Shown here: one piece after another, positions 1 to 64,000 of the stretch | Layout: every line of letters starts with the position of its first letter | Position numbering within the stretch: position 1 is the first letter of the stretch | DNA from: Candidatus Omnitrophota bacterium | Lineage (GTDB): Bacteria > Omnitrophota > Gorgyraeia > Tantalellales > Tantalellaceae | Assembly: GCA_018813285.1 (NCBI GenBank) | Contig: JAHJBY010000033.1 | Span: 69,157-133,156, forward strand | DNA: 64,000 nucleotides | Reading direction: 5' to 3' | Made by a program: the position numbers and the translations under genes | The notes under the pieces: generated by a model | Databases searched by the model: none | Told to the model about the DNA's origin: nothing | What the model saw: only the letters and a program-made list of their open reading frames with translations

Positions 1-331
1 TGACCATAACGTCAACATCCAGAGTATTTGGCATGATCCTCCGGATTTCCACGCTCTTCAATTGTGGAAAACTTTCAGCGATCATTACCGTCGCGTGATC
101 AAGATCAATAGAAAGTACATTCCTTCTGAGGTACATATCGTTGAGTTTTTCGCGGCCGCCCGTAAAAGAAACATCGTTCTGACCGTTTATCGTTATATCC
201 GTAATAGTGAAGAACGAGTCGTTAAGTAAAAAATAACGAGTCCAAAAAAAGACACCCGTCAACAACCCCATCAAAGCCAGCATGGACAGAAACCTCTTAT
301 TCTGAAAAACCTTCATCAACCGCGCCCGCAT
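1..331 (-). CDS. ftsQ: Cell division protein FtsQ/DivIB, N-terminal part only; C-terminus lies before window start
   Basis: Reverse-strand translation from ATG at 329-331 gives MRARLMKVFQNKRFLSMLALMGLLTGVFFW... (TM anchor followed by POTRA-like sequence). Sits immediately downstream of ddl as in dcw clusters. Not in the ORF track because it is truncated. Confidence 0.55.
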   Translation of the reverse strand, partial: MRARLMKVFQNKRFLSMLALMGLLTGVFFWTRYFLLNDSFFTITDITINGQNDVSFTGGREKLNDMYLRRNVLSIDLDHATVMIAESFPQLKSVEIRRIMPNTLDVDVMV

Positions 332-407
332 ACCGCTATTTTTCGGCTGTTTCTTTTTTGCCACGGTTCTCTCCTTCCTGTTCTCCTTCCCGGGGGCTCC
401 CGCCCTT

Positions 408-1349
408 TCAGGGCACCGCGTTATTTAAAATCCTTAAACACAGTTCCTCAAAACTAACGCCCAGCGACTTTGCCGCCAACGGCAAAAGGCTTCGCTCAGT
501 AAAACCGGGGATCGTATTTACCTCAAGAACAAAAAGCTCCCCAGACGCCGTAAGCCTCATGTCTACCCGGGAAAAACACCCGCATCCAAGAAGCGAATGC
601 GCTTTCTTCCCCAGCTCCATGGCCTTCCGGCAAGTACCCTCATCAATTACAGCAGGCACCACGTACCTCGTTCGATCATCTTCATATTTTGCTTTGAAAT
701 CGAATACACCATCGCCGGTGATGATCTCAACAACAGGCAGAGGTTCATCTTCCAGTATGCCGACTGTCAATTCCCTTCCGGGTATATATTGCTCAACAAT
801 GACATTTCCCGCGTACAAACCGGCCTTATCCACTGCCGCCGCTATCTCGCTGATAGCTGACACCACGGAAAGCCCGACACTCGAACCTTCCATACCGGGT
901 TTGATAACACAAGGTAACTGAACATCATTACACGAAAAACTACCATCCGCCCCGCGCGCCGTATACTTCGGAACGGCCATATCCGCCTCGATAAATCGCT
1001 TTTTCGATAATAATTTGTCGAAAGCAAGACGCGAAGCCGCGGGTCCTGAACCGGTATATGGGATCCCTTTCCCGGCCAACATTTGTTGAATGGTACCATC
1101 TTCCCCAAATCCTCCATGCAAAGCGATAAATGCCAAATCAAAATCAAACTTCCCAATAAAGGAATCAGTCTCTTCTTCCACATCTATCAATACTACATCA
1201 AGCCCGGCAGCACACAAAACATCAAAAATGGCCTGACCGCTCTTTTTGCTTATTTCCCTCTCCTCGGAACATCCACCGGCCAATACGCCTATTCGATATT
1301 TTTTCAATTTGTCCACCAGCCGTCGCATCTGTATCCTCATGGTTCTCAT
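408..1349 (-). CDS. ddl: D-alanine--D-alanine ligase
   Basis: 313-aa ORF with ATP-grasp Ddl signatures (GIPYTGSG, LPCVIKPGMEGSSVG, EVNTIPGFTERSLLP). Start overlaps murB stop. Confidence 0.9.
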   Translation of the reverse strand: MRTMRIQMRRLVDKLKKYRIGVLAGGCSEEREISKKSGQAIFDVLCAAGLDVVLIDVEEETDSFIGKFDFDLAFIALHGGFGEDGTIQQMLAGKGIPYTGSGPAASRLAFDKLLSKKRFIEADMAVPKYTARGADGSFSCNDVQLPCVIKPGMEGSSVGLSVVSAISEIAAAVDKAGLYAGNVIVEQYIPGRELTVGILEDEPLPVVEIITGDGVFDFKAKYEDDRTRYVVPAVIDEGTCRKAMELGKKAHSLLGCGCFSRVDMRLTASGELFVLEVNTIPGFTERSLLPLAAKSLGVSFEELCLRILNNAVP

Positions 1350-2302
1350 GAAGGGCGCGGAAACCGCTCCCCTACGTACCCTTCACCCGTCAGTATCTCG
1401 ATCTCCAGTTCCAATTCCACTCCGAATTTCTCTTTGACCCCGTCACGCACCACCCGGATAAGTTCTTTCACATCACCGGACGTCGCGCCTCCGTCGTTCA
1501 CAATGAAATTCGCGTGCTTTTCAGAAACAACCGCGCCACCCACCCTGCGTTTTTTCATTCCGGCCATTTCTATCAATCGCGCGCCGCTCTCGCCACCGGC
1601 GGGCGGGTTCTTGAAAACACACCCCAGCGTCTTTTGTTCAAGCGGTTGAACGCGCATCTTTTCCAAAAAAAAGCTCTCCATTCTTTTTCGGATATCCCCG
1701 GGAGGCGCTTTGTCTAGATGGAAAGCCGCTTCGATGATGATGGCGTTCCTGTCAAAAGACGCTTCTCTGTATCCAAAGATAATATCGTCCTTTTCCACCT
1801 TCCGTATACGCCCCAAAACATCTATGATCTTAACCCGCAAAAGCCGATCGCTGATCACCGACTTATATCCCGCGTTCACGAATAATGCGCCGCCAACCGT
1901 CCCGGGGATACCTGCAAGTCCTTCCATCCCGCTGAGCCCCATAGATGAACAATCGGAAATAAACGAACTTAGCTTTTTCCCCGCGCCCACCGTAACCTGG
2001 CCAAGCTCATCATATGCCGCGTGATTGAAATAATCGCCCGCGAGACTTACCATGACCGCATCCAGGCCCTCTCCGGGCATCAGTGTGTTGCTTCCGTTAC
2101 CGATAGCGATCACACGCGCCCCATGCTCCCTGAGTGACTTGCTGATCTCTGACAGCTCCTCCGGGCACGACGGCGCGTACCACACAGCGGCTGTACCGCC
2201 TATAGCGATAGTGCTGTGCCGTGAGAGCAACTCATCATAAAGAACCGACCCGCCTCCTCTCTCCGCCTGAGCGCTCAAGATGTCTTTTATCTCTTCTTTC
2301 AT
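1346..2302 (-). CDS. murB: UDP-N-acetylenolpyruvoylglucosamine reductase
   Basis: 318 aa, FAD-binding MurB-like sequence (IGGTAAVWYAP ... GLSGMEGLAGIPGTVGGA). Position in dcw cluster. Confidence 0.88.
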   Translation of the reverse strand: MKEEIKDILSAQAERGGGSVLYDELLSRHSTIAIGGTAAVWYAPSCPEELSEISKSLREHGARVIAIGNGSNTLMPGEGLDAVMVSLAGDYFNHAAYDELGQVTVGAGKKLSSFISDCSSMGLSGMEGLAGIPGTVGGALFVNAGYKSVISDRLLRVKIIDVLGRIRKVEKDDIIFGYREASFDRNAIIIEAAFHLDKAPPGDIRKRMESFFLEKMRVQPLEQKTLGCVFKNPPAGGESGARLIEMAGMKKRRVGGAVVSEKHANFIVNDGGATSGDVKELIRVVRDGVKEKFGVELELEIEILTGEGYVGERFPRPS

Positions 2303-2331
2303 GTAACACGTCTCCTGCGGCCGAGCTTTAG

Positions 2332-3717
2332 TTAACTTCTCACAGCCTGCTTGCGTATCGCATTCGACAACGGCCGCGCGATGTCCCTTATGTCACCGGC
2401 GCCCAGGATCAGTACCATGTCTCTCTCCCGCGCTATACCGGAAACATACCCGGGGATCCGATCTTTTTCCACAAAATCAACCAACTGAAATTTACTTCTA
2501 TCAATAGCTTTTAAAATATCACGCACTCCCCTGCCGACGAAAGGTTTTTCATCCGCTGAATATATGTCCGTAAGTATCAGCACATCCGCGTCGTAAAACG
2601 AATGAGCAAAATCTTCCGCGAGATCGTGCGTACGGCTGTATCTGTGCGGCTGAAAAATCGCTACAACCCTGCCCTCTCCGCTATATTCTCCGGCAGCTTT
2701 GATAACCGCCCGCAATTCCGTAGGATGATGCGCGTAATCCTCAACCACGTCAATATTACCTATCCTTTCCACAAAGTCAAATCGCCGTCTCACTCCATCG
2801 AATGTGCTAACCGCCTCGGCGGCTTCTTTAAAACCGATCCCCCGTTCCAGGCAAAGAGCCATTGCTCCAAGTATGTTCATAGCGTTGTACCGTCCAACAA
2901 TGCCACACTCAACTTTTCCCAGGCGCTCGCCTTCTCTTAAAAGATCAAATCGAATAGACCTCGCACAGGAAAGATCCGCGTATGAATATCGAAAACAACC
3001 GTTTTCCATCGCTCCAAAATCCACTCTTATCGCGGTTGAATTTTCCGCGACGTTCCGGGCAACCACATCCTCCCCATTGTAAACGATCAATCCATCGGAC
3101 GGGATACGTCCTGCGAATTCCACGTACGACGCGAGGAGATTTTCCATGGTCCCGTGGTGTTCCATGTGTTCTCTCTCAATGTTCGTAAGTACCACGCATT
3201 TAACAGACATCCCCCGGAAGAGGCCGTCACTTTCATCTACTTCAGCAACGACCAGGTCTCGCGATCCATTCTTCGCGTTGCCTCCAAAACGGCTGATTTC
3301 TCCGCCTATAATAACCGTGGGATCCCGGTCGCAATAATCCATTATATGCGCTATTAGAGCGCTTGTCGTCGTTTTTCCGTGAGTGCCGGTCACCGCGATG
3401 GACACACTTGCGTCTTTCATCACGTCCGCCAGCATCTCGGATCTATGAATAACCTTGATCCCGAGTTCTTCAGCCTTTACCAGTTCTTCATTGGCCGCGG
3501 GAATACATGTAGATCTCACCGCGAGATCCACGTCCGGAGGTATGTTGTCCGCGCTGTGCCCACAGAAGACCACAGCGCCTTTCGCGCGAAGCTTGTCGGT
3601 AAGATCATTCGGCCGAAGATCCGATCCGGTCACAATGTTTCCTCTTGAGATCGCCACTTCCGCCAGGGCGCTCATTCCTATCCCGCCGATCCCTATGAAA
3701 TGAATGTGTTTTGGCAT
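2332..3717 (-). CDS. murC: UDP-N-acetylmuramate--L-alanine ligase
   Basis: 461 aa; starts MPKHIHFIGIGGIGMSALA (Mur ligase N-terminal Rossmann). GTHGKTTT P-loop and DYAHHP motif present. Confidence 0.9.
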   Translation of the reverse strand: MPKHIHFIGIGGIGMSALAEVAISRGNIVTGSDLRPNDLTDKLRAKGAVVFCGHSADNIPPDVDLAVRSTCIPAANEELVKAEELGIKVIHRSEMLADVMKDASVSIAVTGTHGKTTTSALIAHIMDYCDRDPTVIIGGEISRFGGNAKNGSRDLVVAEVDESDGLFRGMSVKCVVLTNIEREHMEHHGTMENLLASYVEFAGRIPSDGLIVYNGEDVVARNVAENSTAIRVDFGAMENGCFRYSYADLSCARSIRFDLLREGERLGKVECGIVGRYNAMNILGAMALCLERGIGFKEAAEAVSTFDGVRRRFDFVERIGNIDVVEDYAHHPTELRAVIKAAGEYSGEGRVVAIFQPHRYSRTHDLAEDFAHSFYDADVLILTDIYSADEKPFVGRGVRDILKAIDRSKFQLVDFVEKDRIPGYVSGIARERDMVLILGAGDIRDIARPLSNAIRKQAVRS

Positions 3718-3759
3718 ATTTCCTCTATTAGCGGTTCTCTGTTACTCTAACTATCTTGT

Positions 3760-4857
3760 TCATGCCGCGGCCATACCTATAATCTCTTTTGCGAGTTCTC
3801 TTCCCGCGCCCGGCGCGGCCAACCGCGCCGCGGCCCCTGACATTTTTCGGCTTTTTTCGCTATCCGCGAGTATATTAGTGATCTCACAAGCCAGCATATC
3901 AGCTGAAAGCCCGCTTTCTTCCAAATAAACAGCGGCTCCGGCTCGCGAAAATGACATGGCATTGCTCCTCTGGCTGTTCCGCGGATTCGGATACGGTATA
4001 AGTATCATCGGACGCTCATAATACGCCAACTCAAAAACAGCCGCCGCGCCGGCCCGGCTTATCGCCATATCACAAGCCGCGTAAGCCATGTCAATACGAT
4101 CGATAAACGCGTACACCTTTGCCGGTATCCCTTTTTCCTCATAGAATCGCTCAATAAGATCGTGATCAGCTTTTCCCGTCAGGTGTATGAATTGAACGCG
4201 AGCGTCAGGCCGGAAAACACGCTCCGCCGCCTGTCGGGCAACCTTATTCAGAAAAACCGCCCCCTGGCTTCCGCCCATTATCAACACTGTTCTCCGATCA
4301 CAACGAAGTCCCAAAAACCGCAAAGCTACTGATCTATCCTTCGACAACATTTCCAAGCGGATCGGATTTCCGGTCACTATGACCTTTTTTTCGGCACCCG
4401 GAAAATACTTCTCTGTTTCGCTAAAACTGACAGCTATCCTGCCCACGGCCCGGCTAAGCATACGGTTCGCCCTGCCCGGATAAAAATTCTGCTCATGCAC
4501 AAGAACCGGAATGCCGATCAAAGCGGCGCAGCGAACAACGGTTCCGGCGGAATATCCACCAAACCCGGCGACAACAGTTGGACGCAGCCGGAAAAGCAAA
4601 TATAATGAAACGCAAGCATCTGCCATCAGCTTTAAAAAAAACACGATCCATCTAAATATGTTCGGCCCAAAAGGCATTGGATTCACCGAAAGAAAAAATG
4701 TCCGGTATCGAAGGGTCGTCATGACGCGCTTATCAAGTTCCCGCTTGCTCGAAACAAAGCATATATCATCAACACCGGCTTTTTCAAGTTCCATGGCCGT
4801 GGCTACAGCCGGAAATATGTGTCCGCCGCTGCCACCGGCGGCTATCATCACTCTCAT
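3760..4857 (-). CDS. murG: Undecaprenyl-PP-MurNAc-pentapeptide UDP-GlcNAc transferase
   Basis: ORF 3760..4947; likely true start at internal MRVMIAAGGSGGHIFPA (about 4857), just downstream of ftsW stop. GT28 family C-terminal motifs present. Confidence 0.85.
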   Translation of the reverse strand: MRVMIAAGGSGGHIFPAVATAMELEKAGVDDICFVSSKRELDKRVMTTLRYRTFFLSVNPMPFGPNIFRWIVFFLKLMADACVSLYLLFRLRPTVVAGFGGYSAGTVVRCAALIGIPVLVHEQNFYPGRANRMLSRAVGRIAVSFSETEKYFPGAEKKVIVTGNPIRLEMLSKDRSVALRFLGLRCDRRTVLIMGGSQGAVFLNKVARQAAERVFRPDARVQFIHLTGKADHDLIERFYEEKGIPAKVYAFIDRIDMAYAACDMAISRAGAAAVFELAYYERPMILIPYPNPRNSQRSNAMSFSRAGAAVYLEESGLSADMLACEITNILADSEKSRKMSGAAARLAAPGAGRELAKEIIGMAAA

Positions 4858-4894
4858 AAGACTCCTGTTGTCCCTTGCGTCATGTCGTTTCGCG

Positions 4895-5986
4895 TCATGC
4901 GTCCTCCATTTTCCTCGCCATGTTAAGCAATATGCCGATAGCCGCAAAATGCATTACCAGGGAACTCCCTCCATAACTTATGAACGGCAGAGGCAACCCC
5001 TTGGTCGGCACCGCCCCGGCAGAAACGCCAATGTTCACTATCGCTTCAAAAGCGATCATGACACTGATGCCAAAAACTACCCGCGCGGCAAATAACTCTT
5101 TAAGTTTGAAAGATATCTTAAGGGAGAACCATACCAGAAGCGCGAATAAAATGAGTATTGCCGTTGCCCCAAAAAGCCCCAGCTCCTCCCCGATTATCGA
5201 ATAAATAAAATCTGTGTGCGATTGCGGAAGAAAAAACAATTTCTGCCGGGACCCTCCCAGGCCGACGCCGAATATTCCCCCCGATCCCAGCGCAATGAAC
5301 GATTGAATAAGCTGAAAGCCTGCCCCACGCGGATCCTCCCACGGTTTTAAAAAAGTTACGATCCTTTGCAATCGATATGGAGCGCTGGCCACAACAACAA
5401 ACATGACCGGCAACGCCCCGGCCGCCACGATCAACAGGTGTTTGATCCGGGTACCGGAGATAAACAACATAAGCGAGGCTATTACCCCTATGGCGACAGC
5501 TGAACCCATGTCCGGTTCAAGCAGCACCAATCCAGCGGCAAGTCCCACCACAAGAAAGGGGGGCAGAAATCCTTTGATAAACCTCGATATTTCGTACCGT
5601 TTGCGGCTGGTAAAATCGGCCAGGTAGAGGATCATCGCCAGTTTAGCAAACTCTGAAGGTTGAAATCCTCCCCCGAAGACCCGTATCCATCTGCGGGCGC
5701 CGCCTCCTACAAAACCGATACCGGGGATAAGCACGACGACCAATAACAAAAGCGCCGCTATGATCAAATACTTCGCTTTATCCCTTATGAGGTCCGCGGT
5801 AACTTGCATGCAAGTTACCGCGGCTGCGATCCCCATCCCGACAAACAGCAGATGACGCTTGACGAAATACAAACTGTCTCCGTATACCATGTACGCATAG
5901 ACCGCGCTTGATGAATAGATCATCACCACACCGGTCATTGCCAGCGTTACCGCAACCAAAAATACGATTCGCGCGTCTCGTCTCAA
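4895..5986 (-). CDS. ftsW: Peptidoglycan glycosyltransferase FtsW (SEDS family)
   Basis: 363 aa polytopic membrane protein with SEDS motifs (GGSRQKLFFLPQSHTDFIYSIIGEELG). Located between murD and murG. Confidence 0.85.
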   Translation of the reverse strand: MRRDARIVFLVAVTLAMTGVVMIYSSSAVYAYMVYGDSLYFVKRHLLFVGMGIAAAVTCMQVTADLIRDKAKYLIIAALLLLVVVLIPGIGFVGGGARRWIRVFGGGFQPSEFAKLAMILYLADFTSRKRYEISRFIKGFLPPFLVVGLAAGLVLLEPDMGSAVAIGVIASLMLFISGTRIKHLLIVAAGALPVMFVVVASAPYRLQRIVTFLKPWEDPRGAGFQLIQSFIALGSGGIFGVGLGGSRQKLFFLPQSHTDFIYSIIGEELGLFGATAILILFALLVWFSLKISFKLKELFAARVVFGISVMIAFEAIVNIGVSAGAVPTKGLPLPFISYGGSSLVMHFAAIGILLNMARKMEDA

Positions 5987-7230
5987 GGCAATACCTCTTT
6001 CCTGAAGGCCTCTCCTCTTTCCCTGTAATTTTTGAACATATCAAAGCTGGAACACATCGGCGACAAAAGAACGGCCTCGCCCGCGACAGCTTCGCGTGAG
6101 GCACACTCGACAGCTTCCTTCATTGTATCAGCGGCAATCACGGGAATTATATTCGAAAATATTGAAATCAATTTTTCTCGAGATTCCCCGATGACAACCA
6201 TCGCTTTTACCTTTTCACGGATTATCGGTAATATCCGCCGATAATCTCCTCCTTTACCCCTTCCCCCGGCTATGAGTACGGCCCTTTTCGCCATGGACTC
6301 AAGAGCGCGTTTCGTCGCGTCTATGTTGGTTGCTTTTGAGTCGTCTATGTACTCAATACCGTTAAAAGTTCCCAGGCTTTCAAATCGGCAATCCAGGGTT
6401 TTAAAATTTCTGATCCCCGAGTGTATCTGTCGTTCCGCAACTCCCATTAACCGCGATGCCGTAACGGCGCATCGGACATTTTCAATATTGTGTTCCCCTT
6501 TCAGCGGGATCTCCGCCGCATCCATATTGATATCGGTCCTGTCAAAACAGATAATCTTTCCTCTCATTTTTTCCGCAAGCACATCATCGCGCAAGCATGA
6601 GCGCACAAGCGCATAGTCGTTTTCATCCTGGTTGATAAATATCCGAAGTTTTTCTTTTTTATACCTGTCGTAATTCTCATGCCGATCATAATGGTCATCG
6701 GATACATTCAGCAAAACAGCTATCCGCGGTTTAAAATTCCTTACTGTTTCAAGCTGAAAAGAACTGACCTCGACCACAGCAACGCTGTCTTCGTTCAGAT
6801 CGCAGGCCACAGAAGTCAGTGGTATACCGATATTCCCGCACACTACAGCCTGTCTGCCGGATGAGTTGAGAATATGGCCGATAAGTTCGACAGTTGTGCT
6901 CTTGCCATTCGTCCCGGTCACAGCTACCATGGACGCGGCGCAATACATCGCGCCCAGTTCAAGCTCACCGATAACGGGGGCGCCGCGCGGGATAACGGCG
7001 GCAATTTCCGGCATACGAAGATCCACACCCGGTGAAACAACCACCATAAATGGGTCTCCGCAGAACTCCCTCGTATGGCCGCCGGTTTCCGCGCGAATGC
7101 CGGCGCGATCAAGATCCGCTTCGCGCGTGTCGAGACCGGGTGTGGAAGCGCTTTCTGTAACCCTGACCCGCGCCCCTTTTTCCGCGAGAAACCGGGCGGC
7201 CGAACATCCGCTCGCGCCCATGCCGATCAC
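5983..7230 (-). CDS. murD: UDP-N-acetylmuramoylalanine--D-glutamate ligase
   Basis: 415 aa, Mur ligase motifs (VTGTNGKSTT, DDSKATN). Overlaps ftsW start by 4 nt. Confidence 0.9.
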   Translation of the reverse strand: MIGMGASGCSAARFLAEKGARVRVTESASTPGLDTREADLDRAGIRAETGGHTREFCGDPFMVVVSPGVDLRMPEIAAVIPRGAPVIGELELGAMYCAASMVAVTGTNGKSTTVELIGHILNSSGRQAVVCGNIGIPLTSVACDLNEDSVAVVEVSSFQLETVRNFKPRIAVLLNVSDDHYDRHENYDRYKKEKLRIFINQDENDYALVRSCLRDDVLAEKMRGKIICFDRTDINMDAAEIPLKGEHNIENVRCAVTASRLMGVAERQIHSGIRNFKTLDCRFESLGTFNGIEYIDDSKATNIDATKRALESMAKRAVLIAGGRGKGGDYRRILPIIREKVKAMVVIGESREKLISIFSNIIPVIAADTMKEAVECASREAVAGEAVLLSPMCSSFDMFKNYRERGEAFRKEVLP

Positions 7231-7282
7231 CAGTATGTTCTTGTTTCTAAGATCGATCGCTGATCACCTCCTCGCCGTCTTT

Positions 7283-8371
7283 TTAGCGTACTTTCAACGC
7301 AGCCATGCTCAACATCGCGAGTATGGCGGATATTATCCAGAAACGCACGGTGATCTTAGACTCGGACCACCCTTTCAACTGAAAATGATGATGGATCGGG
7401 GACATTCGGAAGAGCCGCTTCCCCTTTGTTTTAAAAAACAGTACCTGTAAGATCACTGAGACGGATTCCATCACGAATACCCCTCCCGCGATCAACAGCA
7501 AAACCTCTTTTTTCAATAGAACACTTACTATCGCGATCGAACCGCCGAGCGCCAATGAGCCCGTATCCCCCATAAAAACTTCGGCAGGATGGCTATTGAA
7601 CCAAAGGAATCCCAATCCCGCGCCGATCATCGCCGCGCAAAAACATGTAAGTTCACCCGATCCCGGCAGATAAAAAATGTTCAGGTACCCGCTAAGGACC
7701 GAGTTACCTGTCACATATGCCATCACGGCGTACGTGAACGAAACGAACAGCATACAACCGATGGCAAGGCCGTCCAACCCGTCCGTAAGATTTACAGCGT
7801 TAGAGGCGCCTACTATCACGAGCAAAATAAATAATATGTAAAATATCCCAAGACTCGAAACAGCGTTCTTTATGAACGGAATATAAAGATCCGTACCGAT
7901 TGCCTTGCTGTGCAACACAACTCCCCCGACTATCAGCGCGAGAACCACCTGTCCGAGAAGTTTGGTGATCACCCTGAGCCCTTTCGCGCTTTGGTTCTTC
8001 AATTTCAGGTAATCATCTATGAAACCGATAAATCCCATCCAGACCATTCCTCCGAGAACCAGAATAACGTAATCGTTGTCAAGCCGGCACCACAGAAGGG
8101 ATGAGATCAAGAGGGACGCGATGATCAGCATCCCGCCCATCGTAGGTGTCCCTTCCTTGGCATCATGAAAATCTGACAGGGCGCTCACATGTTTTTTTCT
8201 GACATACTGTCCTATATCCAACTTGCGCAACACCCGAATTATCATCGGGCCAAAAACGACGCACAGGACAAACGATGTTACCGCGGCCATGCTTGCCCTA
8301 AAAGTTATGTAGCGAAATATGTTGAACCCAAACCAAATATCTTTTAACGGAAACAAGAAGTAGTAAAACAT
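7283..8371 (-). CDS. mraY: Phospho-N-acetylmuramoyl-pentapeptide transferase
   Basis: 362 aa polytopic protein with MraY motifs (NAVNLTDGLDGLA, HHHFQLKGW). Confidence 0.9.
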   Translation of the reverse strand: MFYYFLFPLKDIWFGFNIFRYITFRASMAAVTSFVLCVVFGPMIIRVLRKLDIGQYVRKKHVSALSDFHDAKEGTPTMGGMLIIASLLISSLLWCRLDNDYVILVLGGMVWMGFIGFIDDYLKLKNQSAKGLRVITKLLGQVVLALIVGGVVLHSKAIGTDLYIPFIKNAVSSLGIFYILFILLVIVGASNAVNLTDGLDGLAIGCMLFVSFTYAVMAYVTGNSVLSGYLNIFYLPGSGELTCFCAAMIGAGLGFLWFNSHPAEVFMGDTGSLALGGSIAIVSVLLKKEVLLLIAGGVFVMESVSVILQVLFFKTKGKRLFRMSPIHHHFQLKGWSESKITVRFWIISAILAMLSMAALKVR

Positions 8372-9723
8372 TTCAGGATATCCTCCATTCTCATCTTTCG
8401 TGAACCCTTAAGCAATATCATGTCTTCCGGACGCGCGATCTCCCGAATGATGCGAGCGGCCTCTTCGTGATCCTTGGCGCGAAAAACATTTTCAGCATCC
8501 ATTCCCGCAAGAACCGCTTCCCGCGCTGTTATCGACGCGGCATCGCCGAGTGTTATTAAAAAATCAAAATTCCCGGCCGCGACGCGCGCCCCAAGGTTCC
8601 GATGCGATTCTTCGGAACGACTGCCAAGTTCCAGCATATCTCCGGCGATCACCCATTTTCTCCCCGCGAGATCCATGCCCGCTAATGTTTTCAGGGCGCA
8701 TTCAAACGAAGCCGGATTGGCGTTATACGCGTCATTTAAAAAAACCATCCCTCCTGCTGAAACCCTTTTCATCCTCATCGCGGGAAGCGCTGTTTCAAAA
8801 AGTCCGGCGCGTATCGCGCTGTATTCAACCCCCATGAACGCGGCAACAGCCGAGGCGGCCGCGGCATTATAAACATTGTGTTCCCCATCAAACGGTATTC
8901 GCAAAAGTTCGCCGTTTAACCGGAAATCATATCCAATTTCTTTTTTTTGTATGTCCTGAATATGAAACTCACAACCCGGCGTTTTTCCAAAGAACATGAT
9001 CTCCCTGCCGCAGGCGCGCAAGGAACGCAAAGAATCATCGTCGCCGGAAAGAAAAGCCGCGCCGCCTTCCGGGAGACACTCAAGAACGCCAGCCTTCTCC
9101 CTGAAAACACCATCGGTGTCCCCGAAAAACTCCAGGTGACCGGGGCCTATGTTCGTGATAACCGCGTGACCCGGCCGTACAAGCCTCGCAAGAGAGACGA
9201 TCTCACCGGGATGATTTGTCCCCAATTCAAACACCGCCGCCTCATGTGTCCTGTCAAGCCCGAACAGCGTAAGGCTTACGCCGACCATGTTGTTGTACGA
9301 AGAAGGGCTTTTAAGTGTATGATATTTCTCTGAAAGCAAACGCTGCAATATGTCTTTAACGGTCGTTTTTCCATTAGTTCCTGTCACCGCGATAATTGGA
9401 ATATCTACTTTGCTCCGAATATGGCCGGCAATAGATCCCATCGCGCCGACTGAACTAACAACGCGAATAAAGTGGCTCTTCCCCGATCCATCGATCACAT
9501 CGCGCGGGCGTTCAGATATCACTCCGGCCGCGCCTCTGGCGACGGCTTCAGCGATATGATCGTGCCCGTCGGCGTTCTTTCCCGGAATGGCAATAAAAAA
9601 CTCTCCGGGTTTTATGGTCCGGGAATCAATGGAAAATCCCCGGACTGCCGCACCCGCGGCGCTCGAATAACTCAACTCTCCGTCCGATACGTCAGCGATA
9701 TCTTTTACACCGATCTCTATCAT
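8344..9723 (-). CDS. murF: UDP-MurNAc-tripeptide--D-alanyl-D-alanine ligase
   Basis: 459 aa Mur ligase (VTGTNGKTT). Position between murE and mraY. Confidence 0.85.
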   Translation of the reverse strand: MIEIGVKDIADVSDGELSYSSAAGAAVRGFSIDSRTIKPGEFFIAIPGKNADGHDHIAEAVARGAAGVISERPRDVIDGSGKSHFIRVVSSVGAMGSIAGHIRSKVDIPIIAVTGTNGKTTVKDILQRLLSEKYHTLKSPSSYNNMVGVSLTLFGLDRTHEAAVFELGTNHPGEIVSLARLVRPGHAVITNIGPGHLEFFGDTDGVFREKAGVLECLPEGGAAFLSGDDDSLRSLRACGREIMFFGKTPGCEFHIQDIQKKEIGYDFRLNGELLRIPFDGEHNVYNAAAASAVAAFMGVEYSAIRAGLFETALPAMRMKRVSAGGMVFLNDAYNANPASFECALKTLAGMDLAGRKWVIAGDMLELGSRSEESHRNLGARVAAGNFDFLITLGDAASITAREAVLAGMDAENVFRAKDHEEAARIIREIARPEDMILLKGSRKMRMEDILKCFTTSCFR

Positions 9724-9732
9724 CTTCTGATA

Positions 9733-11184
9733 TCAATATCCCCTCTCCCGGAGCGCCCGTCCGGCAACCTCACGATCATCAAAATGAACCGTCCGATCCC
9801 CAATGATCTGGTAATCTTCATGCCCTTTACCGGCAATAATCACCGCGTCACCGGGCCCGGCCATCGCGACAGCCAAAAAAATAGCGTCACGTCGCAATTT
9901 TATTATACTATGGTTGCCCCTCGCAATCACTCCCTTTTCTATCTGTCGTAAGATCTCATCGGGGCTCTCGCTTCGTGGATTATCGCTTGTCAGTATCACG
10001 TGATCCGCGAACCTGGACGCAATTTCCCCCATTACCGGTCTTTTCGACCGATCACGATCGCCGCCGCATCCAAAAACACAGATAAGCCTGTTCCTCGTCA
10101 ATCCCCTCAAACATTTCAAGACATTTTCCAAAGCGTCGGGCGTATGCGCGTAATCAACAAAAACATCAAAAGCTCCGGAATGGTCTATCCTTTCAAAACG
10201 TCCGGGTACCGGAAAAAATGTTTCGATAGCCCGGGCGATAACCGTAATATCGATATCGGATGAAAGAAGCGCGGCCGCCGCGCCAAGAATGTTGTAAACA
10301 TTATGCTTCCCGGCCAAACGGGTCACAACATGGATCGCTCCGTAATTTTCCGTTACAATGTCGAATTCCGCGCCGTAAGATGACAATTTAATATCTTCCG
10401 CCCGGATATCCCGGCTGCGGCCTACTCCAAAAGTCACCACAGACAGGATCCCGGAAGATCTGAGAACATCGGCAGCCATAGGATCATCCGCGTTAATCAC
10501 GCCAAGGCCGCCGGGCTTAAGAATACCAAATATCCCGGATTTGGCTTTGAAATACGCTTCCATGTTTTTGTGATAATCGAGATGTTCCGGCGTTATATTG
10601 GTAAACACCGCACGGTCAAGCTCAAGCCCGGAAACCCTTCTCTGCGCCAATGCGTGTGAGGATATTTCGATCACGGCGGCATTTTTGCCGCCATCGAACA
10701 TCTTGGATAAAAGACTGTTGAGTTCCATAACACCCGGAGTGGTCATGGCCGAGCGAGATCTGATATCATCTGAAACGATCGTACACACCGTGCTTACCAG
10801 ACCGCTTCGGAACCCGGCAGTCTCCAAAATATGACGCATAAGAAAAGCCGTCGTGGTCTTACCATTTGTCCCGGTAATGCCATAGGTCCGCATTTTTGAG
10901 GACGGGTCACCGTAAATATTCTTCGCGATATCCCCAATGGCTTCGACTGTGTCGGGAACGACCGTAAATTTTGCGCAGGCAGCATGAACTCCGGCCGGAA
11001 TGTGTTCACACAGGACGGCCGCCGCGCCGTTCCGAACGGCTTCCCGGATAAACGCGTGTCCGTCACGCGATGTTCCCTTTACCGCGATAAAAACGTCGCC
11101 GGATGAGACTTTGCGCGAATCTATCCTGATCCGTCCGGGATCCGATGAAACCGGTTTAAGAAATTCTTTTACACCTTTAATCAT
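9733..11184 (-). CDS. murE: UDP-MurNAc-L-Ala-D-Glu--2,6-diaminopimelate ligase
   Basis: 483 aa Mur ligase (ITGTNGKTTT, DYAHTPDAL, GGDRDRSKR). Confidence 0.88.
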   Translation of the reverse strand: MIKGVKEFLKPVSSDPGRIRIDSRKVSSGDVFIAVKGTSRDGHAFIREAVRNGAAAVLCEHIPAGVHAACAKFTVVPDTVEAIGDIAKNIYGDPSSKMRTYGITGTNGKTTTAFLMRHILETAGFRSGLVSTVCTIVSDDIRSRSAMTTPGVMELNSLLSKMFDGGKNAAVIEISSHALAQRRVSGLELDRAVFTNITPEHLDYHKNMEAYFKAKSGIFGILKPGGLGVINADDPMAADVLRSSGILSVVTFGVGRSRDIRAEDIKLSSYGAEFDIVTENYGAIHVVTRLAGKHNVYNILGAAAALLSSDIDITVIARAIETFFPVPGRFERIDHSGAFDVFVDYAHTPDALENVLKCLRGLTRNRLICVFGCGGDRDRSKRPVMGEIASRFADHVILTSDNPRSESPDEILRQIEKGVIARGNHSIIKLRRDAIFLAVAMAGPGDAVIIAGKGHEDYQIIGDRTVHFDDREVAGRALRERGY

Positions 11185-12847
11185 TCGAATTTGACTCCAG
11201 ATATTCTAATGTTTTTTCCGCTATGTTCTTGAATGTCGGCCCGGCCACTGTTCCGCCAAAATGAGACGGATGTGGATCCCTCGCGGTGACAATCATGCTT
11301 ATCCGCGCGTCCTCCTTCGGCGCGAAGCCAATAAATGTAGCGTCATATTTGTTCTTGTAATAACCACCTTCCGAGTTTACCATCTGAGCGGTTCCCGTTT
11401 TACCGCACATGACATAGATCTTAGAGCGTGCGCGGCGGCCGGTCCCTGTCTCGACTACATCGGCAAGTATGGACCGCATTTCCCGGCATGTCTCATTTGT
11501 TAACACTCTTCTCCTTACGAGAGGATGATTGGAGCGGACAACACCGCCCTCCCAGGTTGTTACGCGATCAACAATATACGGTTTCATCAAGTTACCCCCG
11601 GCAGCTATTGCACTAACCGCGCATACAAGCTGAAGCGGCGTAACCGCTATTCCCTGTCCGATAGGTATGGTAGTCATATCGCTGGGCGTCCAGCCATCCG
11701 GAGAACGGTATATGCCCGGGACCTCCCCGGCGAGATCAATGCCGTTTATCTTTCCAAATCCAAATCTCTCGATATACTCGCAGAATTTCTTCTTCCCAAG
11801 TTTGCGCGCGATCTTCACGGTCCCTATATTGCTCGATTTAGATATGACCTTATCAAAGGTTAGTTCTCCATACGGGTGATAGTCGCTCAATATCCGCCCG
11901 CCAATAGAGTAGCTTCCGTTCTCGCAATCAAACTTTTCATCAAGTGAGCATATTCCCTCGTTCAGCGCGGCGCTCGCTGTAATGATCTTGAACACGCTGC
12001 CGGGTTCAAACACACTTGCTATGGCGGTATTTTTTTTTGCCGCGGCTCGGACGTTGGCGGAATCATTAAGATCATATCCGGGATAACTTGCCATCGCGAG
12101 GATCTTCCCGGTCGAGGGTTCCATCACTATTATCGACGCGCCTTTCGCTTTGAACTTTTTGACCATAGCATCAAGTTCTTTCTCAACGATATACTGGATC
12201 ACACTGTCGATGGTAAGCACCACGTTAAAACCATTCTGGGCCGGGACAGAGCTTTTTTCATCAAACAATATCGGTTTTAACCGGGCATCCCGGACAACAT
12301 ACCTGAGGCCGGGTTTACCCCGCAGTTTACTGTCATAAAAAAGCTCGATACCCTCAAGCCCCGCATTGTCGAGTCCGGCAAAACCAACAATGTGCGCCGC
12401 CATCGCGTCGTTAGGATAATAACGTTTGCTCTCATTGGTGAGATAAATACCGGGGAGTTCTAATCCCTTCACTTTCGCCGCGATGGGAGGAGCCACCCGT
12501 CGTTTTACCCACACAAATGCCTTATCACGTCTGAGGCGTTCTAACAGGACCTCTTCGTCAACATCAAGAGCGCGGGATAACTGATGAGCGGTATTTTCCT
12601 TATCGTCTATCGATCGGGGATTAGCGCAGATGCTCGGCGTATCCAAATTTATCGCCAAAGGCTCGCCGAATCTATCACAGATCATTCCACGGAGAGGCTC
12701 TATTCGGTAAACAGTGTTGTGTTGTTCTTCAGCCATCTCCTTGAATTTTTCGTGGTTGAAAATCTGTAAATACATTAGCCGAAAAAAAAGGGATAAAAAA
12801 ACCGCTGATAGAACAATAAAAACCGCGTATTGTCGTCGCCTGAACAT
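11177..12847 (-). CDS. ftsI: Penicillin-binding protein, division transpeptidase (FtsI/PBP3 class)
   Basis: 556 aa, N-terminal TM, PBP dimerisation plus transpeptidase domain (SVFK, KTGTA motifs). Located between ftsL and murE. Confidence 0.85.
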   Translation of the reverse strand: MFRRRQYAVFIVLSAVFLSLFFRLMYLQIFNHEKFKEMAEEQHNTVYRIEPLRGMICDRFGEPLAINLDTPSICANPRSIDDKENTAHQLSRALDVDEEVLLERLRRDKAFVWVKRRVAPPIAAKVKGLELPGIYLTNESKRYYPNDAMAAHIVGFAGLDNAGLEGIELFYDSKLRGKPGLRYVVRDARLKPILFDEKSSVPAQNGFNVVLTIDSVIQYIVEKELDAMVKKFKAKGASIIVMEPSTGKILAMASYPGYDLNDSANVRAAAKKNTAIASVFEPGSVFKIITASAALNEGICSLDEKFDCENGSYSIGGRILSDYHPYGELTFDKVISKSSNIGTVKIARKLGKKKFCEYIERFGFGKINGIDLAGEVPGIYRSPDGWTPSDMTTIPIGQGIAVTPLQLVCAVSAIAAGGNLMKPYIVDRVTTWEGGVVRSNHPLVRRRVLTNETCREMRSILADVVETGTGRRARSKIYVMCGKTGTAQMVNSEGGYYKNKYDATFIGFAPKEDARISMIVTARDPHPSHFGGTVAGPTFKNIAEKTLEYLESNSND

Positions 12848-12925
12848 ACTTCCTCATTGGTAAACAGGAACCGCGGATCCCCAGATGCTCTTCATGCCGG
12901 TTAAACCCCCGCGCCCGCATCCTCC

Positions 12926-13288
12926 CTACCTTCGTGATTTAGCTTCAGCTTTTTCGGTAAAAACATCCATTACCCGGCTGATGAAACCGTCCGCGTACTC
13001 TTCGTCCGCGTGGTCACGCCAAGATAACACATAGGACCCTCTCTGCTGCAAGCGCTGTCCGGCGAAAACGATCCGGCCGCTATCAAGCGAAGAGAGCAGG
13101 TTTTTGGAGGATTCCAGCTTGGAGAGATTATACATTAATTTGGAATTTTGGTCAACCAGGTGAGAAAGCTGTTTTCTGTTCTCCTCCCGGCCATACCCGG
13201 CTTTGATTATCTCGACGCGCTGGTGCACGTAACCAAAGGCAAGCGCACTGATAACAAAATATGTGAACAAACTCCTGTAAACCCTCAT
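12926..13288 (-). CDS. ftsL: Cell division protein FtsL-like (small bitopic coiled-coil protein)
   Basis: 120 aa, single N-terminal TM (LFTYFVISALAFGYV) then coiled coil. Canonical position between rsmH and ftsI. Confidence 0.6.
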   Translation of the reverse strand: MRVYRSLFTYFVISALAFGYVHQRVEIIKAGYGREENRKQLSHLVDQNSKLMYNLSKLESSKNLLSSLDSGRIVFAGQRLQQRGSYVLSWRDHADEEYADGFISRVMDVFTEKAEAKSRR

Positions 13289-14172
13289 ATTTTCTTCTCC
13301 GCCACCCGCAATTTCGCGCTGCGTGATCGCGGGTTATTCCGGATCTCATCGAAGCCGGGGCCAAGAGGCTTTTTGGTCACGATATCAAGGTGCCCTTCCT
13401 TTTTTTTATCCCTAAAAATATTCTTTACGATCCGGTCTTCCAGCGAATGGAACGATATCACACAGATCCGCGCACCGGGACGCAGGTAATCGATCGCGCC
13501 CGCCGCGCCCTCACGGACGGCCGCAAGTTCGTCGTTCACAAATATTCGCAATGCCTGGAACGTCCTCGCCGCTAGGTGCAACCTTTGATGCCGATATTTG
13601 CTTCCCACCGCTTCGTCAACTATCTTCGCGAGCTCACCAGTTGTATTGATCGCGCCGGCTTTCCTCGCGGAACAGATCCGCCTCGCCACCAGCAACGCGT
13701 GTCTTTCCTCGCCAAAATCTTTTATGATCGTTCTTAACTCATCTTGGCTGTACGTGTTCACCACATCACGCGCCGATATCCCGCCGCGTGTATCAAACCG
13801 CATATCGAGCGGCCCATCTTTCAAAAAACTAAAGCCACGGCTACCGTCATCCAGATGATAAGACGAAACTCCCAGATCAAATAACGCTCCATCAATAGTG
13901 CTAATACCACGAACGCCTAAAATATCGCGGATGTTCCGAAAGTCATCATTGACGCACGTCAAAGAGCTATTAAGTTCCTTGAATTTGGCCATGATCCTCT
14001 CCATTGCTTCGGCGTCCCGATCAACAGCTATCAATTTTCCGCTTGGTCCGATCCGCTTTAATATCTCTCCGGCATGCCCTCCCCCACCGGCTGTGGCATC
14101 AAAAATAACATCCCCGGGTTCCGGCCGCAGGTGTAACAGAACTTCTTCAAATAATACCGGGAGATGCGCCAT
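13285..14172 (-). CDS. rsmH: 16S rRNA (cytosine1402-N4)-methyltransferase
   Basis: ORF 13285..14238; probable start at MAHLPVLFEEVLL (ATG about 14170-14172). SAM-binding DATAGGGGHA motif. Confidence 0.88.
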   Translation of the reverse strand: MAHLPVLFEEVLLHLRPEPGDVIFDATAGGGGHAGEILKRIGPSGKLIAVDRDAEAMERIMAKFKELNSSLTCVNDDFRNIRDILGVRGISTIDGALFDLGVSSYHLDDGSRGFSFLKDGPLDMRFDTRGGISARDVVNTYSQDELRTIIKDFGEERHALLVARRICSARKAGAINTTGELAKIVDEAVGSKYRHQRLHLAARTFQALRIFVNDELAAVREGAAGAIDYLRPGARICVISFHSLEDRIVKNIFRDKKKEGHLDIVTKKPLGPGFDEIRNNPRSRSAKLRVAEKKI

Positions 14173-14176
14173 TTTT

Positions 14177-14371
14177 TTAAGAACAATTTTTGATGCGATA
14201 CTGTTTCTTTTCTTCTTCACCCACCGATGCCAACACATACCGCTCTACACCAAGACGCGAGATCCCGGCCGGCAAAGCCCTTGCCTTTCTCACGCGCTCC
14301 ACCATGTTCACGCAATTTATGAATTCCACTTGCTTCTTATTAAATTTAACAGCGCATCGTCTATACATCAT
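14177..14371 (-). CDS. Small hypothetical protein (about 64 aa) between mraZ and rsmH
   Basis: ORF in track (14177..14389). An in-frame ATGATG start is preceded by GGAGGGATA, directly after the mraZ stop. Its TAA stop lies 4 nt before the rsmH ATG. No recognisable domain. Confidence 0.3.
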   Translation of the reverse strand: MMYRRCAVKFNKKQVEFINCVNMVERVRKARALPAGISRLGVERYVLASVGEEEKKQYRIKNCS

Positions 14372-14381
14372 TATCCCTCCC

Positions 14382-14855
14382 TTACTCAAGATCCATTAAA
14401 TTTTCCGCTATCTCCTCGTATTTTTCTCTGGACGCGCCGTAGAACTTCTCCCACTTGCCGATATCCCATATTTCAATACGGTCAGCTACACCCAGTATTT
14501 TTATGTCACGTGTAAGATCCGCGTATTCCTTAAGATAATCCGGGATGAGGATCCTCCACTGTCTGTCGGGCTCTACTTCTTGAGCGCCGCCAAAAAATTG
14601 ACGCGTAAATTTTCTTACTTCACTCTTCGTGAACGGCATCGCTTTGAACTTCTGTTCCTGGATCTTCCATTGACTTTCCGGGAACATGAAAAGACATTTA
14701 TCCAAACCTCGTGTGACATACAGCTTCTCTATGCCCTTTTCCCGCAGGGTTTCGCGGAATTTTGAGGGTATGATAACTCGATTCTTCCTATCTATCGTAT
14801 GTGAGTATTCGCCGTAAAACACTCCACTTTCCTCCATTTTAAACCACTTTAGCAA
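14382..14855 (-). CDS. mraZ: Transcriptional regulator MraZ
   Basis: 157 aa; tandem MraZ/SpoVT-AbrB-like halves (GEYSHTIDRKNRVIIPSKFRE ... RILIPDYLKEYA). True start may be a few codons in (MEESGVFYGEY). Confidence 0.85.
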   Translation of the reverse strand: MLKWFKMEESGVFYGEYSHTIDRKNRVIIPSKFRETLREKGIEKLYVTRGLDKCLFMFPESQWKIQEQKFKAMPFTKSEVRKFTRQFFGGAQEVEPDRQWRILIPDYLKEYADLTRDIKILGVADRIEIWDIGKWEKFYGASREKYEEIAENLMDLE

Positions 14856-14904
14856 AGTATACCCGCTAAATACCGCTTTGTCAATGATTATGCTGGATCA
14901 GGAC

Positions 14905-15050
14905 TCCCGCAAAAAGAGGCAAGAGGCGAGAAGTGATGAGTGGATGTGTACCGCAAGACGCGAAACGACGTCTCGTCCCGCGTTACGCGTTGACTTTCGC
15001 CCTTTGTTTGTGAATGGTGAATCGTGTGGGTGGTGGATGGTGAACGCAAT
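14905..15050. repeat. Mosaic intergenic repeat element, locus A, upstream of mraZ
   Basis: Contains GAGGCAAGAGGCGAGAAG, GCAAGACGCGAAACG and a run of GTG heptads (GTGAATGGTGAATCGTGTGGGTGGTGGATGGTGAA, 15010-15044). The first two motifs recur, reverse-complemented, at 32910-32953. Confidence 0.6.
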
Positions 15051-15071
15051 AAGCGGAACGCCCAACGCGGA

Positions 15072-16319
15072 CTAAAACACGTAACTTATACCTATCCCGA
15101 CGACTTCGGCGGCGGCGGTGACTTTTGTACCCTGGCCGACTCTACTGTACAAATCACCTGCGCCACTGTCTGCCATGGCATTGAAGAAATGATGCTCCCA
15201 CGTTAGATCCACTCCCCAATTGTCGTCGATCTGGTAAGCGAGGCCCGCCGTAAGGTGATGTTCCATAATAACGCCTAAAAGCGCGTTGGCAAAAATCACT
15301 TTTTCACGAATCGGTGATTTCCCGTAATTATATCCTAAACGCAATTTCCATTTATCGTTTGGGGTGTATTCGGAACCCGCCGAAAAAACCCATTGATCTT
15401 GCCATCCGAACCCTCCCTGCTGCGGGCCGCGGTAACAAGCCTTTGTTCCCTCCCAATTGATCCACCTGGTATCATAAGTGATCTCAAGCTTTTTTATCGG
15501 TTTAAATGAAAACCCAATGGAAGCGCTGCGCGGCGCGTCAATAAGATGGAAAGACTCCTTGTACTTGTTGAAATGTGACATAAATGTTTTACTCTCGTAA
15601 GCCGCTCCGATAGAGATCATATCGTTAAACGTATAGAGTATCCCCGCTGTGAATCCGCCGCCAACAGCCATATCGATCTTTTTATGGCCCGCGGTTTCAG
15701 GATATGTTCCATTAGAAGCAGCAAATGCCATGTCTGTGCTCAACGACGAAAGCCCGATATTCGCCGCTAATCCTATGGAAAAATTATCGGTTATACCCAC
15801 AGCGATCGCGGGTGTCATCCTCGACTGAGTGAGATATATGAACCGGTCGTATTGTCCGACTCCCAACGCAGGGTTTAACCGCGGCTCCGCATATGATCCC
15901 GCAACTCCTGCCAAAGTAAAAAAACCACAACCGACAGCCACCGGATAGTCACCAATACCGGACGTCTGATAACTCAAGCCGGAATCCATACCGGGTAAAT
16001 AGTTAATCTTGCTCTTCTGTCTTTTTCCGGCGTTAGACAGGGCCCCTTCAGTATGCATGGAAACATCATGAGGCAGTAAATTAAGGTATTCCATGTCGAG
16101 GCGGTTCCCTATCCGCACAAGCCCGGCCGGGTTCTTTATCATACATGAAGTATCCGCCGCGGACGCCGTGGTCGCGCCGGCCATGGCGCCGTCACGCGCG
16201 CTGAAACCGAGCATCCGGGTGCCGTTAAGCGCCACAGCGTTTTCCGGGAACATAAATCCCAAAGCTACCGCCACAATAACGAAAAAGATCGCGCATCTAA
16301 CAATTGTGCGTGTTTTCAT
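15072..16319 (-). CDS. Outer-membrane beta-barrel transporter, FadL/TodX-like
   Basis: Signal peptide at MKTRTIVRCAIFFVIVAVALG. Alternating amphipathic strands and a C-terminal aromatic residue (ISYVF). Gly/aromatic-rich, typical of FadL-family barrels. Confidence 0.65.
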   Translation of the reverse strand: MKTRTIVRCAIFFVIVAVALGFMFPENAVALNGTRMLGFSARDGAMAGATTASAADTSCMIKNPAGLVRIGNRLDMEYLNLLPHDVSMHTEGALSNAGKRQKSKINYLPGMDSGLSYQTSGIGDYPVAVGCGFFTLAGVAGSYAEPRLNPALGVGQYDRFIYLTQSRMTPAIAVGITDNFSIGLAANIGLSSLSTDMAFAASNGTYPETAGHKKIDMAVGGGFTAGILYTFNDMISIGAAYESKTFMSHFNKYKESFHLIDAPRSASIGFSFKPIKKLEITYDTRWINWEGTKACYRGPQQGGFGWQDQWVFSAGSEYTPNDKWKLRLGYNYGKSPIREKVIFANALLGVIMEHHLTAGLAYQIDDNWGVDLTWEHHFFNAMADSGAGDLYSRVGQGTKVTAAAEVVGIGISYVF

Positions 16320-16464
16320 AGTGGTTACTCCTTTTTTTAAAAACACTATAATTATCAGTACAAAGTATAGTGCTGAAAATTTGAAAAGCAAACAAAAAAA
16401 TATATTCTCTTCCTGCCATCACGCAATATTCCTATTATTGTTTGATGGTACTCCGAATTTTGAT

Positions 16465-16491
16465 CCGTAAAATATCGCGGAGATTTTACGG
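16465..16491. promoter_or_regulatory. Palindrome CCGTAAAAT-N9-ATTTTACGG in a divergent intergenic region
   Basis: Perfect 9-bp inverted arms read directly. Lies between the OMP gene and the XRE-cupin regulator gene; candidate operator. Confidence 0.35.
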
Positions 16492-16630
16492 ATGGTTCCT
16501 GCCAAAATTTGAAGTTATTCAAAATTTTGACTGCTTCTACAACCGTGTTATTTGTATCCTTTTTGTTTTGCTAACTGAATTTGATTTTTCACAAAAAATG
16601 TTGTATAATATCTGTCATCAAGGAGGAGAC

Positions 16631-17179
16631 ATGATGAAGATCGGGGAAAAACTTCACAATATCAGAAAAGAAAAAAACATGACGCTGGAAGATCTATCAA
16701 AGAAAAGCGGTGTCGCTCTCGCGACGTTGAGCCGCATGGAAAACAACAGGATGATCGGAACACTGGACGCGCATAACCGAATATGCAAAGCGCTTTCCGC
16801 CTCTCTTGCCGATCTGTACCGCGAGATCGAAGACGCGTCCAAAACGGTGGAAACCGTTTCCGAGGTCGCGCGCATAGATCATTTTGTCCATTCAAAAAAA
16901 GTGAAGTATGAACTTCTCGTCGCGAAGACACCGGATAAAAAGATCCTCCCGTTAATGATAAAGCTGGCCGGAGGCGGCAAAACGCGTGAAGAACGAAATA
17001 AGACCGGGACGGAAAAATTTCTATACGTAATGACCGGTTCTGTAAACGCGGTCATCGGACATAAGCAGTATTCTCTGTGCCAGGGAGACTCACTTTATTT
17101 CGACGCGTCCCTATCCCATGTATTCCATAACAGGATGAAATCCGACGCTAAAGTGATATGCATCATTTCACCGGCGTAA
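16631..17179 (+). CDS. XRE-family HTH plus cupin-domain transcriptional regulator
   Basis: ORF track 16442..17179; real start at ATGATG 16631 preceded by AAGGAGGAG. N-terminal HTH (LEDLSKKSGVALATLSRMENN); C-terminal cupin-like beta region. Confidence 0.8.
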   Translation: MMKIGEKLHNIRKEKNMTLEDLSKKSGVALATLSRMENNRMIGTLDAHNRICKALSASLADLYREIEDASKTVETVSEVARIDHFVHSKKVKYELLVAKTPDKKILPLMIKLAGGGKTREERNKTGTEKFLYVMTGSVNAVIGHKQYSLCQGDSLYFDASLSHVFHNRMKSDAKVICIISPA

Positions 17180-17185
17180 GCCTCG

Positions 17186-18511
17186 CTAACCGGATCGGCT
17201 CTTTATCCTGCCTTTCCTGTGCGCCAGGAGAAAAGCACTGACTATTATAGAGTCGAACTGGGTCCCGGAGTTGTCCTTTATCATCTGCACGGCGACTTCG
17301 TCTATTTTTCTCTGTCTGTAGGGCCTGTCGCTTGTAATAGCGTCAAACGTATCCGCTACAAAGATTATACGCGCGACGAACGGTATATCATCGCCCTTTA
17401 AACCATCGGGATATCCGGCACCGTCGTATCTTTCGTGATGCGCCCGAACCTCCATCGCAATGTCACCTAACTCCCGGATCGGATTTAATATCGTAGCGCC
17501 GGTAACGCTATGTTCCTTGATCTTTTCGTATTCCTCACGTGTAAGCTGGCTTGTCTTATTCAGTATGGCATCCGGTACGCCGATCTTGCCGACGTCATGG
17601 AGAAGCGCCGCAATATGCAGGGTCTCCTTGAAATTCGGATACTCTTTCGCTTCCGGGAGTTCCTCGATCTCGTTCGCTATCGCAAGGGCGTACTGCGTAA
17701 CTCGTTCGGTATGCCCGTGTGTGTACTGATCTCTGGCATCGATGGCCGCCGCCAGAGAAATAGCGGTGTGAATGAACATCCTGTGTTCTCTCTCGTAAAG
17801 AACATGGACTTCACGGATCTTATCCTGAAGATCCTGAATAAGTTGAGTGTTGGAAAGCGCCATTGCCACGTCATTCGCAAGTGTGGTAAAAAAACTGATC
17901 TCCTGCCGCGAGAACTTTTTCTTTGAAAGTTTTTCTCCGAAAATAAAAACACCAAGCAGGTCCCGTTTGTAATAGACCGGAACGGCCACATCCCCTTTTA
18001 ACAGCTTCATCTGTTCCGCAACTTGCGGAAGCAAATCGAATGCTGTGTCATTTACGTTTTTTTTCTCGTATTTTTTCGCGATGTTAACAATGTCCGCGTG
18101 AACGATCGCTCCTGAATCCGAGATCTTATAGTTCAGCCTTTCGTGAAAAAGCCGCACCAAAGCGTTGTTCAGGGTCAGCTTAATAAACCCTACCGGGATC
18201 TTACATCCCTCGGATCCCTTACTATCAATGAGGTGATAATAACCTTTACCCTCAGAATATATCAACATGGCAATATGCGTGGTCCTCACCTGTTCATCGA
18301 TGAGCTTGACTATCATCTTTATCAGATGCTCAGGCTTCTTGAACCGTATCATGCTACGAGAAGCTTCTTCAAGAAAAACCTGGTAATCCAGTTCCGCTTC
18401 CTGCCGGTGGGCTTGCAGTTGGTTAGACATTTCCATACCGCCGCCCGGGGCGGCCTTCACCTTGTTAGCCATCCATTCCTCTATTTTCTGCCATTCACTT
18501 TTATAGCTCAT
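17186..18511 (-). CDS. HD-GYP domain phosphodiesterase with N-terminal GAF-like sensor region
   Basis: 441 aa. HD-GYP signatures: HTERVTQYA ... LLHDVGKIGVPD ... HHERYDGAGYPDGL. Confidence 0.85.
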   Translation of the reverse strand: MSYKSEWQKIEEWMANKVKAAPGGGMEMSNQLQAHRQEAELDYQVFLEEASRSMIRFKKPEHLIKMIVKLIDEQVRTTHIAMLIYSEGKGYYHLIDSKGSEGCKIPVGFIKLTLNNALVRLFHERLNYKISDSGAIVHADIVNIAKKYEKKNVNDTAFDLLPQVAEQMKLLKGDVAVPVYYKRDLLGVFIFGEKLSKKKFSRQEISFFTTLANDVAMALSNTQLIQDLQDKIREVHVLYEREHRMFIHTAISLAAAIDARDQYTHGHTERVTQYALAIANEIEELPEAKEYPNFKETLHIAALLHDVGKIGVPDAILNKTSQLTREEYEKIKEHSVTGATILNPIRELGDIAMEVRAHHERYDGAGYPDGLKGDDIPFVARIIFVADTFDAITSDRPYRQRKIDEVAVQMIKDNSGTQFDSIIVSAFLLAHRKGRIKSRSG

Positions 18512-18526
18512 ATCCGTTCCTTTTTT

Positions 18527-18901
18527 TTATGAAGATAGGCTGTGCTCCCCTGCCAGTTTCAGAACAATTTTCGCCAGCTGGCCCAGTACAAGCGGTTTCG
18601 TGATATACTCCGCGACACCGTAGGATCGGGCCTCGTCGATCTTGCCCATATCTTCCACCGCTGTGACCATGACCACTTTGCCCTGATAACACCGCTTTTT
18701 GAGCTCTTTCAAAGTCTCCATTCCATCCATAACCGGCATTTTTAGATCAAGAAGTATGATATCCGGGTTCTGCATCTCAGCAAGCACCAACGCTTCCCGT
18801 CCATTATTAGCTGTGACGACATCAAAATTCCGTTCTTTAAAAAAACTTTGCACAAAATCACAGATCTCGGTCTCATCATCCACAATCATTATCTTTATCA
18901 T
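18527..18901 (-). CDS. Single-domain response regulator (CheY-like receiver)
   Basis: 124 aa. IMIVDDE acidic pocket, DLKMP phospho-Asp region, VVMVTA, KP motif. Confidence 0.85.
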   Translation of the reverse strand: MIKIMIVDDETEICDFVQSFFKERNFDVVTANNGREALVLAEMQNPDIILLDLKMPVMDGMETLKELKKRCYQGKVVMVTAVEDMGKIDEARSYGVAEYITKPLVLGQLAKIVLKLAGEHSLSS

Positions 18902-19110
18902 CCTACGATGTCCTCCTCGACGCTATTGTCCGCTTTTTCAACAAGCTTTTCCAGCTCTTTCAAGCTCGCGACAGACTTTTCAACATAAGCATATGCCCCT
19001 TCATCCAGAAGTCGTGCTTTTGTCTCCCCCGAATCTTTAAAAGCCGTCACGATTATTACGTTGGACGCCTCATCGTCTATCGCCAGGATCTTGATCTTAT
19101 CTCTCCTCAT
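18898..19110 (-). CDS. Receiver-domain paralog with internal deletion; lacks the phospho-acceptor region
   Basis: 70 aa. KILAIDDEASNV aligns with beta1 of the downstream receiver, and IIVTAFKDSGETKARLLDEGAYAYVEK aligns with its beta4-alpha4-beta5. About 55 residues including the phospho-Asp are missing. Own AGGA RBS; ATGA overlap with the next gene. Confidence 0.45.
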   Translation of the reverse strand: MRRDKIKILAIDDEASNVIIVTAFKDSGETKARLLDEGAYAYVEKSVASLKELEKLVEKADNSVEEDIVG

Positions 19111-19122
19111 AATGTTTTTCCT

Positions 19123-21231
19123 TTACACGATCGAGAGCGCGGTGTTAAATAACAATTTAAAACTAGTCCCTTTACCCGGTTCACTATCAACACTGATACG
19201 GCCGTTATTTCTCTCAACAATCTGTTTCACAATAAAAAGTCCGAGGCCGGTACCGCTACCGGGTTCTTTGGTCGTGAAAAATGGATCCCAGATCTGGGCC
19301 AGTTGCTCCCGCGTAATACCGGAACCGGTGTCTTCGATGTTTATCTGCACATTGTTGCCCTTTTCTGACGCCTTTATCAATATCTTGCCGCGCCCCTTAA
19401 TTGCCTGCGCGGCATTCCTTATGAGGTTAAAGAATATCTCCTGCATTTGCTTTCGATCCGCGGAAATATTCGGAAGGTTTTTGGGTATCATTTTCTGTAT
19501 TTCCACATTATCAAGTTTAAGATCATGTTCAAGAAGCGCCATCACTTCTTCTAACTCTTTTTCTACGCTAACATCGTTTTCTTTCTCGTCTTTCGAGGGC
19601 TTGGAAAAAGCTGAAAGTCTTTTCGTTATGCTAGATGCCCTGTCAGTTTCGTTTATAACTTTCTCCATTATCTCCTGTGCCTTGTCGATAACCTCAGCCG
19701 GATCCGCGTTCTCATAGAACCCATCTTCCTTATTTAAAATGAATAACTCACATTGGCCGCGGATAATGCCTAACGGATTACATATTTCATGATTTATACC
19801 CGCGGAAAGTGTTCCGATAACCGCCATCTTTTCCCGCTGCGCCGCCTGCGCCTGGGCCTGGGAAAGTTTAGCAATGAGGCGGGCATTGGTAATAGCTATT
19901 GCTATTGTTCCGGCTAACGGAAGCAAAATATCGATATCGTCCCGTGTGAAATCTTCATCGGACTTCTTCGCCCCGAGTACCAGCAGGCCCAGAATGCTCT
20001 TGTCGCGCCGGAGGGATATGACCAAACTGCCGCCCAGGGTTTTGATAGTTTCGGCGGTATCGGAGGATAATTTCACGTCCCCGCTATCTCCCTTAGGTTC
20101 GATCATGCAATACCCGGATTTCTCCATATCCGCTATCAACGCCGGACAACAAGGCAAAACACACTCCTTGGCAGATGGTTCGCCCACGGAAGCCACAAGT
20201 TTGAAATCGCTGTCATCATCGTCGCGCAACAGAACGGATACGCAACGTAATTTCATTATTTCGCTGAGTTTGTTTGCCGTAAGACCGCCCAGGACCCCGA
20301 TATTCAGTACAGTTAATACGTCATCCGCGAAGGTTTTTAGCAGCTCTTTGTAGTCATATTTTTTCTGGAAAAGAAACTTATCAGTAACATTTACCAGCAC
20401 GTTTTCCAGCGGACGCAGTATGAGCACGATCACGAAAACCGACGGGAATAATGCGATCCACCGGTTCTCGAGCATATTCTCAAACACAAGAGACCCGAGA
20501 TACGCAAAACAGGCAAATACAGCGTAAGACGCCGCGAAAAGGCCGGTAAAAACAAGGGTCCTCTTTATTATGACGTCAATGCCAAGTAATTGGTGGCGCA
20601 CGATGGCATAGAAAATTACGCACGTATAAACGATCACGAAAAGATCATGTGGAACCATTTCCTGGATATTAAAAACCGGTAAAAAATGGACGAAACCGCC
20701 TATTAAAGCGATAAAAAATCCCCAGAATATATAATATAACTGTCTGGTCCTGGTCTTCATCATCACAGCATACAGTCTGCAAAAAGCGTATATGCAAATC
20801 ACGAAAAAAAACGCTATGAAAGCATAGAAGACGCCGCCCGGAACTATTTTCGACGATAAATTTAACCGTCGAATATCCAGGATAAAAAACGGAGAGTACG
20901 CGAACAGCAGAAAAAACACGCATATTATATATGTCGATCTTAAGACGATCTTATCGATTTTTCCGATCCACTTTTCTATGGTGGACAAAATGAAACGCAG
21001 GAATAACGCGGGCGCGAGGATGGCAAATAGATAAACCGCCCTCGAAAGAAACAGATCAGATAACCGGTCGTTGTACGCGATGATCGGGAAAAGGCACCAG
21101 ATGCCGGTAGCCATTGTCACTAAAATAAAATTTCTGTGAACAACGTTTTTGTTTTTCTGACACAAAACAAACATACTCAAGAAAATACATACCAGAGACG
21201 CGAGAAGCGAACTTATAGTATAAATTGTCAT
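19123..21231 (-). CDS. Sensor histidine kinase: polytopic N-terminal membrane domain, GAF-like region, HisKA, HATPase_c
   Basis: 702 aa; about 9-10 hydrophobic helices in the first ~300 aa. H-box (GINHEICNPLG). G1/G2 boxes (DTGSGI, GSGTGLGLFIVKQ). Confidence 0.85.
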   Translation of the reverse strand: MTIYTISSLLASLVCIFLSMFVLCQKNKNVVHRNFILVTMATGIWCLFPIIAYNDRLSDLFLSRAVYLFAILAPALFLRFILSTIEKWIGKIDKIVLRSTYIICVFFLLFAYSPFFILDIRRLNLSSKIVPGGVFYAFIAFFFVICIYAFCRLYAVMMKTRTRQLYYIFWGFFIALIGGFVHFLPVFNIQEMVPHDLFVIVYTCVIFYAIVRHQLLGIDVIIKRTLVFTGLFAASYAVFACFAYLGSLVFENMLENRWIALFPSVFVIVLILRPLENVLVNVTDKFLFQKKYDYKELLKTFADDVLTVLNIGVLGGLTANKLSEIMKLRCVSVLLRDDDDSDFKLVASVGEPSAKECVLPCCPALIADMEKSGYCMIEPKGDSGDVKLSSDTAETIKTLGGSLVISLRRDKSILGLLVLGAKKSDEDFTRDDIDILLPLAGTIAIAITNARLIAKLSQAQAQAAQREKMAVIGTLSAGINHEICNPLGIIRGQCELFILNKEDGFYENADPAEVIDKAQEIMEKVINETDRASSITKRLSAFSKPSKDEKENDVSVEKELEEVMALLEHDLKLDNVEIQKMIPKNLPNISADRKQMQEIFFNLIRNAAQAIKGRGKILIKASEKGNNVQINIEDTGSGITREQLAQIWDPFFTTKEPGSGTGLGLFIVKQIVERNNGRISVDSEPGKGTSFKLLFNTALSIV

Positions 21232-22352
21232 AAATAAACCAACTTTTTATTTTTGTCCGATATACTTTTTGCCGTTCTTGAGATTCTCTGATCAGTTATG
21301 ACTTCATACGCGCTTCGCAGTTCATTTATGCAAAATCCATGTTTTTCCGCCAGTTCCTTCATTTCTATGACCTTGTCAAAATCAACATTAGCTCCAATGG
21401 AATAATTTTCAAATTTTCGTTCCAATGTCAGAATCATGGTCTCCGCTATGCACGCATATGCCAGACCTTTATTTGGGCCAAAGAAAAAATTAAAATCAAC
21501 GTTGCTCGGCGGCCTTATCACGCCACCTTCGAACAACAATATATCATTTCTTCCTTCAAAAATATCTTCCGAAACGTTTTTGGGAACCGAAACATCACAG
21601 ACAATGGCTCCCGGAGGAAAATCATCCTCAGAAACCAAACTCTTGGGGTAGTTGGTCACAAACAGCGCCACATCCGCATGCTTCAAAGCTTCCCTTAAAT
21701 TCGTCGACACCTTCACTTCGCAGCTGTTTCCTATTGAGAGCAGATCATCTTTCTGGGCATCCAGCCTGGATTCGTTCCTGGCGACTAAAGTTACCTTTCC
21801 GACCTGGCCGGACATAACCAGCATTTTTGAACATACCTTCCCAATTTTCCCCGTTGCGCCCACGATCACGCAATTACTTTTTTTGAGATCAAGCCGGACT
21901 TGCGATGCCGCAAGAAATATCGCTTCTATTATGGAAACTATTGTATACGCGGAACCCGTCGTAATGGGAATATCCATTCTTTTAGCGAGTTCCAGGCCTC
22001 TGCGCCCCACTAAAGCGGTATAGGCCCCAAGACCAAGCATGCCGACGCCCATACTCTGAGCCAGTTCTCCGACTTTTACAAGATGACGCAAAAGAACGCT
22101 ATCGTTCATATTCAAAAATTGCTCGGGAACCATCATGCTGACAAAAAAGTAGCCCTCGATCTCTTTGCCGGTTTTGGACTTGATCCCGGTAATGGTCGAC
22201 TGGTAATAAGGATATACCCACCGCAAAACCCGTTCTGTCATCCTCTGTCTATCGGAATTTTCTTCAATGGAAAAATCTAAACGAGGCTCATCGTATGCCT
22301 TGGCGGTCATATGCCAATCGGTATTGTGCAAAAGAAATCCAAATTTATCCAT
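21228..22352 (-). CDS. Acyl-ACP reductase (AAR)-like NAD(P)-dependent reductase
   Basis: 374 aa. From memory it resembles cyanobacterial AAR: FGFLLH vs FGLIGH N-terminus, Rossmann VIVGATGKIGKVCSKML vs VAVVGATGDIGSAVCRWL, LVARNESRLD vs LTARNQERLD, C-terminal ...KHGF. Family assignment rests on recollection, not a search. Confidence 0.5.
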   Translation of the reverse strand: MDKFGFLLHNTDWHMTAKAYDEPRLDFSIEENSDRQRMTERVLRWVYPYYQSTITGIKSKTGKEIEGYFFVSMMVPEQFLNMNDSVLLRHLVKVGELAQSMGVGMLGLGAYTALVGRRGLELAKRMDIPITTGSAYTIVSIIEAIFLAASQVRLDLKKSNCVIVGATGKIGKVCSKMLVMSGQVGKVTLVARNESRLDAQKDDLLSIGNSCEVKVSTNLREALKHADVALFVTNYPKSLVSEDDFPPGAIVCDVSVPKNVSEDIFEGRNDILLFEGGVIRPPSNVDFNFFFGPNKGLAYACIAETMILTLERKFENYSIGANVDFDKVIEMKELAEKHGFCINELRSAYEVITDQRISRTAKSISDKNKKLVYL

Positions 22353-22785
22353 TTTCGCACTTCCTTTTTAGCGATAAAACCATTCCTTTAAGCGCCTTTT
22401 TTGCCTTTCTTTCCAGCATCGCGCCGACGTGTTTTTCCATATTGGGTACGCCCCAATCAAAATAAGCTTCCAGTTTGATATTTGAGCCGTTATCCCCTGT
22501 ATCTTCGATCCGCCATTCCCCGCAATAGATATAAAAATCCCCTTCGAGAGCTTTAAATGAGATGGTTTTGCTCTGTTTGTGGATGATCTCTTCCTCTGTC
22601 CACTCAAAAGGCGCTCCGTCAAAGTCGACCTGCCATCTCATTCGCAGGATATTTCCATTACCCGGCAGTTCAGTGATCTGTTTTACGCCGGAAATAAAAT
22701 CCGCGTACTTTTTAAAATCTTTCACGACCTTAAACACCTCCCCGGCCTTTTTGTTTATTTTATTCACGACTTTTATCCGTATCAT
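22345..22785 (-). CDS. SRPBCC (polyketide cyclase/START-like) ligand-binding protein
   Basis: ORF 22345..22869. Likely start MIRIKVVNKINKKAGEVFKVVKDFKKYADFI, typical of Polyketide_cyc2 N-termini. About 146 aa. Confidence 0.6.
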   Translation of the reverse strand: MIRIKVVNKINKKAGEVFKVVKDFKKYADFISGVKQITELPGNGNILRMRWQVDFDGAPFEWTEEEIIHKQSKTISFKALEGDFYIYCGEWRIEDTGDNGSNIKLEAYFDWGVPNMEKHVGAMLERKAKKALKGMVLSLKRKCENG

Positions 22786-22805
22786 CGAAAACTCCTTTCG
22801 AACAA

Positions 22806-22985
22806 TTAGATCGTTTTCTTCTCTTGTTTCTCTATCCAGTTGTCGATAGTTGATTTTTTGAAGCGCCAACTGGAGCCAACCTTAAAGGCCGGAAGCTTCC
22901 CCTGCTGGGCGTGCTTATAGATGGTAACCACCTTTATTTTCAGGTATTTGGCTACCTCATCTACGGTCATCATTTGACTGGCCAT
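22806..22985 (-). CDS. Excisionase-family helix-turn-helix DNA-binding protein
   Basis: MTVDEVAKYLKIKVVTIYKHAQQGKLPAFKVGSSWRFKKSTIDNWIEK matches the excisionase/MerR-like HTH_17 pattern. Start taken at internal MASQMM. Confidence 0.7.
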   Translation of the reverse strand: MASQMMTVDEVAKYLKIKVVTIYKHAQQGKLPAFKVGSSWRFKKSTIDNWIEKQEKKTI

Positions 22986-23168
22986 AATCCCTCCACGTAT
23001 GCAATCCCCTTCGATCACACTTTTTATGGTTTGTTACCTATTGTTACAAATTACCCTTTATTGACACCTGCTAACACTATTTCATATATAGCGATACGAG
23101 TTAGCAAGTGCTGTAAAGTATAATGACTTCCGGGAAAAAAGCAAGAAACGTGTGTCAAAAAAGCGGTA

Positions 23169-23256
23169 GGGGCGAAAGATTTTTCGCCCACGAATTCACA
23201 AAGGGCGAAAGATTTTTCGCCCACGAATTCACAAAGGGCGAAAGATTTTTCGCCCC
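23169..23256. terminator. Triple tandem hairpin array (33-bp period) downstream of pgpA
   Basis: Three copies of GGGCGAAAGATTTTTCGCCC (8-bp stem GGGCGAAA/TTTCGCCC) separated by the identical ACGAATTCACAAA spacer. On the minus strand the array is followed by CCTACCGCTTTTTT. Confidence 0.6.
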
Positions 23257-23258
23257 TA

Positions 23259-23711
23259 CTAAAATATACGGGAATAGACTAATGAGTGAAGTATAATGTT
23301 GGCGTAAATGGCGGCAACGAGATCATCGAGCATGATCCCCCATCCCCCTTTCAACTTCTCTATCTTGCGAATAGGCGGAGGTTTCACTATATCCATCAAA
23401 CGATATATGATAAACCCCGCTAAAACATATGCCGGACTTAACGGTATAAGAAAAAAAACCGGGAATATGCACGCAAATTCGTCAATCACGATATACGCCG
23501 GATCCCGGACGTCAGAATCCGCTTCAACATTGGCCGCGGAAATCACTCCAATAATGAATAGACACAAAAAAACCAGAGTGTACAGAACGATATGCCCGTG
23601 CAATGCCACGCACAATACAAGCCCGGCAAGGCTTCCCCAGGTCCCCGGAGCTAATGGCAGTTTTCCCAAACCGAAGACTGTGGCTATGTTATGAGATATC
23701 TTTTGATCCAT
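23259..23711 (-). CDS. pgpA: Phosphatidylglycerophosphatase A
   Basis: ORF 23259..23780; start at MDQKISHNIATVFGLGKLPLAPGTWGSLAG (PgpA N-terminal signature). Overlaps pgsA stop. Confidence 0.8.
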   Translation of the reverse strand: MDQKISHNIATVFGLGKLPLAPGTWGSLAGLVLCVALHGHIVLYTLVFLCLFIIGVISAANVEADSDVRDPAYIVIDEFACIFPVFFLIPLSPAYVLAGFIIYRLMDIVKPPPIRKIEKLKGGWGIMLDDLVAAIYANIILHSLVYSRIF

Positions 23712-24294
23712 TTCCACCGTTATGGATATATTTTTTATTCCCCACAATATATGAAACCCCGCTCCCGATAGTAAGCACAACTGTTATAAGCATAAGAACG
23801 AATATCACCTGTCTGTACCAGTATTCAAATGCGGGGTTCCAGAAACCGAATACTTCAACTCCGGCCTCTTTGAAAACTATAAATATCAGGATAACCAGTA
23901 TGGAAAACATCTGTGAAACGGTTTTATGCTTACCTCCCATCCCGGCAGGAAGCACCTCGTTATTCTTGAGCGCGAGTATCCTTAAGCTCGTCACAAGCAG
24001 CTCCCGCATTATGATGATCACAAGTATCCACGCCGGAATGAGTTTCATTTCCACAAAGGCGAGAAAAGCGGCCAGCGTAAGGACCTTATCGGCCACCGGA
24101 TCCATTACCTTACCAAAATCAGACTTCAGGTCGTATTTCTTGGCAATAAAACCATCTAGATAATCGCTCAAAGCGGCTATCATGAATATCACAAAGGCGA
24201 ATATCTTACAAATGATCCCCCCGGAAAAAAGAAGGATCATAAAAATAAACGTAAGGGCTATTCTTGCGACCGTTATTTTATTCGGTAGATTCAT
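23689..24294 (-). CDS. pgsA: CDP-diacylglycerol--glycerol-3-phosphate 3-phosphatidyltransferase
   Basis: 201 aa; CDP-alcohol phosphatidyltransferase motif DYLDGFIAKK ... DPVADK. Confidence 0.85.
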   Translation of the reverse strand: MNLPNKITVARIALTFIFMILLFSGGIICKIFAFVIFMIAALSDYLDGFIAKKYDLKSDFGKVMDPVADKVLTLAAFLAFVEMKLIPAWILVIIIMRELLVTSLRILALKNNEVLPAGMGGKHKTVSQMFSILVILIFIVFKEAGVEVFGFWNPAFEYWYRQVIFVLMLITVVLTIGSGVSYIVGNKKYIHNGGNGSKDIS

Positions 24295-25763
24295 CTTGCC
24301 GCGACCCCGATAAGATCATATTCCATGGCACCGGTGATCTCTACATTGACGAAATCACCTACACATATGTCCTGCCCCTCCACGTATACATCGCCGTCGA
24401 CTTCCGGGGCATCCATATAGCTCCGGCCAATGAATCCTTTCAACTCCCCGGGCTGAAGCCCAGGGGTTCCAGATAGGGATTCATACTGAGGCGGCTCACA
24501 TGTATCCCCGCCGTAAACGGCGGGGTTTAGCGCCGCTGAATGTATAACCCGGCCTGTCTCATCGGATACCTCTTCGTCTATCAGCACCCTTAATGTCTTC
24601 CCAAGATATTTAAGGTTATTTTCGCGGGATATATTCTGCTGCAAACGCATTATCGCATCAAACCTTTCCCTCTTCACTTTTTCCGGGACCTGTTCCGGAA
24701 AACCGGCAGCCGGGGTGCCTTCCTCGGGTGAGTAAATAAACGCCCCGAGCCGCTCAAACCGTGTCTCTTTAAGAAAATCCAGAAGTTCCGCGAACTGGCT
24801 GCGGGTCTCCCCCGGAAAACCAACGATAACCGATGTCCTCAGCACCACATCTTCCATTCGAGCGCGCAAACGATCTATGAGATCTTTAATTTCTTCGCCG
24901 GTAATACGTCGGTTCATCTTCCGCAATATTTCATTGTTTATGTGCTGGATCGGCAGATCAATATATTTGCAAATGTTTTCCTCATCGGCAATAACGGATA
25001 TAAGTTCCCGACTAAAATGCGCGGGATGAGTATACAGTAGTCGTATCCATCCGTCTGACATTACAGGACATAACTTTTTCAAAAGCGCGGGTAGCTGTCC
25101 GGATCCCGTTTTCTCGCTGCCAAAAGCGGTTATATCCTGAGCTACAAGTATAAGCTCTTTCACTTTATTATGTTCGGATCTTATTTTTTTTGCTTCCGCA
25201 ATAACAGAATCCATAGTACGGCTACGCAACGGCCCTCTGAGATCGGGGATAACGCAATAACTGCATCGGTTCGAACAGCCTTCTTGTATCTTCAAATACG
25301 CGTAATGTTCGGGGGTCAAAAAACCCCTGGTATTAGAGTTGTCGTATAGAAAGCACGGGACACTCGACACTTCTGTCACTTTCACGCCGGAAGCGATCGC
25401 ATCCAGAAAAACGGGTATGCGCATATAATCGGATGTTCCGAACACACCATCTATCTCTTTTATCTCATCCATTAATTCCGAAGGATATCGCTGGGAAAGG
25501 CATCCGGTGACTACGATCTTTTCGGGTTTTCCGGCCTTTTTGAGTTCAGCGAGCCTCAATATCATATCAATGGATTCTTGCTTCGCGTCCTGAATAAATC
25601 CGCAGGTATTCACGATAGCGAGATCCGCATCCAGGGGTTCGTCGACAATAGTTAAACCTTTTTCTTTGAGAAACCCCTGTAGGACTTCGCTGTCAACAAG
25701 ATTACGTGAACAACCGAGGCTCAAAATGTATACTCTTTTTATAGACAAACGGCCGGCCGTCAC
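24291..25763 (-). CDS. rimO: Ribosomal protein S12 methylthiotransferase (radical-SAM MTTase)
   Basis: 490 aa. N-terminal MTTase domain (SLGCSRNLVDSE), radical-SAM CSNRCSYC, C-terminal TRAM domain. Confidence 0.8.
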   Translation of the reverse strand: MTAGRLSIKRVYILSLGCSRNLVDSEVLQGFLKEKGLTIVDEPLDADLAIVNTCGFIQDAKQESIDMILRLAELKKAGKPEKIVVTGCLSQRYPSELMDEIKEIDGVFGTSDYMRIPVFLDAIASGVKVTEVSSVPCFLYDNSNTRGFLTPEHYAYLKIQEGCSNRCSYCVIPDLRGPLRSRTMDSVIAEAKKIRSEHNKVKELILVAQDITAFGSEKTGSGQLPALLKKLCPVMSDGWIRLLYTHPAHFSRELISVIADEENICKYIDLPIQHINNEILRKMNRRITGEEIKDLIDRLRARMEDVVLRTSVIVGFPGETRSQFAELLDFLKETRFERLGAFIYSPEEGTPAAGFPEQVPEKVKRERFDAIMRLQQNISRENNLKYLGKTLRVLIDEEVSDETGRVIHSAALNPAVYGGDTCEPPQYESLSGTPGLQPGELKGFIGRSYMDAPEVDGDVYVEGQDICVGDFVNVEITGAMEYDLIGVAAR

Positions 25764-26740
25764 GATCGATCAACCCGCTTGATCCATTTGCCGTTTACTT
25801 TCATGCCGCCCCGGGAGACTTCGATGTCCCTCACTACGCCATCCACGGCTTTTCCGAGATCCCGTCCGTTGATCACAAACTCGAGGTTTTCCCCTTTGCC
25901 GGTCCAAACTGTGAGATTATTCTCTGACTTCAACGTCGCTGATTCTCCGTCTTTCAACGTTCCGACAAAAACAGTGCGGTCATCATCAAATACCTGTATC
26001 CACACCATACCACGAGCCTTGAGTGTCAAGGTCAGCCTATCGCTATCAACGTCCTTTTTTGCCCGGGCCTGCCTGCGAGAAAGAACCAACGCGTCCTCCT
26101 CTCTCTTTGCCTTGACGGTTTCCGGTTTTTCCTCCGCCGGCAGCGCGGGATCTGATTTGGGCGCCGGCGCCGTTCCACGAAACACTGCCGGTTTTTCTTC
26201 TTTCGGGGATGCAGCCTTATCTTTTTTCACGGTTACCCCCGGCGGTACTTCCACGCATCCCGGCGACTTCGGTTTGCCTCCGGACATATTGAGCCGTATG
26301 CTGAACCTGAACAGAAAAATAAAAAGAATGGTTCCTATTATGATTACAACGGCCATTATTAAGCGTGATCTGACCTCACTGGCAGCCCCGGCAGAAGAGC
26401 GCGATCCCTCCTTGGAAGGTTTCCTGAAAAGGATCTTTTCTTCGACAAGTTTTTCGATAACAGGCCGCTCAAGCGTATCCTGTTCCTCCGTCTCTCCGGA
26501 CGGTCTTACAGCAGATTCATACTTTTTTAATATGTCCGTCTGATCCAGTTCAAGAAGTTTCGCGTATTTTTTTATGAACCCTTTTGTATACACCGGCCCG
26601 AGCCTGTCGAAAACACCGTTCTCGAGATCCCGTATTACGTTCGGATGCATGCGGGAATGCCGCCCGACATCGTCGATCGTCATGCCGCGTTTTTCACGAG
26701 TGTTTTTAAAAATGTCACCAAGTTCTCTGGCTGTCATCAT
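25760..26740 (-). CDS. rodZ: RodZ-like cytoskeleton protein (HTH-XRE, TM, C-terminal domain)
   Basis: 326 aa. N-terminal HTH (ELGDIFKNTREKRGMTIDDVGRHSRMHPNVIRDLENG), single TM (LIMAVVIIIGTILFIFLF), Pro/Lys-rich linker. Confidence 0.7.
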   Translation of the reverse strand: MMTARELGDIFKNTREKRGMTIDDVGRHSRMHPNVIRDLENGVFDRLGPVYTKGFIKKYAKLLELDQTDILKKYESAVRPSGETEEQDTLERPVIEKLVEEKILFRKPSKEGSRSSAGAASEVRSRLIMAVVIIIGTILFIFLFRFSIRLNMSGGKPKSPGCVEVPPGVTVKKDKAASPKEEKPAVFRGTAPAPKSDPALPAEEKPETVKAKREEDALVLSRRQARAKKDVDSDRLTLTLKARGMVWIQVFDDDRTVFVGTLKDGESATLKSENNLTVWTGKGENLEFVINGRDLGKAVDGVVRDIEVSRGGMKVNGKWIKRVDRS

Positions 26741-26751
26741 ACTCCCGACTT

Positions 26752-29040
26752 TTACATATTTCCCAATTCGTCCATGTTTTCTATCAGGATCTCCCGCGCC
26801 TTCTGCCCGTTGTACGGCCCCACTATACCGTCTGCTTCCATTATATCTACCATACGGGCGGCCCTGGTGTATCCCACGCGAAGCCTCCGCTGTACCATGG
26901 ATACTGACGCCTGTTTCGTCTGCAAGACCACTTTCACGGCTTCCTCGTACAATTCGTCCTTCTCCTGCCGGACGCCCGCGGAGCTTTTCGCCTGTTCTCT
27001 CGCCACTTCCTCCAAATATTGAGAACCGGTCTGGTCTTTTATGAATTTAACTACATCGCGTATCTCCGAATCTTCCACCAAACTGCATTGACCGCGAACA
27101 AGATTGCTTCTGCCGGGCTCCATAAGAAGCATATCGCCTCTCCCAAGCAGTTTCTCGGCGCCGTTGGCGTCAAGAACCGTTCTGGAATCCACCTTGGACG
27201 CCACCTTGAAAGATATTCTTGCGGGAAAATTTGCTTTAATGACACCTGTTATCACATTGACGGATGGCCGCTGGGTGGCAAGTATCATATGTATACCGGC
27301 AGCCCGGGAAAGCTGGGCCAGACGCATAATGGCCCCTTCTATGTCCTGCTGAGAAACGGCCATCAGATCCGCCAGCTCATCTATGATCACAACTATGTAC
27401 GGAAGGTTTTCCCAATCCGCCTTCGCCTTCTCTTTATACCTGGTAATATTTCTCACGCCGCCTGCGGCAAATAGATCATAACGACGTTCCATTTCGCCTA
27501 TAAGCCATCCAAGAACGACCGCCACTTTTTTAGGAACGGTCACTATGGGGGATATCAGATGCGGAATCCCCTCGAACATCATTAGTTCAACCCTTTTGGG
27601 ATCAACCATAATAAACTTTAATTCTTCGGGTGACGCGGAGAGAAGCATGCTGCATATGACACAGTTAATACAGACCGTCTTGCCGGAACCGGTGGCGCCG
27701 GCTATCAAAAGATGCGGCATCGCAGCCAGATCGACCACCATTGGAATACCGGAAAGATCCTTGCCCAGAGCCAGTTTAAGCGGTGATTCTTCATTGCAAT
27801 ATTCCTCTGACTCAAGTATACATTTCAAGCGTACGATCTCACTTTTGTCATTAGGGACCTCAATACCGATCGTCCCTTTTCCGGGCAAAGGAGCTACTAT
27901 TCTGATATTCGCCGATTTCATTACAAGTGAGATATTATCCCCAAGTGACGTTATCCTGTTCACTTTAGTCCCAATAGCCGGCTCGAGTTCATACATCGTT
28001 ACAACCGGGCCCCTGTTTATCTTCACGACCCTGGCGGCCACTCCGAATTCCAGAAGCGTTTTTTCCAAAAGAGCGGCCTTCATCTTCAGGTCTTCTTCCC
28101 GGGCCGTTTCACCACCGCTTTGTCGGTCTTTTAAAAGATCAAGGCCCGGCAATTTGTAAAACAATGTGCCCCCATCCGACGCGTTTGAAACAGAGGTTAC
28201 CCTCGCGGACGCGGCCGGCGCCTTTCGTATTTCTCCGACGGCAACTACTTTCGGTCCAGGCGCGTGATCTCCGCGGGAGGCCATTTCGCGTTCTTCTTTT
28301 TTGTCCCACGTAGCTCTGCGGGATTCTTCTACCTGTTTTCTCACAACCTCAAGCTTCCTGGCTATTTCTGCTTTAGCATCCTTTAATTTGCCGCCGCCTG
28401 AGGCCACGGTAACGTTTGAAGTGCGGCCCTTCCCCGCTGTGAGTGAAACAATGCGCTCGAGAATACGCGCGGCCTTCTTTAGAAGCCCCGCAAAAACAGG
28501 AAGTATCAGAAATTCAGTAGCTATTAATAAGGATAACACTATCGTGGACGAAACGAACACGACCGCCCCGATCGTACCAAGATATTTCAGTAAAAATTCG
28601 GATACCAGCGATCCGACCAATCCGCCGCTGGCGAACGCAATTGTTCTCGTTGCGTAATTCATCATGCTCAGACTGGCACCCGCGGCGGTGACAAGAAAAA
28701 TCGTTCCGAATATTTTAAAAAAGATCTTTCTTGGTTTAAGTTGAAGAAGACGCGAGATACCCCACACCAGAATGAGCAACGGCAAGACATACGCGGCTTT
28801 TCCTACCAAAAAAAGCATTACGCCGCTAAGATATGAACCAACGATGCCGGTCAAATTCCGCGGTACAAGGTTTGTATCGCTTGCGTAGAATGGGAGGTCA
28901 TACTCGTTGAAAGTGAAAATGCTCAGAAAGACAAACAGGCTTATCGCGAATAACACAACAGCAACTATCTCGTTTTTCCGTACGTCATCCATTTCGTATC
29001 CTGTGCTGCGCAACGTCTGAAACGCTTTATTTATATCCAC
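26752..29040 (-). CDS. ftsK: DNA translocase FtsK/SpoIIIE
   Basis: 762 aa. N-terminal TM helices, Walker A (AGATGSGKT), FtsK motor, C-terminal gamma domain. Confidence 0.9.
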   Translation of the reverse strand: MDINKAFQTLRSTGYEMDDVRKNEIVAVVLFAISLFVFLSIFTFNEYDLPFYASDTNLVPRNLTGIVGSYLSGVMLFLVGKAAYVLPLLILVWGISRLLQLKPRKIFFKIFGTIFLVTAAGASLSMMNYATRTIAFASGGLVGSLVSEFLLKYLGTIGAVVFVSSTIVLSLLIATEFLILPVFAGLLKKAARILERIVSLTAGKGRTSNVTVASGGGKLKDAKAEIARKLEVVRKQVEESRRATWDKKEEREMASRGDHAPGPKVVAVGEIRKAPAASARVTSVSNASDGGTLFYKLPGLDLLKDRQSGGETAREEDLKMKAALLEKTLLEFGVAARVVKINRGPVVTMYELEPAIGTKVNRITSLGDNISLVMKSANIRIVAPLPGKGTIGIEVPNDKSEIVRLKCILESEEYCNEESPLKLALGKDLSGIPMVVDLAAMPHLLIAGATGSGKTVCINCVICSMLLSASPEELKFIMVDPKRVELMMFEGIPHLISPIVTVPKKVAVVLGWLIGEMERRYDLFAAGGVRNITRYKEKAKADWENLPYIVVIIDELADLMAVSQQDIEGAIMRLAQLSRAAGIHMILATQRPSVNVITGVIKANFPARISFKVASKVDSRTVLDANGAEKLLGRGDMLLMEPGRSNLVRGQCSLVEDSEIRDVVKFIKDQTGSQYLEEVAREQAKSSAGVRQEKDELYEEAVKVVLQTKQASVSMVQRRLRVGYTRAARMVDIMEADGIVGPYNGQKAREILIENMDELGNM

Positions 29041-29795
29041 AATAACAACGACACACCTGATAACAAACAGTATACACCAAAAACGTACAATCGGCGGCTT
29101 CTTATCACTTTCAACAAGAACGGTAAAACCATCAGTCCCACAAAAAAAGCCGCGATCGTCCCGGCGGCATATTCCGGTATTTCGGCCGGCAATATATCGG
29201 ACGGACCAATGTTAAGAGCTTGATAGCAGGCCGCTCCTATGATCGCCGGTATGGCCAGCAAAAAAGAGAACCTGAACGCCGTCTCCGGTTCCACTCCGAG
29301 CGCAAGAGCCGCGGATATCGTCGTGCCGCTCCGGGAAACTCCGGGCAAAAGCGCCACCGCCTGGGCCAAGCCGACAAAAAAAGAACCACCCCTCTTAACT
29401 TTCAGTTTTTTGTTCCGTGTCCGAAGGCAATATTGCCCTCCGAAAAGCACCAATGCGGTGACAATAAACATAACAGCCACCACGCGCGGACGGGCAAACA
29501 ACAGCTCGATGTGCTCTTTGAACAAAAACGCCGCAATTATCGCCGGAATCGTACCGATGACCAGACATGAGATCATAAAAAGATCCCTTTCCCGGATTAT
29601 CAGGAATATCTCTTTCCGAAAATAGATCATAACGGCGCCCAGTGTCCCCACATGCAGACATATATCAAAAAAAATACTCGGTTTGGATAAACCTAAAAAA
29701 TGATGCAAAAGGACAAGATGGCCGGAACTTGAGATAGGAAGAAACTCGGTCACGCCCTGCACTATTCCGGAAATTATAGCTTCAAATATGGTCAT
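29031..29795 (-). CDS. uppP: Undecaprenyl-diphosphatase
   Basis: ORF 29031..29879; start at MTIFEAIISGIVQGVTEFLPISSSGHL (BacA/UppP signature). Confidence 0.85.
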   Translation of the reverse strand: MTIFEAIISGIVQGVTEFLPISSSGHLVLLHHFLGLSKPSIFFDICLHVGTLGAVMIYFRKEIFLIIRERDLFMISCLVIGTIPAIIAAFLFKEHIELLFARPRVVAVMFIVTALVLFGGQYCLRTRNKKLKVKRGGSFFVGLAQAVALLPGVSRSGTTISAALALGVEPETAFRFSFLLAIPAIIGAACYQALNIGPSDILPAEIPEYAAGTIAAFFVGLMVLPFLLKVIRSRRLYVFGVYCLLSGVSLLLWI

Positions 29796-29796
29796 A

Positions 29797-30246
29797 TCAG
29801 ATACCTGTGTGGCCAAACCCGCCATGCGCCCTCGCGGTTTCGTCAAGATCTTCGACTTCCAGAAATTCCGCCCGAACAACTTCCTGTATTATCATCTGTG
29901 CCAGGCGCAGCCCGCGTTTTATGACAAAATCTTCTTTCCCGAAATTCGTGACAATAAGATTGATCAAACCACGGTAATCAGAATCTATAGTTCCTGGAGT
30001 ATTGACGATGGTAACGCCATGCTTTAACGACAATCCGCTTCGCGGCCTTATTTGCGCTTCATACCCTGCCGGAATAGCTACATAGATACCGCAGGAAATT
30101 AGTTTTATATCCCCGGTGTTAAGTGTGACGTCGTCTTCAACATCAGCATAGAGATCCACCCCGCTGGAACCGGAGGTAGCATAAACCGGTATGGGAAGAT
30201 CTTTTGCGCTTTCTTTGCGCTTTATTCTTATCGCGATTTTCTTCAA
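29797..30246 (-). CDS. dut: dUTP diphosphatase
   Basis: dUTPase motifs (PVYATSGSSGVDLYA, GTIDSDYRG, RGGFGHTG). Probable TTG start at 30246 giving about 150 aa, just after the pnp stop. The ORF track extends further by overlap with pnp. Confidence 0.75.
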   Translation of the reverse strand: MKKIAIRIKRKESAKDLPIPVYATSGSSGVDLYADVEDDVTLNTGDIKLISCGIYVAIPAGYEAQIRPRSGLSLKHGVTIVNTPGTIDSDYRGLINLIVTNFGKEDFVIKRGLRLAQMIIQEVVRAEFLEVEDLDETARAHGGFGHTGI

Positions 30247-30262
30247 TGAGAAAACTTTCCGA

Positions 30263-32380
30263 CTACTTTTTGTCTTTCGGGCCGGACCCGGCGTCCTTAA
30301 CCCGTTTGACACTGAGATTATTGCGACCCTGTTTATCTATTTCGAAAAGCACGACCTTAACCGCGTCACCTTCTTTGACGATAGACGCAACGTCTTTCAC
30401 GTACCCGCCGGAAAGTTCCGAAACGTGTATGAGACCTTCTTTCCCGGGCATGAATTCACAAAAAGCCCCGAAAGCCATCAGCTTGGTTATTTTGCCGTCG
30501 TAGACCTTGCCGACTTCCGGCTCGGCGATTATGTCGCGAACCATTTTAACCGCCTGATCGAGAGATTCCTTATTAGCCGAGGCCACCTGACACGAACCGT
30601 CGTCCTCTATGTTGATATCAGCACCGGTTTCAGCTATTATTCCGCGTATTATTTTTCCGCCGGGGCCGATAACATCACGTATCTTATCGACAGGAACATC
30701 TATCGTGACAATGCGGGGAGCATTTGCCGCGACTTCGGCCAAAGGTTCCGCGATAGTTTTCCGCATATGATCCAGAATGGATATGCGCGCGTTTCTTGCC
30801 TTTTCAAATCCCTCTTTTAACTCATCGAGGCTTACGCCTTTTATTTTGAGATCCATTTGAAGAGCTGTGATACCATCTTTTGTACCGGCGACCTTGAAAT
30901 CCATATCTCCGCAGTGATCTTCCAGGCCCGCGATATCAGTGAGTATCGCATAATCGTCGCCCTCCTTTACCAGCCCCATAGCTATGCCGCTAACGGCGTT
31001 CTTTACCGGCACACCGCTGGCCATGAGCGATAACGACCCGGCACAAACAGTGGCCATGGAACTTGAGCCATTGGATTCAAGTATCTCTGAAACCAGCCTG
31101 ATGGTATACGGAAAACTGTCCACATCAGGAAGGATCGGCTTCAAGGCTTTCGCGGCAAGGGCTCCGTGCCCGATCTCGCGTCTGCCGGGTCCTCTTAAAA
31201 ACCGAGCCTCACCAACGCTGAACGGAGGGAAATTATAATGCAACATAAACTTCCTTTTATACTCCCCTTCAAGCGCGTCCATGATCTGCTCATCGGAACC
31301 GGTGCCCAATGTAATTACCGCAAGCGCCTGCGTCTCGCCACGCGTAAAAAGAGCTGATCCATGCGTGTTGGGAAGCAAATTGATCTCCGAATCGAGAGCT
31401 CTTACCTGATCAAACGCCCTTCCATCCACACGCTTTTTTTCTTTAAGGACCATGGCTCTCATCAGTTCTTTCTGCATAGCCGAGAAAGCGTCCCTTACAT
31501 TTTTTTCACTGATGTTACTTTCTTCAGTAACTTCTTCTTTTATCCGTTCGTCTTGCAGGATTTCAATGGCTTTGGCGCGTTCATCCGCGTCAGGCATATG
31601 CATGATCTTATTTATTTTATCAGAATTTTTTTCTTTAAGCAGGGCGTAAATTTCTTCATTAAGTTCCGCGCAAACTATGTCTTCCCTCTTCGTTTTTCCG
31701 CATTTCTTCCGCAGTTCATTCTGCAATTTCAGCAAAGGCCCGACGCCTATAGCGCCAAATTTTATCGCTTCAAGCATTTTCTCTTCGCCTATGGCGTCCG
31801 CCCCGGCCTCAAGCATTATTACGTCATCTTCATTCGCTACGACCACCAGATCAAGCTTGCTTTCTTCAAGCTGTTCAAATGTGGGATTCAATACAAATTC
31901 ATCACCGACGAGACCCACTCTAACCGCACCGATAGGGCCGTTAAACGGTATATCGGATATACTCAATGCCGCCGACGCGCCTGTTATGGCCAGCATATCA
32001 GCATCGTTTTCATCATCCAGAGACAGAACGGTGGCAATAACCTGCACTTCGTTCATCTGACCCTTGGGAAAAAGAGGCCTTATGGGCCTGTCGATCATTC
32101 TCGACGTAAGTATCGCCTTTTCCGAGGGCCTGCCCTCTCTCTTAAAAAAACCTCCCGGTATCTTACCGGCAGCGAACGTTTTCTCCTGATATTCTACCGT
32201 CAATGGAAAGAAATCAACGGATTCCCTGGCCGTTTTAGCGCATACCGCGGTGACAAGCACCACAGTGCCGCCGCATTGGACAGTTACCGACCCATGTGCC
32301 TGTTTGGCCATTTTGCCTGTTCCTATCGTTAATTCTTTCCCGCCTATCTCGATTTTTACCTGTTCCGTTTTCATTATCAT
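30263..32380 (-). CDS. pnp: Polyribonucleotide nucleotidyltransferase (PNPase)
   Basis: 705 aa. Two RNase PH domains, KH and S1 C-terminal domains. Downstream of rpsO as in canonical operons. Confidence 0.95.
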   Translation of the reverse strand: MIMKTEQVKIEIGGKELTIGTGKMAKQAHGSVTVQCGGTVVLVTAVCAKTARESVDFFPLTVEYQEKTFAAGKIPGGFFKREGRPSEKAILTSRMIDRPIRPLFPKGQMNEVQVIATVLSLDDENDADMLAITGASAALSISDIPFNGPIGAVRVGLVGDEFVLNPTFEQLEESKLDLVVVANEDDVIMLEAGADAIGEEKMLEAIKFGAIGVGPLLKLQNELRKKCGKTKREDIVCAELNEEIYALLKEKNSDKINKIMHMPDADERAKAIEILQDERIKEEVTEESNISEKNVRDAFSAMQKELMRAMVLKEKKRVDGRAFDQVRALDSEINLLPNTHGSALFTRGETQALAVITLGTGSDEQIMDALEGEYKRKFMLHYNFPPFSVGEARFLRGPGRREIGHGALAAKALKPILPDVDSFPYTIRLVSEILESNGSSSMATVCAGSLSLMASGVPVKNAVSGIAMGLVKEGDDYAILTDIAGLEDHCGDMDFKVAGTKDGITALQMDLKIKGVSLDELKEGFEKARNARISILDHMRKTIAEPLAEVAANAPRIVTIDVPVDKIRDVIGPGGKIIRGIIAETGADINIEDDGSCQVASANKESLDQAVKMVRDIIAEPEVGKVYDGKITKLMAFGAFCEFMPGKEGLIHVSELSGGYVKDVASIVKEGDAVKVVLFEIDKQGRNNLSVKRVKDAGSGPKDKK

Positions 32381-32433
32381 CCTTTTTTGAGTTTTGGATC
32401 GAAGATTATCCGAACGATGAGCCGTTGGGAATA

Positions 32434-32703
32434 TTATTTCCTGAGCCCAAGTTTGGAGATCACGTTCTGATACCGTTCTCTATCGCCCGATTTCAAGTAA
32501 GCCAGAAGCTTTCTTCTCTTATTTACAAGCATCAAAAGTCCCCTTCGGGAGTGATTATCCTTCTTGTGCTTTTTGAAGTGCTCCATTAACTGTTCGATAC
32601 GTCCGGTCAGAAGCGCGACCTGCACCTCGGGAGAACCGGTATCGTTGTCGCTTTTTTTAAAATTGTTAATAATATCCTGTTTTTTCTCTTTTACCAAAGA
32701 CAC
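32434..32703 (-). CDS. rpsO: 30S ribosomal protein S15
   Basis: 89 aa, [39 protein letters not shown]... Confidence 0.95.
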
Positions 32704-32814
32704 TCTTTTTTACCTCCTCGATACGCGCGTTCATCATATTTCCTAGACGACAGTCTGAAACAACGCCATATACTACCACATAGAGCGGTATTTGTAAAGA
32801 GCGGTCAGTTGTCA

Positions 32815-32962
32815 GCTTTTAGTTTCTGGTTTCTGGTTTTTGGTTTCTGCTTTTCAGGGCATCTACTAACCTCTAAAAACTATTTTGCCCCTTGACCCTT
32901 GTCGTTTTGCGTTTCGCGTCTTGCGTTCCGCCTCTCGCCTCGTGCCTCTCGCCTATTCACGA
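32815..32962. repeat. Mosaic intergenic repeat element, locus B (between ribF and rpsO)
   Basis: Tandem GGTTTCT/GAAACCA-type repeats 32821-32850. TTGCCCCTTGACCCT 32885-32899. CGTTTCGCGTCTTGC 32910-32924 (reverse complement of GCAAGACGCGAAACG in locus A). CCTCTCGCCTCGTGCCTCTCGCC and ATTCAC end. Confidence 0.6.
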
Positions 32963-33934
32963 TATGTACTTGTACCTCTTGATCTTGTTCAAAATGCGCG
33001 GGCTGGCGAGAAACTCTCTGGCATGCTCTTTGTCAATTTCTATCTGTTTTCGAAGCGCTCCTCCAGTATGAAATTTTTTCTCGCGTCTTAATTTCTCTAT
33101 GAAAAATATCTCCAGAGAAAGACCATATAGGTTTCCCGTGAAACCAAAAACATGCGCCTCTATCCGTGGTTCTTTTCTTTTCTTAAGGCTCCGGCCGTAA
33201 AAAGTCGGCTTGAACCCGATATTCAATACGCCGTCATGTATGCGTCCCTCTATATCAAGCTTGACCGCATAGACACCGGGAGGGGGTATCACTTCATGAT
33301 GAGGATCGATATTGGCAGTCGGGTACCCGAGTACACGTCCTCTCTCATCGCCTGGGACGACGGTACCAAGGACAGAAACGGGGCGCCGGAGGAGCGCTTC
33401 CGCATCCTTGAGCCTCCCCCCCAAAACAAGACGCCGCACCCATGTGCTTGAAACTATCCTGTTATTTTTCTTTACCGGGTACACGCTGTGAACATCAACG
33501 CCGTAAAGCCTGCCAACCTCGCGAAAGGTTTTTATGCTTCCTTTCTTCTCGCGGCCAAAATGGAAATTTCCCCCCACGCATACCGTTCTGGCTCCTATCC
33601 CTTCGACAATGATCTTTTTGACAAAATCTTCGGGTTTCAAGCGTGCTATGTGCTCGGAAAAGCGCACCACAACAACGGCGTCTACACCCATCTTACGAAA
33701 AATATGTAACCTGTGCTCAAGCGACATGATCCGCTGGAGAGCTCTACCGGGGTTCAAAACATTTTTCGGATGGGGGTCAAAAGTTACGACAACTTTATCC
33801 CGCCCGGGCGCGTTAACACGCAGAAGGCGGTTTATTACACGTTTGTGTCCGATATGCATGCCGTCAAATATGCCGATAGCAGCTACCGGATCCCTTAATT
33901 CACTTACGCTCCTATGTCCGTAAAATATTTTCAT
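32957..33934 (-). CDS. ribF: Bifunctional riboflavin kinase/FMN adenylyltransferase
   Basis: ORF 32957..34000; start at MKIFYG... GIFDGMHIGH. C-terminal riboflavin kinase domain. Confidence 0.85.
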   Translation of the reverse strand: MKIFYGHRSVSELRDPVAAIGIFDGMHIGHKRVINRLLRVNAPGRDKVVVTFDPHPKNVLNPGRALQRIMSLEHRLHIFRKMGVDAVVVVRFSEHIARLKPEDFVKKIIVEGIGARTVCVGGNFHFGREKKGSIKTFREVGRLYGVDVHSVYPVKKNNRIVSSTWVRRLVLGGRLKDAEALLRRPVSVLGTVVPGDERGRVLGYPTANIDPHHEVIPPPGVYAVKLDIEGRIHDGVLNIGFKPTFYGRSLKKRKEPRIEAHVFGFTGNLYGLSLEIFFIEKLRREKKFHTGGALRKQIEIDKEHAREFLASPRILNKIKRYKYIS

Positions 33935-34613
33935 GCAATTCTTCTTTACCCATTTTTGAAAGCACGTCAAACGCGACCGCTTTCTCAAGATCAAACTCAC
34001 CGGATCTAATACGTCTTAATTCCGCAAGATTAGCACCGCAACCAAGCGCGTCGCCGATATCATCGGCCAACTGTCTTATGTAAGTGCCCTTACTGCATAC
34101 GACCCTGAAATGAACCATGGGGATACTTACACTTTTTATCTCTATTTCTTTTATCCAGACTTTTACAGGCTCACGCGGGACCTCGAGCCCCTTATGCGCC
34201 AACTTGTACAGTTTTTTTCCATCTATTTTCTTGGCCGAGAACATGGGCGGTATTTGTTCTATATCCCCGCGGAAATCGTTTATTACTTCCTGCAATTCAT
34301 CTTCGGTGAGGCACACCTCGCGCGCCTTGATAACCTTGCCTTCTGAATCACCCGAATCCGTTTTCTCCCCAAGTTTCATCACCGCTTCATATTCTTTATC
34401 CTGGTTCAGAAACGTTTCCGAAAGTTTCGTGGCTTTTCCCAGCAGGAGAACAAGGACTCCGGTGGCGTTAGGATCGAGAGTCCCGGCATGTCCAACTTTT
34501 TTTATCCGAAAATGACGGCGCACGAGCGTTACCACGCCATGGCTGGTCATGCCCTTGGGTTTATCTACAACCAAGATCCCGCGGGGATCGATATTGTTTG
34601 TTGGTAGTACCAT
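33912..34613 (-). CDS. truB: tRNA pseudouridine(55) synthase
   Basis: ORF 33912..34655. GILVVDKPKGMTSHGVV and HAGTLDPNATGVL motifs. Start ambiguous (MVLPTNN at about 34613). Confidence 0.85.
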   Translation of the reverse strand: MVLPTNNIDPRGILVVDKPKGMTSHGVVTLVRRHFRIKKVGHAGTLDPNATGVLVLLLGKATKLSETFLNQDKEYEAVMKLGEKTDSGDSEGKVIKAREVCLTEDELQEVINDFRGDIEQIPPMFSAKKIDGKKLYKLAHKGLEVPREPVKVWIKEIEIKSVSIPMVHFRVVCSKGTYIRQLADDIGDALGCGANLAELRRIRSGEFDLEKAVAFDVLSKMGKEELHENILRT

Positions 34614-34616
34614 TTG

Positions 34617-34843
34617 CCGCCTCTTGCGGTTTGCGACGCGCGATTCACCATTCACGACATCCCTTATCCGCTTTAAAGTGTCAGAGTGTCAGAGTGTCAG
34701 AGTATCAGAATATAGCAACATTCGAATATAAGCCTTATTCTTTTCTTTACACTTTGATACCAGCGAACGAAGTGAGCGATGACACTTTGACACCCTGACA
34801 CTCTTGCCCCTTGACCCTACGATTCACTTGTTCACTATTCACG
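34617..34843. repeat. Mosaic intergenic repeat element, locus C (between nrnA and truB), with internal long inverted repeats
   Basis: GATTCACCATTCAC 34642-34655. Tandem GTGTCAGA x4 at 34678-34710 with a partial inverted partner TGACACTTTGACACCCTGACACTC at 34780-34803. TTGCCCCTTGACCCT 34804-34818. GATTCACTTGTTCACTATTCACG 34821-34843 (reverse complement of GTGAATAGTGAACAAGTGAATC). Confidence 0.6.
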
Positions 34844-35815
34844 CCCCAAGGCCTTGCGGACTTCCGCCAGCACTTTATCTTTTGCTTCGCCCATTCCACA
34901 TTTCAAAAAACACCCCGCTGCTTTTTTGTGGCCGCCGCCGCCGAATAACGACGCTATGCGGTTAACATCAACATTCCCGTTAGCTCTAAAACTGATATTT
35001 ACCGCACCCGGACCCCACATAGCTTCATTAAAAAACACCGCGATCTCAACGCCTTTTATTGAACGGGGGTAATTAATAAACTCTTCTGTTGAAACACCGT
35101 CAAGACCTTCTTCCGTCAACATTTCACGGGTCAATGTGATATAAGCGATGCGGCTGTCTTCTTCTGTCTCGACCGTCATGAGAACTTTGCCCAACATCTT
35201 TATGCTTGCTACAGGCTTTTGCTCAAATATCTCGCCGTGCATGATACGCGGACTTACTCCGGCATCTATCAATTCACCGACGACCCGGTGGGTCATGCCC
35301 GAAGCGTTGTCATAATTAAACATTCCCGTATCCGTTATTATCGCCGTGTAAATAACCCGGCGGATGGCATCATCCATCTCTACACCGACCCTTTTTATGA
35401 GATGATAAGCCATTTCACCAACGGAACTCATCCCGGATTCCACCCAGTTTACGTCACCATAATATTCGTTACTCACATGATGATCGATATTTATAATGAC
35501 CATGGCTTCGTCCAGGCACCGTTCAACACTTCCGGCACGCTCGCGTATGGGGCAATCCAGGAACACCACGACTTCGGGGTGGTAACCCATGGGAAGTTCG
35601 TAATTAATATTTTTAACCCCGGGGAGAAATCTAAGATTATCCGGGACCGCGTCCTGATCCACTATTACGGCCTTTTTCCCGATCTTCGCAAGAAGATAGA
35701 GCATCGCAAGCTGACTTCCGATAGAATCTCCTTCAGGTTTAACATGCGACGTGATGATAAAATTGTCTTTCTCCTTGAGATCCTTTATGATCACGTCCAT
35801 ATCCTTAAAATTCAT
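34835..35815 (-). CDS. nrnA: DHH/DHHA1 phosphoesterase, NrnA-like oligoribonuclease/pAp phosphatase
   Basis: ORF 34835..35842; start MNFKDMD... DHH motif (NIDHH), C-terminal DHHA1 (GGGGH). Family call; exact orthology uncertain. Confidence 0.7.
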   Translation of the reverse strand: MNFKDMDVIIKDLKEKDNFIITSHVKPEGDSIGSQLAMLYLLAKIGKKAVIVDQDAVPDNLRFLPGVKNINYELPMGYHPEVVVFLDCPIRERAGSVERCLDEAMVIINIDHHVSNEYYGDVNWVESGMSSVGEMAYHLIKRVGVEMDDAIRRVIYTAIITDTGMFNYDNASGMTHRVVGELIDAGVSPRIMHGEIFEQKPVASIKMLGKVLMTVETEEDSRIAYITLTREMLTEEGLDGVSTEEFINYPRSIKGVEIAVFFNEAMWGPGAVNISFRANGNVDVNRIASLFGGGGHKKAAGCFLKCGMGEAKDKVLAEVRKALGRE

Positions 35816-36200
35816 CCTTTTCCCCTTTTTCCGGACCAGCACCGGGATCAGTGTCCCGATGTTCCGTGTTTATTTTTTTGAAAAGCTCGTCTATCGACCT
35901 CTGGTTTTTCTCCAGCTCATCTTCTCTAAAAGATATTCTGGGCATATATTTCAAAGATATCCTGCGGGAAAGTTCCCCTCGCACAAACTTCGCATGAGTC
36001 ATAAGCGCCTTTGTGACACGCGCAATATCTCCGGAGTCTCCGTCCAGTGCAAAATAGATCCGCGCTATACTGAGATCGCTGGTAACCGCCACTCTAATCA
36101 CGGTCACACCGTTTATCTCCGGATCGTCGATCTCAGTCTGCAGAATAAGAGCCACCTCTCTTCTAATAAGTTCCGCGACTCTGCTTAATCTGTCGATCAT
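35805..36200 (-). CDS. rbfA: Ribosome-binding factor A
   Basis: 131 aa; RIARVAELIRREVALIL... KH-like RbfA fold sequence with acidic C-terminal tail. Confidence 0.85.
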   Translation of the reverse strand: MIDRLSRVAELIRREVALILQTEIDDPEINGVTVIRVAVTSDLSIARIYFALDGDSGDIARVTKALMTHAKFVRGELSRRISLKYMPRISFREDELEKNQRSIDELFKKINTEHRDTDPGAGPEKGEKDEF

Positions 36201-36216
36201 TGTAGCTCCTTTCTAC

Positions 36217-36234
36217 CGTATTGCGTATTGAGTA
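36217..36234 (-). promoter_or_regulatory. 5'-leader motif (CAATAC triplet) immediately upstream of rbfA RBS
   Basis: Minus strand reads ATACTCAATACGCAATAC followed by GGTAGAAAGGAGCT and the ATG. Near-identical copy upstream of ribBA at 46149-46168. Confidence 0.4.
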
Positions 36235-36250
36235 TCGCGTACCCGTTTGT

Positions 36251-37729
36251 TTATGGCGCCTGTTTTCTTGGATTGCCACACTCGCTCGCAATGACCTTCC
36301 GCATGTACTTTAGTTCATCTTTCTTTGTGCGCAATTTTCCATCAAGTTTTTCGTACAGCACTTTCCGGAGTATCTCTTTGTACCGCGGCCCGGGAGAAAT
36401 GCCTTCTTTTTTTATATCATGGCCATTTATTTGAAGATCAATTCCGTTATATTCGGTGAAAAATTTCCGTATCCGCCGACGTGCAACTCCGGATCCGGTT
36501 TTTGCCATAATACAAAGCGTCACCTCTTGCGGCAACGGTTCAAGGAATCTGTATACCAGGCTCGGTGATACTTTCCCGCCCTGGGACAACCTTCTTCGAA
36601 CAAGCCTTTCCTGCTCTTTATATGAACGTATTTGCATGGCAACGTTATTAGTGAAAATAAATTTTTCGAGAACTTCTTCCGTCTGATAGAGATCCAGGTT
36701 CTCTATCATTATGAGAAAGTTGATAAGCCATTCATCAATCTTTCTTTTCCTTACAGCCGCAACTCTATACCACTTCAGGCATTTTCTTGCTTCTCGAAAC
36801 GTTCTTTTGGCGGATCTTTTCAAAATAAGATCCGGGTGTATGAAGCGCAGCTCGTGCAGTTGTTTCATGCGGTAAACCGCTTTTTCAGGATGCCTTTCCT
36901 TCAAGATCAGGATGAGCTCCTCGCGTATTCTCTGATCCTCCATGCGCCGGAACATCTCCTGTTTCACCGCGTGTTGTATAAGGCGTTCCGTATGTTTCTC
37001 TATCCTGAAACCGAACCTTTGTTCAAACCTGACGGCCCTGAAGATACGCGTGGGATCATCCAGAAAGCTTTTGTCATGGAGTATCCGAATAACACCCTTT
37101 TCCAGATCTCTCATCCCGCCGAAACAATCGGCAAATGATCCGAAATCTGACCTGTTTATTTTAAGTGCCATCGCGTTGATAGTGAAATCCCGCCGATATA
37201 GATCTTGTTCGAGAGAGCTCGCCCTGACAACCGGCAGGGTAGCGGGTTTTTCGTATTTCTCTTTCCGAGCCGCGGCGACATCTATCTTAAATTCACTGTC
37301 CGGATGGATGGACGGCCCTAACCACGAAGGCCATTTTTTGACAAGTGTCGCGGTGCCGAATTTTCTATGCACGACGAGCGTCCCCCCCAACTTTTCCTTA
37401 AGGATTTTTGCGAAAAGAATGGCATCGCCTTCCACCACCAGATCAAGATCGTAATTTTTCACCCCCAAAAGAATATCCCGCACGAATCCGCCTGTCAAAA
37501 ACGCGTTTATTCCGGCTACGTCCGCATAACCACCTATGGCGTTTATGGTCCGCATGAGCTTTTTTGGGACAAAGGCCCGCATTTTCGAAAGAATACGCGG
37601 CATTTTTTCCAGCACATCGATTCTGGCGCCGATACCCGCAAGTTTGCCATTTTTGATGACCGGCACCCGGCCACGACCTTTGTTGTTCATAATATCTTTC
37701 AAAATGCGCATCGCGGTTCCTGGTGTCAA
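36251..37729 (-). CDS. tRNA nucleotidyltransferase/poly(A) polymerase family protein
   Basis: 492 aa; pol-beta-like head domain GGFVRDILLG...DLDLVV, followed by a long helical body. Cannot distinguish CCA-adding enzyme from PcnB-type enzymes by sequence. Confidence 0.65.
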   Translation of the reverse strand: MTPGTAMRILKDIMNNKGRGRVPVIKNGKLAGIGARIDVLEKMPRILSKMRAFVPKKLMRTINAIGGYADVAGINAFLTGGFVRDILLGVKNYDLDLVVEGDAILFAKILKEKLGGTLVVHRKFGTATLVKKWPSWLGPSIHPDSEFKIDVAAARKEKYEKPATLPVVRASSLEQDLYRRDFTINAMALKINRSDFGSFADCFGGMRDLEKGVIRILHDKSFLDDPTRIFRAVRFEQRFGFRIEKHTERLIQHAVKQEMFRRMEDQRIREELILILKERHPEKAVYRMKQLHELRFIHPDLILKRSAKRTFREARKCLKWYRVAAVRKRKIDEWLINFLIMIENLDLYQTEEVLEKFIFTNNVAMQIRSYKEQERLVRRRLSQGGKVSPSLVYRFLEPLPQEVTLCIMAKTGSGVARRRIRKFFTEYNGIDLQINGHDIKKEGISPGPRYKEILRKVLYEKLDGKLRTKKDELKYMRKVIASECGNPRKQAP

Positions 37730-37733
37730 CCGT

Positions 37734-38618
37734 TTACCCCCGCGGGTGAAACTGGCTATGAACCCGTTTCAATCTTTCTTTGTTAATGTGGGTATACACC
37801 TGAGTCGAGGAAATGTCAGCGTGCCCCAGCATTTCCTGAACACCCCTAAGTTCAGCGCCACCCTCTAAAAGATGCGTCGCGAAAGAATGTCTTAACGTAT
37901 GCGGTGTTACCTTTTTTTTGATGCCGGCAAGAGCTGCGTACCGATGAATGATCTTCCACAAACTCTGCCGGGAAAGTTTTTTTCCAAAACGTGACAAAAA
38001 TAAATGCTTATCGCTTGTATTCCGCCGCAATTTCTCTCTGGATCTCTCGATGTATTTGGCAATAGCTTTTTTTGCCGCGCCGCCCAGGGGAATGATCCTC
38101 TCTTTGCCGCCCTTACCGAAACATTTAATGAACCCGGAGTCTAAATTAACGTCTGCTTTCTTCAGACTTGACGCTTCAGAGGCTCGGACCCCGGTGGCGT
38201 ACATAAGCTCCAGTATGGCTTTATCCCGCGTGCCCATCCACCCTTTACCTGACGGGGCATTCAGGAGAGATTCCACCTCTTTGCTACTCATAACATCGGG
38301 GATATTCTTCCAAGTCTTCGGTGTTTCTACTATCGCGGCGATATTTTCCGAAACAAGCTGTTCAGAAACCAGAAATTTCCAGAAGGTTTTCAGCACGGCA
38401 AGGTTTCTGGCAACAGTAGTGGTGGCAAGTCCGCTATCTTTGAGCAGCATTAAAAAATCAAGGATTACTTCCCTATCGACCGCGGATATATCTTTGTGAA
38501 CGCGGTTAATATAACCGGCAAATTTGACAAGATCCCGCCGGTAGGACTGAATGGTGTTCCCGCTGACTCCCCTTTCCACTTCCATGAAATATATGAACTG
38601 ATCTAACAATTCTTTCAT
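37734..38618 (-). CDS. Tyrosine recombinase XerC/XerD
   Basis: 294 aa. N-terminal SAM-like core-binding domain, catalytic R...HxxR...Y (HTLRHSFATHLL, VYTH). Confidence 0.8.
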   Translation of the reverse strand: MKELLDQFIYFMEVERGVSGNTIQSYRRDLVKFAGYINRVHKDISAVDREVILDFLMLLKDSGLATTTVARNLAVLKTFWKFLVSEQLVSENIAAIVETPKTWKNIPDVMSSKEVESLLNAPSGKGWMGTRDKAILELMYATGVRASEASSLKKADVNLDSGFIKCFGKGGKERIIPLGGAAKKAIAKYIERSREKLRRNTSDKHLFLSRFGKKLSRQSLWKIIHRYAALAGIKKKVTPHTLRHSFATHLLEGGAELRGVQEMLGHADISSTQVYTHINKERLKRVHSQFHPRG

Positions 38619-39250
38619 AAGAACGGATTGGACCGCCTTTCGTGGCCTATGGTGGTTTCCGGGCCGTGTCCGGGCAACACTTTCACATCGTCCGGAAGGA
38701 CCATAAGTTTTTCGTTTATTGATCTCATTAACATGTCATAATCACCGCCGGGACAATCTGTCCTCCCAACCCCTTCAAAAAAAAGCGTATCACCGCTGAA
38801 AAGTATATTTCCGCATCTTAACGATATCCCGCCGGGGGTATGTCCGGGCGTATGTATGACCTCCAATTTGAGGCCGCCCATGTCTATCACATCTCCGTCT
38901 TTCAAGAAACGGCCGGGATGCACCTCTCTTACCGCCCGGCATCCCATGAACGAAAGGTTTTTACTACTGTCGTTCAGATAGGGTCCATCCAGTTCATGGA
39001 TCATTACAAGGAAACCAAATTCGGCGTCTCCCATGATATGGTCAGCATGCCCATGCGTGTTAACGGTGGCAACAACTTCTACCCCCGCCTTCTTGATATA
39101 TTCGTTAATGCCGCGGATAAAATCTCCGGGATCTATCAGTATTCCCTTATGTGATCTTTTTTCATAGACAAGATAGCAGTTTGTCGCGAGCAGGCCGACC
39201 GTGAATTTTTTTACAACAAGTTCTTTCTCACCGTCTGAAATCATCGGCAA
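38615..39250 (-). CDS. MBL-fold metallo-hydrolase (GloB-like)
   Basis: 211 aa; THGHADH metal-binding motif and further His/Asp ligands. Confidence 0.75.
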   Translation of the reverse strand: MPMISDGEKELVVKKFTVGLLATNCYLVYEKRSHKGILIDPGDFIRGINEYIKKAGVEVVATVNTHGHADHIMGDAEFGFLVMIHELDGPYLNDSSKNLSFMGCRAVREVHPGRFLKDGDVIDMGGLKLEVIHTPGHTPGGISLRCGNILFSGDTLFFEGVGRTDCPGGDYDMLMRSINEKLMVLPDDVKVLPGHGPETTIGHERRSNPFL

Positions 39251-39749
39251 TATACCCCTCTATTTTTCGGTATGAAAAATCTTTTTTGACAGCTCTCCCG
39301 ACTGTTTCGATCCTGATCCTAAGACGCACCGCGTTGCCTCCGGTGACCCTCTCCTTCTTTATCACTCTCTCTATGTCCAACATCTCATCTACCAGCGGCT
39401 GCATCTCGGCCGACTTTTCATCGGTAAGCATTTGCTGCATATCGGTTAGATTCGCGATGTCCTGTTCCACGGCGACCATGGTTTTTTTGTTGTTACTGTG
39501 AGCAAGAACAGCCAGCAGTTCTTTATGCCAGGTCTTCCAGTAAATATACCGTTTCGTGTAAAGTTCAATGCTGGGATGGACATCATATTTTTTCAGGGAT
39601 TGATATGTTTTTGGTTTGGCCGGCTCGTCTTTTTTGCTTGAAAACACCTTTTTGAGGCTCGCGCACCCCGTTAACGAACAAAGACAGGCCGCCAGAATAA
39701 AATAAAACGCTATCGTCCTTACCATCATCTTCCTGTTCATAGAAACCAC
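39228..39749 (-). CDS. Hypothetical lipoprotein
   Basis: 173 aa; signal peptide with lipobox LTGC, then charged helical region. Confidence 0.5.
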   Translation of the reverse strand: MVSMNRKMMVRTIAFYFILAACLCSLTGCASLKKVFSSKKDEPAKPKTYQSLKKYDVHPSIELYTKRYIYWKTWHKELLAVLAHSNNKKTMVAVEQDIANLTDMQQMLTDEKSAEMQPLVDEMLDIERVIKKERVTGGNAVRLRIRIETVGRAVKKDFSYRKIEGYIADDFRR

Positions 39750-39758
39750 GCCTTTTTT

Positions 39759-40046
39759 CTAAAACCTTATTTCAAATGTCTCAAACTCGCCCGTATCCGT
39801 TTGCCATTCCACACACGAATCCCCTATATGATCGGACATTCTTTTCGTCAGATCCGTGATAAAAGATTCAAGTTGGCCTCGCGTGCCCTCGCCGACCAAT
39901 AGCACGTTCCCGTTAGACAGATTTTTGACGAATCCAGCCACTCCGGCCGCCTGAGCTATCCTTCTGGCGGAAAATCTAAAACCGACACCCTGGACATACC
40001 CGCTATAAATGACCTGGACCCTTTGAAGTTGGCTCATGAGGCGCAT
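39759..40046 (-). CDS. acyP: Acylphosphatase
   Basis: 95 aa; VQGVGFR and GFV(K)N motifs. Confidence 0.8.
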   Translation of the reverse strand: MRLMSQLQRVQVIYSGYVQGVGFRFSARRIAQAAGVAGFVKNLSNGNVLLVGEGTRGQLESFITDLTKRMSDHIGDSCVEWQTDTGEFETFEIRF

Positions 40047-40405
40047 TTGAACTTGGGTTTCTCGTCACTGTCCTTTAGAATTTGTTCCACTCCTGCTTTT
40101 AGCGCCGGAATATCTTTTCTTGTCGTAGCCCAAACTGCATTGATATCTACTCCAAAGTAATCGTGAATAAGCTTATCCCTCATTTCTGCTATATCCTTCC
40201 ATGGAATATTGGGGTATTTGTTTCGCATGTCAGAGGAAATCTTCTTAGCTGCTTCTCCAATGATTTCGGTCTGCCGGATGACCCCGTCTTGAAGAAGCAT
40301 AGTCTTGGTAAAAATCTCCTCATTAACCCCGGAAAGATATCCTTCGATTCTATCAATCGCGCCTACAATGTGTTTCAGATATACTGTATCATCCCGACTT
40401 TTCAT
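40034..40405 (-). CDS. hepT: HepT-like (DUF86, HEPN) toxin ribonuclease
   Basis: 123 aa; HEPN Rx4-6H region (RDKLIHDY). Immediately downstream of an MNT-family gene. Confidence 0.75.
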   Translation of the reverse strand: MKSRDDTVYLKHIVGAIDRIEGYLSGVNEEIFTKTMLLQDGVIRQTEIIGEAAKKISSDMRNKYPNIPWKDIAEMRDKLIHDYFGVDINAVWATTRKDIPALKAGVEQILKDSDEKPKFKCAS

Positions 40406-40685
40406 AAACTACCTTCATCTCACTTTTAATCCTATCTTTTAAATATGGGCTGATAGAGGCTTCAGTTAATAAATCCGTCTTTCTGCCCAAAACCTCTGAA
40501 AATACTCTTTCAATCCTCACAAGATCAAGCAAGCTCTTGGGTTTTGAAAAACGAGCTAAGAGATCAATATCGCTCTCTTCTGTGAAATCACCTGTTACAA
40601 AAGAACCAAATATCGCCAAGAATACAATATCATTATTTTTGCATATTTCGAGTAACTTCATCCTATTACTACTAACCACTCTCAT
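40389..40685 (-). CDS. mntA: MntA-like minimal nucleotidyltransferase antitoxin
   Basis: 98 aa; GSxxxG...DxD NTase motif (FGSFVTGDFTEESDIDLL). Overlaps hepT start. Confidence 0.75.
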   Translation of the reverse strand: MRVVSSNRMKLLEICKNNDIVFLAIFGSFVTGDFTEESDIDLLARFSKPKSLLDLVRIERVFSEVLGRKTDLLTEASISPYLKDRIKSEMKVVYEKSG

Positions 40686-40723
40686 GATTTCCTCTTCTCA
40701 TTATTCTTACTTCTTTTTACCAA

Positions 40724-40915
40724 TTACCAATTTATCGATAAAAACCTCCGAGTAGAGACTATTTTGGTGGCCGTGGCAATAGCAGGCTCCTTCGCAATTC
40801 CTTGTCCAATTTTTATAAGGATATTATCAGAAACGTCTGCAAAGCGAGCAATTTTCTCCTGCGACAGCCCTTTTTTCATTCTTAGTTTTCCTACATTTTC
40901 CGCAAGCATAATCAA
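40724..40915 (-). CDS. Small XRE-family HTH protein
   Basis: 63 aa; KKGLSQEKIARFADVSDNILIKIGQG fits HTH_3. Confidence 0.5.
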   Translation of the reverse strand: MIMLAENVGKLRMKKGLSQEKIARFADVSDNILIKIGQGIAKEPAIATATKIVSTRRFLSINW

Positions 40916-40983
40916 ACCTTGACAGTCTTACTATTCATGATAGTGTTCTTATGGCGGTATATCCATTCAGCGAACTGCGAAAG

Positions 40984-41061
40984 ATGGTCGGGGCGCTGGG
41001 ATTCGAACCCAGGACCTCCACGTCCCGAACGTGGCACGCTAGCCAAGCTGCGCTACGCCCC
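40984..41061 (-). tRNA. tRNA-Pro (anticodon CGG), CCA encoded
   Basis: Reverse complement reads CGGGGCGTAGCGCAGCTTGGCTAGCGTGCCACGTTCGGGACGTGGAGGTCCTGGGTTCGAATCCCAGCGCCCCGACCA. Cloverleaf with 7-bp acceptor, anticodon loop TTCGGGA, T-loop GTTCGAATC. Confidence 0.85.
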
Positions 41062-41183
41062 GACAACAAAATCCCACAAACGCGGGTATATTATCATGTT
41101 AATAAACATTTTGCAACACATCATTAGTGAAAGGGTTAACACAAAGAAAGCCGTCAGCCATAAGCTATCAGCTTTCAGCTAAA

Positions 41184-41434
41184 GGCGAGAGGCTATAGAA
41201 AAGATAATCCATGGTGAACAAGTGAATGGTGAAAGTGAAGTGAAAACGGAGAACTCATTACAGGAATTTAGCTTTTTATTTGGTCTTGAGCGCGAAATAC
41301 CACACTCACGAGTGTTCGCGCTCTCCGACAGCCAAAAGCTGGAGGAGGGGCAAGTTTCGTGAGGTGCGAAAGGTCGAATAAAAAGCGTTAAGAATTCCTG
41401 TAGAGGCCGATTTTTTACTTCACTTTCATCATCC
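41184..41434. repeat. Mosaic intergenic repeat element, locus D (between ribE and tRNA-Pro), bounded by 12-bp inverted repeats
   Basis: GGCGAGAGGC 41184-41193. Five tandem GTGAA units (GTGAACAAGTGAATGGTGAAAGTGAAGTGAAAAC, 41214-41247). Internal hairpin GAGCGCGAA...TTCGCGCTC 41288-41323. GGAGGAGGGGCAAG 41341-41354. Inverted arms TGAAAGTGAAGT (41230-41241) and ACTTCACTTTCA (41417-41428). Confidence 0.55.
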
Positions 41435-41468
41435 CGCGTTAAAACATAGGCAAAAGGTGAGGACCGAA

Positions 41469-42095
41469 CTAATCCATGAATCCAGCGCGGCGGAGAGTAT
41501 CTTCTGTAATACTGCCCTTTCGCTGCTTCTCCGCGTATTTGGCCATCATGTCGAATTCGACGTTGAGGCGATCACCGGTTTTTTTCGATGAAAGTGTCGT
41601 ATCCTTCAGAGTAAGCGGTATCAGGTATATCCTGAAAAAATCCCGATATACCTCCCCCACGGTCAGGCTCACACCATCGACAGCCACCGCACCCTCAGGA
41701 ACAAGGTACTTCGCGTCTTCCTGAAGGGCGGAAATATCAACAACCCATCCACGGGATGTACGCGAGCTACAGCGTAAGACCCGCACACCGTCAACATGCC
41801 CGGTCACCATATGTCCGGATATTTTTTCGCCAAGCTTCATCGCGGATTCCAGGTTGAGAGGATCGCCGGCACGCAACCGCTTAAGATTCGTCTTGTTAAG
41901 GGTATTCCCCACAACGTCAAAAACCGTTCCGCCTGCCAAACTCGCGACACTCAGACAAACACCGTTAACGGCGACGCTGTCACCGATCGCCAAACCTTCG
42001 GTGACCTTCTCACACGCCACATTTAAACGCCTGACGCTGCCGTCCCATCTAAGGCTTTTTACTTTTCCTATTTCCTTTACTATGCCCGTAAACAC
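41469..42095 (-). CDS. ribE: Riboflavin synthase (alpha subunit)
   Basis: ORF 41469..42242. Lumazine-binding repeats (GDSVAVNGVCLSV ... VDGVSLTV). Likely GTG start at 42095 giving VFTGIVKEIG, or ATG at about 42137; overlaps ribD stop. Confidence 0.8.
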   Translation of the reverse strand: MFTGIVKEIGKVKSLRWDGSVRRLNVACEKVTEGLAIGDSVAVNGVCLSVASLAGGTVFDVVGNTLNKTNLKRLRAGDPLNLESAMKLGEKISGHMVTGHVDGVRVLRCSSRTSRGWVVDISALQEDAKYLVPEGAVAVDGVSLTVGEVYRDFFRIYLIPLTLKDTTLSSKKTGDRLNVEFDMMAKYAEKQRKGSITEDTLRRAGFMD

Positions 42096-43177
42096 TCGCG
42101 CCCCCTTACAATCAAGTCGTCTCCGGATCCTTCCCATCGCACATCTTTCAACTTGATAACATCCATTACACTCCGAACACCCTTGCCCTTGACGGAAGCA
42201 TGATCTCCGCCAATGATCTTTGGCGCGATAAAAAATATCCATTCATCCGCCAGCGCCTCATCCGCAAAACTTCCGGCTATCTCCCCGCCGCCTTCGACCA
42301 GTATATTTACAATACCCTTTTGCCCGAGTTTCTTTAAAAAAGCACGGAGGGAAACCTTCCCACCCTTGCTCTTGGTAACTATCACTTCAACACCTTTAAC
42401 ATTTCTGAATTTTTCCACTCGCTTCGCGGAAGCAAATTCCGTAGTCCCGATAATGAGAGGGGCGCTTCGAGCGGTTTTTACAAGATTCGAAGAAAGGGGT
42501 ATTCTTAACGCGGAATCGACAACGATTCGCGATATGCCGCGGCCGCGCTTCGTCCCGGCTAAAAGTGACGGGTCATCCGCCCTAACTGTATTCGCCCCCA
42601 CACATATGGCATCAAAACATGCCCGCAGTTTCTTCACATATTTTCTGGAACTTGCGCAAGTTATCCATTTTGATGAACCATCACGCGCGGCTATCTTTCC
42701 GTCAATAGACTGAGCAAGTTTTACAGTGACATACGGCAGGCCTGTGGTGATATATTTGAGGTATTTACGGTTCAACCGATACGCGCGGGATCTGAGCAGG
42801 CCCGTATTGACCGATATGCCGCAAGCTCTGAGCGCTTTCACGCCGCGACCGCTTACAAGAGGATTCGGATCAAGCATGGCCACGTTAACTTTTCGGATAC
42901 CGCTTTTTATTATCACCTGTGCGCAAGGAGGGGTTTTCCCATAATGCGCGCACGGTTCGAGCGTTACAAACATCTCCGCTCCGGCAAGCGGCCCGGAAAC
43001 GCTTTTTATAGCCGCGATCTCGGCATGATCGCATCCGGCTTTCCTGTGATATCCGCGGCCTATGATCTTTCCGCCCGCCACGATCACAGCGCCTACCATC
43101 GGGTTCGGGTATGTTCTGTCCTCCGCTTTCGCGGCCAGAAGAAGCGCGGTTCGCATGTATTTGACGTGATCATCCAT
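42080..43177 (-). CDS. ribD: Bifunctional riboflavin biosynthesis deaminase/reductase
   Basis: ORF 42080..43240; start MDDHVKYMRTALLLA. CMP/dCMP deaminase zinc motif (HAEIAAI ... PCAHYGKTPPC) plus C-terminal RibD reductase domain. Confidence 0.85.
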   Translation of the reverse strand: MDDHVKYMRTALLLAAKAEDRTYPNPMVGAVIVAGGKIIGRGYHRKAGCDHAEIAAIKSVSGPLAGAEMFVTLEPCAHYGKTPPCAQVIIKSGIRKVNVAMLDPNPLVSGRGVKALRACGISVNTGLLRSRAYRLNRKYLKYITTGLPYVTVKLAQSIDGKIAARDGSSKWITCASSRKYVKKLRACFDAICVGANTVRADDPSLLAGTKRGRGISRIVVDSALRIPLSSNLVKTARSAPLIIGTTEFASAKRVEKFRNVKGVEVIVTKSKGGKVSLRAFLKKLGQKGIVNILVEGGGEIAGSFADEALADEWIFFIAPKIIGGDHASVKGKGVRSVMDVIKLKDVRWEGSGDDLIVRGRECLRA

Positions 43178-44027
43178 TTTTTTCGTTTCGGATCTTTTCC
43201 GATTCGGCTCGCAATGTTTCGACAACGTCACGGCTGACACGCACCTTGCCCATAAGAAGGCCGTCTTGTTTCAACCCGTGGCAGTCTGACCCGCCGGTGG
43301 CGATAAGCGAGTTTTTCAGGACTAACCGCAAGTATTTGTCGCTCGCGCCCGCTGAATGACGTGTATGATAAACTTCTATCCCCCGCAACCCGGCGGATAT
43401 AAGATCCGGAATATGTTCATCCACACCGGAGGAACCGGGATGCGCCAATACCGGGACACCGCCGGCTTTTTTGATCGCAAGAATGGCATCCCGGAATTCG
43501 AAACGTTCATGGCTGACAAAACACGGCCTGCCGTTGCCTATGTACCGCCCGAACGCCTCACCGGTTGTCTTGACCAGGCCTGATTCCACCATAACGTGCG
43601 CGAGATGCAATCGCCCTATGGTCCCCCCGAAAGACGTATCCATCACCTCGTCTTCTGAGACCTCTATGCCCTTTTCCCGCAAAAGACGTATCATTTCTGT
43701 CATCCTGCCGACACGGCTCTCTTTCCTCTTGTTCAGTCTTTCGACAAAAGGAATGTCCTCGCGATCGATAAAGTATCCCAAAAGATGTATTTCCCGTTCA
43801 CCAATAACGGTTGAGATCTCTACGCCGGGAATGATCTCAAGGCTTGTCCCTGCCGCCGCCTCGATGACCGGCGCCACCCCTTCGATACTGTCATGATCCG
43901 TTATGCTTATGGCCCCAAGGCCCAGACCTATCGCGGTTTTCACCACTCCCCGCGGAGAATACATGCCGTCTGAGTAGACGGTATGTACATGAAGATCGGC
44001 ATACCCTTTATTTATCGCGGCATTCAT
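43170..44027 (-). CDS. PHP-domain phosphoesterase
   Basis: 285 aa; ADLHVHTVYSDG and ITDHD metal-binding motifs. Confidence 0.7.
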   Translation of the reverse strand: MNAAINKGYADLHVHTVYSDGMYSPRGVVKTAIGLGLGAISITDHDSIEGVAPVIEAAAGTSLEIIPGVEISTVIGEREIHLLGYFIDREDIPFVERLNKRKESRVGRMTEMIRLLREKGIEVSEDEVMDTSFGGTIGRLHLAHVMVESGLVKTTGEAFGRYIGNGRPCFVSHERFEFRDAILAIKKAGGVPVLAHPGSSGVDEHIPDLISAGLRGIEVYHTRHSAGASDKYLRLVLKNSLIATGGSDCHGLKQDGLLMGKVRVSRDVVETLRAESEKIRNEKNG

Positions 44028-44424
44028 CTTTTATCTTGTCCAGTATTCCGTTCACAAATTTCCCGGAATCGCGGCTCCCGTATTTCTTCGCTATTTCGAT
44101 CGCTTCATTTATCGATACTTTAGGCGGCACATCGTCCATGAAAATAAGCTCAAAAGAAGCAATTCGAAGGATGTTCCTGTCGATCGTCGCCATGCGATCC
44201 ATCCGCCAGTTCGTGGCATGGCCGGTTATGCCTTCATCTATCTTCTCGAGGTTCGATCCAATTCCGGATATAAGGCACTCCGCGTACTCCATAACAGCAT
44301 CTTCTTCGCCATCGTTGTTGTTGCGGTACGCTTCAAAACATATATCTATCGGATCGCCGGTTATCTCCCACGCGTACAGGATCTTCAGCGCTATTTCGCG
44401 TGCCTTCGTGCGTTTTCTCATCAT
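44008..44424 (-). CDS. nusB: Transcription antitermination factor NusB
   Basis: 138 aa; [13 protein letters not shown] ... NusB fold sequence. Embedded in rib operon. Confidence 0.85.
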
Positions 44425-44891
44425 ATCTCCGCATATAGGTTGCTCATTTCAATGGCAGTTTTGGCCGCGTCCCTGCCCTTATTTCCGCTTTTCGAGCCGG
44501 CTCTGTCGAGGGCTTGCTCAAGATTGTCGGTCGTGACAACACCGAATACGCAGGGGATATCACTTTTCATCCCTACCTGGGCCACGCCTTTGGCTACCTC
44601 GGACGCGATGAGATCAAAATGAGACGTCTCCCCTCTGATAATAGCGCCAAGACATATCACGGCGTCATATTTGCCGGAGGCCGTCATCCTTTTCGCCGTC
44701 ATCGGTATCTCAAAAGAACCGGGCACCCACACAACGGATATATCCGCGTCTTTAACACCATGCTGATTAAGCGTATCTATCGCCCCATCCAAAAGCCTCG
44801 CGGATATGAACTCATTGAATCTGGATACCACAATACCGAACTTCCTTCCTTTCGCGATCAGGTCCGCTTTGATCGTTTTCACATTTCCCAT
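44421..44891 (-). CDS. ribH: 6,7-dimethyl-8-ribityllumazine synthase
   Basis: 156 aa; [12 protein letters not shown] ... lumazine synthase signature. Confidence 0.9.
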
Positions 44892-44923
44892 GTCTCCTCC
44901 TTTTTTCCGGGTATTATCGAAAC

Positions 44924-46123
44924 TTATACATGTTTCAATTTATGCCCTAAACGGTTTTTTTTTGTTCTCAGATATTTTTTATTCCGCGTTACCGGTTTTA
45001 TTTCCAGCGAACACCTTTTGACCACATGTAATCCGTAGCCTTCAAGCCCGACTACTTTCCGGGGATTATTGGTCAGAAGGATGATCTTTTTGAGGCCGAG
45101 ATCGACCAGTATCTGCGCGCCGATACCGTAATCCCTTAAATCAGCTTTAAAGCCGAGCTTTTCGTTCGCTTCGACCGTATCCAGGCCATTGTCCTGGAGT
45201 TCATAGGCCTTTAATTTATTAAATAAACCGATGCCGCGCCCTTCCTGCGAAAGATAAAGTATCACCCCTTTGCCTTCGTCAGAGATCGTTTTCATGGCTT
45301 TTTCGAGCTGGCTGCCGCAATCGCATCGGAGTGAATGAAAAACATCACCGGTCAGGCATTGTGAATGCACTCTCACCATAACTTCTCCGCTGGAAACATC
45401 ACCTTTTATTAACGCCAAATGCTGATAATCATCAAGCATAGAGCTGTACGCGCACATGCGGAATTCTCCGAAAGGTGTCGGCAATGTGGTCTCCGCGATT
45501 TTTTCAATAAGCCTCTCCCTGGTCCGACGATAGCGGATAAGATCTTCTATCGTGCAAATCTTTAGTTTGTATTTTTTAGCAAACCTGATAAGCTGCGGCA
45601 ACCTGGACATCGATCCATCCTCGTTCATGATCTCGCAGATAACGCCGACAGGGCGTTTATTCACAAGTTTCATGAGATCTACACATGCCTCCGTATGCCC
45701 GGCGCGGACAAGCACCCCGCCACGCCTGGCCCGCAGTGGAAATACATGTCCGGGTTTCGTAAAATCCCCGGCAGAAGACTTTTTCGAGGCAAGCAGTTTT
45801 ATGGTCTTTGAACGATCATGCGCGGATATGCCTGTAGTCACGCCCTTTTCGGCGTCTACAGACACAGCCCAGGCCGTCTTATACGGATCTTGCGGATCGT
45901 GCGACATTTGACGTAAATGCAGTTCTTCGGCAACGTCTTCTTCCATCGGCACACAAATAAGCCCCCTGCCATGTTTTATCATAAAATTTATTTTTTCAGG
46001 AGTAGCATGCTCCGCGGAAACTATCAGGTCACCCTCATTTTCACGCGACGGATCATCGACCATTATGACCATCCGGCCGCGCTTAATATCTTTTAGCACT
46101 TCTTCTATCGAGTTCAGTTTCAT
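44924..46123 (-). CDS. ribBA: Bifunctional 3,4-dihydroxy-2-butanone-4-phosphate synthase / GTP cyclohydrolase II
   Basis: 399 aa. N-terminal DHBP synthase and C-terminal GCHII with the CxxC...C zinc motif ([20 protein letters not shown]). Confidence 0.9.
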
Positions 46124-46148
46124 ATTTACCTTCAGCTCTCAGCTTTTT

Positions 46149-46168
46149 AGTATTGAGTATTGCGTATT
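46149..46168 (-). promoter_or_regulatory. 5'-leader motif (CAATAC triplet) immediately upstream of ribBA RBS
   Basis: Minus strand reads ATACGCAATACTCAATAC followed by TAAAAAGCTGAGAGCTGAAGG and the ATG. Paralogous to 36217-36234. Confidence 0.4.
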
Positions 46169-46222
46169 CAAAGTTGCAAGAGCACACGGCACATGTGCGC
46201 CCTGCCGGGCGCGCAATAAAAA

Positions 46223-46245
46223 AGCCCTGAAAAAACTTCAGGGCT
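46223..46245 (-). terminator. Intrinsic terminator hairpin (riboswitch attenuator) between FMN aptamer and ribBA
   Basis: AGCCCTGAA/TTCAGGGCT 9-bp stem with 5-nt loop, followed on the minus strand by TTTTTTATT. Confidence 0.65.
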
Positions 46246-46274
46246 TTATATCACGCATATTTACTTCTTACGTG

Positions 46275-46420
46275 TACTTCTCCCATCCCGGCTGTCTTCG
46301 CGTTTTCACGCGACGGTCGGCACCCGATTCTCACAGGTTCAGACCCTCACGGATCTCGCGGGCTAATCTCCCTTGGGAGCATCACCGCCGGCTAAGGAAT
46401 TGCGCCTTACCCTGAAGTCT
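46275..46420 (-). ncRNA. FMN riboswitch (RFN element) aptamer
   Basis: Minus strand contains CAGGGUAAGG...AUUCC, AGCCGGCGGU, AGCCCGCGAG, GCCGAC and 3' GGGAUGGGAGAAG. These match the conserved RFN blocks in order, directly upstream of ribBA. Confidence 0.78.
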
Positions 46421-46472
46421 TAACCATGCCAACACATACGCGTTGTAAGTCAAGTGTTAAATACATTTAACC

Positions 46473-46510
46473 TTATGGCTTACGACAACATGAGTTGTCG
46501 TAAGCCATAA
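46473..46510 (-). terminator. groESL transcription terminator (perfect 17-bp-stem hairpin)
   Basis: TTATGGCTTACGACAAC-ATGA-GTTGTCGTAAGCCATAA, starting 7 nt past the groEL stop. Confidence 0.65.
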
Positions 46511-46516
46511 TCTCAT

Positions 46517-48175
<1,659 letters not shown>

Positions 48176-48194
48176 TTATCTACATTGTTCCCTG

Positions 48195-48479
48195 TTAACT
48201 GATGATGCCCAGAATATCGTCTTCTCTCAACATGAGGAGATCTTTGCCATCCAGCTTAAATTCTGTTCCGGAATATTTCCCGTACAGCACGATATCTCCT
48301 TTTTTCACTTCCGGCGCGATAACTTTACCGTCCGAAATCTTACCTTTGCCGACAGCGACAACCTTTGCCTGCTGCGGTTTTTCCTGCGCGTTTTGAGGCA
48401 GCACTATACCGCCTTTTGTGACCTCTTCCGCTTCCAGGGCTTCGACAAGTACTCTGTCTCCAAGTGGTTTTACGCCCAT
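48195..48479 (-). CDS. groES: Co-chaperonin GroES (10 kDa)
   Basis: ORF track 48195..48521 uses an upstream alternative start. Real start MGVKPLGDRVLVEALEAEEVTKGGIVLP at ATG 48477-48479, preceded by GGAGGGAAGAGAT. Confidence 0.95.
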   Translation of the reverse strand: MGVKPLGDRVLVEALEAEEVTKGGIVLPQNAQEKPQQAKVVAVGKGKISDGKVIAPEVKKGDIVLYGKYSGTEFKLDGKDLLMLREDDILGIIS

Positions 48480-48530
48480 ATCTCTTCCCTCCATTCGTTT
48501 GTTTTCGCCGCGACGCGGCACATTCCTGCT

Positions 48531-48557
48531 TTAGCACTCCAACTCGATGAGTGCTAA
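48531..48557. promoter_or_regulatory. CIRCE operator (HrcA binding site)
   Basis: TTAGCACTC-CAACTCGAT-GAGTGCTAA is a perfect match to the CIRCE consensus TTAGCACTC-N9-GAGTGCTAA, about 50 nt upstream of groES. Confidence 0.9.
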
Positions 48558-48567
48558 CGAGATTCAC

Positions 48568-48595
48568 ATTATACGAGATGCGCAAATTTTGTCAA
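48568..48595 (-). promoter_or_regulatory. Sigma-70-type promoter of groESL
   Basis: Minus strand TTGACA-16 nt-TATAAT directly upstream of CIRCE. Confidence 0.6.
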
Positions 48596-48655
48596 GGGAT
48601 TTTTTAAAAAAAAATTAAGGAAGGGTTACTTCCTACACGTTACCCGGGAGGGGCA

Positions 48656-50500
48656 TCACCCTCTCCTGCGTTCTGCTAACAACACAATAGTTTTTATTTC
48701 ATCTTTATTCGACGCCCTTGTCCATTCTGTATCAAAATCGGGATTCTCTGTAATCTGCGCTATGGCGGCCAGTATCTTCAAATGCAGATTACGTTCGGCC
48801 GGCGGTCCAAGAATGATGAATATAATGTGCGCGAGTTGATCATCGGGAAAAATAACGCCTGACCTGGCACGCACAAGCATGATATGAAAATCTTTCGTAT
48901 CCACCAGAATATGCGGGATCGCCAGACTTTTCCTTATTACGGTACTTGATTCTTCTTCTCGTTTCATAAATTTCTCAAAAAGTCCGCCGGCAGAAAGTCC
49001 CGTCTCTTTCCCGAGCATATCCGATACCATCTTAAAAAAATCTCCGGCCTTAAGCGGCTCTTCTATCTCCAATACGCTGCTTTTTTCGATAAGCCGATGG
49101 AACCTGTCTTCCGTCACATCGTCTCTTTGCATAACGACATCTTTCAACTCGATGAGCAGGTTATCAGACGTCAGCTCTTTATCCCGGGCGATAAACCTTT
49201 CAAGAAGGTATATCAGCGCTGAATCCTGGCTTACACGTTTTTCAACATATATTTTGTACCAGACGAACCCGAAAAAGATAAAGATCATAGTCAGAAAGAC
49301 AATGAACGTCCCCATTTCTATCAGCAGGAAACAACCACCCAATATCCCGGCGATCTGTAAATACGGATAGAAAGGCGAGCGAAATTTCGGTTTATAGCTC
49401 AAGACATGGCTTTCCCTGAACAGTATCAAAGTGAGATTCGCGAAAGTAAAAAGCAATATAAGCAAACTCGACGCCACCTTGACCATAACCTCTAATCTCA
49501 GGAATAGAAGAATGGCGATCATGAAAAAGCCGGTAAAAAGAACCGCCACATAAGGCACGTTACCCCTCGGGCTTATCTTACTAAAGGCAACGGGCAGGAC
49601 CTTATCCCGGCTCATGCCCAGAGGATACCGCGAAGCCGTCATTAAACCGGCATTCGCTGTAGATATGAACGCCAGGAACGCTCCCAGGGCCACTACCAAT
49701 TGCAGCACCCCGCCCCCTATAACCGCGGCACCGTCGGAAATAGGCGTGAGCGAAACCCTGAGGGCGCTCGCGTCAAGATTTCCAACCGTTACGAATATCA
49801 CCAGGACGTAAACGACAGCCGTCACGATAAGGGATGAAAACAACCCGAGAGGAAGATTTCTTTTCGGATCCTTTGTTTCTTCCGCGAGAGCGGCCACTTT
49901 TGTTAAACCACCGTAGGAAATAAAAACGAAACTTGCTGTCGAGAACACCGCGCCGTATCCCGTGGAAAAGAACGGAGAAAAATTAGACGGATTTATTATC
50001 ACTACCCCTTTCACGACATATATCAAAAGGACCGCCAAAAGCCCTATGACAAGTATCACCTGAAATTTTCCCGCCTCTTTTATTCCCACAAGATTAAGCG
50101 CCATGAATAGGACGCAACAGATCAAGGCGATCATGTTCATGGATAGGTTCGTGAACATGCATAGATAAGCTCCCATACCTATCAAGGCGAAAGCGCCTTT
50201 TAAACTCAAAGAAAACCAGGCGCTAAAACCCGCTATCGTGCCAAGAAGCGGGCCAAATCCGCGCATGATGTAGAAGTAATCACCGCCGGCGCGCGGCATG
50301 GCGGTTATCAGTTCGGCTTTACTTAATAGCGCGGGAATACAGAATATTCCCGCGATTATATAGGAAACGATCACCGCCGGCCCGGCCTTCGCGAAAGCCA
50401 ATCCCGGCAAGATAAAAAGACCGGAACTTATCATGGCCCCGGTCGCCACACAAAAGATATCTAGAAAACCGAGTTCCTTTTTCAATGTCCTTTTCTTCAC
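48656..50500 (-). CDS. APC-superfamily amino-acid permease fused to a C-terminal cytoplasmic domain resembling PTS EIIA(Ntr)
   Basis: 614 aa. About 12 TM segments with an APC N-terminus (GFLDIFCVATGAMISSGLFILPG). The C-terminal ~150 aa are soluble with an AIPH motif. Regulatory-domain identity is tentative. Confidence 0.65.
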   Translation of the reverse strand: MKKRTLKKELGFLDIFCVATGAMISSGLFILPGLAFAKAGPAVIVSYIIAGIFCIPALLSKAELITAMPRAGGDYFYIMRGFGPLLGTIAGFSAWFSLSLKGAFALIGMGAYLCMFTNLSMNMIALICCVLFMALNLVGIKEAGKFQVILVIGLLAVLLIYVVKGVVIINPSNFSPFFSTGYGAVFSTASFVFISYGGLTKVAALAEETKDPKRNLPLGLFSSLIVTAVVYVLVIFVTVGNLDASALRVSLTPISDGAAVIGGGVLQLVVALGAFLAFISTANAGLMTASRYPLGMSRDKVLPVAFSKISPRGNVPYVAVLFTGFFMIAILLFLRLEVMVKVASSLLILLFTFANLTLILFRESHVLSYKPKFRSPFYPYLQIAGILGGCFLLIEMGTFIVFLTMIFIFFGFVWYKIYVEKRVSQDSALIYLLERFIARDKELTSDNLLIELKDVVMQRDDVTEDRFHRLIEKSSVLEIEEPLKAGDFFKMVSDMLGKETGLSAGGLFEKFMKREEESSTVIRKSLAIPHILVDTKDFHIMLVRARSGVIFPDDQLAHIIFIILGPPAERNLHLKILAAIAQITENPDFDTEWTRASNKDEIKTIVLLAERRRG

Positions 50501-51333
50501 TCGCCTGAACTCCCCGGTAATTTCTTATCTTCCTCTTTAGATGCCGGATGAAATAATGTTTCTTCAAATCCTACAACCGTTCTATCCACCGTATTCGCCG
50601 CACCGGCAAGCACGTTTCGCGCCCCGGTACCTGCCCTATTTACAACATCCTGGGCCGGTTGCAATATGCCGGAGACCTGTCGCCGTAATACACCGAGATC
50701 AAAACCCGTAAGATTGGCTATCTGGGTGTTCCTTAACGCCCTTACCACGATCAACCGCGCAAGAGAATCCGGATCGGTTATATTCTCGAATTCCTGATCT
50801 ATATGGATGTTGAAAACTTTGATATCGGGTTTCACATCTTTCGAATAATCTTTAAACACCACTTTATCTATTTTTAGTCGAAAAAGATCTATCTGAACCT
50901 TCTTCGGTTCTTCCTTATTTTTCGGTTCTTCGTCTTTTGTTTTTTTGCCCTTAGCCTCTCTGGCAACCTTCAAGGTGTTCAAATTAAGTTCACCGGCGCT
51001 GCTACGCACCACCATGAATTCCGCCACATCAAGCTTCAGCTGCCGCAGGTGCATTTCCCCTTTTAGCATATCCTGAAGATCAAAATCCGCGTAGATCTCA
51101 GGCATATCGATCATTACCTTATCCGGGTATTCCGGAGGATTATAGATCTTGAAATCTTTTATCTCAATAGTCGCATCAATAATACCTACCTTCAGGCTCT
51201 TCATCCCCAATTGAATACCGGTTATGATCTTTACCTCTTTCACGATCACAAACATCAATATGGCGTTTTTCGCTGAGATCAGCGCCGTGATCACGGCCAT
51301 AACTATCAATAAAATGTATATCCATTTTCTCAT
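50497..51333 (-). CDS. Hypothetical membrane-anchored protein
   Basis: 278 aa; one N-terminal TM (IYILLIVMAVITALISA), Lys/Glu-rich linker, conserved-looking C-terminal region. 4-nt overlap with the permease gene. Confidence 0.5.
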   Translation of the reverse strand: MRKWIYILLIVMAVITALISAKNAILMFVIVKEVKIITGIQLGMKSLKVGIIDATIEIKDFKIYNPPEYPDKVMIDMPEIYADFDLQDMLKGEMHLRQLKLDVAEFMVVRSSAGELNLNTLKVAREAKGKKTKDEEPKNKEEPKKVQIDLFRLKIDKVVFKDYSKDVKPDIKVFNIHIDQEFENITDPDSLARLIVVRALRNTQIANLTGFDLGVLRRQVSGILQPAQDVVNRAGTGARNVLAGAANTVDRTVVGFEETLFHPASKEEDKKLPGSSGE

Positions 51334-51422
51334 CAGACGTCTCCTTTCTGCCTATACTATACCTGCTGTTCTCGGTTTCTCCAACATAAAATTTCGTTTG
51401 CGCCGCCGCCGCGTTTCTGCGA

Positions 51423-51450
51423 CACGGGTCGGTTCACACGGGTCGGTTCA
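51423..51450. repeat. Perfect tandem 14-bp direct repeat CACGGGTCGGTTCA x2 in a divergent promoter region
   Basis: Read directly, between divergent genes 50497..51333(-) and 51522..52079(+). Confidence 0.5.
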
Positions 51451-51521
51451 ATTTGAAAAAGCACGTCTCATATGGTACACTGTACTGGCGGATAACGCCG
51501 GAAACGGAGGAGGAGACCCTC

Positions 51522-52079
51522 ATGAAAAAAATGTTTATTTTACCCGTATTGTTGATTGGCATTATGCTGGCCCTGACGGCGGCTTACGCTTTCGGGGCGG
51601 GAAGCAAGCAGGACACAGAAGCCAAAAAAGAGGATAAGAAAACAGAAACGGCCGGAACGACTGGAACGACCGAAACGAAAGAACTGACAAAAGAACAAAT
51701 AGTCGAACGTTTGAACCATATTTTCCAATATCGTCTGGATATCCGGGAGGGTGTCCCGGGCATCGTGGTCGACGAAACCGGCCAGGGTGTTGTCGTGGAG
51801 TATAACGGCACACAACTTGAACAACTGGATAAAGACACCTTATCCGGCCTTTCAGGAACGGTCAATGAACAAATATCCCTCAAGAATCTCAAAAATATCG
51901 AGAACCTCCAAAAAACACAGCAACAGCTGAGGAATCTCAGGGAAATAGATAATATCAACCGGACACAACAAATGCTTCGCCGGCAAAGAGCTGTTTCGCC
52001 GAATATCCCAAAAGTATACACTCCACCGAAAATACCGAAGACATACAACGCGCCAAAGACCTACAAGGCACCTAAATGA
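51522..52079 (+). CDS. Secreted hypothetical protein with C-terminal PKxY-type short repeats
   Basis: ORF track 51453..52079. Real start ATG 51522 after GGAGGAGGAG. Signal peptide MKKMFILPVLLIGIMLALTAAYAFG. Thr/Lys-rich linker. C-terminal repeats (IPKVYTPPKIPKTYNAPKTYKAPK). Confidence 0.55.
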   Translation: MKKMFILPVLLIGIMLALTAAYAFGAGSKQDTEAKKEDKKTETAGTTGTTETKELTKEQIVERLNHIFQYRLDIREGVPGIVVDETGQGVVVEYNGTQLEQLDKDTLSGLSGTVNEQISLKNLKNIENLQKTQQQLRNLREIDNINRTQQMLRRQRAVSPNIPKVYTPPKIPKTYNAPKTYKAPK

Positions 52080-52177
52080 TACTAAAACCTCCGACTCCTG
52101 CCTCGCCTTCTGAGATAGCAATAGAAAAAGATTTCTCGTCGCGGCCTTTAGCTTTCAGCCCAGAGCCATTGACAGCT

Positions 52178-55100
52178 TTACAACGCCACAGCGGTCTTTG
52201 TGATGGCATCGATCTCCTGCCGGATCTCTTCGCCTATGTTCAGCCTGGTGATCTTAATCAACAGGTGAAGAATATCTTTTAGCCCTTTTTCTAATCGCTT
52301 TAAGGTTTCTTCCGCGCATTCTACGGCCATTATCCGGGGCGCGTCCTTCTCATCCAGTGTCCTCTTAAGAAGGCTCACCACTGCCACTTCCGGCAATATC
52401 CGATTTATCCTCTTTCCTGCGGCGTCATCCGTTAATACATTCTTTCCCAAAAGCACAAAACCGGGAACATTCTCTTTCCCTTCCGCGCGCATATAGTTGA
52501 TCAAATTTTCTGTTAAGGCCCCGGATTCGACCGCTGCCATTGAAACGTCTGCAGGCCGTATATTCACTCCCTTGACTTCCAGGCTTTTCAATACCTCTTT
52601 AACCGTATTGGATATATTTTCCTTCTTCCGGTTTGGATCAAGCACAACAGGTATGACATTCTTTAAACTTATGATTTCTTCCGGGATCGGAACATCACGC
52701 GTTGTGGCGACACATATATAAAAACGCTTATCCGCAAATGCCTTTATCGCGGGAATCATTTCGCCTATGTCAACACCCGGAAATCTTGTATCAATGACAA
52801 TCGCCTTCGGAACCTCAGGGATCAGCTCCATCAAACTCTTCTCCATACCCTTGATCTTTTCATCCTCATGCTTTGCCGCCATATTTTTGAAATCCAGAAG
52901 ATCGCCAAACGGCATTTTCGGGTTGTCATTAAGATATTTCACAAATCCGGAATGATAGCCGAGAAATCTGTCCCTGAGATCCGCCTTTTCTTCATCAGAA
53001 AGGCTGTCATCACGATCTGCGGTAACCGCTTCGCCAGCTGATTTGCAATACTCGTCGGCCCATTTTTCGTTATCACCCGGGACTATGGAAGGAAATCGAA
53101 ATTCTTCCCCGGCCAATGCCCTGGGATAATAATCCCGCATGATAGAACCCAACACATCATGATGAGCCTCATCCGGCAATACATCCTGCAATACATTAAG
53201 TATATTTCCCATGTCATCAAGAGTCTTGCCTTCCAGGGCCATCATCGCGCCTTCATCCAGGCCGCCGGCATACGGATGAATAAGGTATGGGAACATATTC
53301 GCAAGAGCCTGGATCTCCGCGATCCTTACCGCTTCCTTTATCGCGTCTTCCATATCCGTTTCTTCTCTCATTTCAATGAGCACATGCGGCTTTAAGCCAG
53401 CTTCCGTCGCGATCTTTTCGAAAGCTTCTTTATTTTTTACCGCGATAAATTCTATATTCGCGTAATTTTTTATGATCGGATATTTTTTCTCCATAGCGCC
53501 TTCATCCGCGCCCACGATCCCGATAACGGCTACAGGCGTGATTACCGGCGGCATCTTTTTCGTCGTCGGCGGCAAGGATGCCGGTCCTGACCTTATCGTA
53601 GCGTAAGGAACGGCTTTTCTCCCGACTACCGTATTTGTAATAAAAGCGGTTAGATTTACCACTGAATGAAGCGCAACAGCAACAGTTAACAACTGCCACA
53701 CACCGGTCTCAATCACGAAAGGCATAAATATATTTAATCCGGTAACAAGGAGCGCTGTTTTCCACCCGTGTTTATGCAACAGCACGAAAAATATCCCGGA
53801 TAATATCTGAAGAGACGCTAAAATAAGCACAGATGTCTGAACCGAAGGGCTCACCCCCATAAGCCCTGTGATAACAGGCGTAAGACACTGCGTTAAAAGA
53901 AGAGGAACGCCGAAGTATACCATCCTCTCTCGGAAAGGCGCCAGCAGCAAATGCTCCATACCGAATTTAGTCTGATTCCATAAAATGGAATCATCTTTCC
54001 CTATCCCAAGTTTGTTACGGGCACTATTTACGACAGACGAATAAGGTGCCTCTTTATGCATGGCATAAAACACCTGAAACGCGCCCGCCCTGTCACCTTT
54101 ACCCAAATAAGCATGGACCAACAATCTCCGCGCTTTTAGTCTGAACTCGCCTTTTAAAGACTTATCAAAAAATGGTATAGCGCCATCAAAATCCCTCGCG
54201 GCGAGATTCATTAAAGCCAGGCAAAAATATAAATTAGTTTTTAATTCTTCTTCCGCAAACTCGATTTCTCCCAGGTTATTTACCGCATTTTGAATCGAAT
54301 CAAATAACAACACTTTTTCTCTGATTGTTTTTATCTCTGGAAGGAATGTTCCTTTACCAGTAATAGCCCGGATAAGAGTTTCCGAAAACCTGGCATTAAG
54401 ATGACCAAGGAGAGTGCTTATAAACAGTTTGTCTTTTTCCCCTTGCCTCGAAAGCATCGCCGATAACACGGCGTGATACGCGCCGTCATTCAGAAAGAAT
54501 AAGTTAATAAGCTCCTTTGCCAATGTCTCGTTAAACGTTTTTTCGGAAATCGCTTTAATCCCATCAATTAAGACCTTATCGTTTATAAGCCGCTTTCTTA
54601 AGTTTTTCCTCTTTCTCTCTCTCAACCCGTCGTCAAACAATACGGATTTCCCGATCTCCTTAATGCAAATTTCAAACACGCTGTCCGCACTCTTACTGTA
54701 GGGAATCGTTTTTAGCAGATAAACCGACAGATTAAATACCTTATCGTTTTCATTCCGCACCTTCCAGAAAGTGAACATCTTCTCCAGCAACGCCGGCAAT
54801 TCTTCCAGGACAGTTTCGAACTCATCGCTCTTAAGACCCCCTATAACCGCAGCAACATCATCGTATGCTTTCGCTTTGCCAGAATCCGCATCTTTCTGTA
54901 ACTTTTCAACACGCCGCTGTTTCCTCTCCCGCGTTTCCTGTGACACTTTCCTGCCCGATTCTATCCGGTACACTTCTTCATGGCATGATATAATATCTCC
55001 GTATATCTGTATCTTTTCCCGCGCGTTTTTCCCTTTCGCGGATAATGTCAAAATATGCCCTTTCAATAAATCGTCCATCCGGGCTTTGTCGCCTCCTTTA

Positions 55101-58100
55101 AATACAAGCTCCTTTGACAAATCCTTCAATCTTTCACTTCCGGGAGCTATCTCTTGCGCCTTCCTTAGCAAAATCTCAGCCCTCACAAGCTCGCCATTCT
55201 GCAGCGCCCTCGCAGCCATCCCGAGAATAAGATTTACCGTCGGTTTTTTATCAGCATCCTCGAGCCCGGAAGGTTCAAGTTTCTGTTTTTCGGCAACCGC
55301 AACGTTTTTCTTCAGGCTTAACTTCCTCCTTTCAAGAAGACCCCGGACCTGTTCGAGCCTTTTTTTTCTTTCGGCTTCTTCTTTTTGATCTTCGCTCACT
55401 TTTTGAACGGCTTCTTCACGATCCTTTTTCATATAAGGTTTTTCAAGAATTTCTTTCTCTCTCGAACCTAACAAATCCTCCAGGCCGTCTTCCCGTGACC
55501 GTATCCAGGAAATGATCTCTCTTCTGCGCCTTTTTTCTATACTCGCATCCTTTCCTTCCTTTTCCAACTGCCGCAATTCGGTTTCCAGTCTCGCTCTCTC
55601 ACCCTTGAGTAGTGTTATCCCTTTACTTATTTCTTTTTCTTCTTTTTCGAACCGCGCCAAATCCTGCCTAGCTTTCGCTGATCCTGCTATTGTCCGGTTT
55701 ACATTCTTTCTAATTTTGTTAATCTTATCGACCCTTTCCTTCACTTCTCCCCTTGTCTCACCGGCCAGGTCATCTTCCGCGTCCAATTCTTTCAATACGC
55801 GACTTGCTTCTTCGAATTTGCCCTCATCAAAATATGCCTCGGCCAGGTTTAACCTGTTTTCCGGCGTGGAACTGAGTTCTGCCGCCTTCTTTAAATCTTC
55901 TATCCTATCCCCTGCCTTTTTCTGTCCCTTTGCCCGATCAACAAAAATATCTGCCATCTGTTGTCCCGCTGTCTTCCGTGCAAAATCGGCATCCAACGCT
56001 ACCGCTTCTTCATGCCGCTCGATCGCTTCAGCTGCCGCTTCTTCATTCCGTTCGACCGCTTCGGCTTCCGCTTCCCTGCCTTCTTCCAGCGCCAGGTCCC
56101 TGAGACCGACTTTCGCAAGAACGCAGCGTTTATCCATCCATAACGCCCGATAGAAGCTTTCTTCTGCTTTCCGAAAATCCCTAACTTCTCCCTTAAGATA
56201 CGTCAGTCCTTTAAGCACGGTAAGCCGCGCCAGTAACGGCCTGTTGTTTCTTTGTTTTCTGCTGGATAAATCAGAATACGCCCCCTGCAACACGTCGATA
56301 CATATACCTATTGCAAAACTGTCCGTGCGAAACGTGTCGGGAAAAAACTCATACATCTTTTCAAGATAATCAACTCCTTTTTCCACAAAAGCCGCATCCC
56401 TGTCCACCCCGGCAGAATACGCTCCCATATGTTCTATCACACTCTTATACATGCCGCGAAGTTCATCGATAAAGCCGCTGTCCTCTTTCAACTTCTCATC
56501 TAACTGCCTCGCTTTTTCCATGTTATCTATTGCTAAATCAAAAAGTTTTTGAGATTCCGTCATGTTTTTCGCCGAAACTTCGAATTCCGCCAGCCCCCGT
56601 CCGGACAGCGCCATAAACCTGTAAAGCTCGGCTTTTTCATAACCGGACTTTTCGGCTTTCAGGAAAAGTGAATAGGCCTTACTGAAATCATTCCTTTCAT
56701 ACGCTTCGATACCTGACCTAAACAAACTTTCCGCTTTAACTTCTTCCCCTGCTTTCGCGGCACGCCAGAAGCGAAAGCGAGCCCGCATCCTCCTCCCCCG
56801 GAACCTGTGTATATAACCCCGGATCATATACGCGTACTGACGGCACGCTTTAATATTTTCGAGTTTCTTAATGGCAAGTGTCAGGGCTCCAAGATCAACA
56901 CTCGTCGGCACTATTCCGCGGACAAGCATGGTTTCTCTTATTTGCCCCATTAAAAGCCGAAGAAGCTCCGTTTTATCTTCCACCGAGAGAAGTTTAGGCT
57001 CAAGGACCTCGATAATAAGTTTTCCGTTATTAAGACCAAACCGTTCATTCAATAAAACAATGCTCACTTTTTTTGCTCTATGAGGAGCACTGAACATCAC
57101 CTTCTTGAAACCATCATCCGAGATAAAATACTGCACCCTGGATGGAATACTCTTCCCCAGCCCTCCAAGTTCTTCTATCCGACTGGTCCAAGAGACGAAA
57201 AGTTCAATAATCTGGTCGTCATGCCTCGAGTCATACCTGAGCCTTATCGCTTCTTTAAGGTTTTCCGCGACAGTTTCCTCGACGTCCCGCGTTTCGTCCG
57301 AAGCAAGCCCCAGTTTAGCCTTCAGTAAATAAAACAACATCCATTCGTCAATGTTTTCAACATCTCCCGCTCTAAACTCATTCAGAAGCTCTTCTGACTC
57401 TTTGATCCTTGTCCTGGCAATTTTTGAGACATCCGCCTCTTGCAGCAACAGTTCGGCAAGTATCAATTTGGAGCTGTTCAAATATTCTCCCAGCTCTGTC
57501 TTTTTGACGCTTATAACCCACCTTAAGAGCGAAATCGCGCCCGCCCTTTTTTCGCCGTCCAGCCCCCGTTCCCTGAGGATATAGACAAGTTGTTCATACG
57601 AAATATCCTTCATGGAATCAAATGTTCCCGTGATATCAGTATTAAGCGGGCCGACTTCCTTTTCGAGCTTACCTATGCGCCCCCTAACCGCCGCCGTCAT
57701 ACCGGCTCTTTTCGGAATTTTCTCGAATTTTTTAATATATTCCTCTAACGCTTCCTTCTTCTGTCCGAGTTTCCATGTTTCCCGGGCTTTTTCGGCCATG
57801 ACAGAAATATTTCTCTCTCTGACTGCCTTCTTTATCTTTTCCTTTCTTGTCACGACATATTTTTCGATTTCCGCGTCTTTCTTTCTTTGCAATTCATTCA
57901 GTTTTACACGATGTTCCTGAGCTTTCGCGTTATTCTTAACCGCGGTGTCATCGCTCTTTTCGTACAACCCGATCAATTTCTCATGAGCGTCTGCGGCGTC
58001 CTCATCATTAAGACCTTCCCCAACAGCCTTTTCCAGATCATCCGCTGCCGGCCGTGTTCTGCCGTCGGCCAGATGCAAAAGCCCCCGTTTAAAATGTGCC

Positions 58101-61100
58101 CTGCCGTTTGACTGATTCAAAGATAAAGCTTTTTCATAATCTATCAATTTTTGTGCACGCGTCATGGGCGCGACTTCCGCGTATAAAAGATATGCGTTTG
58201 ACAATTCCCCAGTAACATCCGGGGCGTTTTCTCTGCCGCTTAACTTTTTCATAATAGATTTCGCTTTCCCGAACACCCTTTCTTTATATTTATCATCGGG
58301 TATGGCCTTCCCCTGTTCTATCAGCGCCTGTGCCAGCTTAAACCGGGCGGCATATCTCTTGCCGGCGCTGATATACCGCAAAGGAGCCTGCCACCACCCA
58401 TGCAGGGCTACGATCCTGCTGTGCGCCTTACCGGTAATCCTATCAAAATGTGATTTGAGTTCTTTTTTCCTGGTTTCATCCTCAATATTCTCGATATGTT
58501 CTTTAGCCGAAGAAACTTCATGGAGGACCTCCCGCAAGCGTTGTATTTTCGAGGCGGGTCTACGCAATACATCCCTCCATTTCCATTCCATTCTTTTTTC
58601 TATGCGCGCCTTCAGCGCTTCCACAAGTTTTGTTTTTATCTCGTCCAATTTATCTTTTGTTTCGTTTTTCTCTTTCTCATCAGTTATCTCATCGGGTTTG
58701 ATATTTTCTATCGCCTGCCGCGCGTACGTAATGACCTTCTCCTGTTCTTTCACTTTCCACGCGAATTCAATAACTTTCTCATAAAGCCCTGCATCTTTTC
58801 CATCCGCCTCGATCGCCTTGTCGTAATACTCAAACGTTTTCTTTCTATCATCGATAGGCCTGAAAATGAGATATTTACAGACTAAATACGCAACAATGAG
58901 TGTCCCGAGAGTTCCGATAACATAGGGCATTATTCCGTGCAGATGTGTACCGGCGGTTTCAAGCATGCCCATAAACTGCAGCACACCGACTCTGCGGCAA
59001 TACGACAACAACAGTAGCAAAGATAACAAAATAATGACTCCTCCAGCGCAAAGAACGACACTTTTCACGTCGCTATACGTCCTGTATCTGTTCATATAGC
59101 CTTCGGCGATCCCTGCATATGTCTCTTTTGAAACGTCTTTCAGCTTCTCGCATTTTCTGAAATCTGAAAATGCTTTTCCCTTCCAGTTCTTGTCACGATT
59201 TATCTCCGCCCTCAGAAGCCGCGCCTTAAGTTCCGCGTCGTTCAACCCGCCGGGCAACCTCTTCTTCATCCTGAACGAAAGAAACTTCCTTAACCTGGAA
59301 AAATCCTTCCATCTCAAGACCTCATTCAACTCTTCCAATGCCTCGTCCGTTCTGCCCACCAAAAGCTTAAGTGCTTCCGCTTTCAGCACCATCGCCTCCG
59401 CCGCGTAAGAAAGCACTCTTTTCGCCGATTCGACTGCTTTAAGACCCTCATCAGCGTATTCACTCGTAGCATCCGTATTCCCTTCCTTCGATTCCTCTTC
59501 GCTTTTTCCATTATACGCGGCCGCGAGAGCGATATAAGCTTTATGCAGTTCCAACGGATTATAAAGTATCCTCTCGAGTTTTATTGTAAGTTTGTGTGCT
59601 TCAAAATTGTATTTATCCTTTTCCACGGCTTTTTTCGCTTCAGCGAGCGCTTCCTCAAAATGGTTGAGGCTAAAATGCGCCCGGGCAAGCTTGTAATGCG
59701 CCTCGCTGTTTTCCGGGTCAAGTTTCACGGCCTCTTCGTACATAGCAATGGCGGAAAGGAGATTACGCGCGCGTTTTATCATTCCTTCTTCACCAAACTT
59801 TTCATATAAACCTTCTTCGTCCACTCCCGCAAACACATCCGCCTCATTGATCAACTGCTTGAAATCGCTTTTTGACAGCTCATAAGACGCTAATTCGTCT
59901 TCGGCGCTCTTTCTTTCCGTTTCAGGAATGATTTGAGTTTGTCTCGCGAGAAAACACTTTTTCTCTTCACCCGTCATATCATGCCAGGACTTCTGTTTCT
60001 TATCCGCATGACACGTCTTTATGTCCGTGTAAAGCACTTCAAGATCACTGATAAGTTTCTCGACATAAAGCGCTTTAAGATCATCGGCAAGTTTTTCAAC
60101 CACGTTCATCTTGCCTTTGCCTTTAGCGATAACATCTAAAATGGCGTCTTCAAGCCCCGGTTCTTCTGCCAAACGCGTAAGTTTAAACACGTCTTTTATC
60201 ACTTCCCGCAGAAATTCGTCAAACTCCGGTAATATCTCTCGACTTGACAGGTTTGACTTTTCGTACGCGAGGTCGATAAAACCTTCAAGTGCCGTAACGC
60301 GCGCCAGGCGGCTGATCTTACCGTTCATAAAAACAGCAAGCAGCAATCTCGCGAGTTTGCCGGTCTTGTCGTCTTTTTTAAGTTTTTCTGTTACATATTC
60401 CAGGAGTTCAAGCACCGGAAAATCCACTCCTTCGATCAATACTTTGTCCTTCTGTGCGCTCGCAAACGCCTCCGCCATCGCGTCAATCCCAACAACCTTT
60501 TTTGCCAGCCGTAGCCGCAGGTCCCGAAATCTTTCCTCAAGCATCCTTCGTTTCTTCCTGTCCGTTTCCGTATGTTTGATCCTTTCGAGTCTTTTGTCTA
60601 TTTCCCCTGTCAGCTCCACAAGCTTCTCTTTATAGCCATAAATATAATCCAACAACTTGTCGGCGACTTCCTCGGCGACCTTCTTCCCGTCGTCAGAATC
60701 GTCCGCCAATTCAACGGCATCAAGATAAGCGTTGCGCGCCCGTTGCAAAGCATCATCCCCCTTAGCATCATTTTCACCCTTTTCGGCTTTTCTTTTCTTT
60801 TCCTTCTCCTGCGCCTCGGCAAACTCTTTACTTGATTTTTCGACTTTTTTCTTCAATGTTTCTTTCTCTTCTTCCAATTTATCGAGTTTTTCTTTTATTT
60901 TTTGAACCCGTGCCTCTTTTTCTTTTATCGCTCCATCATTGCCTTCTTTTTGCTTACGAACTCCGAATATTTCCCCCTTAATTCTGCTTTGTTCTTCTAA
61001 TTGCAAAGCAAGTATCGCCTCATCAAGCTTCCCCCGAAGCTGATCGATTTCTTTGTCTAAAACGTCCCGTTCGCGTTTTAATCCATCCATTTCTCTTTGC

Positions 61101-64000
61101 AATTTACCTCGTTCTCCTGTCACCTCAACCAGATCCTTTTCCACCCTGCTTTTAAAGTCTTCATCCTCTCTTAACACTCTTTCCGCTTCCGCCCGCGCCC
61201 GCGCGGCTTCGATATAATCACCCGCCATCGCGTCAGCGTATTTTTTCCTGACAGAGGCATCATTCGGCGCTATTTTGACCGCACGCCTGAGCGCCCTGTA
61301 ATAAGCACTCAATGGATCACCCACATCGGTAACAACGGTCTGTTGGGAATGTAGCGCCAGGTACTTGTTGAGAAGGGCATTCGTCTCTTCAGCTTCAGCG
61401 TTCTTGCCCTCCCTGGCGTAAAGTCTTTCCTTCACTTTATGGGCAATGATAACGCGGTTGTTAAGCATGAAAAGTCTTTTTGTGAGAAGTTCCTTTTCTT
61501 CCTTCTGTAACGATTCCTCGAGCTCTTTTTCAAGTTCCTCCACCTCTTCCTTAAAAAGCTCTACAACCTTTCCATACTCCTCATTCGCCTCCTTATATTT
61601 TCCTTCCGTCTCAAATGTCCGCACCCGGAGTATATGCAATTCAAACTGCCTTTCTTTTGCCGTCCAAAGACGGATTCTTGCCTGTTTCTTTTCGGCTTCT
61701 TTAAACTCCATGACTGCCGTGTTATACTCATCTAACAAACTCTCTATCTTATCCAGAATCTGCCGGTTATTATCCGCAACTCGTTTCCTTTCAGGATCCC
61801 CGTTCAAGTCGGCGTAGACAATCCCGGCAAGAACATTCCTGACCGTTATGAGAATACCGGCCTTCTTTAACCTTATCTCATCGCTGCCTGTCTCCCTTAT
61901 TTCCAAATGAAAAGAAATAGGCCCAAACGCTCCGGCATCGTTAAAAATGCCCAAAAACCTGACCGCTTTTTCATAATTCCCGGCTTTGGTCATGTCACCT
62001 CTATTTTTTATAAATTTTTCAAAAAATTTCATAAACTTATCCACCCTGTCAATCCTGTCGCCCCGGATACCTAATACTTGTGTAACTATTTTCGTTTTTT
62101 CGTTATCGGAAATATCCGTATCCGGGGTGGAAATAACCTTTTCTAACATCATATCAAGCACCTCATCAAAACTGAACTGCCCGTCTTCGTCGCCTACCAG
62201 TTTGTCTTTATGCCATTGGATATGACCGATAATTACGCCAATAATTCCCGGGGACGGGCCTTCCATCCTTTCTATCTCACACTTAAGGAGTTTTACGAGA
62301 AAAGGTTTTCTCGTCTTCATCTCTTCCTTCAGCAACAAGTCTTTTACTTTTTTCAGCCTTGCCGTCGCATTGGCAAAGTTTTCAATATGAACATCTGTCA
62401 AAAGTCCCACGATCCTTTCCTCGTACCTCTTTTTTTCTTCTTCGGCCGCCATTTCCGCCAGGAGCGTATAAGTTTCTATCAAATCCTCGAGATCCGGTTC
62501 AGACATTATCGTTTTAGGCTTGCCATCTTCAAGTTTCTTATCTAACATCTTTTCCATACAAAACGCTTTTGCCATAAGAAGAAGCCGACTGTCAGGATGA
62601 TCTCTTAACTCTATATTCACCTGACCAAGGACATTTTTTATCGTCTCAAGCGTGATCCTTCCGTCATTCAACAAAACCTCAAAAACTCCAAATGCCGCAT
62701 CCCTCACTTCATCAGAATCCGATAAGAAGGGCCCAATTATATTGTTATAAACGGCATTTGCGTTATTAATCCAATTTTTTTCTCTTTTACGATAATTTTC
62801 ATCTCCCTCTCCTTCTTTTCTCGATAAATGCAGAAACCTGGATTTTTTCATCCATCCTAACCACGCCAAACGTAAATGGTCGCGTATTTCATTGACGTTT
62901 TCTATCCCGGCCGGCACGATTTCATTTGCAATCCTTTGTGCTTCCTTGAACTCCACAATTACAGCGCCGATAAACTTATCAAGATTACTCGTCTGCTCAA
63001 TGATGTCTTCAAAAACAGGAACAATTTTTTCCTCGACAATTTTCTTCACGGCTTCAGGGTTCTTGACCCCTTCCAGCTGGGCCTTGATCTCTTCCTGAGC
63101 AAGTTTTTTATATGCTTCTATGAGCTTTTTCCGTATTCCTGTCAATCTTGTCTTTTCGCTGTCAAGGTCGTCTTCTTTCCATGTTTTTTCCCCTTTTTCC
63201 CGGCTCTCCCCGACAATCTCCAGTTGTTCTGTAAACGCTTTTTCGGTCTCCGCCACTTCTCTGCGGACCTGCCAGAGGGCTGAAAACATCTGTTTTTCTT
63301 TTACTCCGGATAATTTGCCCAGCACATCCTCATGTAGCGTGGCTAAAACGTCATGACCCTTCTTGTTTTTTTCAAGCCACTCGACAAACCCCTCAAGATA
63401 TTCTTTTCGCCGTCTTCTGGCCGCCTTGACCCAAAGAATTCCCCCGTGCAACGTGTCGTAATCATCCGCACTGAAAAGCAAACGCGCCAAGCTTTCAAGA
63501 TTACGGACAGCCAGCTCTATTCTTTTCTCATGTTCCTCTTTTTCCTTATCGTCAGTGATCTCATTTGATTTCTCTTTCAGCGTCTTTACGTCTCTCTGCC
63601 CTTCGCTTAATACCTTTCTTACATGACTTTTTTGCCGGAAAATCCATTTGAAAAAGCTCCCGCGCTCTATCCTGACAGCGGTAAGGTTGCGTCGGATGTC
63701 ATCAAACAGTCTACGCCCTTCCTCATCAAGCGTTCCTCTCTCTTCTTCCGTCACGTCAAACCGCCTGAGCGCGTAACCCGCGACCATCCTGCCGGCGGCG
63801 AGGTTAATAACCCGCACTACGCCGTTACAAACAGCGTGAAGAAGCACGGCTATCGCGAAATACAGGATATACTGCGTATAAACTCCGGTAAGAAGACCCG
63901 GTAATAAATCGAAAAGGGGTGATATGTTACCCATAACGGCGGGAATGGATATATTGAGAAAGACCCCTAAAACGGCTGGGGGAAGGCGCGTTCCCCACAT
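52178..64000 (-). CDS. Giant multi-domain membrane protein (C-terminal >=3,940 aa; N-terminus beyond window). TPR-like repeats, extensive coiled coil, two TM clusters.
   Basis: Single uninterrupted 11.8-kb reading frame running to the window edge. Multiple TPR-like units (e.g. SEAHYKLARAHFSLNHFEEALAEAKKAVEKDKYNFEAH). Long K/E-rich heptad segments. TM clusters near 58.9-59.05 kb and 53.56-53.96 kb, and in the first in-window residues. A ~460-aa C-terminal domain of unknown fold. Confidence 0.8.
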   Translation of the reverse strand: MWGTRLPPAVLGVFLNISIPAVMGNISPLFDLLPGLLTGVYTQYILYFAIAVLLHAVCNGVVRVINLAAGRMVAGYALRRFDVTEEERGTLDEEGRRLFDDIRRNLTAVRIERGSFFKWIFRQKSHVRKVLSEGQRDVKTLKEKSNEITDDKEKEEHEKRIELAVRNLESLARLLFSADDYDTLHGGILWVKAARRRRKEYLEGFVEWLEKNKKGHDVLATLHEDVLGKLSGVKEKQMFSALWQVRREVAETEKAFTEQLEIVGESREKGEKTWKEDDLDSEKTRLTGIRKKLIEAYKKLAQEEIKAQLEGVKNPEAVKKIVEEKIVPVFEDIIEQTSNLDKFIGAVIVEFKEAQRIANEIVPAGIENVNEIRDHLRLAWLGWMKKSRFLHLSRKEGEGDENYRKREKNWINNANAVYNNIIGPFLSDSDEVRDAAFGVFEVLLNDGRITLETIKNVLGQVNIELRDHPDSRLLLMAKAFCMEKMLDKKLEDGKPKTIMSEPDLEDLIETYTLLAEMAAEEEKKRYEERIVGLLTDVHIENFANATARLKKVKDLLLKEEMKTRKPFLVKLLKCEIERMEGPSPGIIGVIIGHIQWHKDKLVGDEDGQFSFDEVLDMMLEKVISTPDTDISDNEKTKIVTQVLGIRGDRIDRVDKFMKFFEKFIKNRGDMTKAGNYEKAVRFLGIFNDAGAFGPISFHLEIRETGSDEIRLKKAGILITVRNVLAGIVYADLNGDPERKRVADNNRQILDKIESLLDEYNTAVMEFKEAEKKQARIRLWTAKERQFELHILRVRTFETEGKYKEANEEYGKVVELFKEEVEELEKELEESLQKEEKELLTKRLFMLNNRVIIAHKVKERLYAREGKNAEAEETNALLNKYLALHSQQTVVTDVGDPLSAYYRALRRAVKIAPNDASVRKKYADAMAGDYIEAARARAEAERVLREDEDFKSRVEKDLVEVTGERGKLQREMDGLKRERDVLDKEIDQLRGKLDEAILALQLEEQSRIKGEIFGVRKQKEGNDGAIKEKEARVQKIKEKLDKLEEEKETLKKKVEKSSKEFAEAQEKEKKRKAEKGENDAKGDDALQRARNAYLDAVELADDSDDGKKVAEEVADKLLDYIYGYKEKLVELTGEIDKRLERIKHTETDRKKRRMLEERFRDLRLRLAKKVVGIDAMAEAFASAQKDKVLIEGVDFPVLELLEYVTEKLKKDDKTGKLARLLLAVFMNGKISRLARVTALEGFIDLAYEKSNLSSREILPEFDEFLREVIKDVFKLTRLAEEPGLEDAILDVIAKGKGKMNVVEKLADDLKALYVEKLISDLEVLYTDIKTCHADKKQKSWHDMTGEEKKCFLARQTQIIPETERKSAEDELASYELSKSDFKQLINEADVFAGVDEEGLYEKFGEEGMIKRARNLLSAIAMYEEAVKLDPENSEAHYKLARAHFSLNHFEEALAEAKKAVEKDKYNFEAHKLTIKLERILYNPLELHKAYIALAAAYNGKSEEESKEGNTDATSEYADEGLKAVESAKRVLSYAAEAMVLKAEALKLLVGRTDEALEELNEVLRWKDFSRLRKFLSFRMKKRLPGGLNDAELKARLLRAEINRDKNWKGKAFSDFRKCEKLKDVSKETYAGIAEGYMNRYRTYSDVKSVVLCAGGVIILLSLLLLLSYCRRVGVLQFMGMLETAGTHLHGIMPYVIGTLGTLIVAYLVCKYLIFRPIDDRKKTFEYYDKAIEADGKDAGLYEKVIEFAWKVKEQEKVITYARQAIENIKPDEITDEKEKNETKDKLDEIKTKLVEALKARIEKRMEWKWRDVLRRPASKIQRLREVLHEVSSAKEHIENIEDETRKKELKSHFDRITGKAHSRIVALHGWWQAPLRYISAGKRYAARFKLAQALIEQGKAIPDDKYKERVFGKAKSIMKKLSGRENAPDVTGELSNAYLLYAEVAPMTRAQKLIDYEKALSLNQSNGRAHFKRGLLHLADGRTRPAADDLEKAVGEGLNDEDAADAHEKLIGLYEKSDDTAVKNNAKAQEHRVKLNELQRKKDAEIEKYVVTRKEKIKKAVRERNISVMAEKARETWKLGQKKEALEEYIKKFEKIPKRAGMTAAVRGRIGKLEKEVGPLNTDITGTFDSMKDISYEQLVYILRERGLDGEKRAGAISLLRWVISVKKTELGEYLNSSKLILAELLLQEADVSKIARTRIKESEELLNEFRAGDVENIDEWMLFYLLKAKLGLASDETRDVEETVAENLKEAIRLRYDSRHDDQIIELFVSWTSRIEELGGLGKSIPSRVQYFISDDGFKKVMFSAPHRAKKVSIVLLNERFGLNNGKLIIEVLEPKLLSVEDKTELLRLLMGQIRETMLVRGIVPTSVDLGALTLAIKKLENIKACRQYAYMIRGYIHRFRGRRMRARFRFWRAAKAGEEVKAESLFRSGIEAYERNDFSKAYSLFLKAEKSGYEKAELYRFMALSGRGLAEFEVSAKNMTESQKLFDLAIDNMEKARQLDEKLKEDSGFIDELRGMYKSVIEHMGAYSAGVDRDAAFVEKGVDYLEKMYEFFPDTFRTDSFAIGICIDVLQGAYSDLSSRKQRNNRPLLARLTVLKGLTYLKGEVRDFRKAEESFYRALWMDKRCVLAKVGLRDLALEEGREAEAEAVERNEEAAAEAIERHEEAVALDADFARKTAGQQMADIFVDRAKGQKKAGDRIEDLKKAAELSSTPENRLNLAEAYFDEGKFEEASRVLKELDAEDDLAGETRGEVKERVDKINKIRKNVNRTIAGSAKARQDLARFEKEEKEISKGITLLKGERARLETELRQLEKEGKDASIEKRRRREIISWIRSREDGLEDLLGSREKEILEKPYMKKDREEAVQKVSEDQKEEAERKKRLEQVRGLLERRKLSLKKNVAVAEKQKLEPSGLEDADKKPTVNLILGMAARALQNGELVRAEILLRKAQEIAPGSERLKDLSKELVFKGGDKARMDDLLKGHILTLSAKGKNAREKIQIYGDIISCHEEVYRIESGRKVSQETRERKQRRVEKLQKDADSGKAKAYDDVAAVIGGLKSDEFETVLEELPALLEKMFTFWKVRNENDKVFNLSVYLLKTIPYSKSADSVFEICIKEIGKSVLFDDGLRERKRKNLRKRLINDKVLIDGIKAISEKTFNETLAKELINLFFLNDGAYHAVLSAMLSRQGEKDKLFISTLLGHLNARFSETLIRAITGKGTFLPEIKTIREKVLLFDSIQNAVNNLGEIEFAEEELKTNLYFCLALMNLAARDFDGAIPFFDKSLKGEFRLKARRLLVHAYLGKGDRAGAFQVFYAMHKEAPYSSVVNSARNKLGIGKDDSILWNQTKFGMEHLLLAPFRERMVYFGVPLLLTQCLTPVITGLMGVSPSVQTSVLILASLQILSGIFFVLLHKHGWKTALLVTGLNIFMPFVIETGVWQLLTVAVALHSVVNLTAFITNTVVGRKAVPYATIRSGPASLPPTTKKMPPVITPVAVIGIVGADEGAMEKKYPIIKNYANIEFIAVKNKEAFEKIATEAGLKPHVLIEMREETDMEDAIKEAVRIAEIQALANMFPYLIHPYAGGLDEGAMMALEGKTLDDMGNILNVLQDVLPDEAHHDVLGSIMRDYYPRALAGEEFRFPSIVPGDNEKWADEYCKSAGEAVTADRDDSLSDEEKADLRDRFLGYHSGFVKYLNDNPKMPFGDLLDFKNMAAKHEDEKIKGMEKSLMELIPEVPKAIVIDTRFPGVDIGEMIPAIKAFADKRFYICVATTRDVPIPEEIISLKNVIPVVLDPNRKKENISNTVKEVLKSLEVKGVNIRPADVSMAAVESGALTENLINYMRAEGKENVPGFVLLGKNVLTDDAAGKRINRILPEVAVVSLLKRTLDEKDAPRIMAVECAEETLKRLEKGLKDILHLLIKITRLNIGEEIRQEIDAITKTAVAL

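Follow-up and report, generated by a model that had tools for sequence, protein, structure and literature searches.

An uncultured groundwater Omnitrophota bacterium encodes a protein of 8,293 amino acids, and the C-terminal part of its gene lies at one end of the window, the whole stretch of 64,000 nucleotides analysed here. The giant gene is real and, judged by sequence, its product is a member of a small family of giants of 4,000-8,300 aa that has not been described before and is known so far only from Omnitrophota. As to function, we see about an even chance that it is an inner-membrane protein with arms on the cytoplasmic face, a scaffold role and CPBP/Rce1-like protease domains. The order of modules in the visible part is a four-helix domain, an arm, a two-helix hairpin, a second arm, a second four-helix domain and a Rossmann-like domain of ~460 aa. 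These features and the neighbouring genes are listed below by window position; fragment residue i lies at window position 64000-3(i-1).

52178..64000, minus strand: C-terminal 3,940 codons and TAA stop of the 8,293-codon gene (open frame, gene calls, collinear homologues)
63761..64000, minus strand: first four-helix CPBP-like domain, C-terminal part, residues 1-80 (family membrane-domain profile)
58853..63760, minus strand: arm 1, residues 81-1646, charged and helical, ending at the hairpin (composition, hydropathy, heptad scan, Pfam, homology to P0019 and P0009)
58853..59062, minus strand: two-helix membrane hairpin, residues 1647-1716 (hydropathy peaks 2.84 and 1.96)
53996..58852, minus strand: arm 2, residues 1717-3335, charged and helical (Pfam, heptad scan, homology to P0019)
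53582..53995, minus strand: second four-helix membrane domain, probably divergent CPBP/Rce1-type, residues 3336-3473
52181..53560, minus strand: family-defining C-terminal alpha/beta domain, residues 3481-3940 (profile, alignment A1, AlphaFold model)
52181..52252, minus strand: last 24 residues, conserved amphipathic tail, A-x-[S/A]-[L/V/A]-COOH (last-26-residue counts)
51522..52079, plus strand: 185-aa secreted protein, convergent with the giant gene (signal peptide, tblastn, HMM check)
50497-51333, minus strand: 278-aa N-terminally anchored AsmA/DUF748-like protein

Extent and authenticity of the gene

A single open frame of 3,940 codons occupies positions 52181-64000 of the minus strand, ends in a TAA stop at 52178-52180 and runs off the window edge, which bears out the uninterrupted frame of ~11.8 kb described in an earlier, sequence-only reading. 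Although the ORF appears complete from an ATG at the window edge onward, that ATG is an internal Met. The same locus is present in ENA contig k141_89068 of ERZ27247128 (166 kb), with the gene at about 23,465-48,346, and in Logan contig SRR2544004_6248 (36.8 kb), with the gene at about 1,000-25,881. Since the gene is called at 8,293 aa in both of these independent assemblies, the window carries residues about 4354-8293, that is, the C-terminal 47% of the protein, with the N-terminal 4,353 aa (53%) outside. The pieces of the gene held at NCBI for this species are only 1,200 and 1,891 aa long, the MAG contigs being fragmented.

It is very improbable that the frame is an artefact, be it of chimeric joining, of repeat collapse or of an open frame that codes for nothing, and no supporting point for such an origin was found. 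The remaining two minus-strand frames contain 230 and 312 stops, and, given base composition alone, an open frame like this one would arise by chance with a probability of ~1e-114. Chimeric assembly had been an early concern; the giant-gene stretch shows zero mismatches to three independent assemblies from different samples. Repeat collapse or expansion had likewise been named as a possible refutation, and a pair of 33-nt repeats (2 x 33 nt) is the only DNA repeat in the stretch, while self-BLASTP of the fragment returned no internal protein repeats. The idea of internal repeats or assembly expansion was therefore dropped. Being free of internal repeats and identical across assemblies, the gene is not an assembly artefact, and its whole-length collinear homologues at 28-34% identity point the same way. 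As far as sequence data permit, the artefact explanation is already refuted.

A family restricted to Omnitrophota

An exhaustive search of 1.84 billion representatives returned 43 related clusters, and all NCBI-named members are Omnitrophota. Many relatives measure 4,000-7,700 aa, the longest other member found reaching 7,715 aa, and the C-terminal module always sits at the extreme C-terminus. The homologues collinear with the entire fragment are P0019 and P0009, the latter labelled 'tetratricopeptide repeat protein' at NCBI; in the region of arm 2, P0019 is 33.5% identical over 2,406 alignment columns (E = 0). Among the relatives, P0035 (E 3e-15) and P0009 (E 2e-5) contain a SecA_DEAD domain, and P0009, P0028, P0025 and P0042 start with a signal-anchor-like sequence. 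Going by homology to P0009 and P0035, which are full-length, the 4,353 aa that lie outside the window probably include an anchor at the N-terminus and a divergent SecA-like ATPase. Upstream of P0035 and P0025 there is a Bat-like operon (VWA, VWA, BatD, TPR).

Three apparently 'stand-alone' copies of the C-terminal domain (P0013, P0033 and P0023) were rejected as such; each lies directly behind a long ORF and so looks like a split giant. The C-terminal 611 aa, the family alignment A1 and the membrane-domain alignment A3 were all unmatched in one protein index, the protein itself included, and this index apparently lacks the family. The first 400 residues found no match in a scan of GTDB genomes or of JGI metagenomes.

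Helical arms and membrane hairpin

The description of the product as a giant, incomplete, multi-pass membrane protein was sound: most of the fragment is charged helical sequence with TPRs. E, K, R and D make up 35% of the protein and 35-55% of the arms. The long K/E-rich coiled-coil stretches that had been proposed are also present, with heptad-periodic stretches enriched ~10-fold over shuffled sequence. In arm 1 (~1,570 aa) these span residues 737-839 and 919-1155, and in arm 2 (~1,620 aa) residues 2721-2847; the longest are 919-1155 and 2721-2847.

The 'many TPR-like units' of the first reading overstated a correct observation. One solid pair, at residues 1413-1471 of arm 1, scores above the Pfam cut-offs for TPR_19 (44.9 bits, cut-off 25), TPR_11 (38.3, cut-off 26.8) and TPR_16 (35.5, cut-off 32.7). 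A marginal TPR_17 match follows in arm 2 at ~1955-1982 (24.6 bits against a cut-off of 24.4), together with weak, below-threshold sites at about 2702, 2923, 3257 and 3289.

Hydropathy places three membrane clusters at residues 1-80 (cut by the window edge), 1647-1716 (two helices) and 3336-3473 (four helices). At least two clusters of three to six helices had been expected; clusters do occur, and the middle one has only two helices. This hairpin aligns with the hairpins of P0019, P0009 and P0035, and its flanks are conserved (RKFLSFRMKK... before and FEYYDKAIE... after).

Four-helix membrane domains

The cluster at the window edge is, by alignment, a truncated copy of the four-helix domain that precedes the C-terminal domain. 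Residues 16-80 match positions 90-139 of the membrane-domain profile (E 1.4e-6), and residues 3-290 align with P0019 976-1263 (E 1.5e-35), inside the P0019 copy that bears a canonical EExxxR motif. The edge-cut copy retains an HxxxN motif (H55..N59), its motif 1 lying beyond the window edge.

For the second copy, an AlphaFold model gives four helices with confidence. Nineteen membrane-domain copies were aligned, with 18-37% identity to the copy in the window. The family-invariant positions include E3358 (53927-53929), present in 19/19 copies and located in helix 1 of the model; F3405 and H3409 (53774-53788), which form an FxxxH motif at the end of helix 2; and H3445, which with N3449 forms an HxxxN motif in helix 4 (53654-53668). 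N3449 is at least 90% conserved (one Asp), and P3366 and Y3466 complete the set. The Glu, FxxxH and HxxxN elements span 91 residues across helices 1, 2 and 4.

Solved members of the CPBP superfamily are Rce1 (4CAD), SpdC (6U0O) and APH-1. In Rce1, a Glu, two His and an Asn are reportedly catalytic. The likeliest reading of the four-helix domains of the giant protein is that they are glutamic intramembrane protease domains of a divergent CPBP/Rce1 type, and the arrangement of E, FxxxH and HxxxN matches the CPBP core layout as described (PMC6588880). Profile searches fall short of this assignment. The window copy has no match to PF02517 at E up to 10 and none in NCBIfam, and the best family copy, in P0042, scores 15.1 bits against PF02517, below the cut-off of 22.4. 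With hhalign against a single canonical CPBP sequence, only the HxxxN helix aligned, at a probability of 0.2%. A Foldseek search of the membrane domain against the PDB found nothing. Canonical CPBP genes were also sought by regular expression in every fetched locus, and none turned up. One relative, P0032, has a bona fide PF02517 domain elsewhere in the protein (E 1e-10) and is named CPBP family glutamic-type intramembrane protease at NCBI.

It is somewhat unlikely that these domains are catalytically dead anchors like SpdC or APH-1, with the protein serving as a scaffold that docks partner enzymes. The best structural matches of the domain are SpdC and APH-1B, the two CPBP-fold proteins that are non-proteolytic (PMC7387801). 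Motif 1 is also degenerate in the C-terminal copy, which reads E-R-M-V-Y-F (E-R/Q-x-x-Y-F instead of EExxxR); the second Glu and the Arg are not conserved, and canonical EExxxR occurs only in sister copies of P0019 (884-1046) and P0042 (643-779). Against this, the Rce1-type Glu, both His and the Asn are invariant or nearly so in all 19 copies, whereas SpdC lacks key catalytic residues (PMC7387801). Conservation of catalytic-type residues at 18-37% identity is hard to account for without chemistry at the site.

Topology and proposed function

The value for K+R around the second four-helix domain is 3.3 in the N-flank, 2.8 in loop 2 and 2.3 in the C-flank, as opposed to 0.1 each in loops 1 and 3. 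This positive-inside pattern suggests that both arms and the C-terminal domain lie on the cytoplasmic side, and the even helix counts (4, 2, 4) would keep both arms on one side. The two ~1,600-aa K/E-rich TPR arms, each presumably pinned to the membrane at both ends, may thus form long hoops on the inner membrane face, with the protein acting as a scaffold or membrane skeleton. At the cytoplasmic membrane face, the four-helix domains would probably cleave a substrate, which could be the giant protein or clients bound by its TPR arms.

In other giant Omnitrophota proteins, most recognised domains are placed outside the cell, and outside roles have been proposed (10.1101/2023.11.21.568195). An extracellular attachment or predation apparatus, in which arms outside the cell bind prey or host after export by the SecA-like domain, is unlikely for the part in the window. 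Restriction of the family to Omnitrophota, the signal-anchor-like starts and SecA_DEAD domains of the relatives named above, and a small secreted protein as conserved neighbour are all consistent with it. The positive-inside pattern nevertheless makes arm 2 and the C-terminal domain cytoplasmic, the helix counts hold arm 1 on the same side, and the highly charged arms contain no adhesion, lectin, dockerin or glycoside hydrolase domain. For the N-terminal half beyond the window, an extracellular location could hold.

The protease-like domains sit exactly at module borders, which raises the prospect of a polyprotein: the 8,293-aa product would be cut by its own CPBP-like or other proteases into ~1,600-aa pieces and a free C-terminal domain. 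This has also been suggested for the peptidase domains of other giant Omnitrophota proteins (10.1101/2023.11.21.568195), and several assemblies show the C-terminal domain as an ORF of its own straight after a long ORF. However, these split ORFs resemble frameshifts or low-coverage errors (overlapping frames at locus L006; a long-read contig of 2x coverage at locus L092), and no conserved cleavage motif was found, so that we regard a polyprotein as decidedly unlikely. If it were one, the mature units would be proteins of ordinary size.

C-terminal domain, tail and neighbouring genes

A C-terminal domain of ~460 residues with no recognised motif had been described, and it indeed has no Pfam, NCBIfam or PDB relative (the PDB profile search was empty). 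Within the family it is strongly conserved, residues 3481-3940 matching the profile with E 9e-136, and D3737, R3739, P3870 and R3880 are invariant. In the AlphaFold model, three strands form an N-terminal unit, the middle is helical and the C-terminal half is Rossmann-like. Searched with Foldseek against the PDB, the two-domain model returned only generic Rossmann-like matches (eIF2B, SDR, MTHFR), none with E <=0.001. An eIF2B-like assignment was dropped for the weakness of these matches, and a VWA/MIDAS-like one because the motif is D-x-R, not D-x-S-x-S, with no VWA match.

The tail aligns without gaps from the C-termini in 43/43 family sequences, the window being in register with its 42 relatives. 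Position -1 is S or A, and position 0 is L, V or A, in every one of the 43. A highly speculative extension is that the CPBP-like domain recognises or clips its own A-x-S-[L/V]-COOH tail, a prenyl-independent, in-cis form of CAAX-type processing that would govern how a cytoplasmic membrane skeleton is assembled or released, with the secreted neighbour as a periplasmic partner. Were this so, ultra-small Omnitrophota cells would have a skeleton of ~1,600-aa helical hoops.

The neighbours are as first described, a secreted repeat protein and a membrane-anchored protein whose genes diverge from each other. The 185-aa protein has a signal peptide, a conserved core (residues 59-181) and short C-terminal PKxY repeats, and its homologues adjoin giant homologues in two other genomes (tblastn: L087, E 3e-25; L090, E 4e-15).

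Significance and comparison with known systems

Omnitrophota giant genes are a recognised puzzle. Proteins of this size had been called rare, which is true in general and untrue within this phylum, for which thousands of proteins >10,000 aa have been reported (10.64898/2026.06.07.730766; 10.1101/2023.11.21.568195). Giant genes as such are thus already known to be common in the phylum, and published work concerns mostly >10,000-aa mosaics of enzyme domains or tandem repeats that are mostly unique in sequence. By contrast, the present family is compact and alignable, with a fixed module order and arms of conserved length. Its membrane domain is modelled with confidence and offers a putative catalytic tetrad for testing, its C-terminal domain has no counterpart in Pfam or PDB, and its conserved neighbour is a small secreted protein. 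The family gives concrete handles on the role of at least one class of giant bacterial proteins. Should the CPBP assignment prove true, it would be an unusual case of intramembrane protease domains repeated inside one giant polypeptide.

Three known systems invite comparison. Long TPR/coiled-coil scaffold proteins are alike in the TPR pair, the weak sites and the long heptad-periodic K/E-rich stretches; here, however, TPRs are a small fraction of the length, and a 'TPR' label overlooks the membrane modules and the conserved C-terminal domain.

The likeness to CPBP/Rce1 lies in a four-helix core with Glu in helix 1, FxxxH in helix 2 and HxxxN in helix 4, and in a motif span of ~91 residues against the 93 positions of PF02517. 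The differences are that the domain fails the Pfam and NCBIfam models, that motif 1 has other residues in place of its second Glu and its Arg, and that only four helices are present, whereas Rce1 and APH-1 have six core segments in common (PMC6588880). It is also embedded two or more times in a giant protein, unlike stand-alone CPBP enzymes of 200-300 aa.

The third comparison is with 'Archaeovorin' and related classes from the same phylum (West-Roberts et al. 2023, 10.1101/2023.11.21.568195; 10.64898/2026.06.07.730766). They resemble the present protein in a very long single ORF, several membrane regions, TPRs, large domain-less stretches and a divergent SecA_DEAD domain, found here in the full-length relatives P0035 and P0009. 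The length of 8,293 aa compares with >10,000 or >30,000 aa in those studies. 'Archaeovorin' is defined by >30,000 aa together with glycosyl transferase, hydrolase, methyltransferase and NUDIX domains; the present protein falls outside this definition, and the visible 3,940 aa have none of these four domain types, nor any dockerin. The word CPBP appears in neither paper, whereas the present family is defined by its C-terminal module, the four-helix CPBP-like domain joined to the ~460-aa alpha/beta domain.

Gene integrity

52181-64000, minus strand: visible part of the giant gene, followed by a TAA at 52178-52180

The sequence-only reading described an uninterrupted frame running past the window edge, and this is borne out by a single unbroken frame of 3,940 codons, while the remaining two minus-strand frames contain 230 and 312 stops. 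An open frame of this length has a chance probability of about 1e-114 given the base composition, and the codon-position composition of the gene is skewed in all three positions, as in coding DNA. The window-edge ATG encodes an internal methionine. By means of the GroEL gene of the window (46517-48160), the locus was traced in several public assemblies. The gene call is 8,293 amino acids long, with DNA present 5' of the start, both in ENA contig k141_89068 (166 kb) and in SRR2544004_6248 (36.8 kb), a Logan contig; the window thus covers the C-terminal 47% of the protein. Residues are numbered here within the 3,940 visible ones. Two NCBI entries, MBU1656766.1 (1,200 aa) and MBU1784673.1 (1,891 aa), labelled Candidatus Omnitrophica/Omnitrophota bacterium, are pieces of the same protein.

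A repeat or assembly artefact had been raised as a concern. The window differs from these two contigs and from a third locus in another sample (SRR10598178) by 0-2 mismatches, none of them inside the giant gene. The sole DNA repeat in the gene is a pair of tandem 33-nt copies (55998-56063, 85% identity) encoding an EAEAVERNEEA-like duplication, and self-BLASTP of the fragment found no internal protein repeats. Since the gene is free of mismatches across assemblies and the protein lacks repeats, collapse, expansion and chimerism are excluded as far as sequence data allow. An artefact has a negligible probability, and the gene of 8,293 amino acids is real.

A conserved family in Omnitrophota

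When residues 3330-3940 were searched exhaustively with HMMER against 1.84 billion cluster representatives, 43 clusters were recovered, 30 of them at E <=1e-10; a word-indexed protein search returned no match, not even the giant protein itself. Member lengths include 7,715, 7,557, 7,055, 6,114, 6,031, 4,901, 4,340 and 3,429 aa, and the matched module always occupies the extreme C-terminus. The family is conserved and known only from Omnitrophota, all NCBI-named members belonging to this phylum (including Ca. Tantalella remota and Ca. Makaraimicrobium thalassicum). Three short "stand-alone" members (P0013, P0033 and P0023) each lie immediately after a long ORF. In three other assemblies the C-terminal domain forms its own ORF right behind a long one, at loci L006 (1-12157, overlapping frames), L091 (1-7167, 72-nt gap) and L092 (174-7155, a long-read contig at 2x coverage). 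Such split forms look like giants broken by sequencing frameshifts or low coverage, a genuinely split gene being the less likely reading.

Conservation extends well beyond this module. The representative P0019 aligns with residues 3-290 and 343-995, and P0009 with residues 59-992. With low-complexity masking off, residues 1008-3338 match P0019 2090-4392 (33.5% identity, 2,406 columns, E = 0) and residues 1075-3339 match P0009 4913-7053 (31.5% identity). The family shares one module order: a 4-helix membrane domain, about 1,570-1,680 aa, a hairpin, about 1,600-1,620 aa, a second 4-helix domain and the C-terminal domain. Positions 80, 1647, 1716 and 3336 in the window protein correspond to 1046, 2723, 2790 and 4395 in P0019. 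As the entire fragment is conserved and collinear with its relatives, the alignments argue for selection on the whole polypeptide.

Membrane organization

The fragment is rich in E, L, K, A and R (together 49%), with 35% charged residues and only 2.2% proline. Long K/E-rich coiled-coil stretches had been proposed, and a crude scan agrees, with heptad-periodic windows about 10-fold more frequent than in shuffled sequence (notably 737-839, 919-1155 and 2721-2847). TPRs are the only Pfam matches, and NCBIfam adds nothing to them. Of the many TPR-like units proposed, a pair at residues 1413-1471 clearly exceeds the Pfam threshold; the rest reduce to a lone repeat near 1955-1982, barely at the cut-off, and about four weaker sites. 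Hydropathy places three membrane clusters at residues 1-80, 1647-1716 and 3336-3473. The earlier count of at least two clusters of 3-6 helices holds for the last (four helices) and probably for the first, which is cut; the middle one is a hairpin of two.

The 4-helix domain carries an invariant Glu/His/His/Asn set and has a confident model. In an alignment of 19 copies, E3358, P3366, F3405, H3409, H3445 and Y3466 are invariant, and conservation reaches at least 90% at P3355 and N3449, giving the motifs Glu, FxxxH and HxxxN. The AlphaFold model built on this alignment (pLDDT 90.3, pTM 0.83) has four helices: helix 1 carries the Glu, helix 2 ends in FxxxH and helix 4 contains HxxxN. The four retained residues correspond to those that act in catalysis in Rce1, a Glu, two His and an Asn. 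Residues 1-80 match the last third of the membrane-domain profile (E 1.4e-6, including H55 and N59) and align within the P0019 copy (884-1046), which identifies them as a first 4-helix copy cut by the window edge. Because the P0019 copy spans the whole profile, this first domain would also have four helices.

The 19 copies give an inside-inside topology signal. Mean K+R counts are high in both flanks (N-flank 3.3, C-flank 2.3) and in loop 2 (2.8) and only 0.1 in each of loops 1 and 3, which by the positive-inside rule places both ends of the domain in the cytoplasm. The hairpin and second domain have even helix counts (two and four), so that both arms, the charged helical stretches at residues 81-1646 and 1717-3335, would lie on the same side as the C-terminal domain, probably in the cytoplasm. 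Each arm of about 1,600 aa would then be tethered to the membrane at both ends. Extracellular arms, as in predation models for Omnitrophota, are unlikely beside this charge pattern.

C-terminal domain

The approximately 460-residue C-terminal domain, in which no motif had been recognized, has no known relatives: Pfam, NCBIfam and PDB profile searches found nothing, and the last 500 residues have no Pfam match at all. The family profile matches the domain (residues 3481-3940) at E 9e-136. Among the conserved blocks are IGIVG, PYLxGLD, RHExIA, AIVIDxR, ICVITD, ISIATGE, ANFVIAG and RINRLIP, and there is no variation at D3737, R3739, P3870 and R3880. Modelled together by AlphaFold, the membrane and C-terminal domains give a structure of moderate quality overall (pLDDT 72.8), reaching 80-90 over the last 190 residues, in which a small 3-strand unit and a helical middle precede a Rossmann-like half. 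Foldseek of this two-domain model against the PDB returned generic Rossmann-like matches only, none at E <=0.001. An amphipathic segment, conserved in the family, makes up the last 24 residues. Counted back from the C-terminus, all 43 sequences are gap-free and in register, each ending in L, V or A preceded by S or A. A terminus so precisely fixed suggests that the free end itself is recognized by something.

Relatives and genomic surroundings

A divergent SecA_DEAD domain occupies roughly residues 1300-1800 of the full-length relatives P0035 (7,715 aa) and P0009 (7,557 aa). In P0035 it is accompanied by a P-loop_SecA domain, and several relatives start with a signal-anchor-like segment. This suggests that the missing 4,353 aa may be built in the same way. 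Occasional extra domains are Metallophos in P0025 and an M48 peptidase with an ABC1 kinase in P0042. A Bat-like operon (VWA, VWA, BatD, small TPR protein) lies directly 5' of P0035 and P0025 (L088 949-7651; L089 955-7447), with glycogen phosphorylase and UvrD helicase on the 3' side. At locus L087 (1-28674) an RHH/PIN toxin-antitoxin pair stands between tandem giant genes of 7,655 and 7,557 aa; neither the 4-helix domain nor the family C-terminal domain occurs in the 1,679 C-terminal residues visible of the upstream giant.

51522-52079, plus strand: secreted neighbour of 185 aa with a signal peptide, a conserved core and C-terminal PKxY/PPKTY repeats

This neighbour, which has no Pfam match, was rightly read as a secreted repeat protein. 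One homologue lies directly 3' of P0009 (L087 28864-29505, 42% identity, E 3e-25) and another clear one near P0012 (L090 11264-11773); none was found adjoining P0035, P0025 or P0013. It is a candidate periplasmic partner of the giant protein.

The remainder of the window is ordinary bacterial chromosome, encoding FtsI, MurE, MurF and MurC for cell wall and division, FtsK, PNPase, a histidine kinase, a riboflavin operon and GroES/GroEL. The minus strand carries nearly all ORFs of at least 250 aa, and all of those given a function. GC skew is negative in all 2-kb bins and strongest over the giant gene (-0.19 to -0.31). The nearest GroEL proteins among GTDB species representatives, from Omnitrophota MAGs, are only 71-72% identical. 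The biofilm metagenome of the source run SRR2544004 comes from deep groundwater (PMC5364579).

48656-50500, minus strand: APC-family amino-acid permease fused to a C-terminal PTS EIIA-2 domain, directly 3' of an AsmA/DUF748-like gene
40985-41062: tRNA-Pro(CGG)
40034-40685: nucleotidyltransferase/HepT toxin-antitoxin pair, after the tRNA
Within 37734-41062, after the HepT pair: acylphosphatase and a metallo-beta-lactamase-fold protein
37734-38618: XerC/D-type recombinase

The permease fusion is regulatory in appearance. GC content drops to 0.445 at 40-42 kb, and 37734-41062 may be a small integrated element or merely hold a housekeeping Xer gene.

Proposed role and comparison with known systems

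The arms may be cytoplasmic helical hoops that would form a membrane-attached scaffold, and the 4-helix domains are predicted to be active glutamic intramembrane proteases at the cytoplasmic face, with the giant itself, or clients of its TPR arms, as possible substrates. It is quite improbable that the product is a polyprotein precursor. Proteins of this size had been called rare, but giant membrane proteins are already known to be common in Omnitrophota and size alone is no surprise to a specialist. SecA-bearing giants are on record there (10.1101/2023.11.21.568195; 10.64898/2026.06.07.730766), and SecA_DEAD in P0035 and P0009 links the present family to them. What is new is that the family is defined and alignable, lies below the 10,000-aa range of published surveys and has a conserved C-terminal module and probable repeated domains of the CPBP (type II CAAX protease) type. 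Neither of those two papers mentions CPBP, and a literature search found no paper joining CPBP with Omnitrophota.

The CPBP comparison has several strands. The window copy matches neither PF02517 nor NCBIfam, the best family copy scores 15.1 bits against PF02517 (cut-off 22.4), Foldseek of the membrane domain against the PDB found nothing, and hhalign against one canonical CPBP copy aligned only the HxxxN helix; the domain was not assigned to PF02517 itself. A canonical EExxxR is present in sister copies in P0019 (884-1046) and P0042 (643-779), and another part of P0032, which NCBI names CPBP family glutamic-type intramembrane protease, contains a genuine PF02517 domain (E 1e-10). The domains might instead be catalytically dead anchors like SpdC and APH-1, a rather doubtful alternative that is compatible with the scaffold. 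Motif 1 of the window's C-terminal copy, unlike the canonical EExxxR, has lost its second Glu and its Arg. In the CPBP core, EExxxR sits in one membrane segment and two further segments bear conserved histidines (PMC6588880); the window domain, which probably belongs to this superfamily, shares that arrangement of Glu and His motifs.
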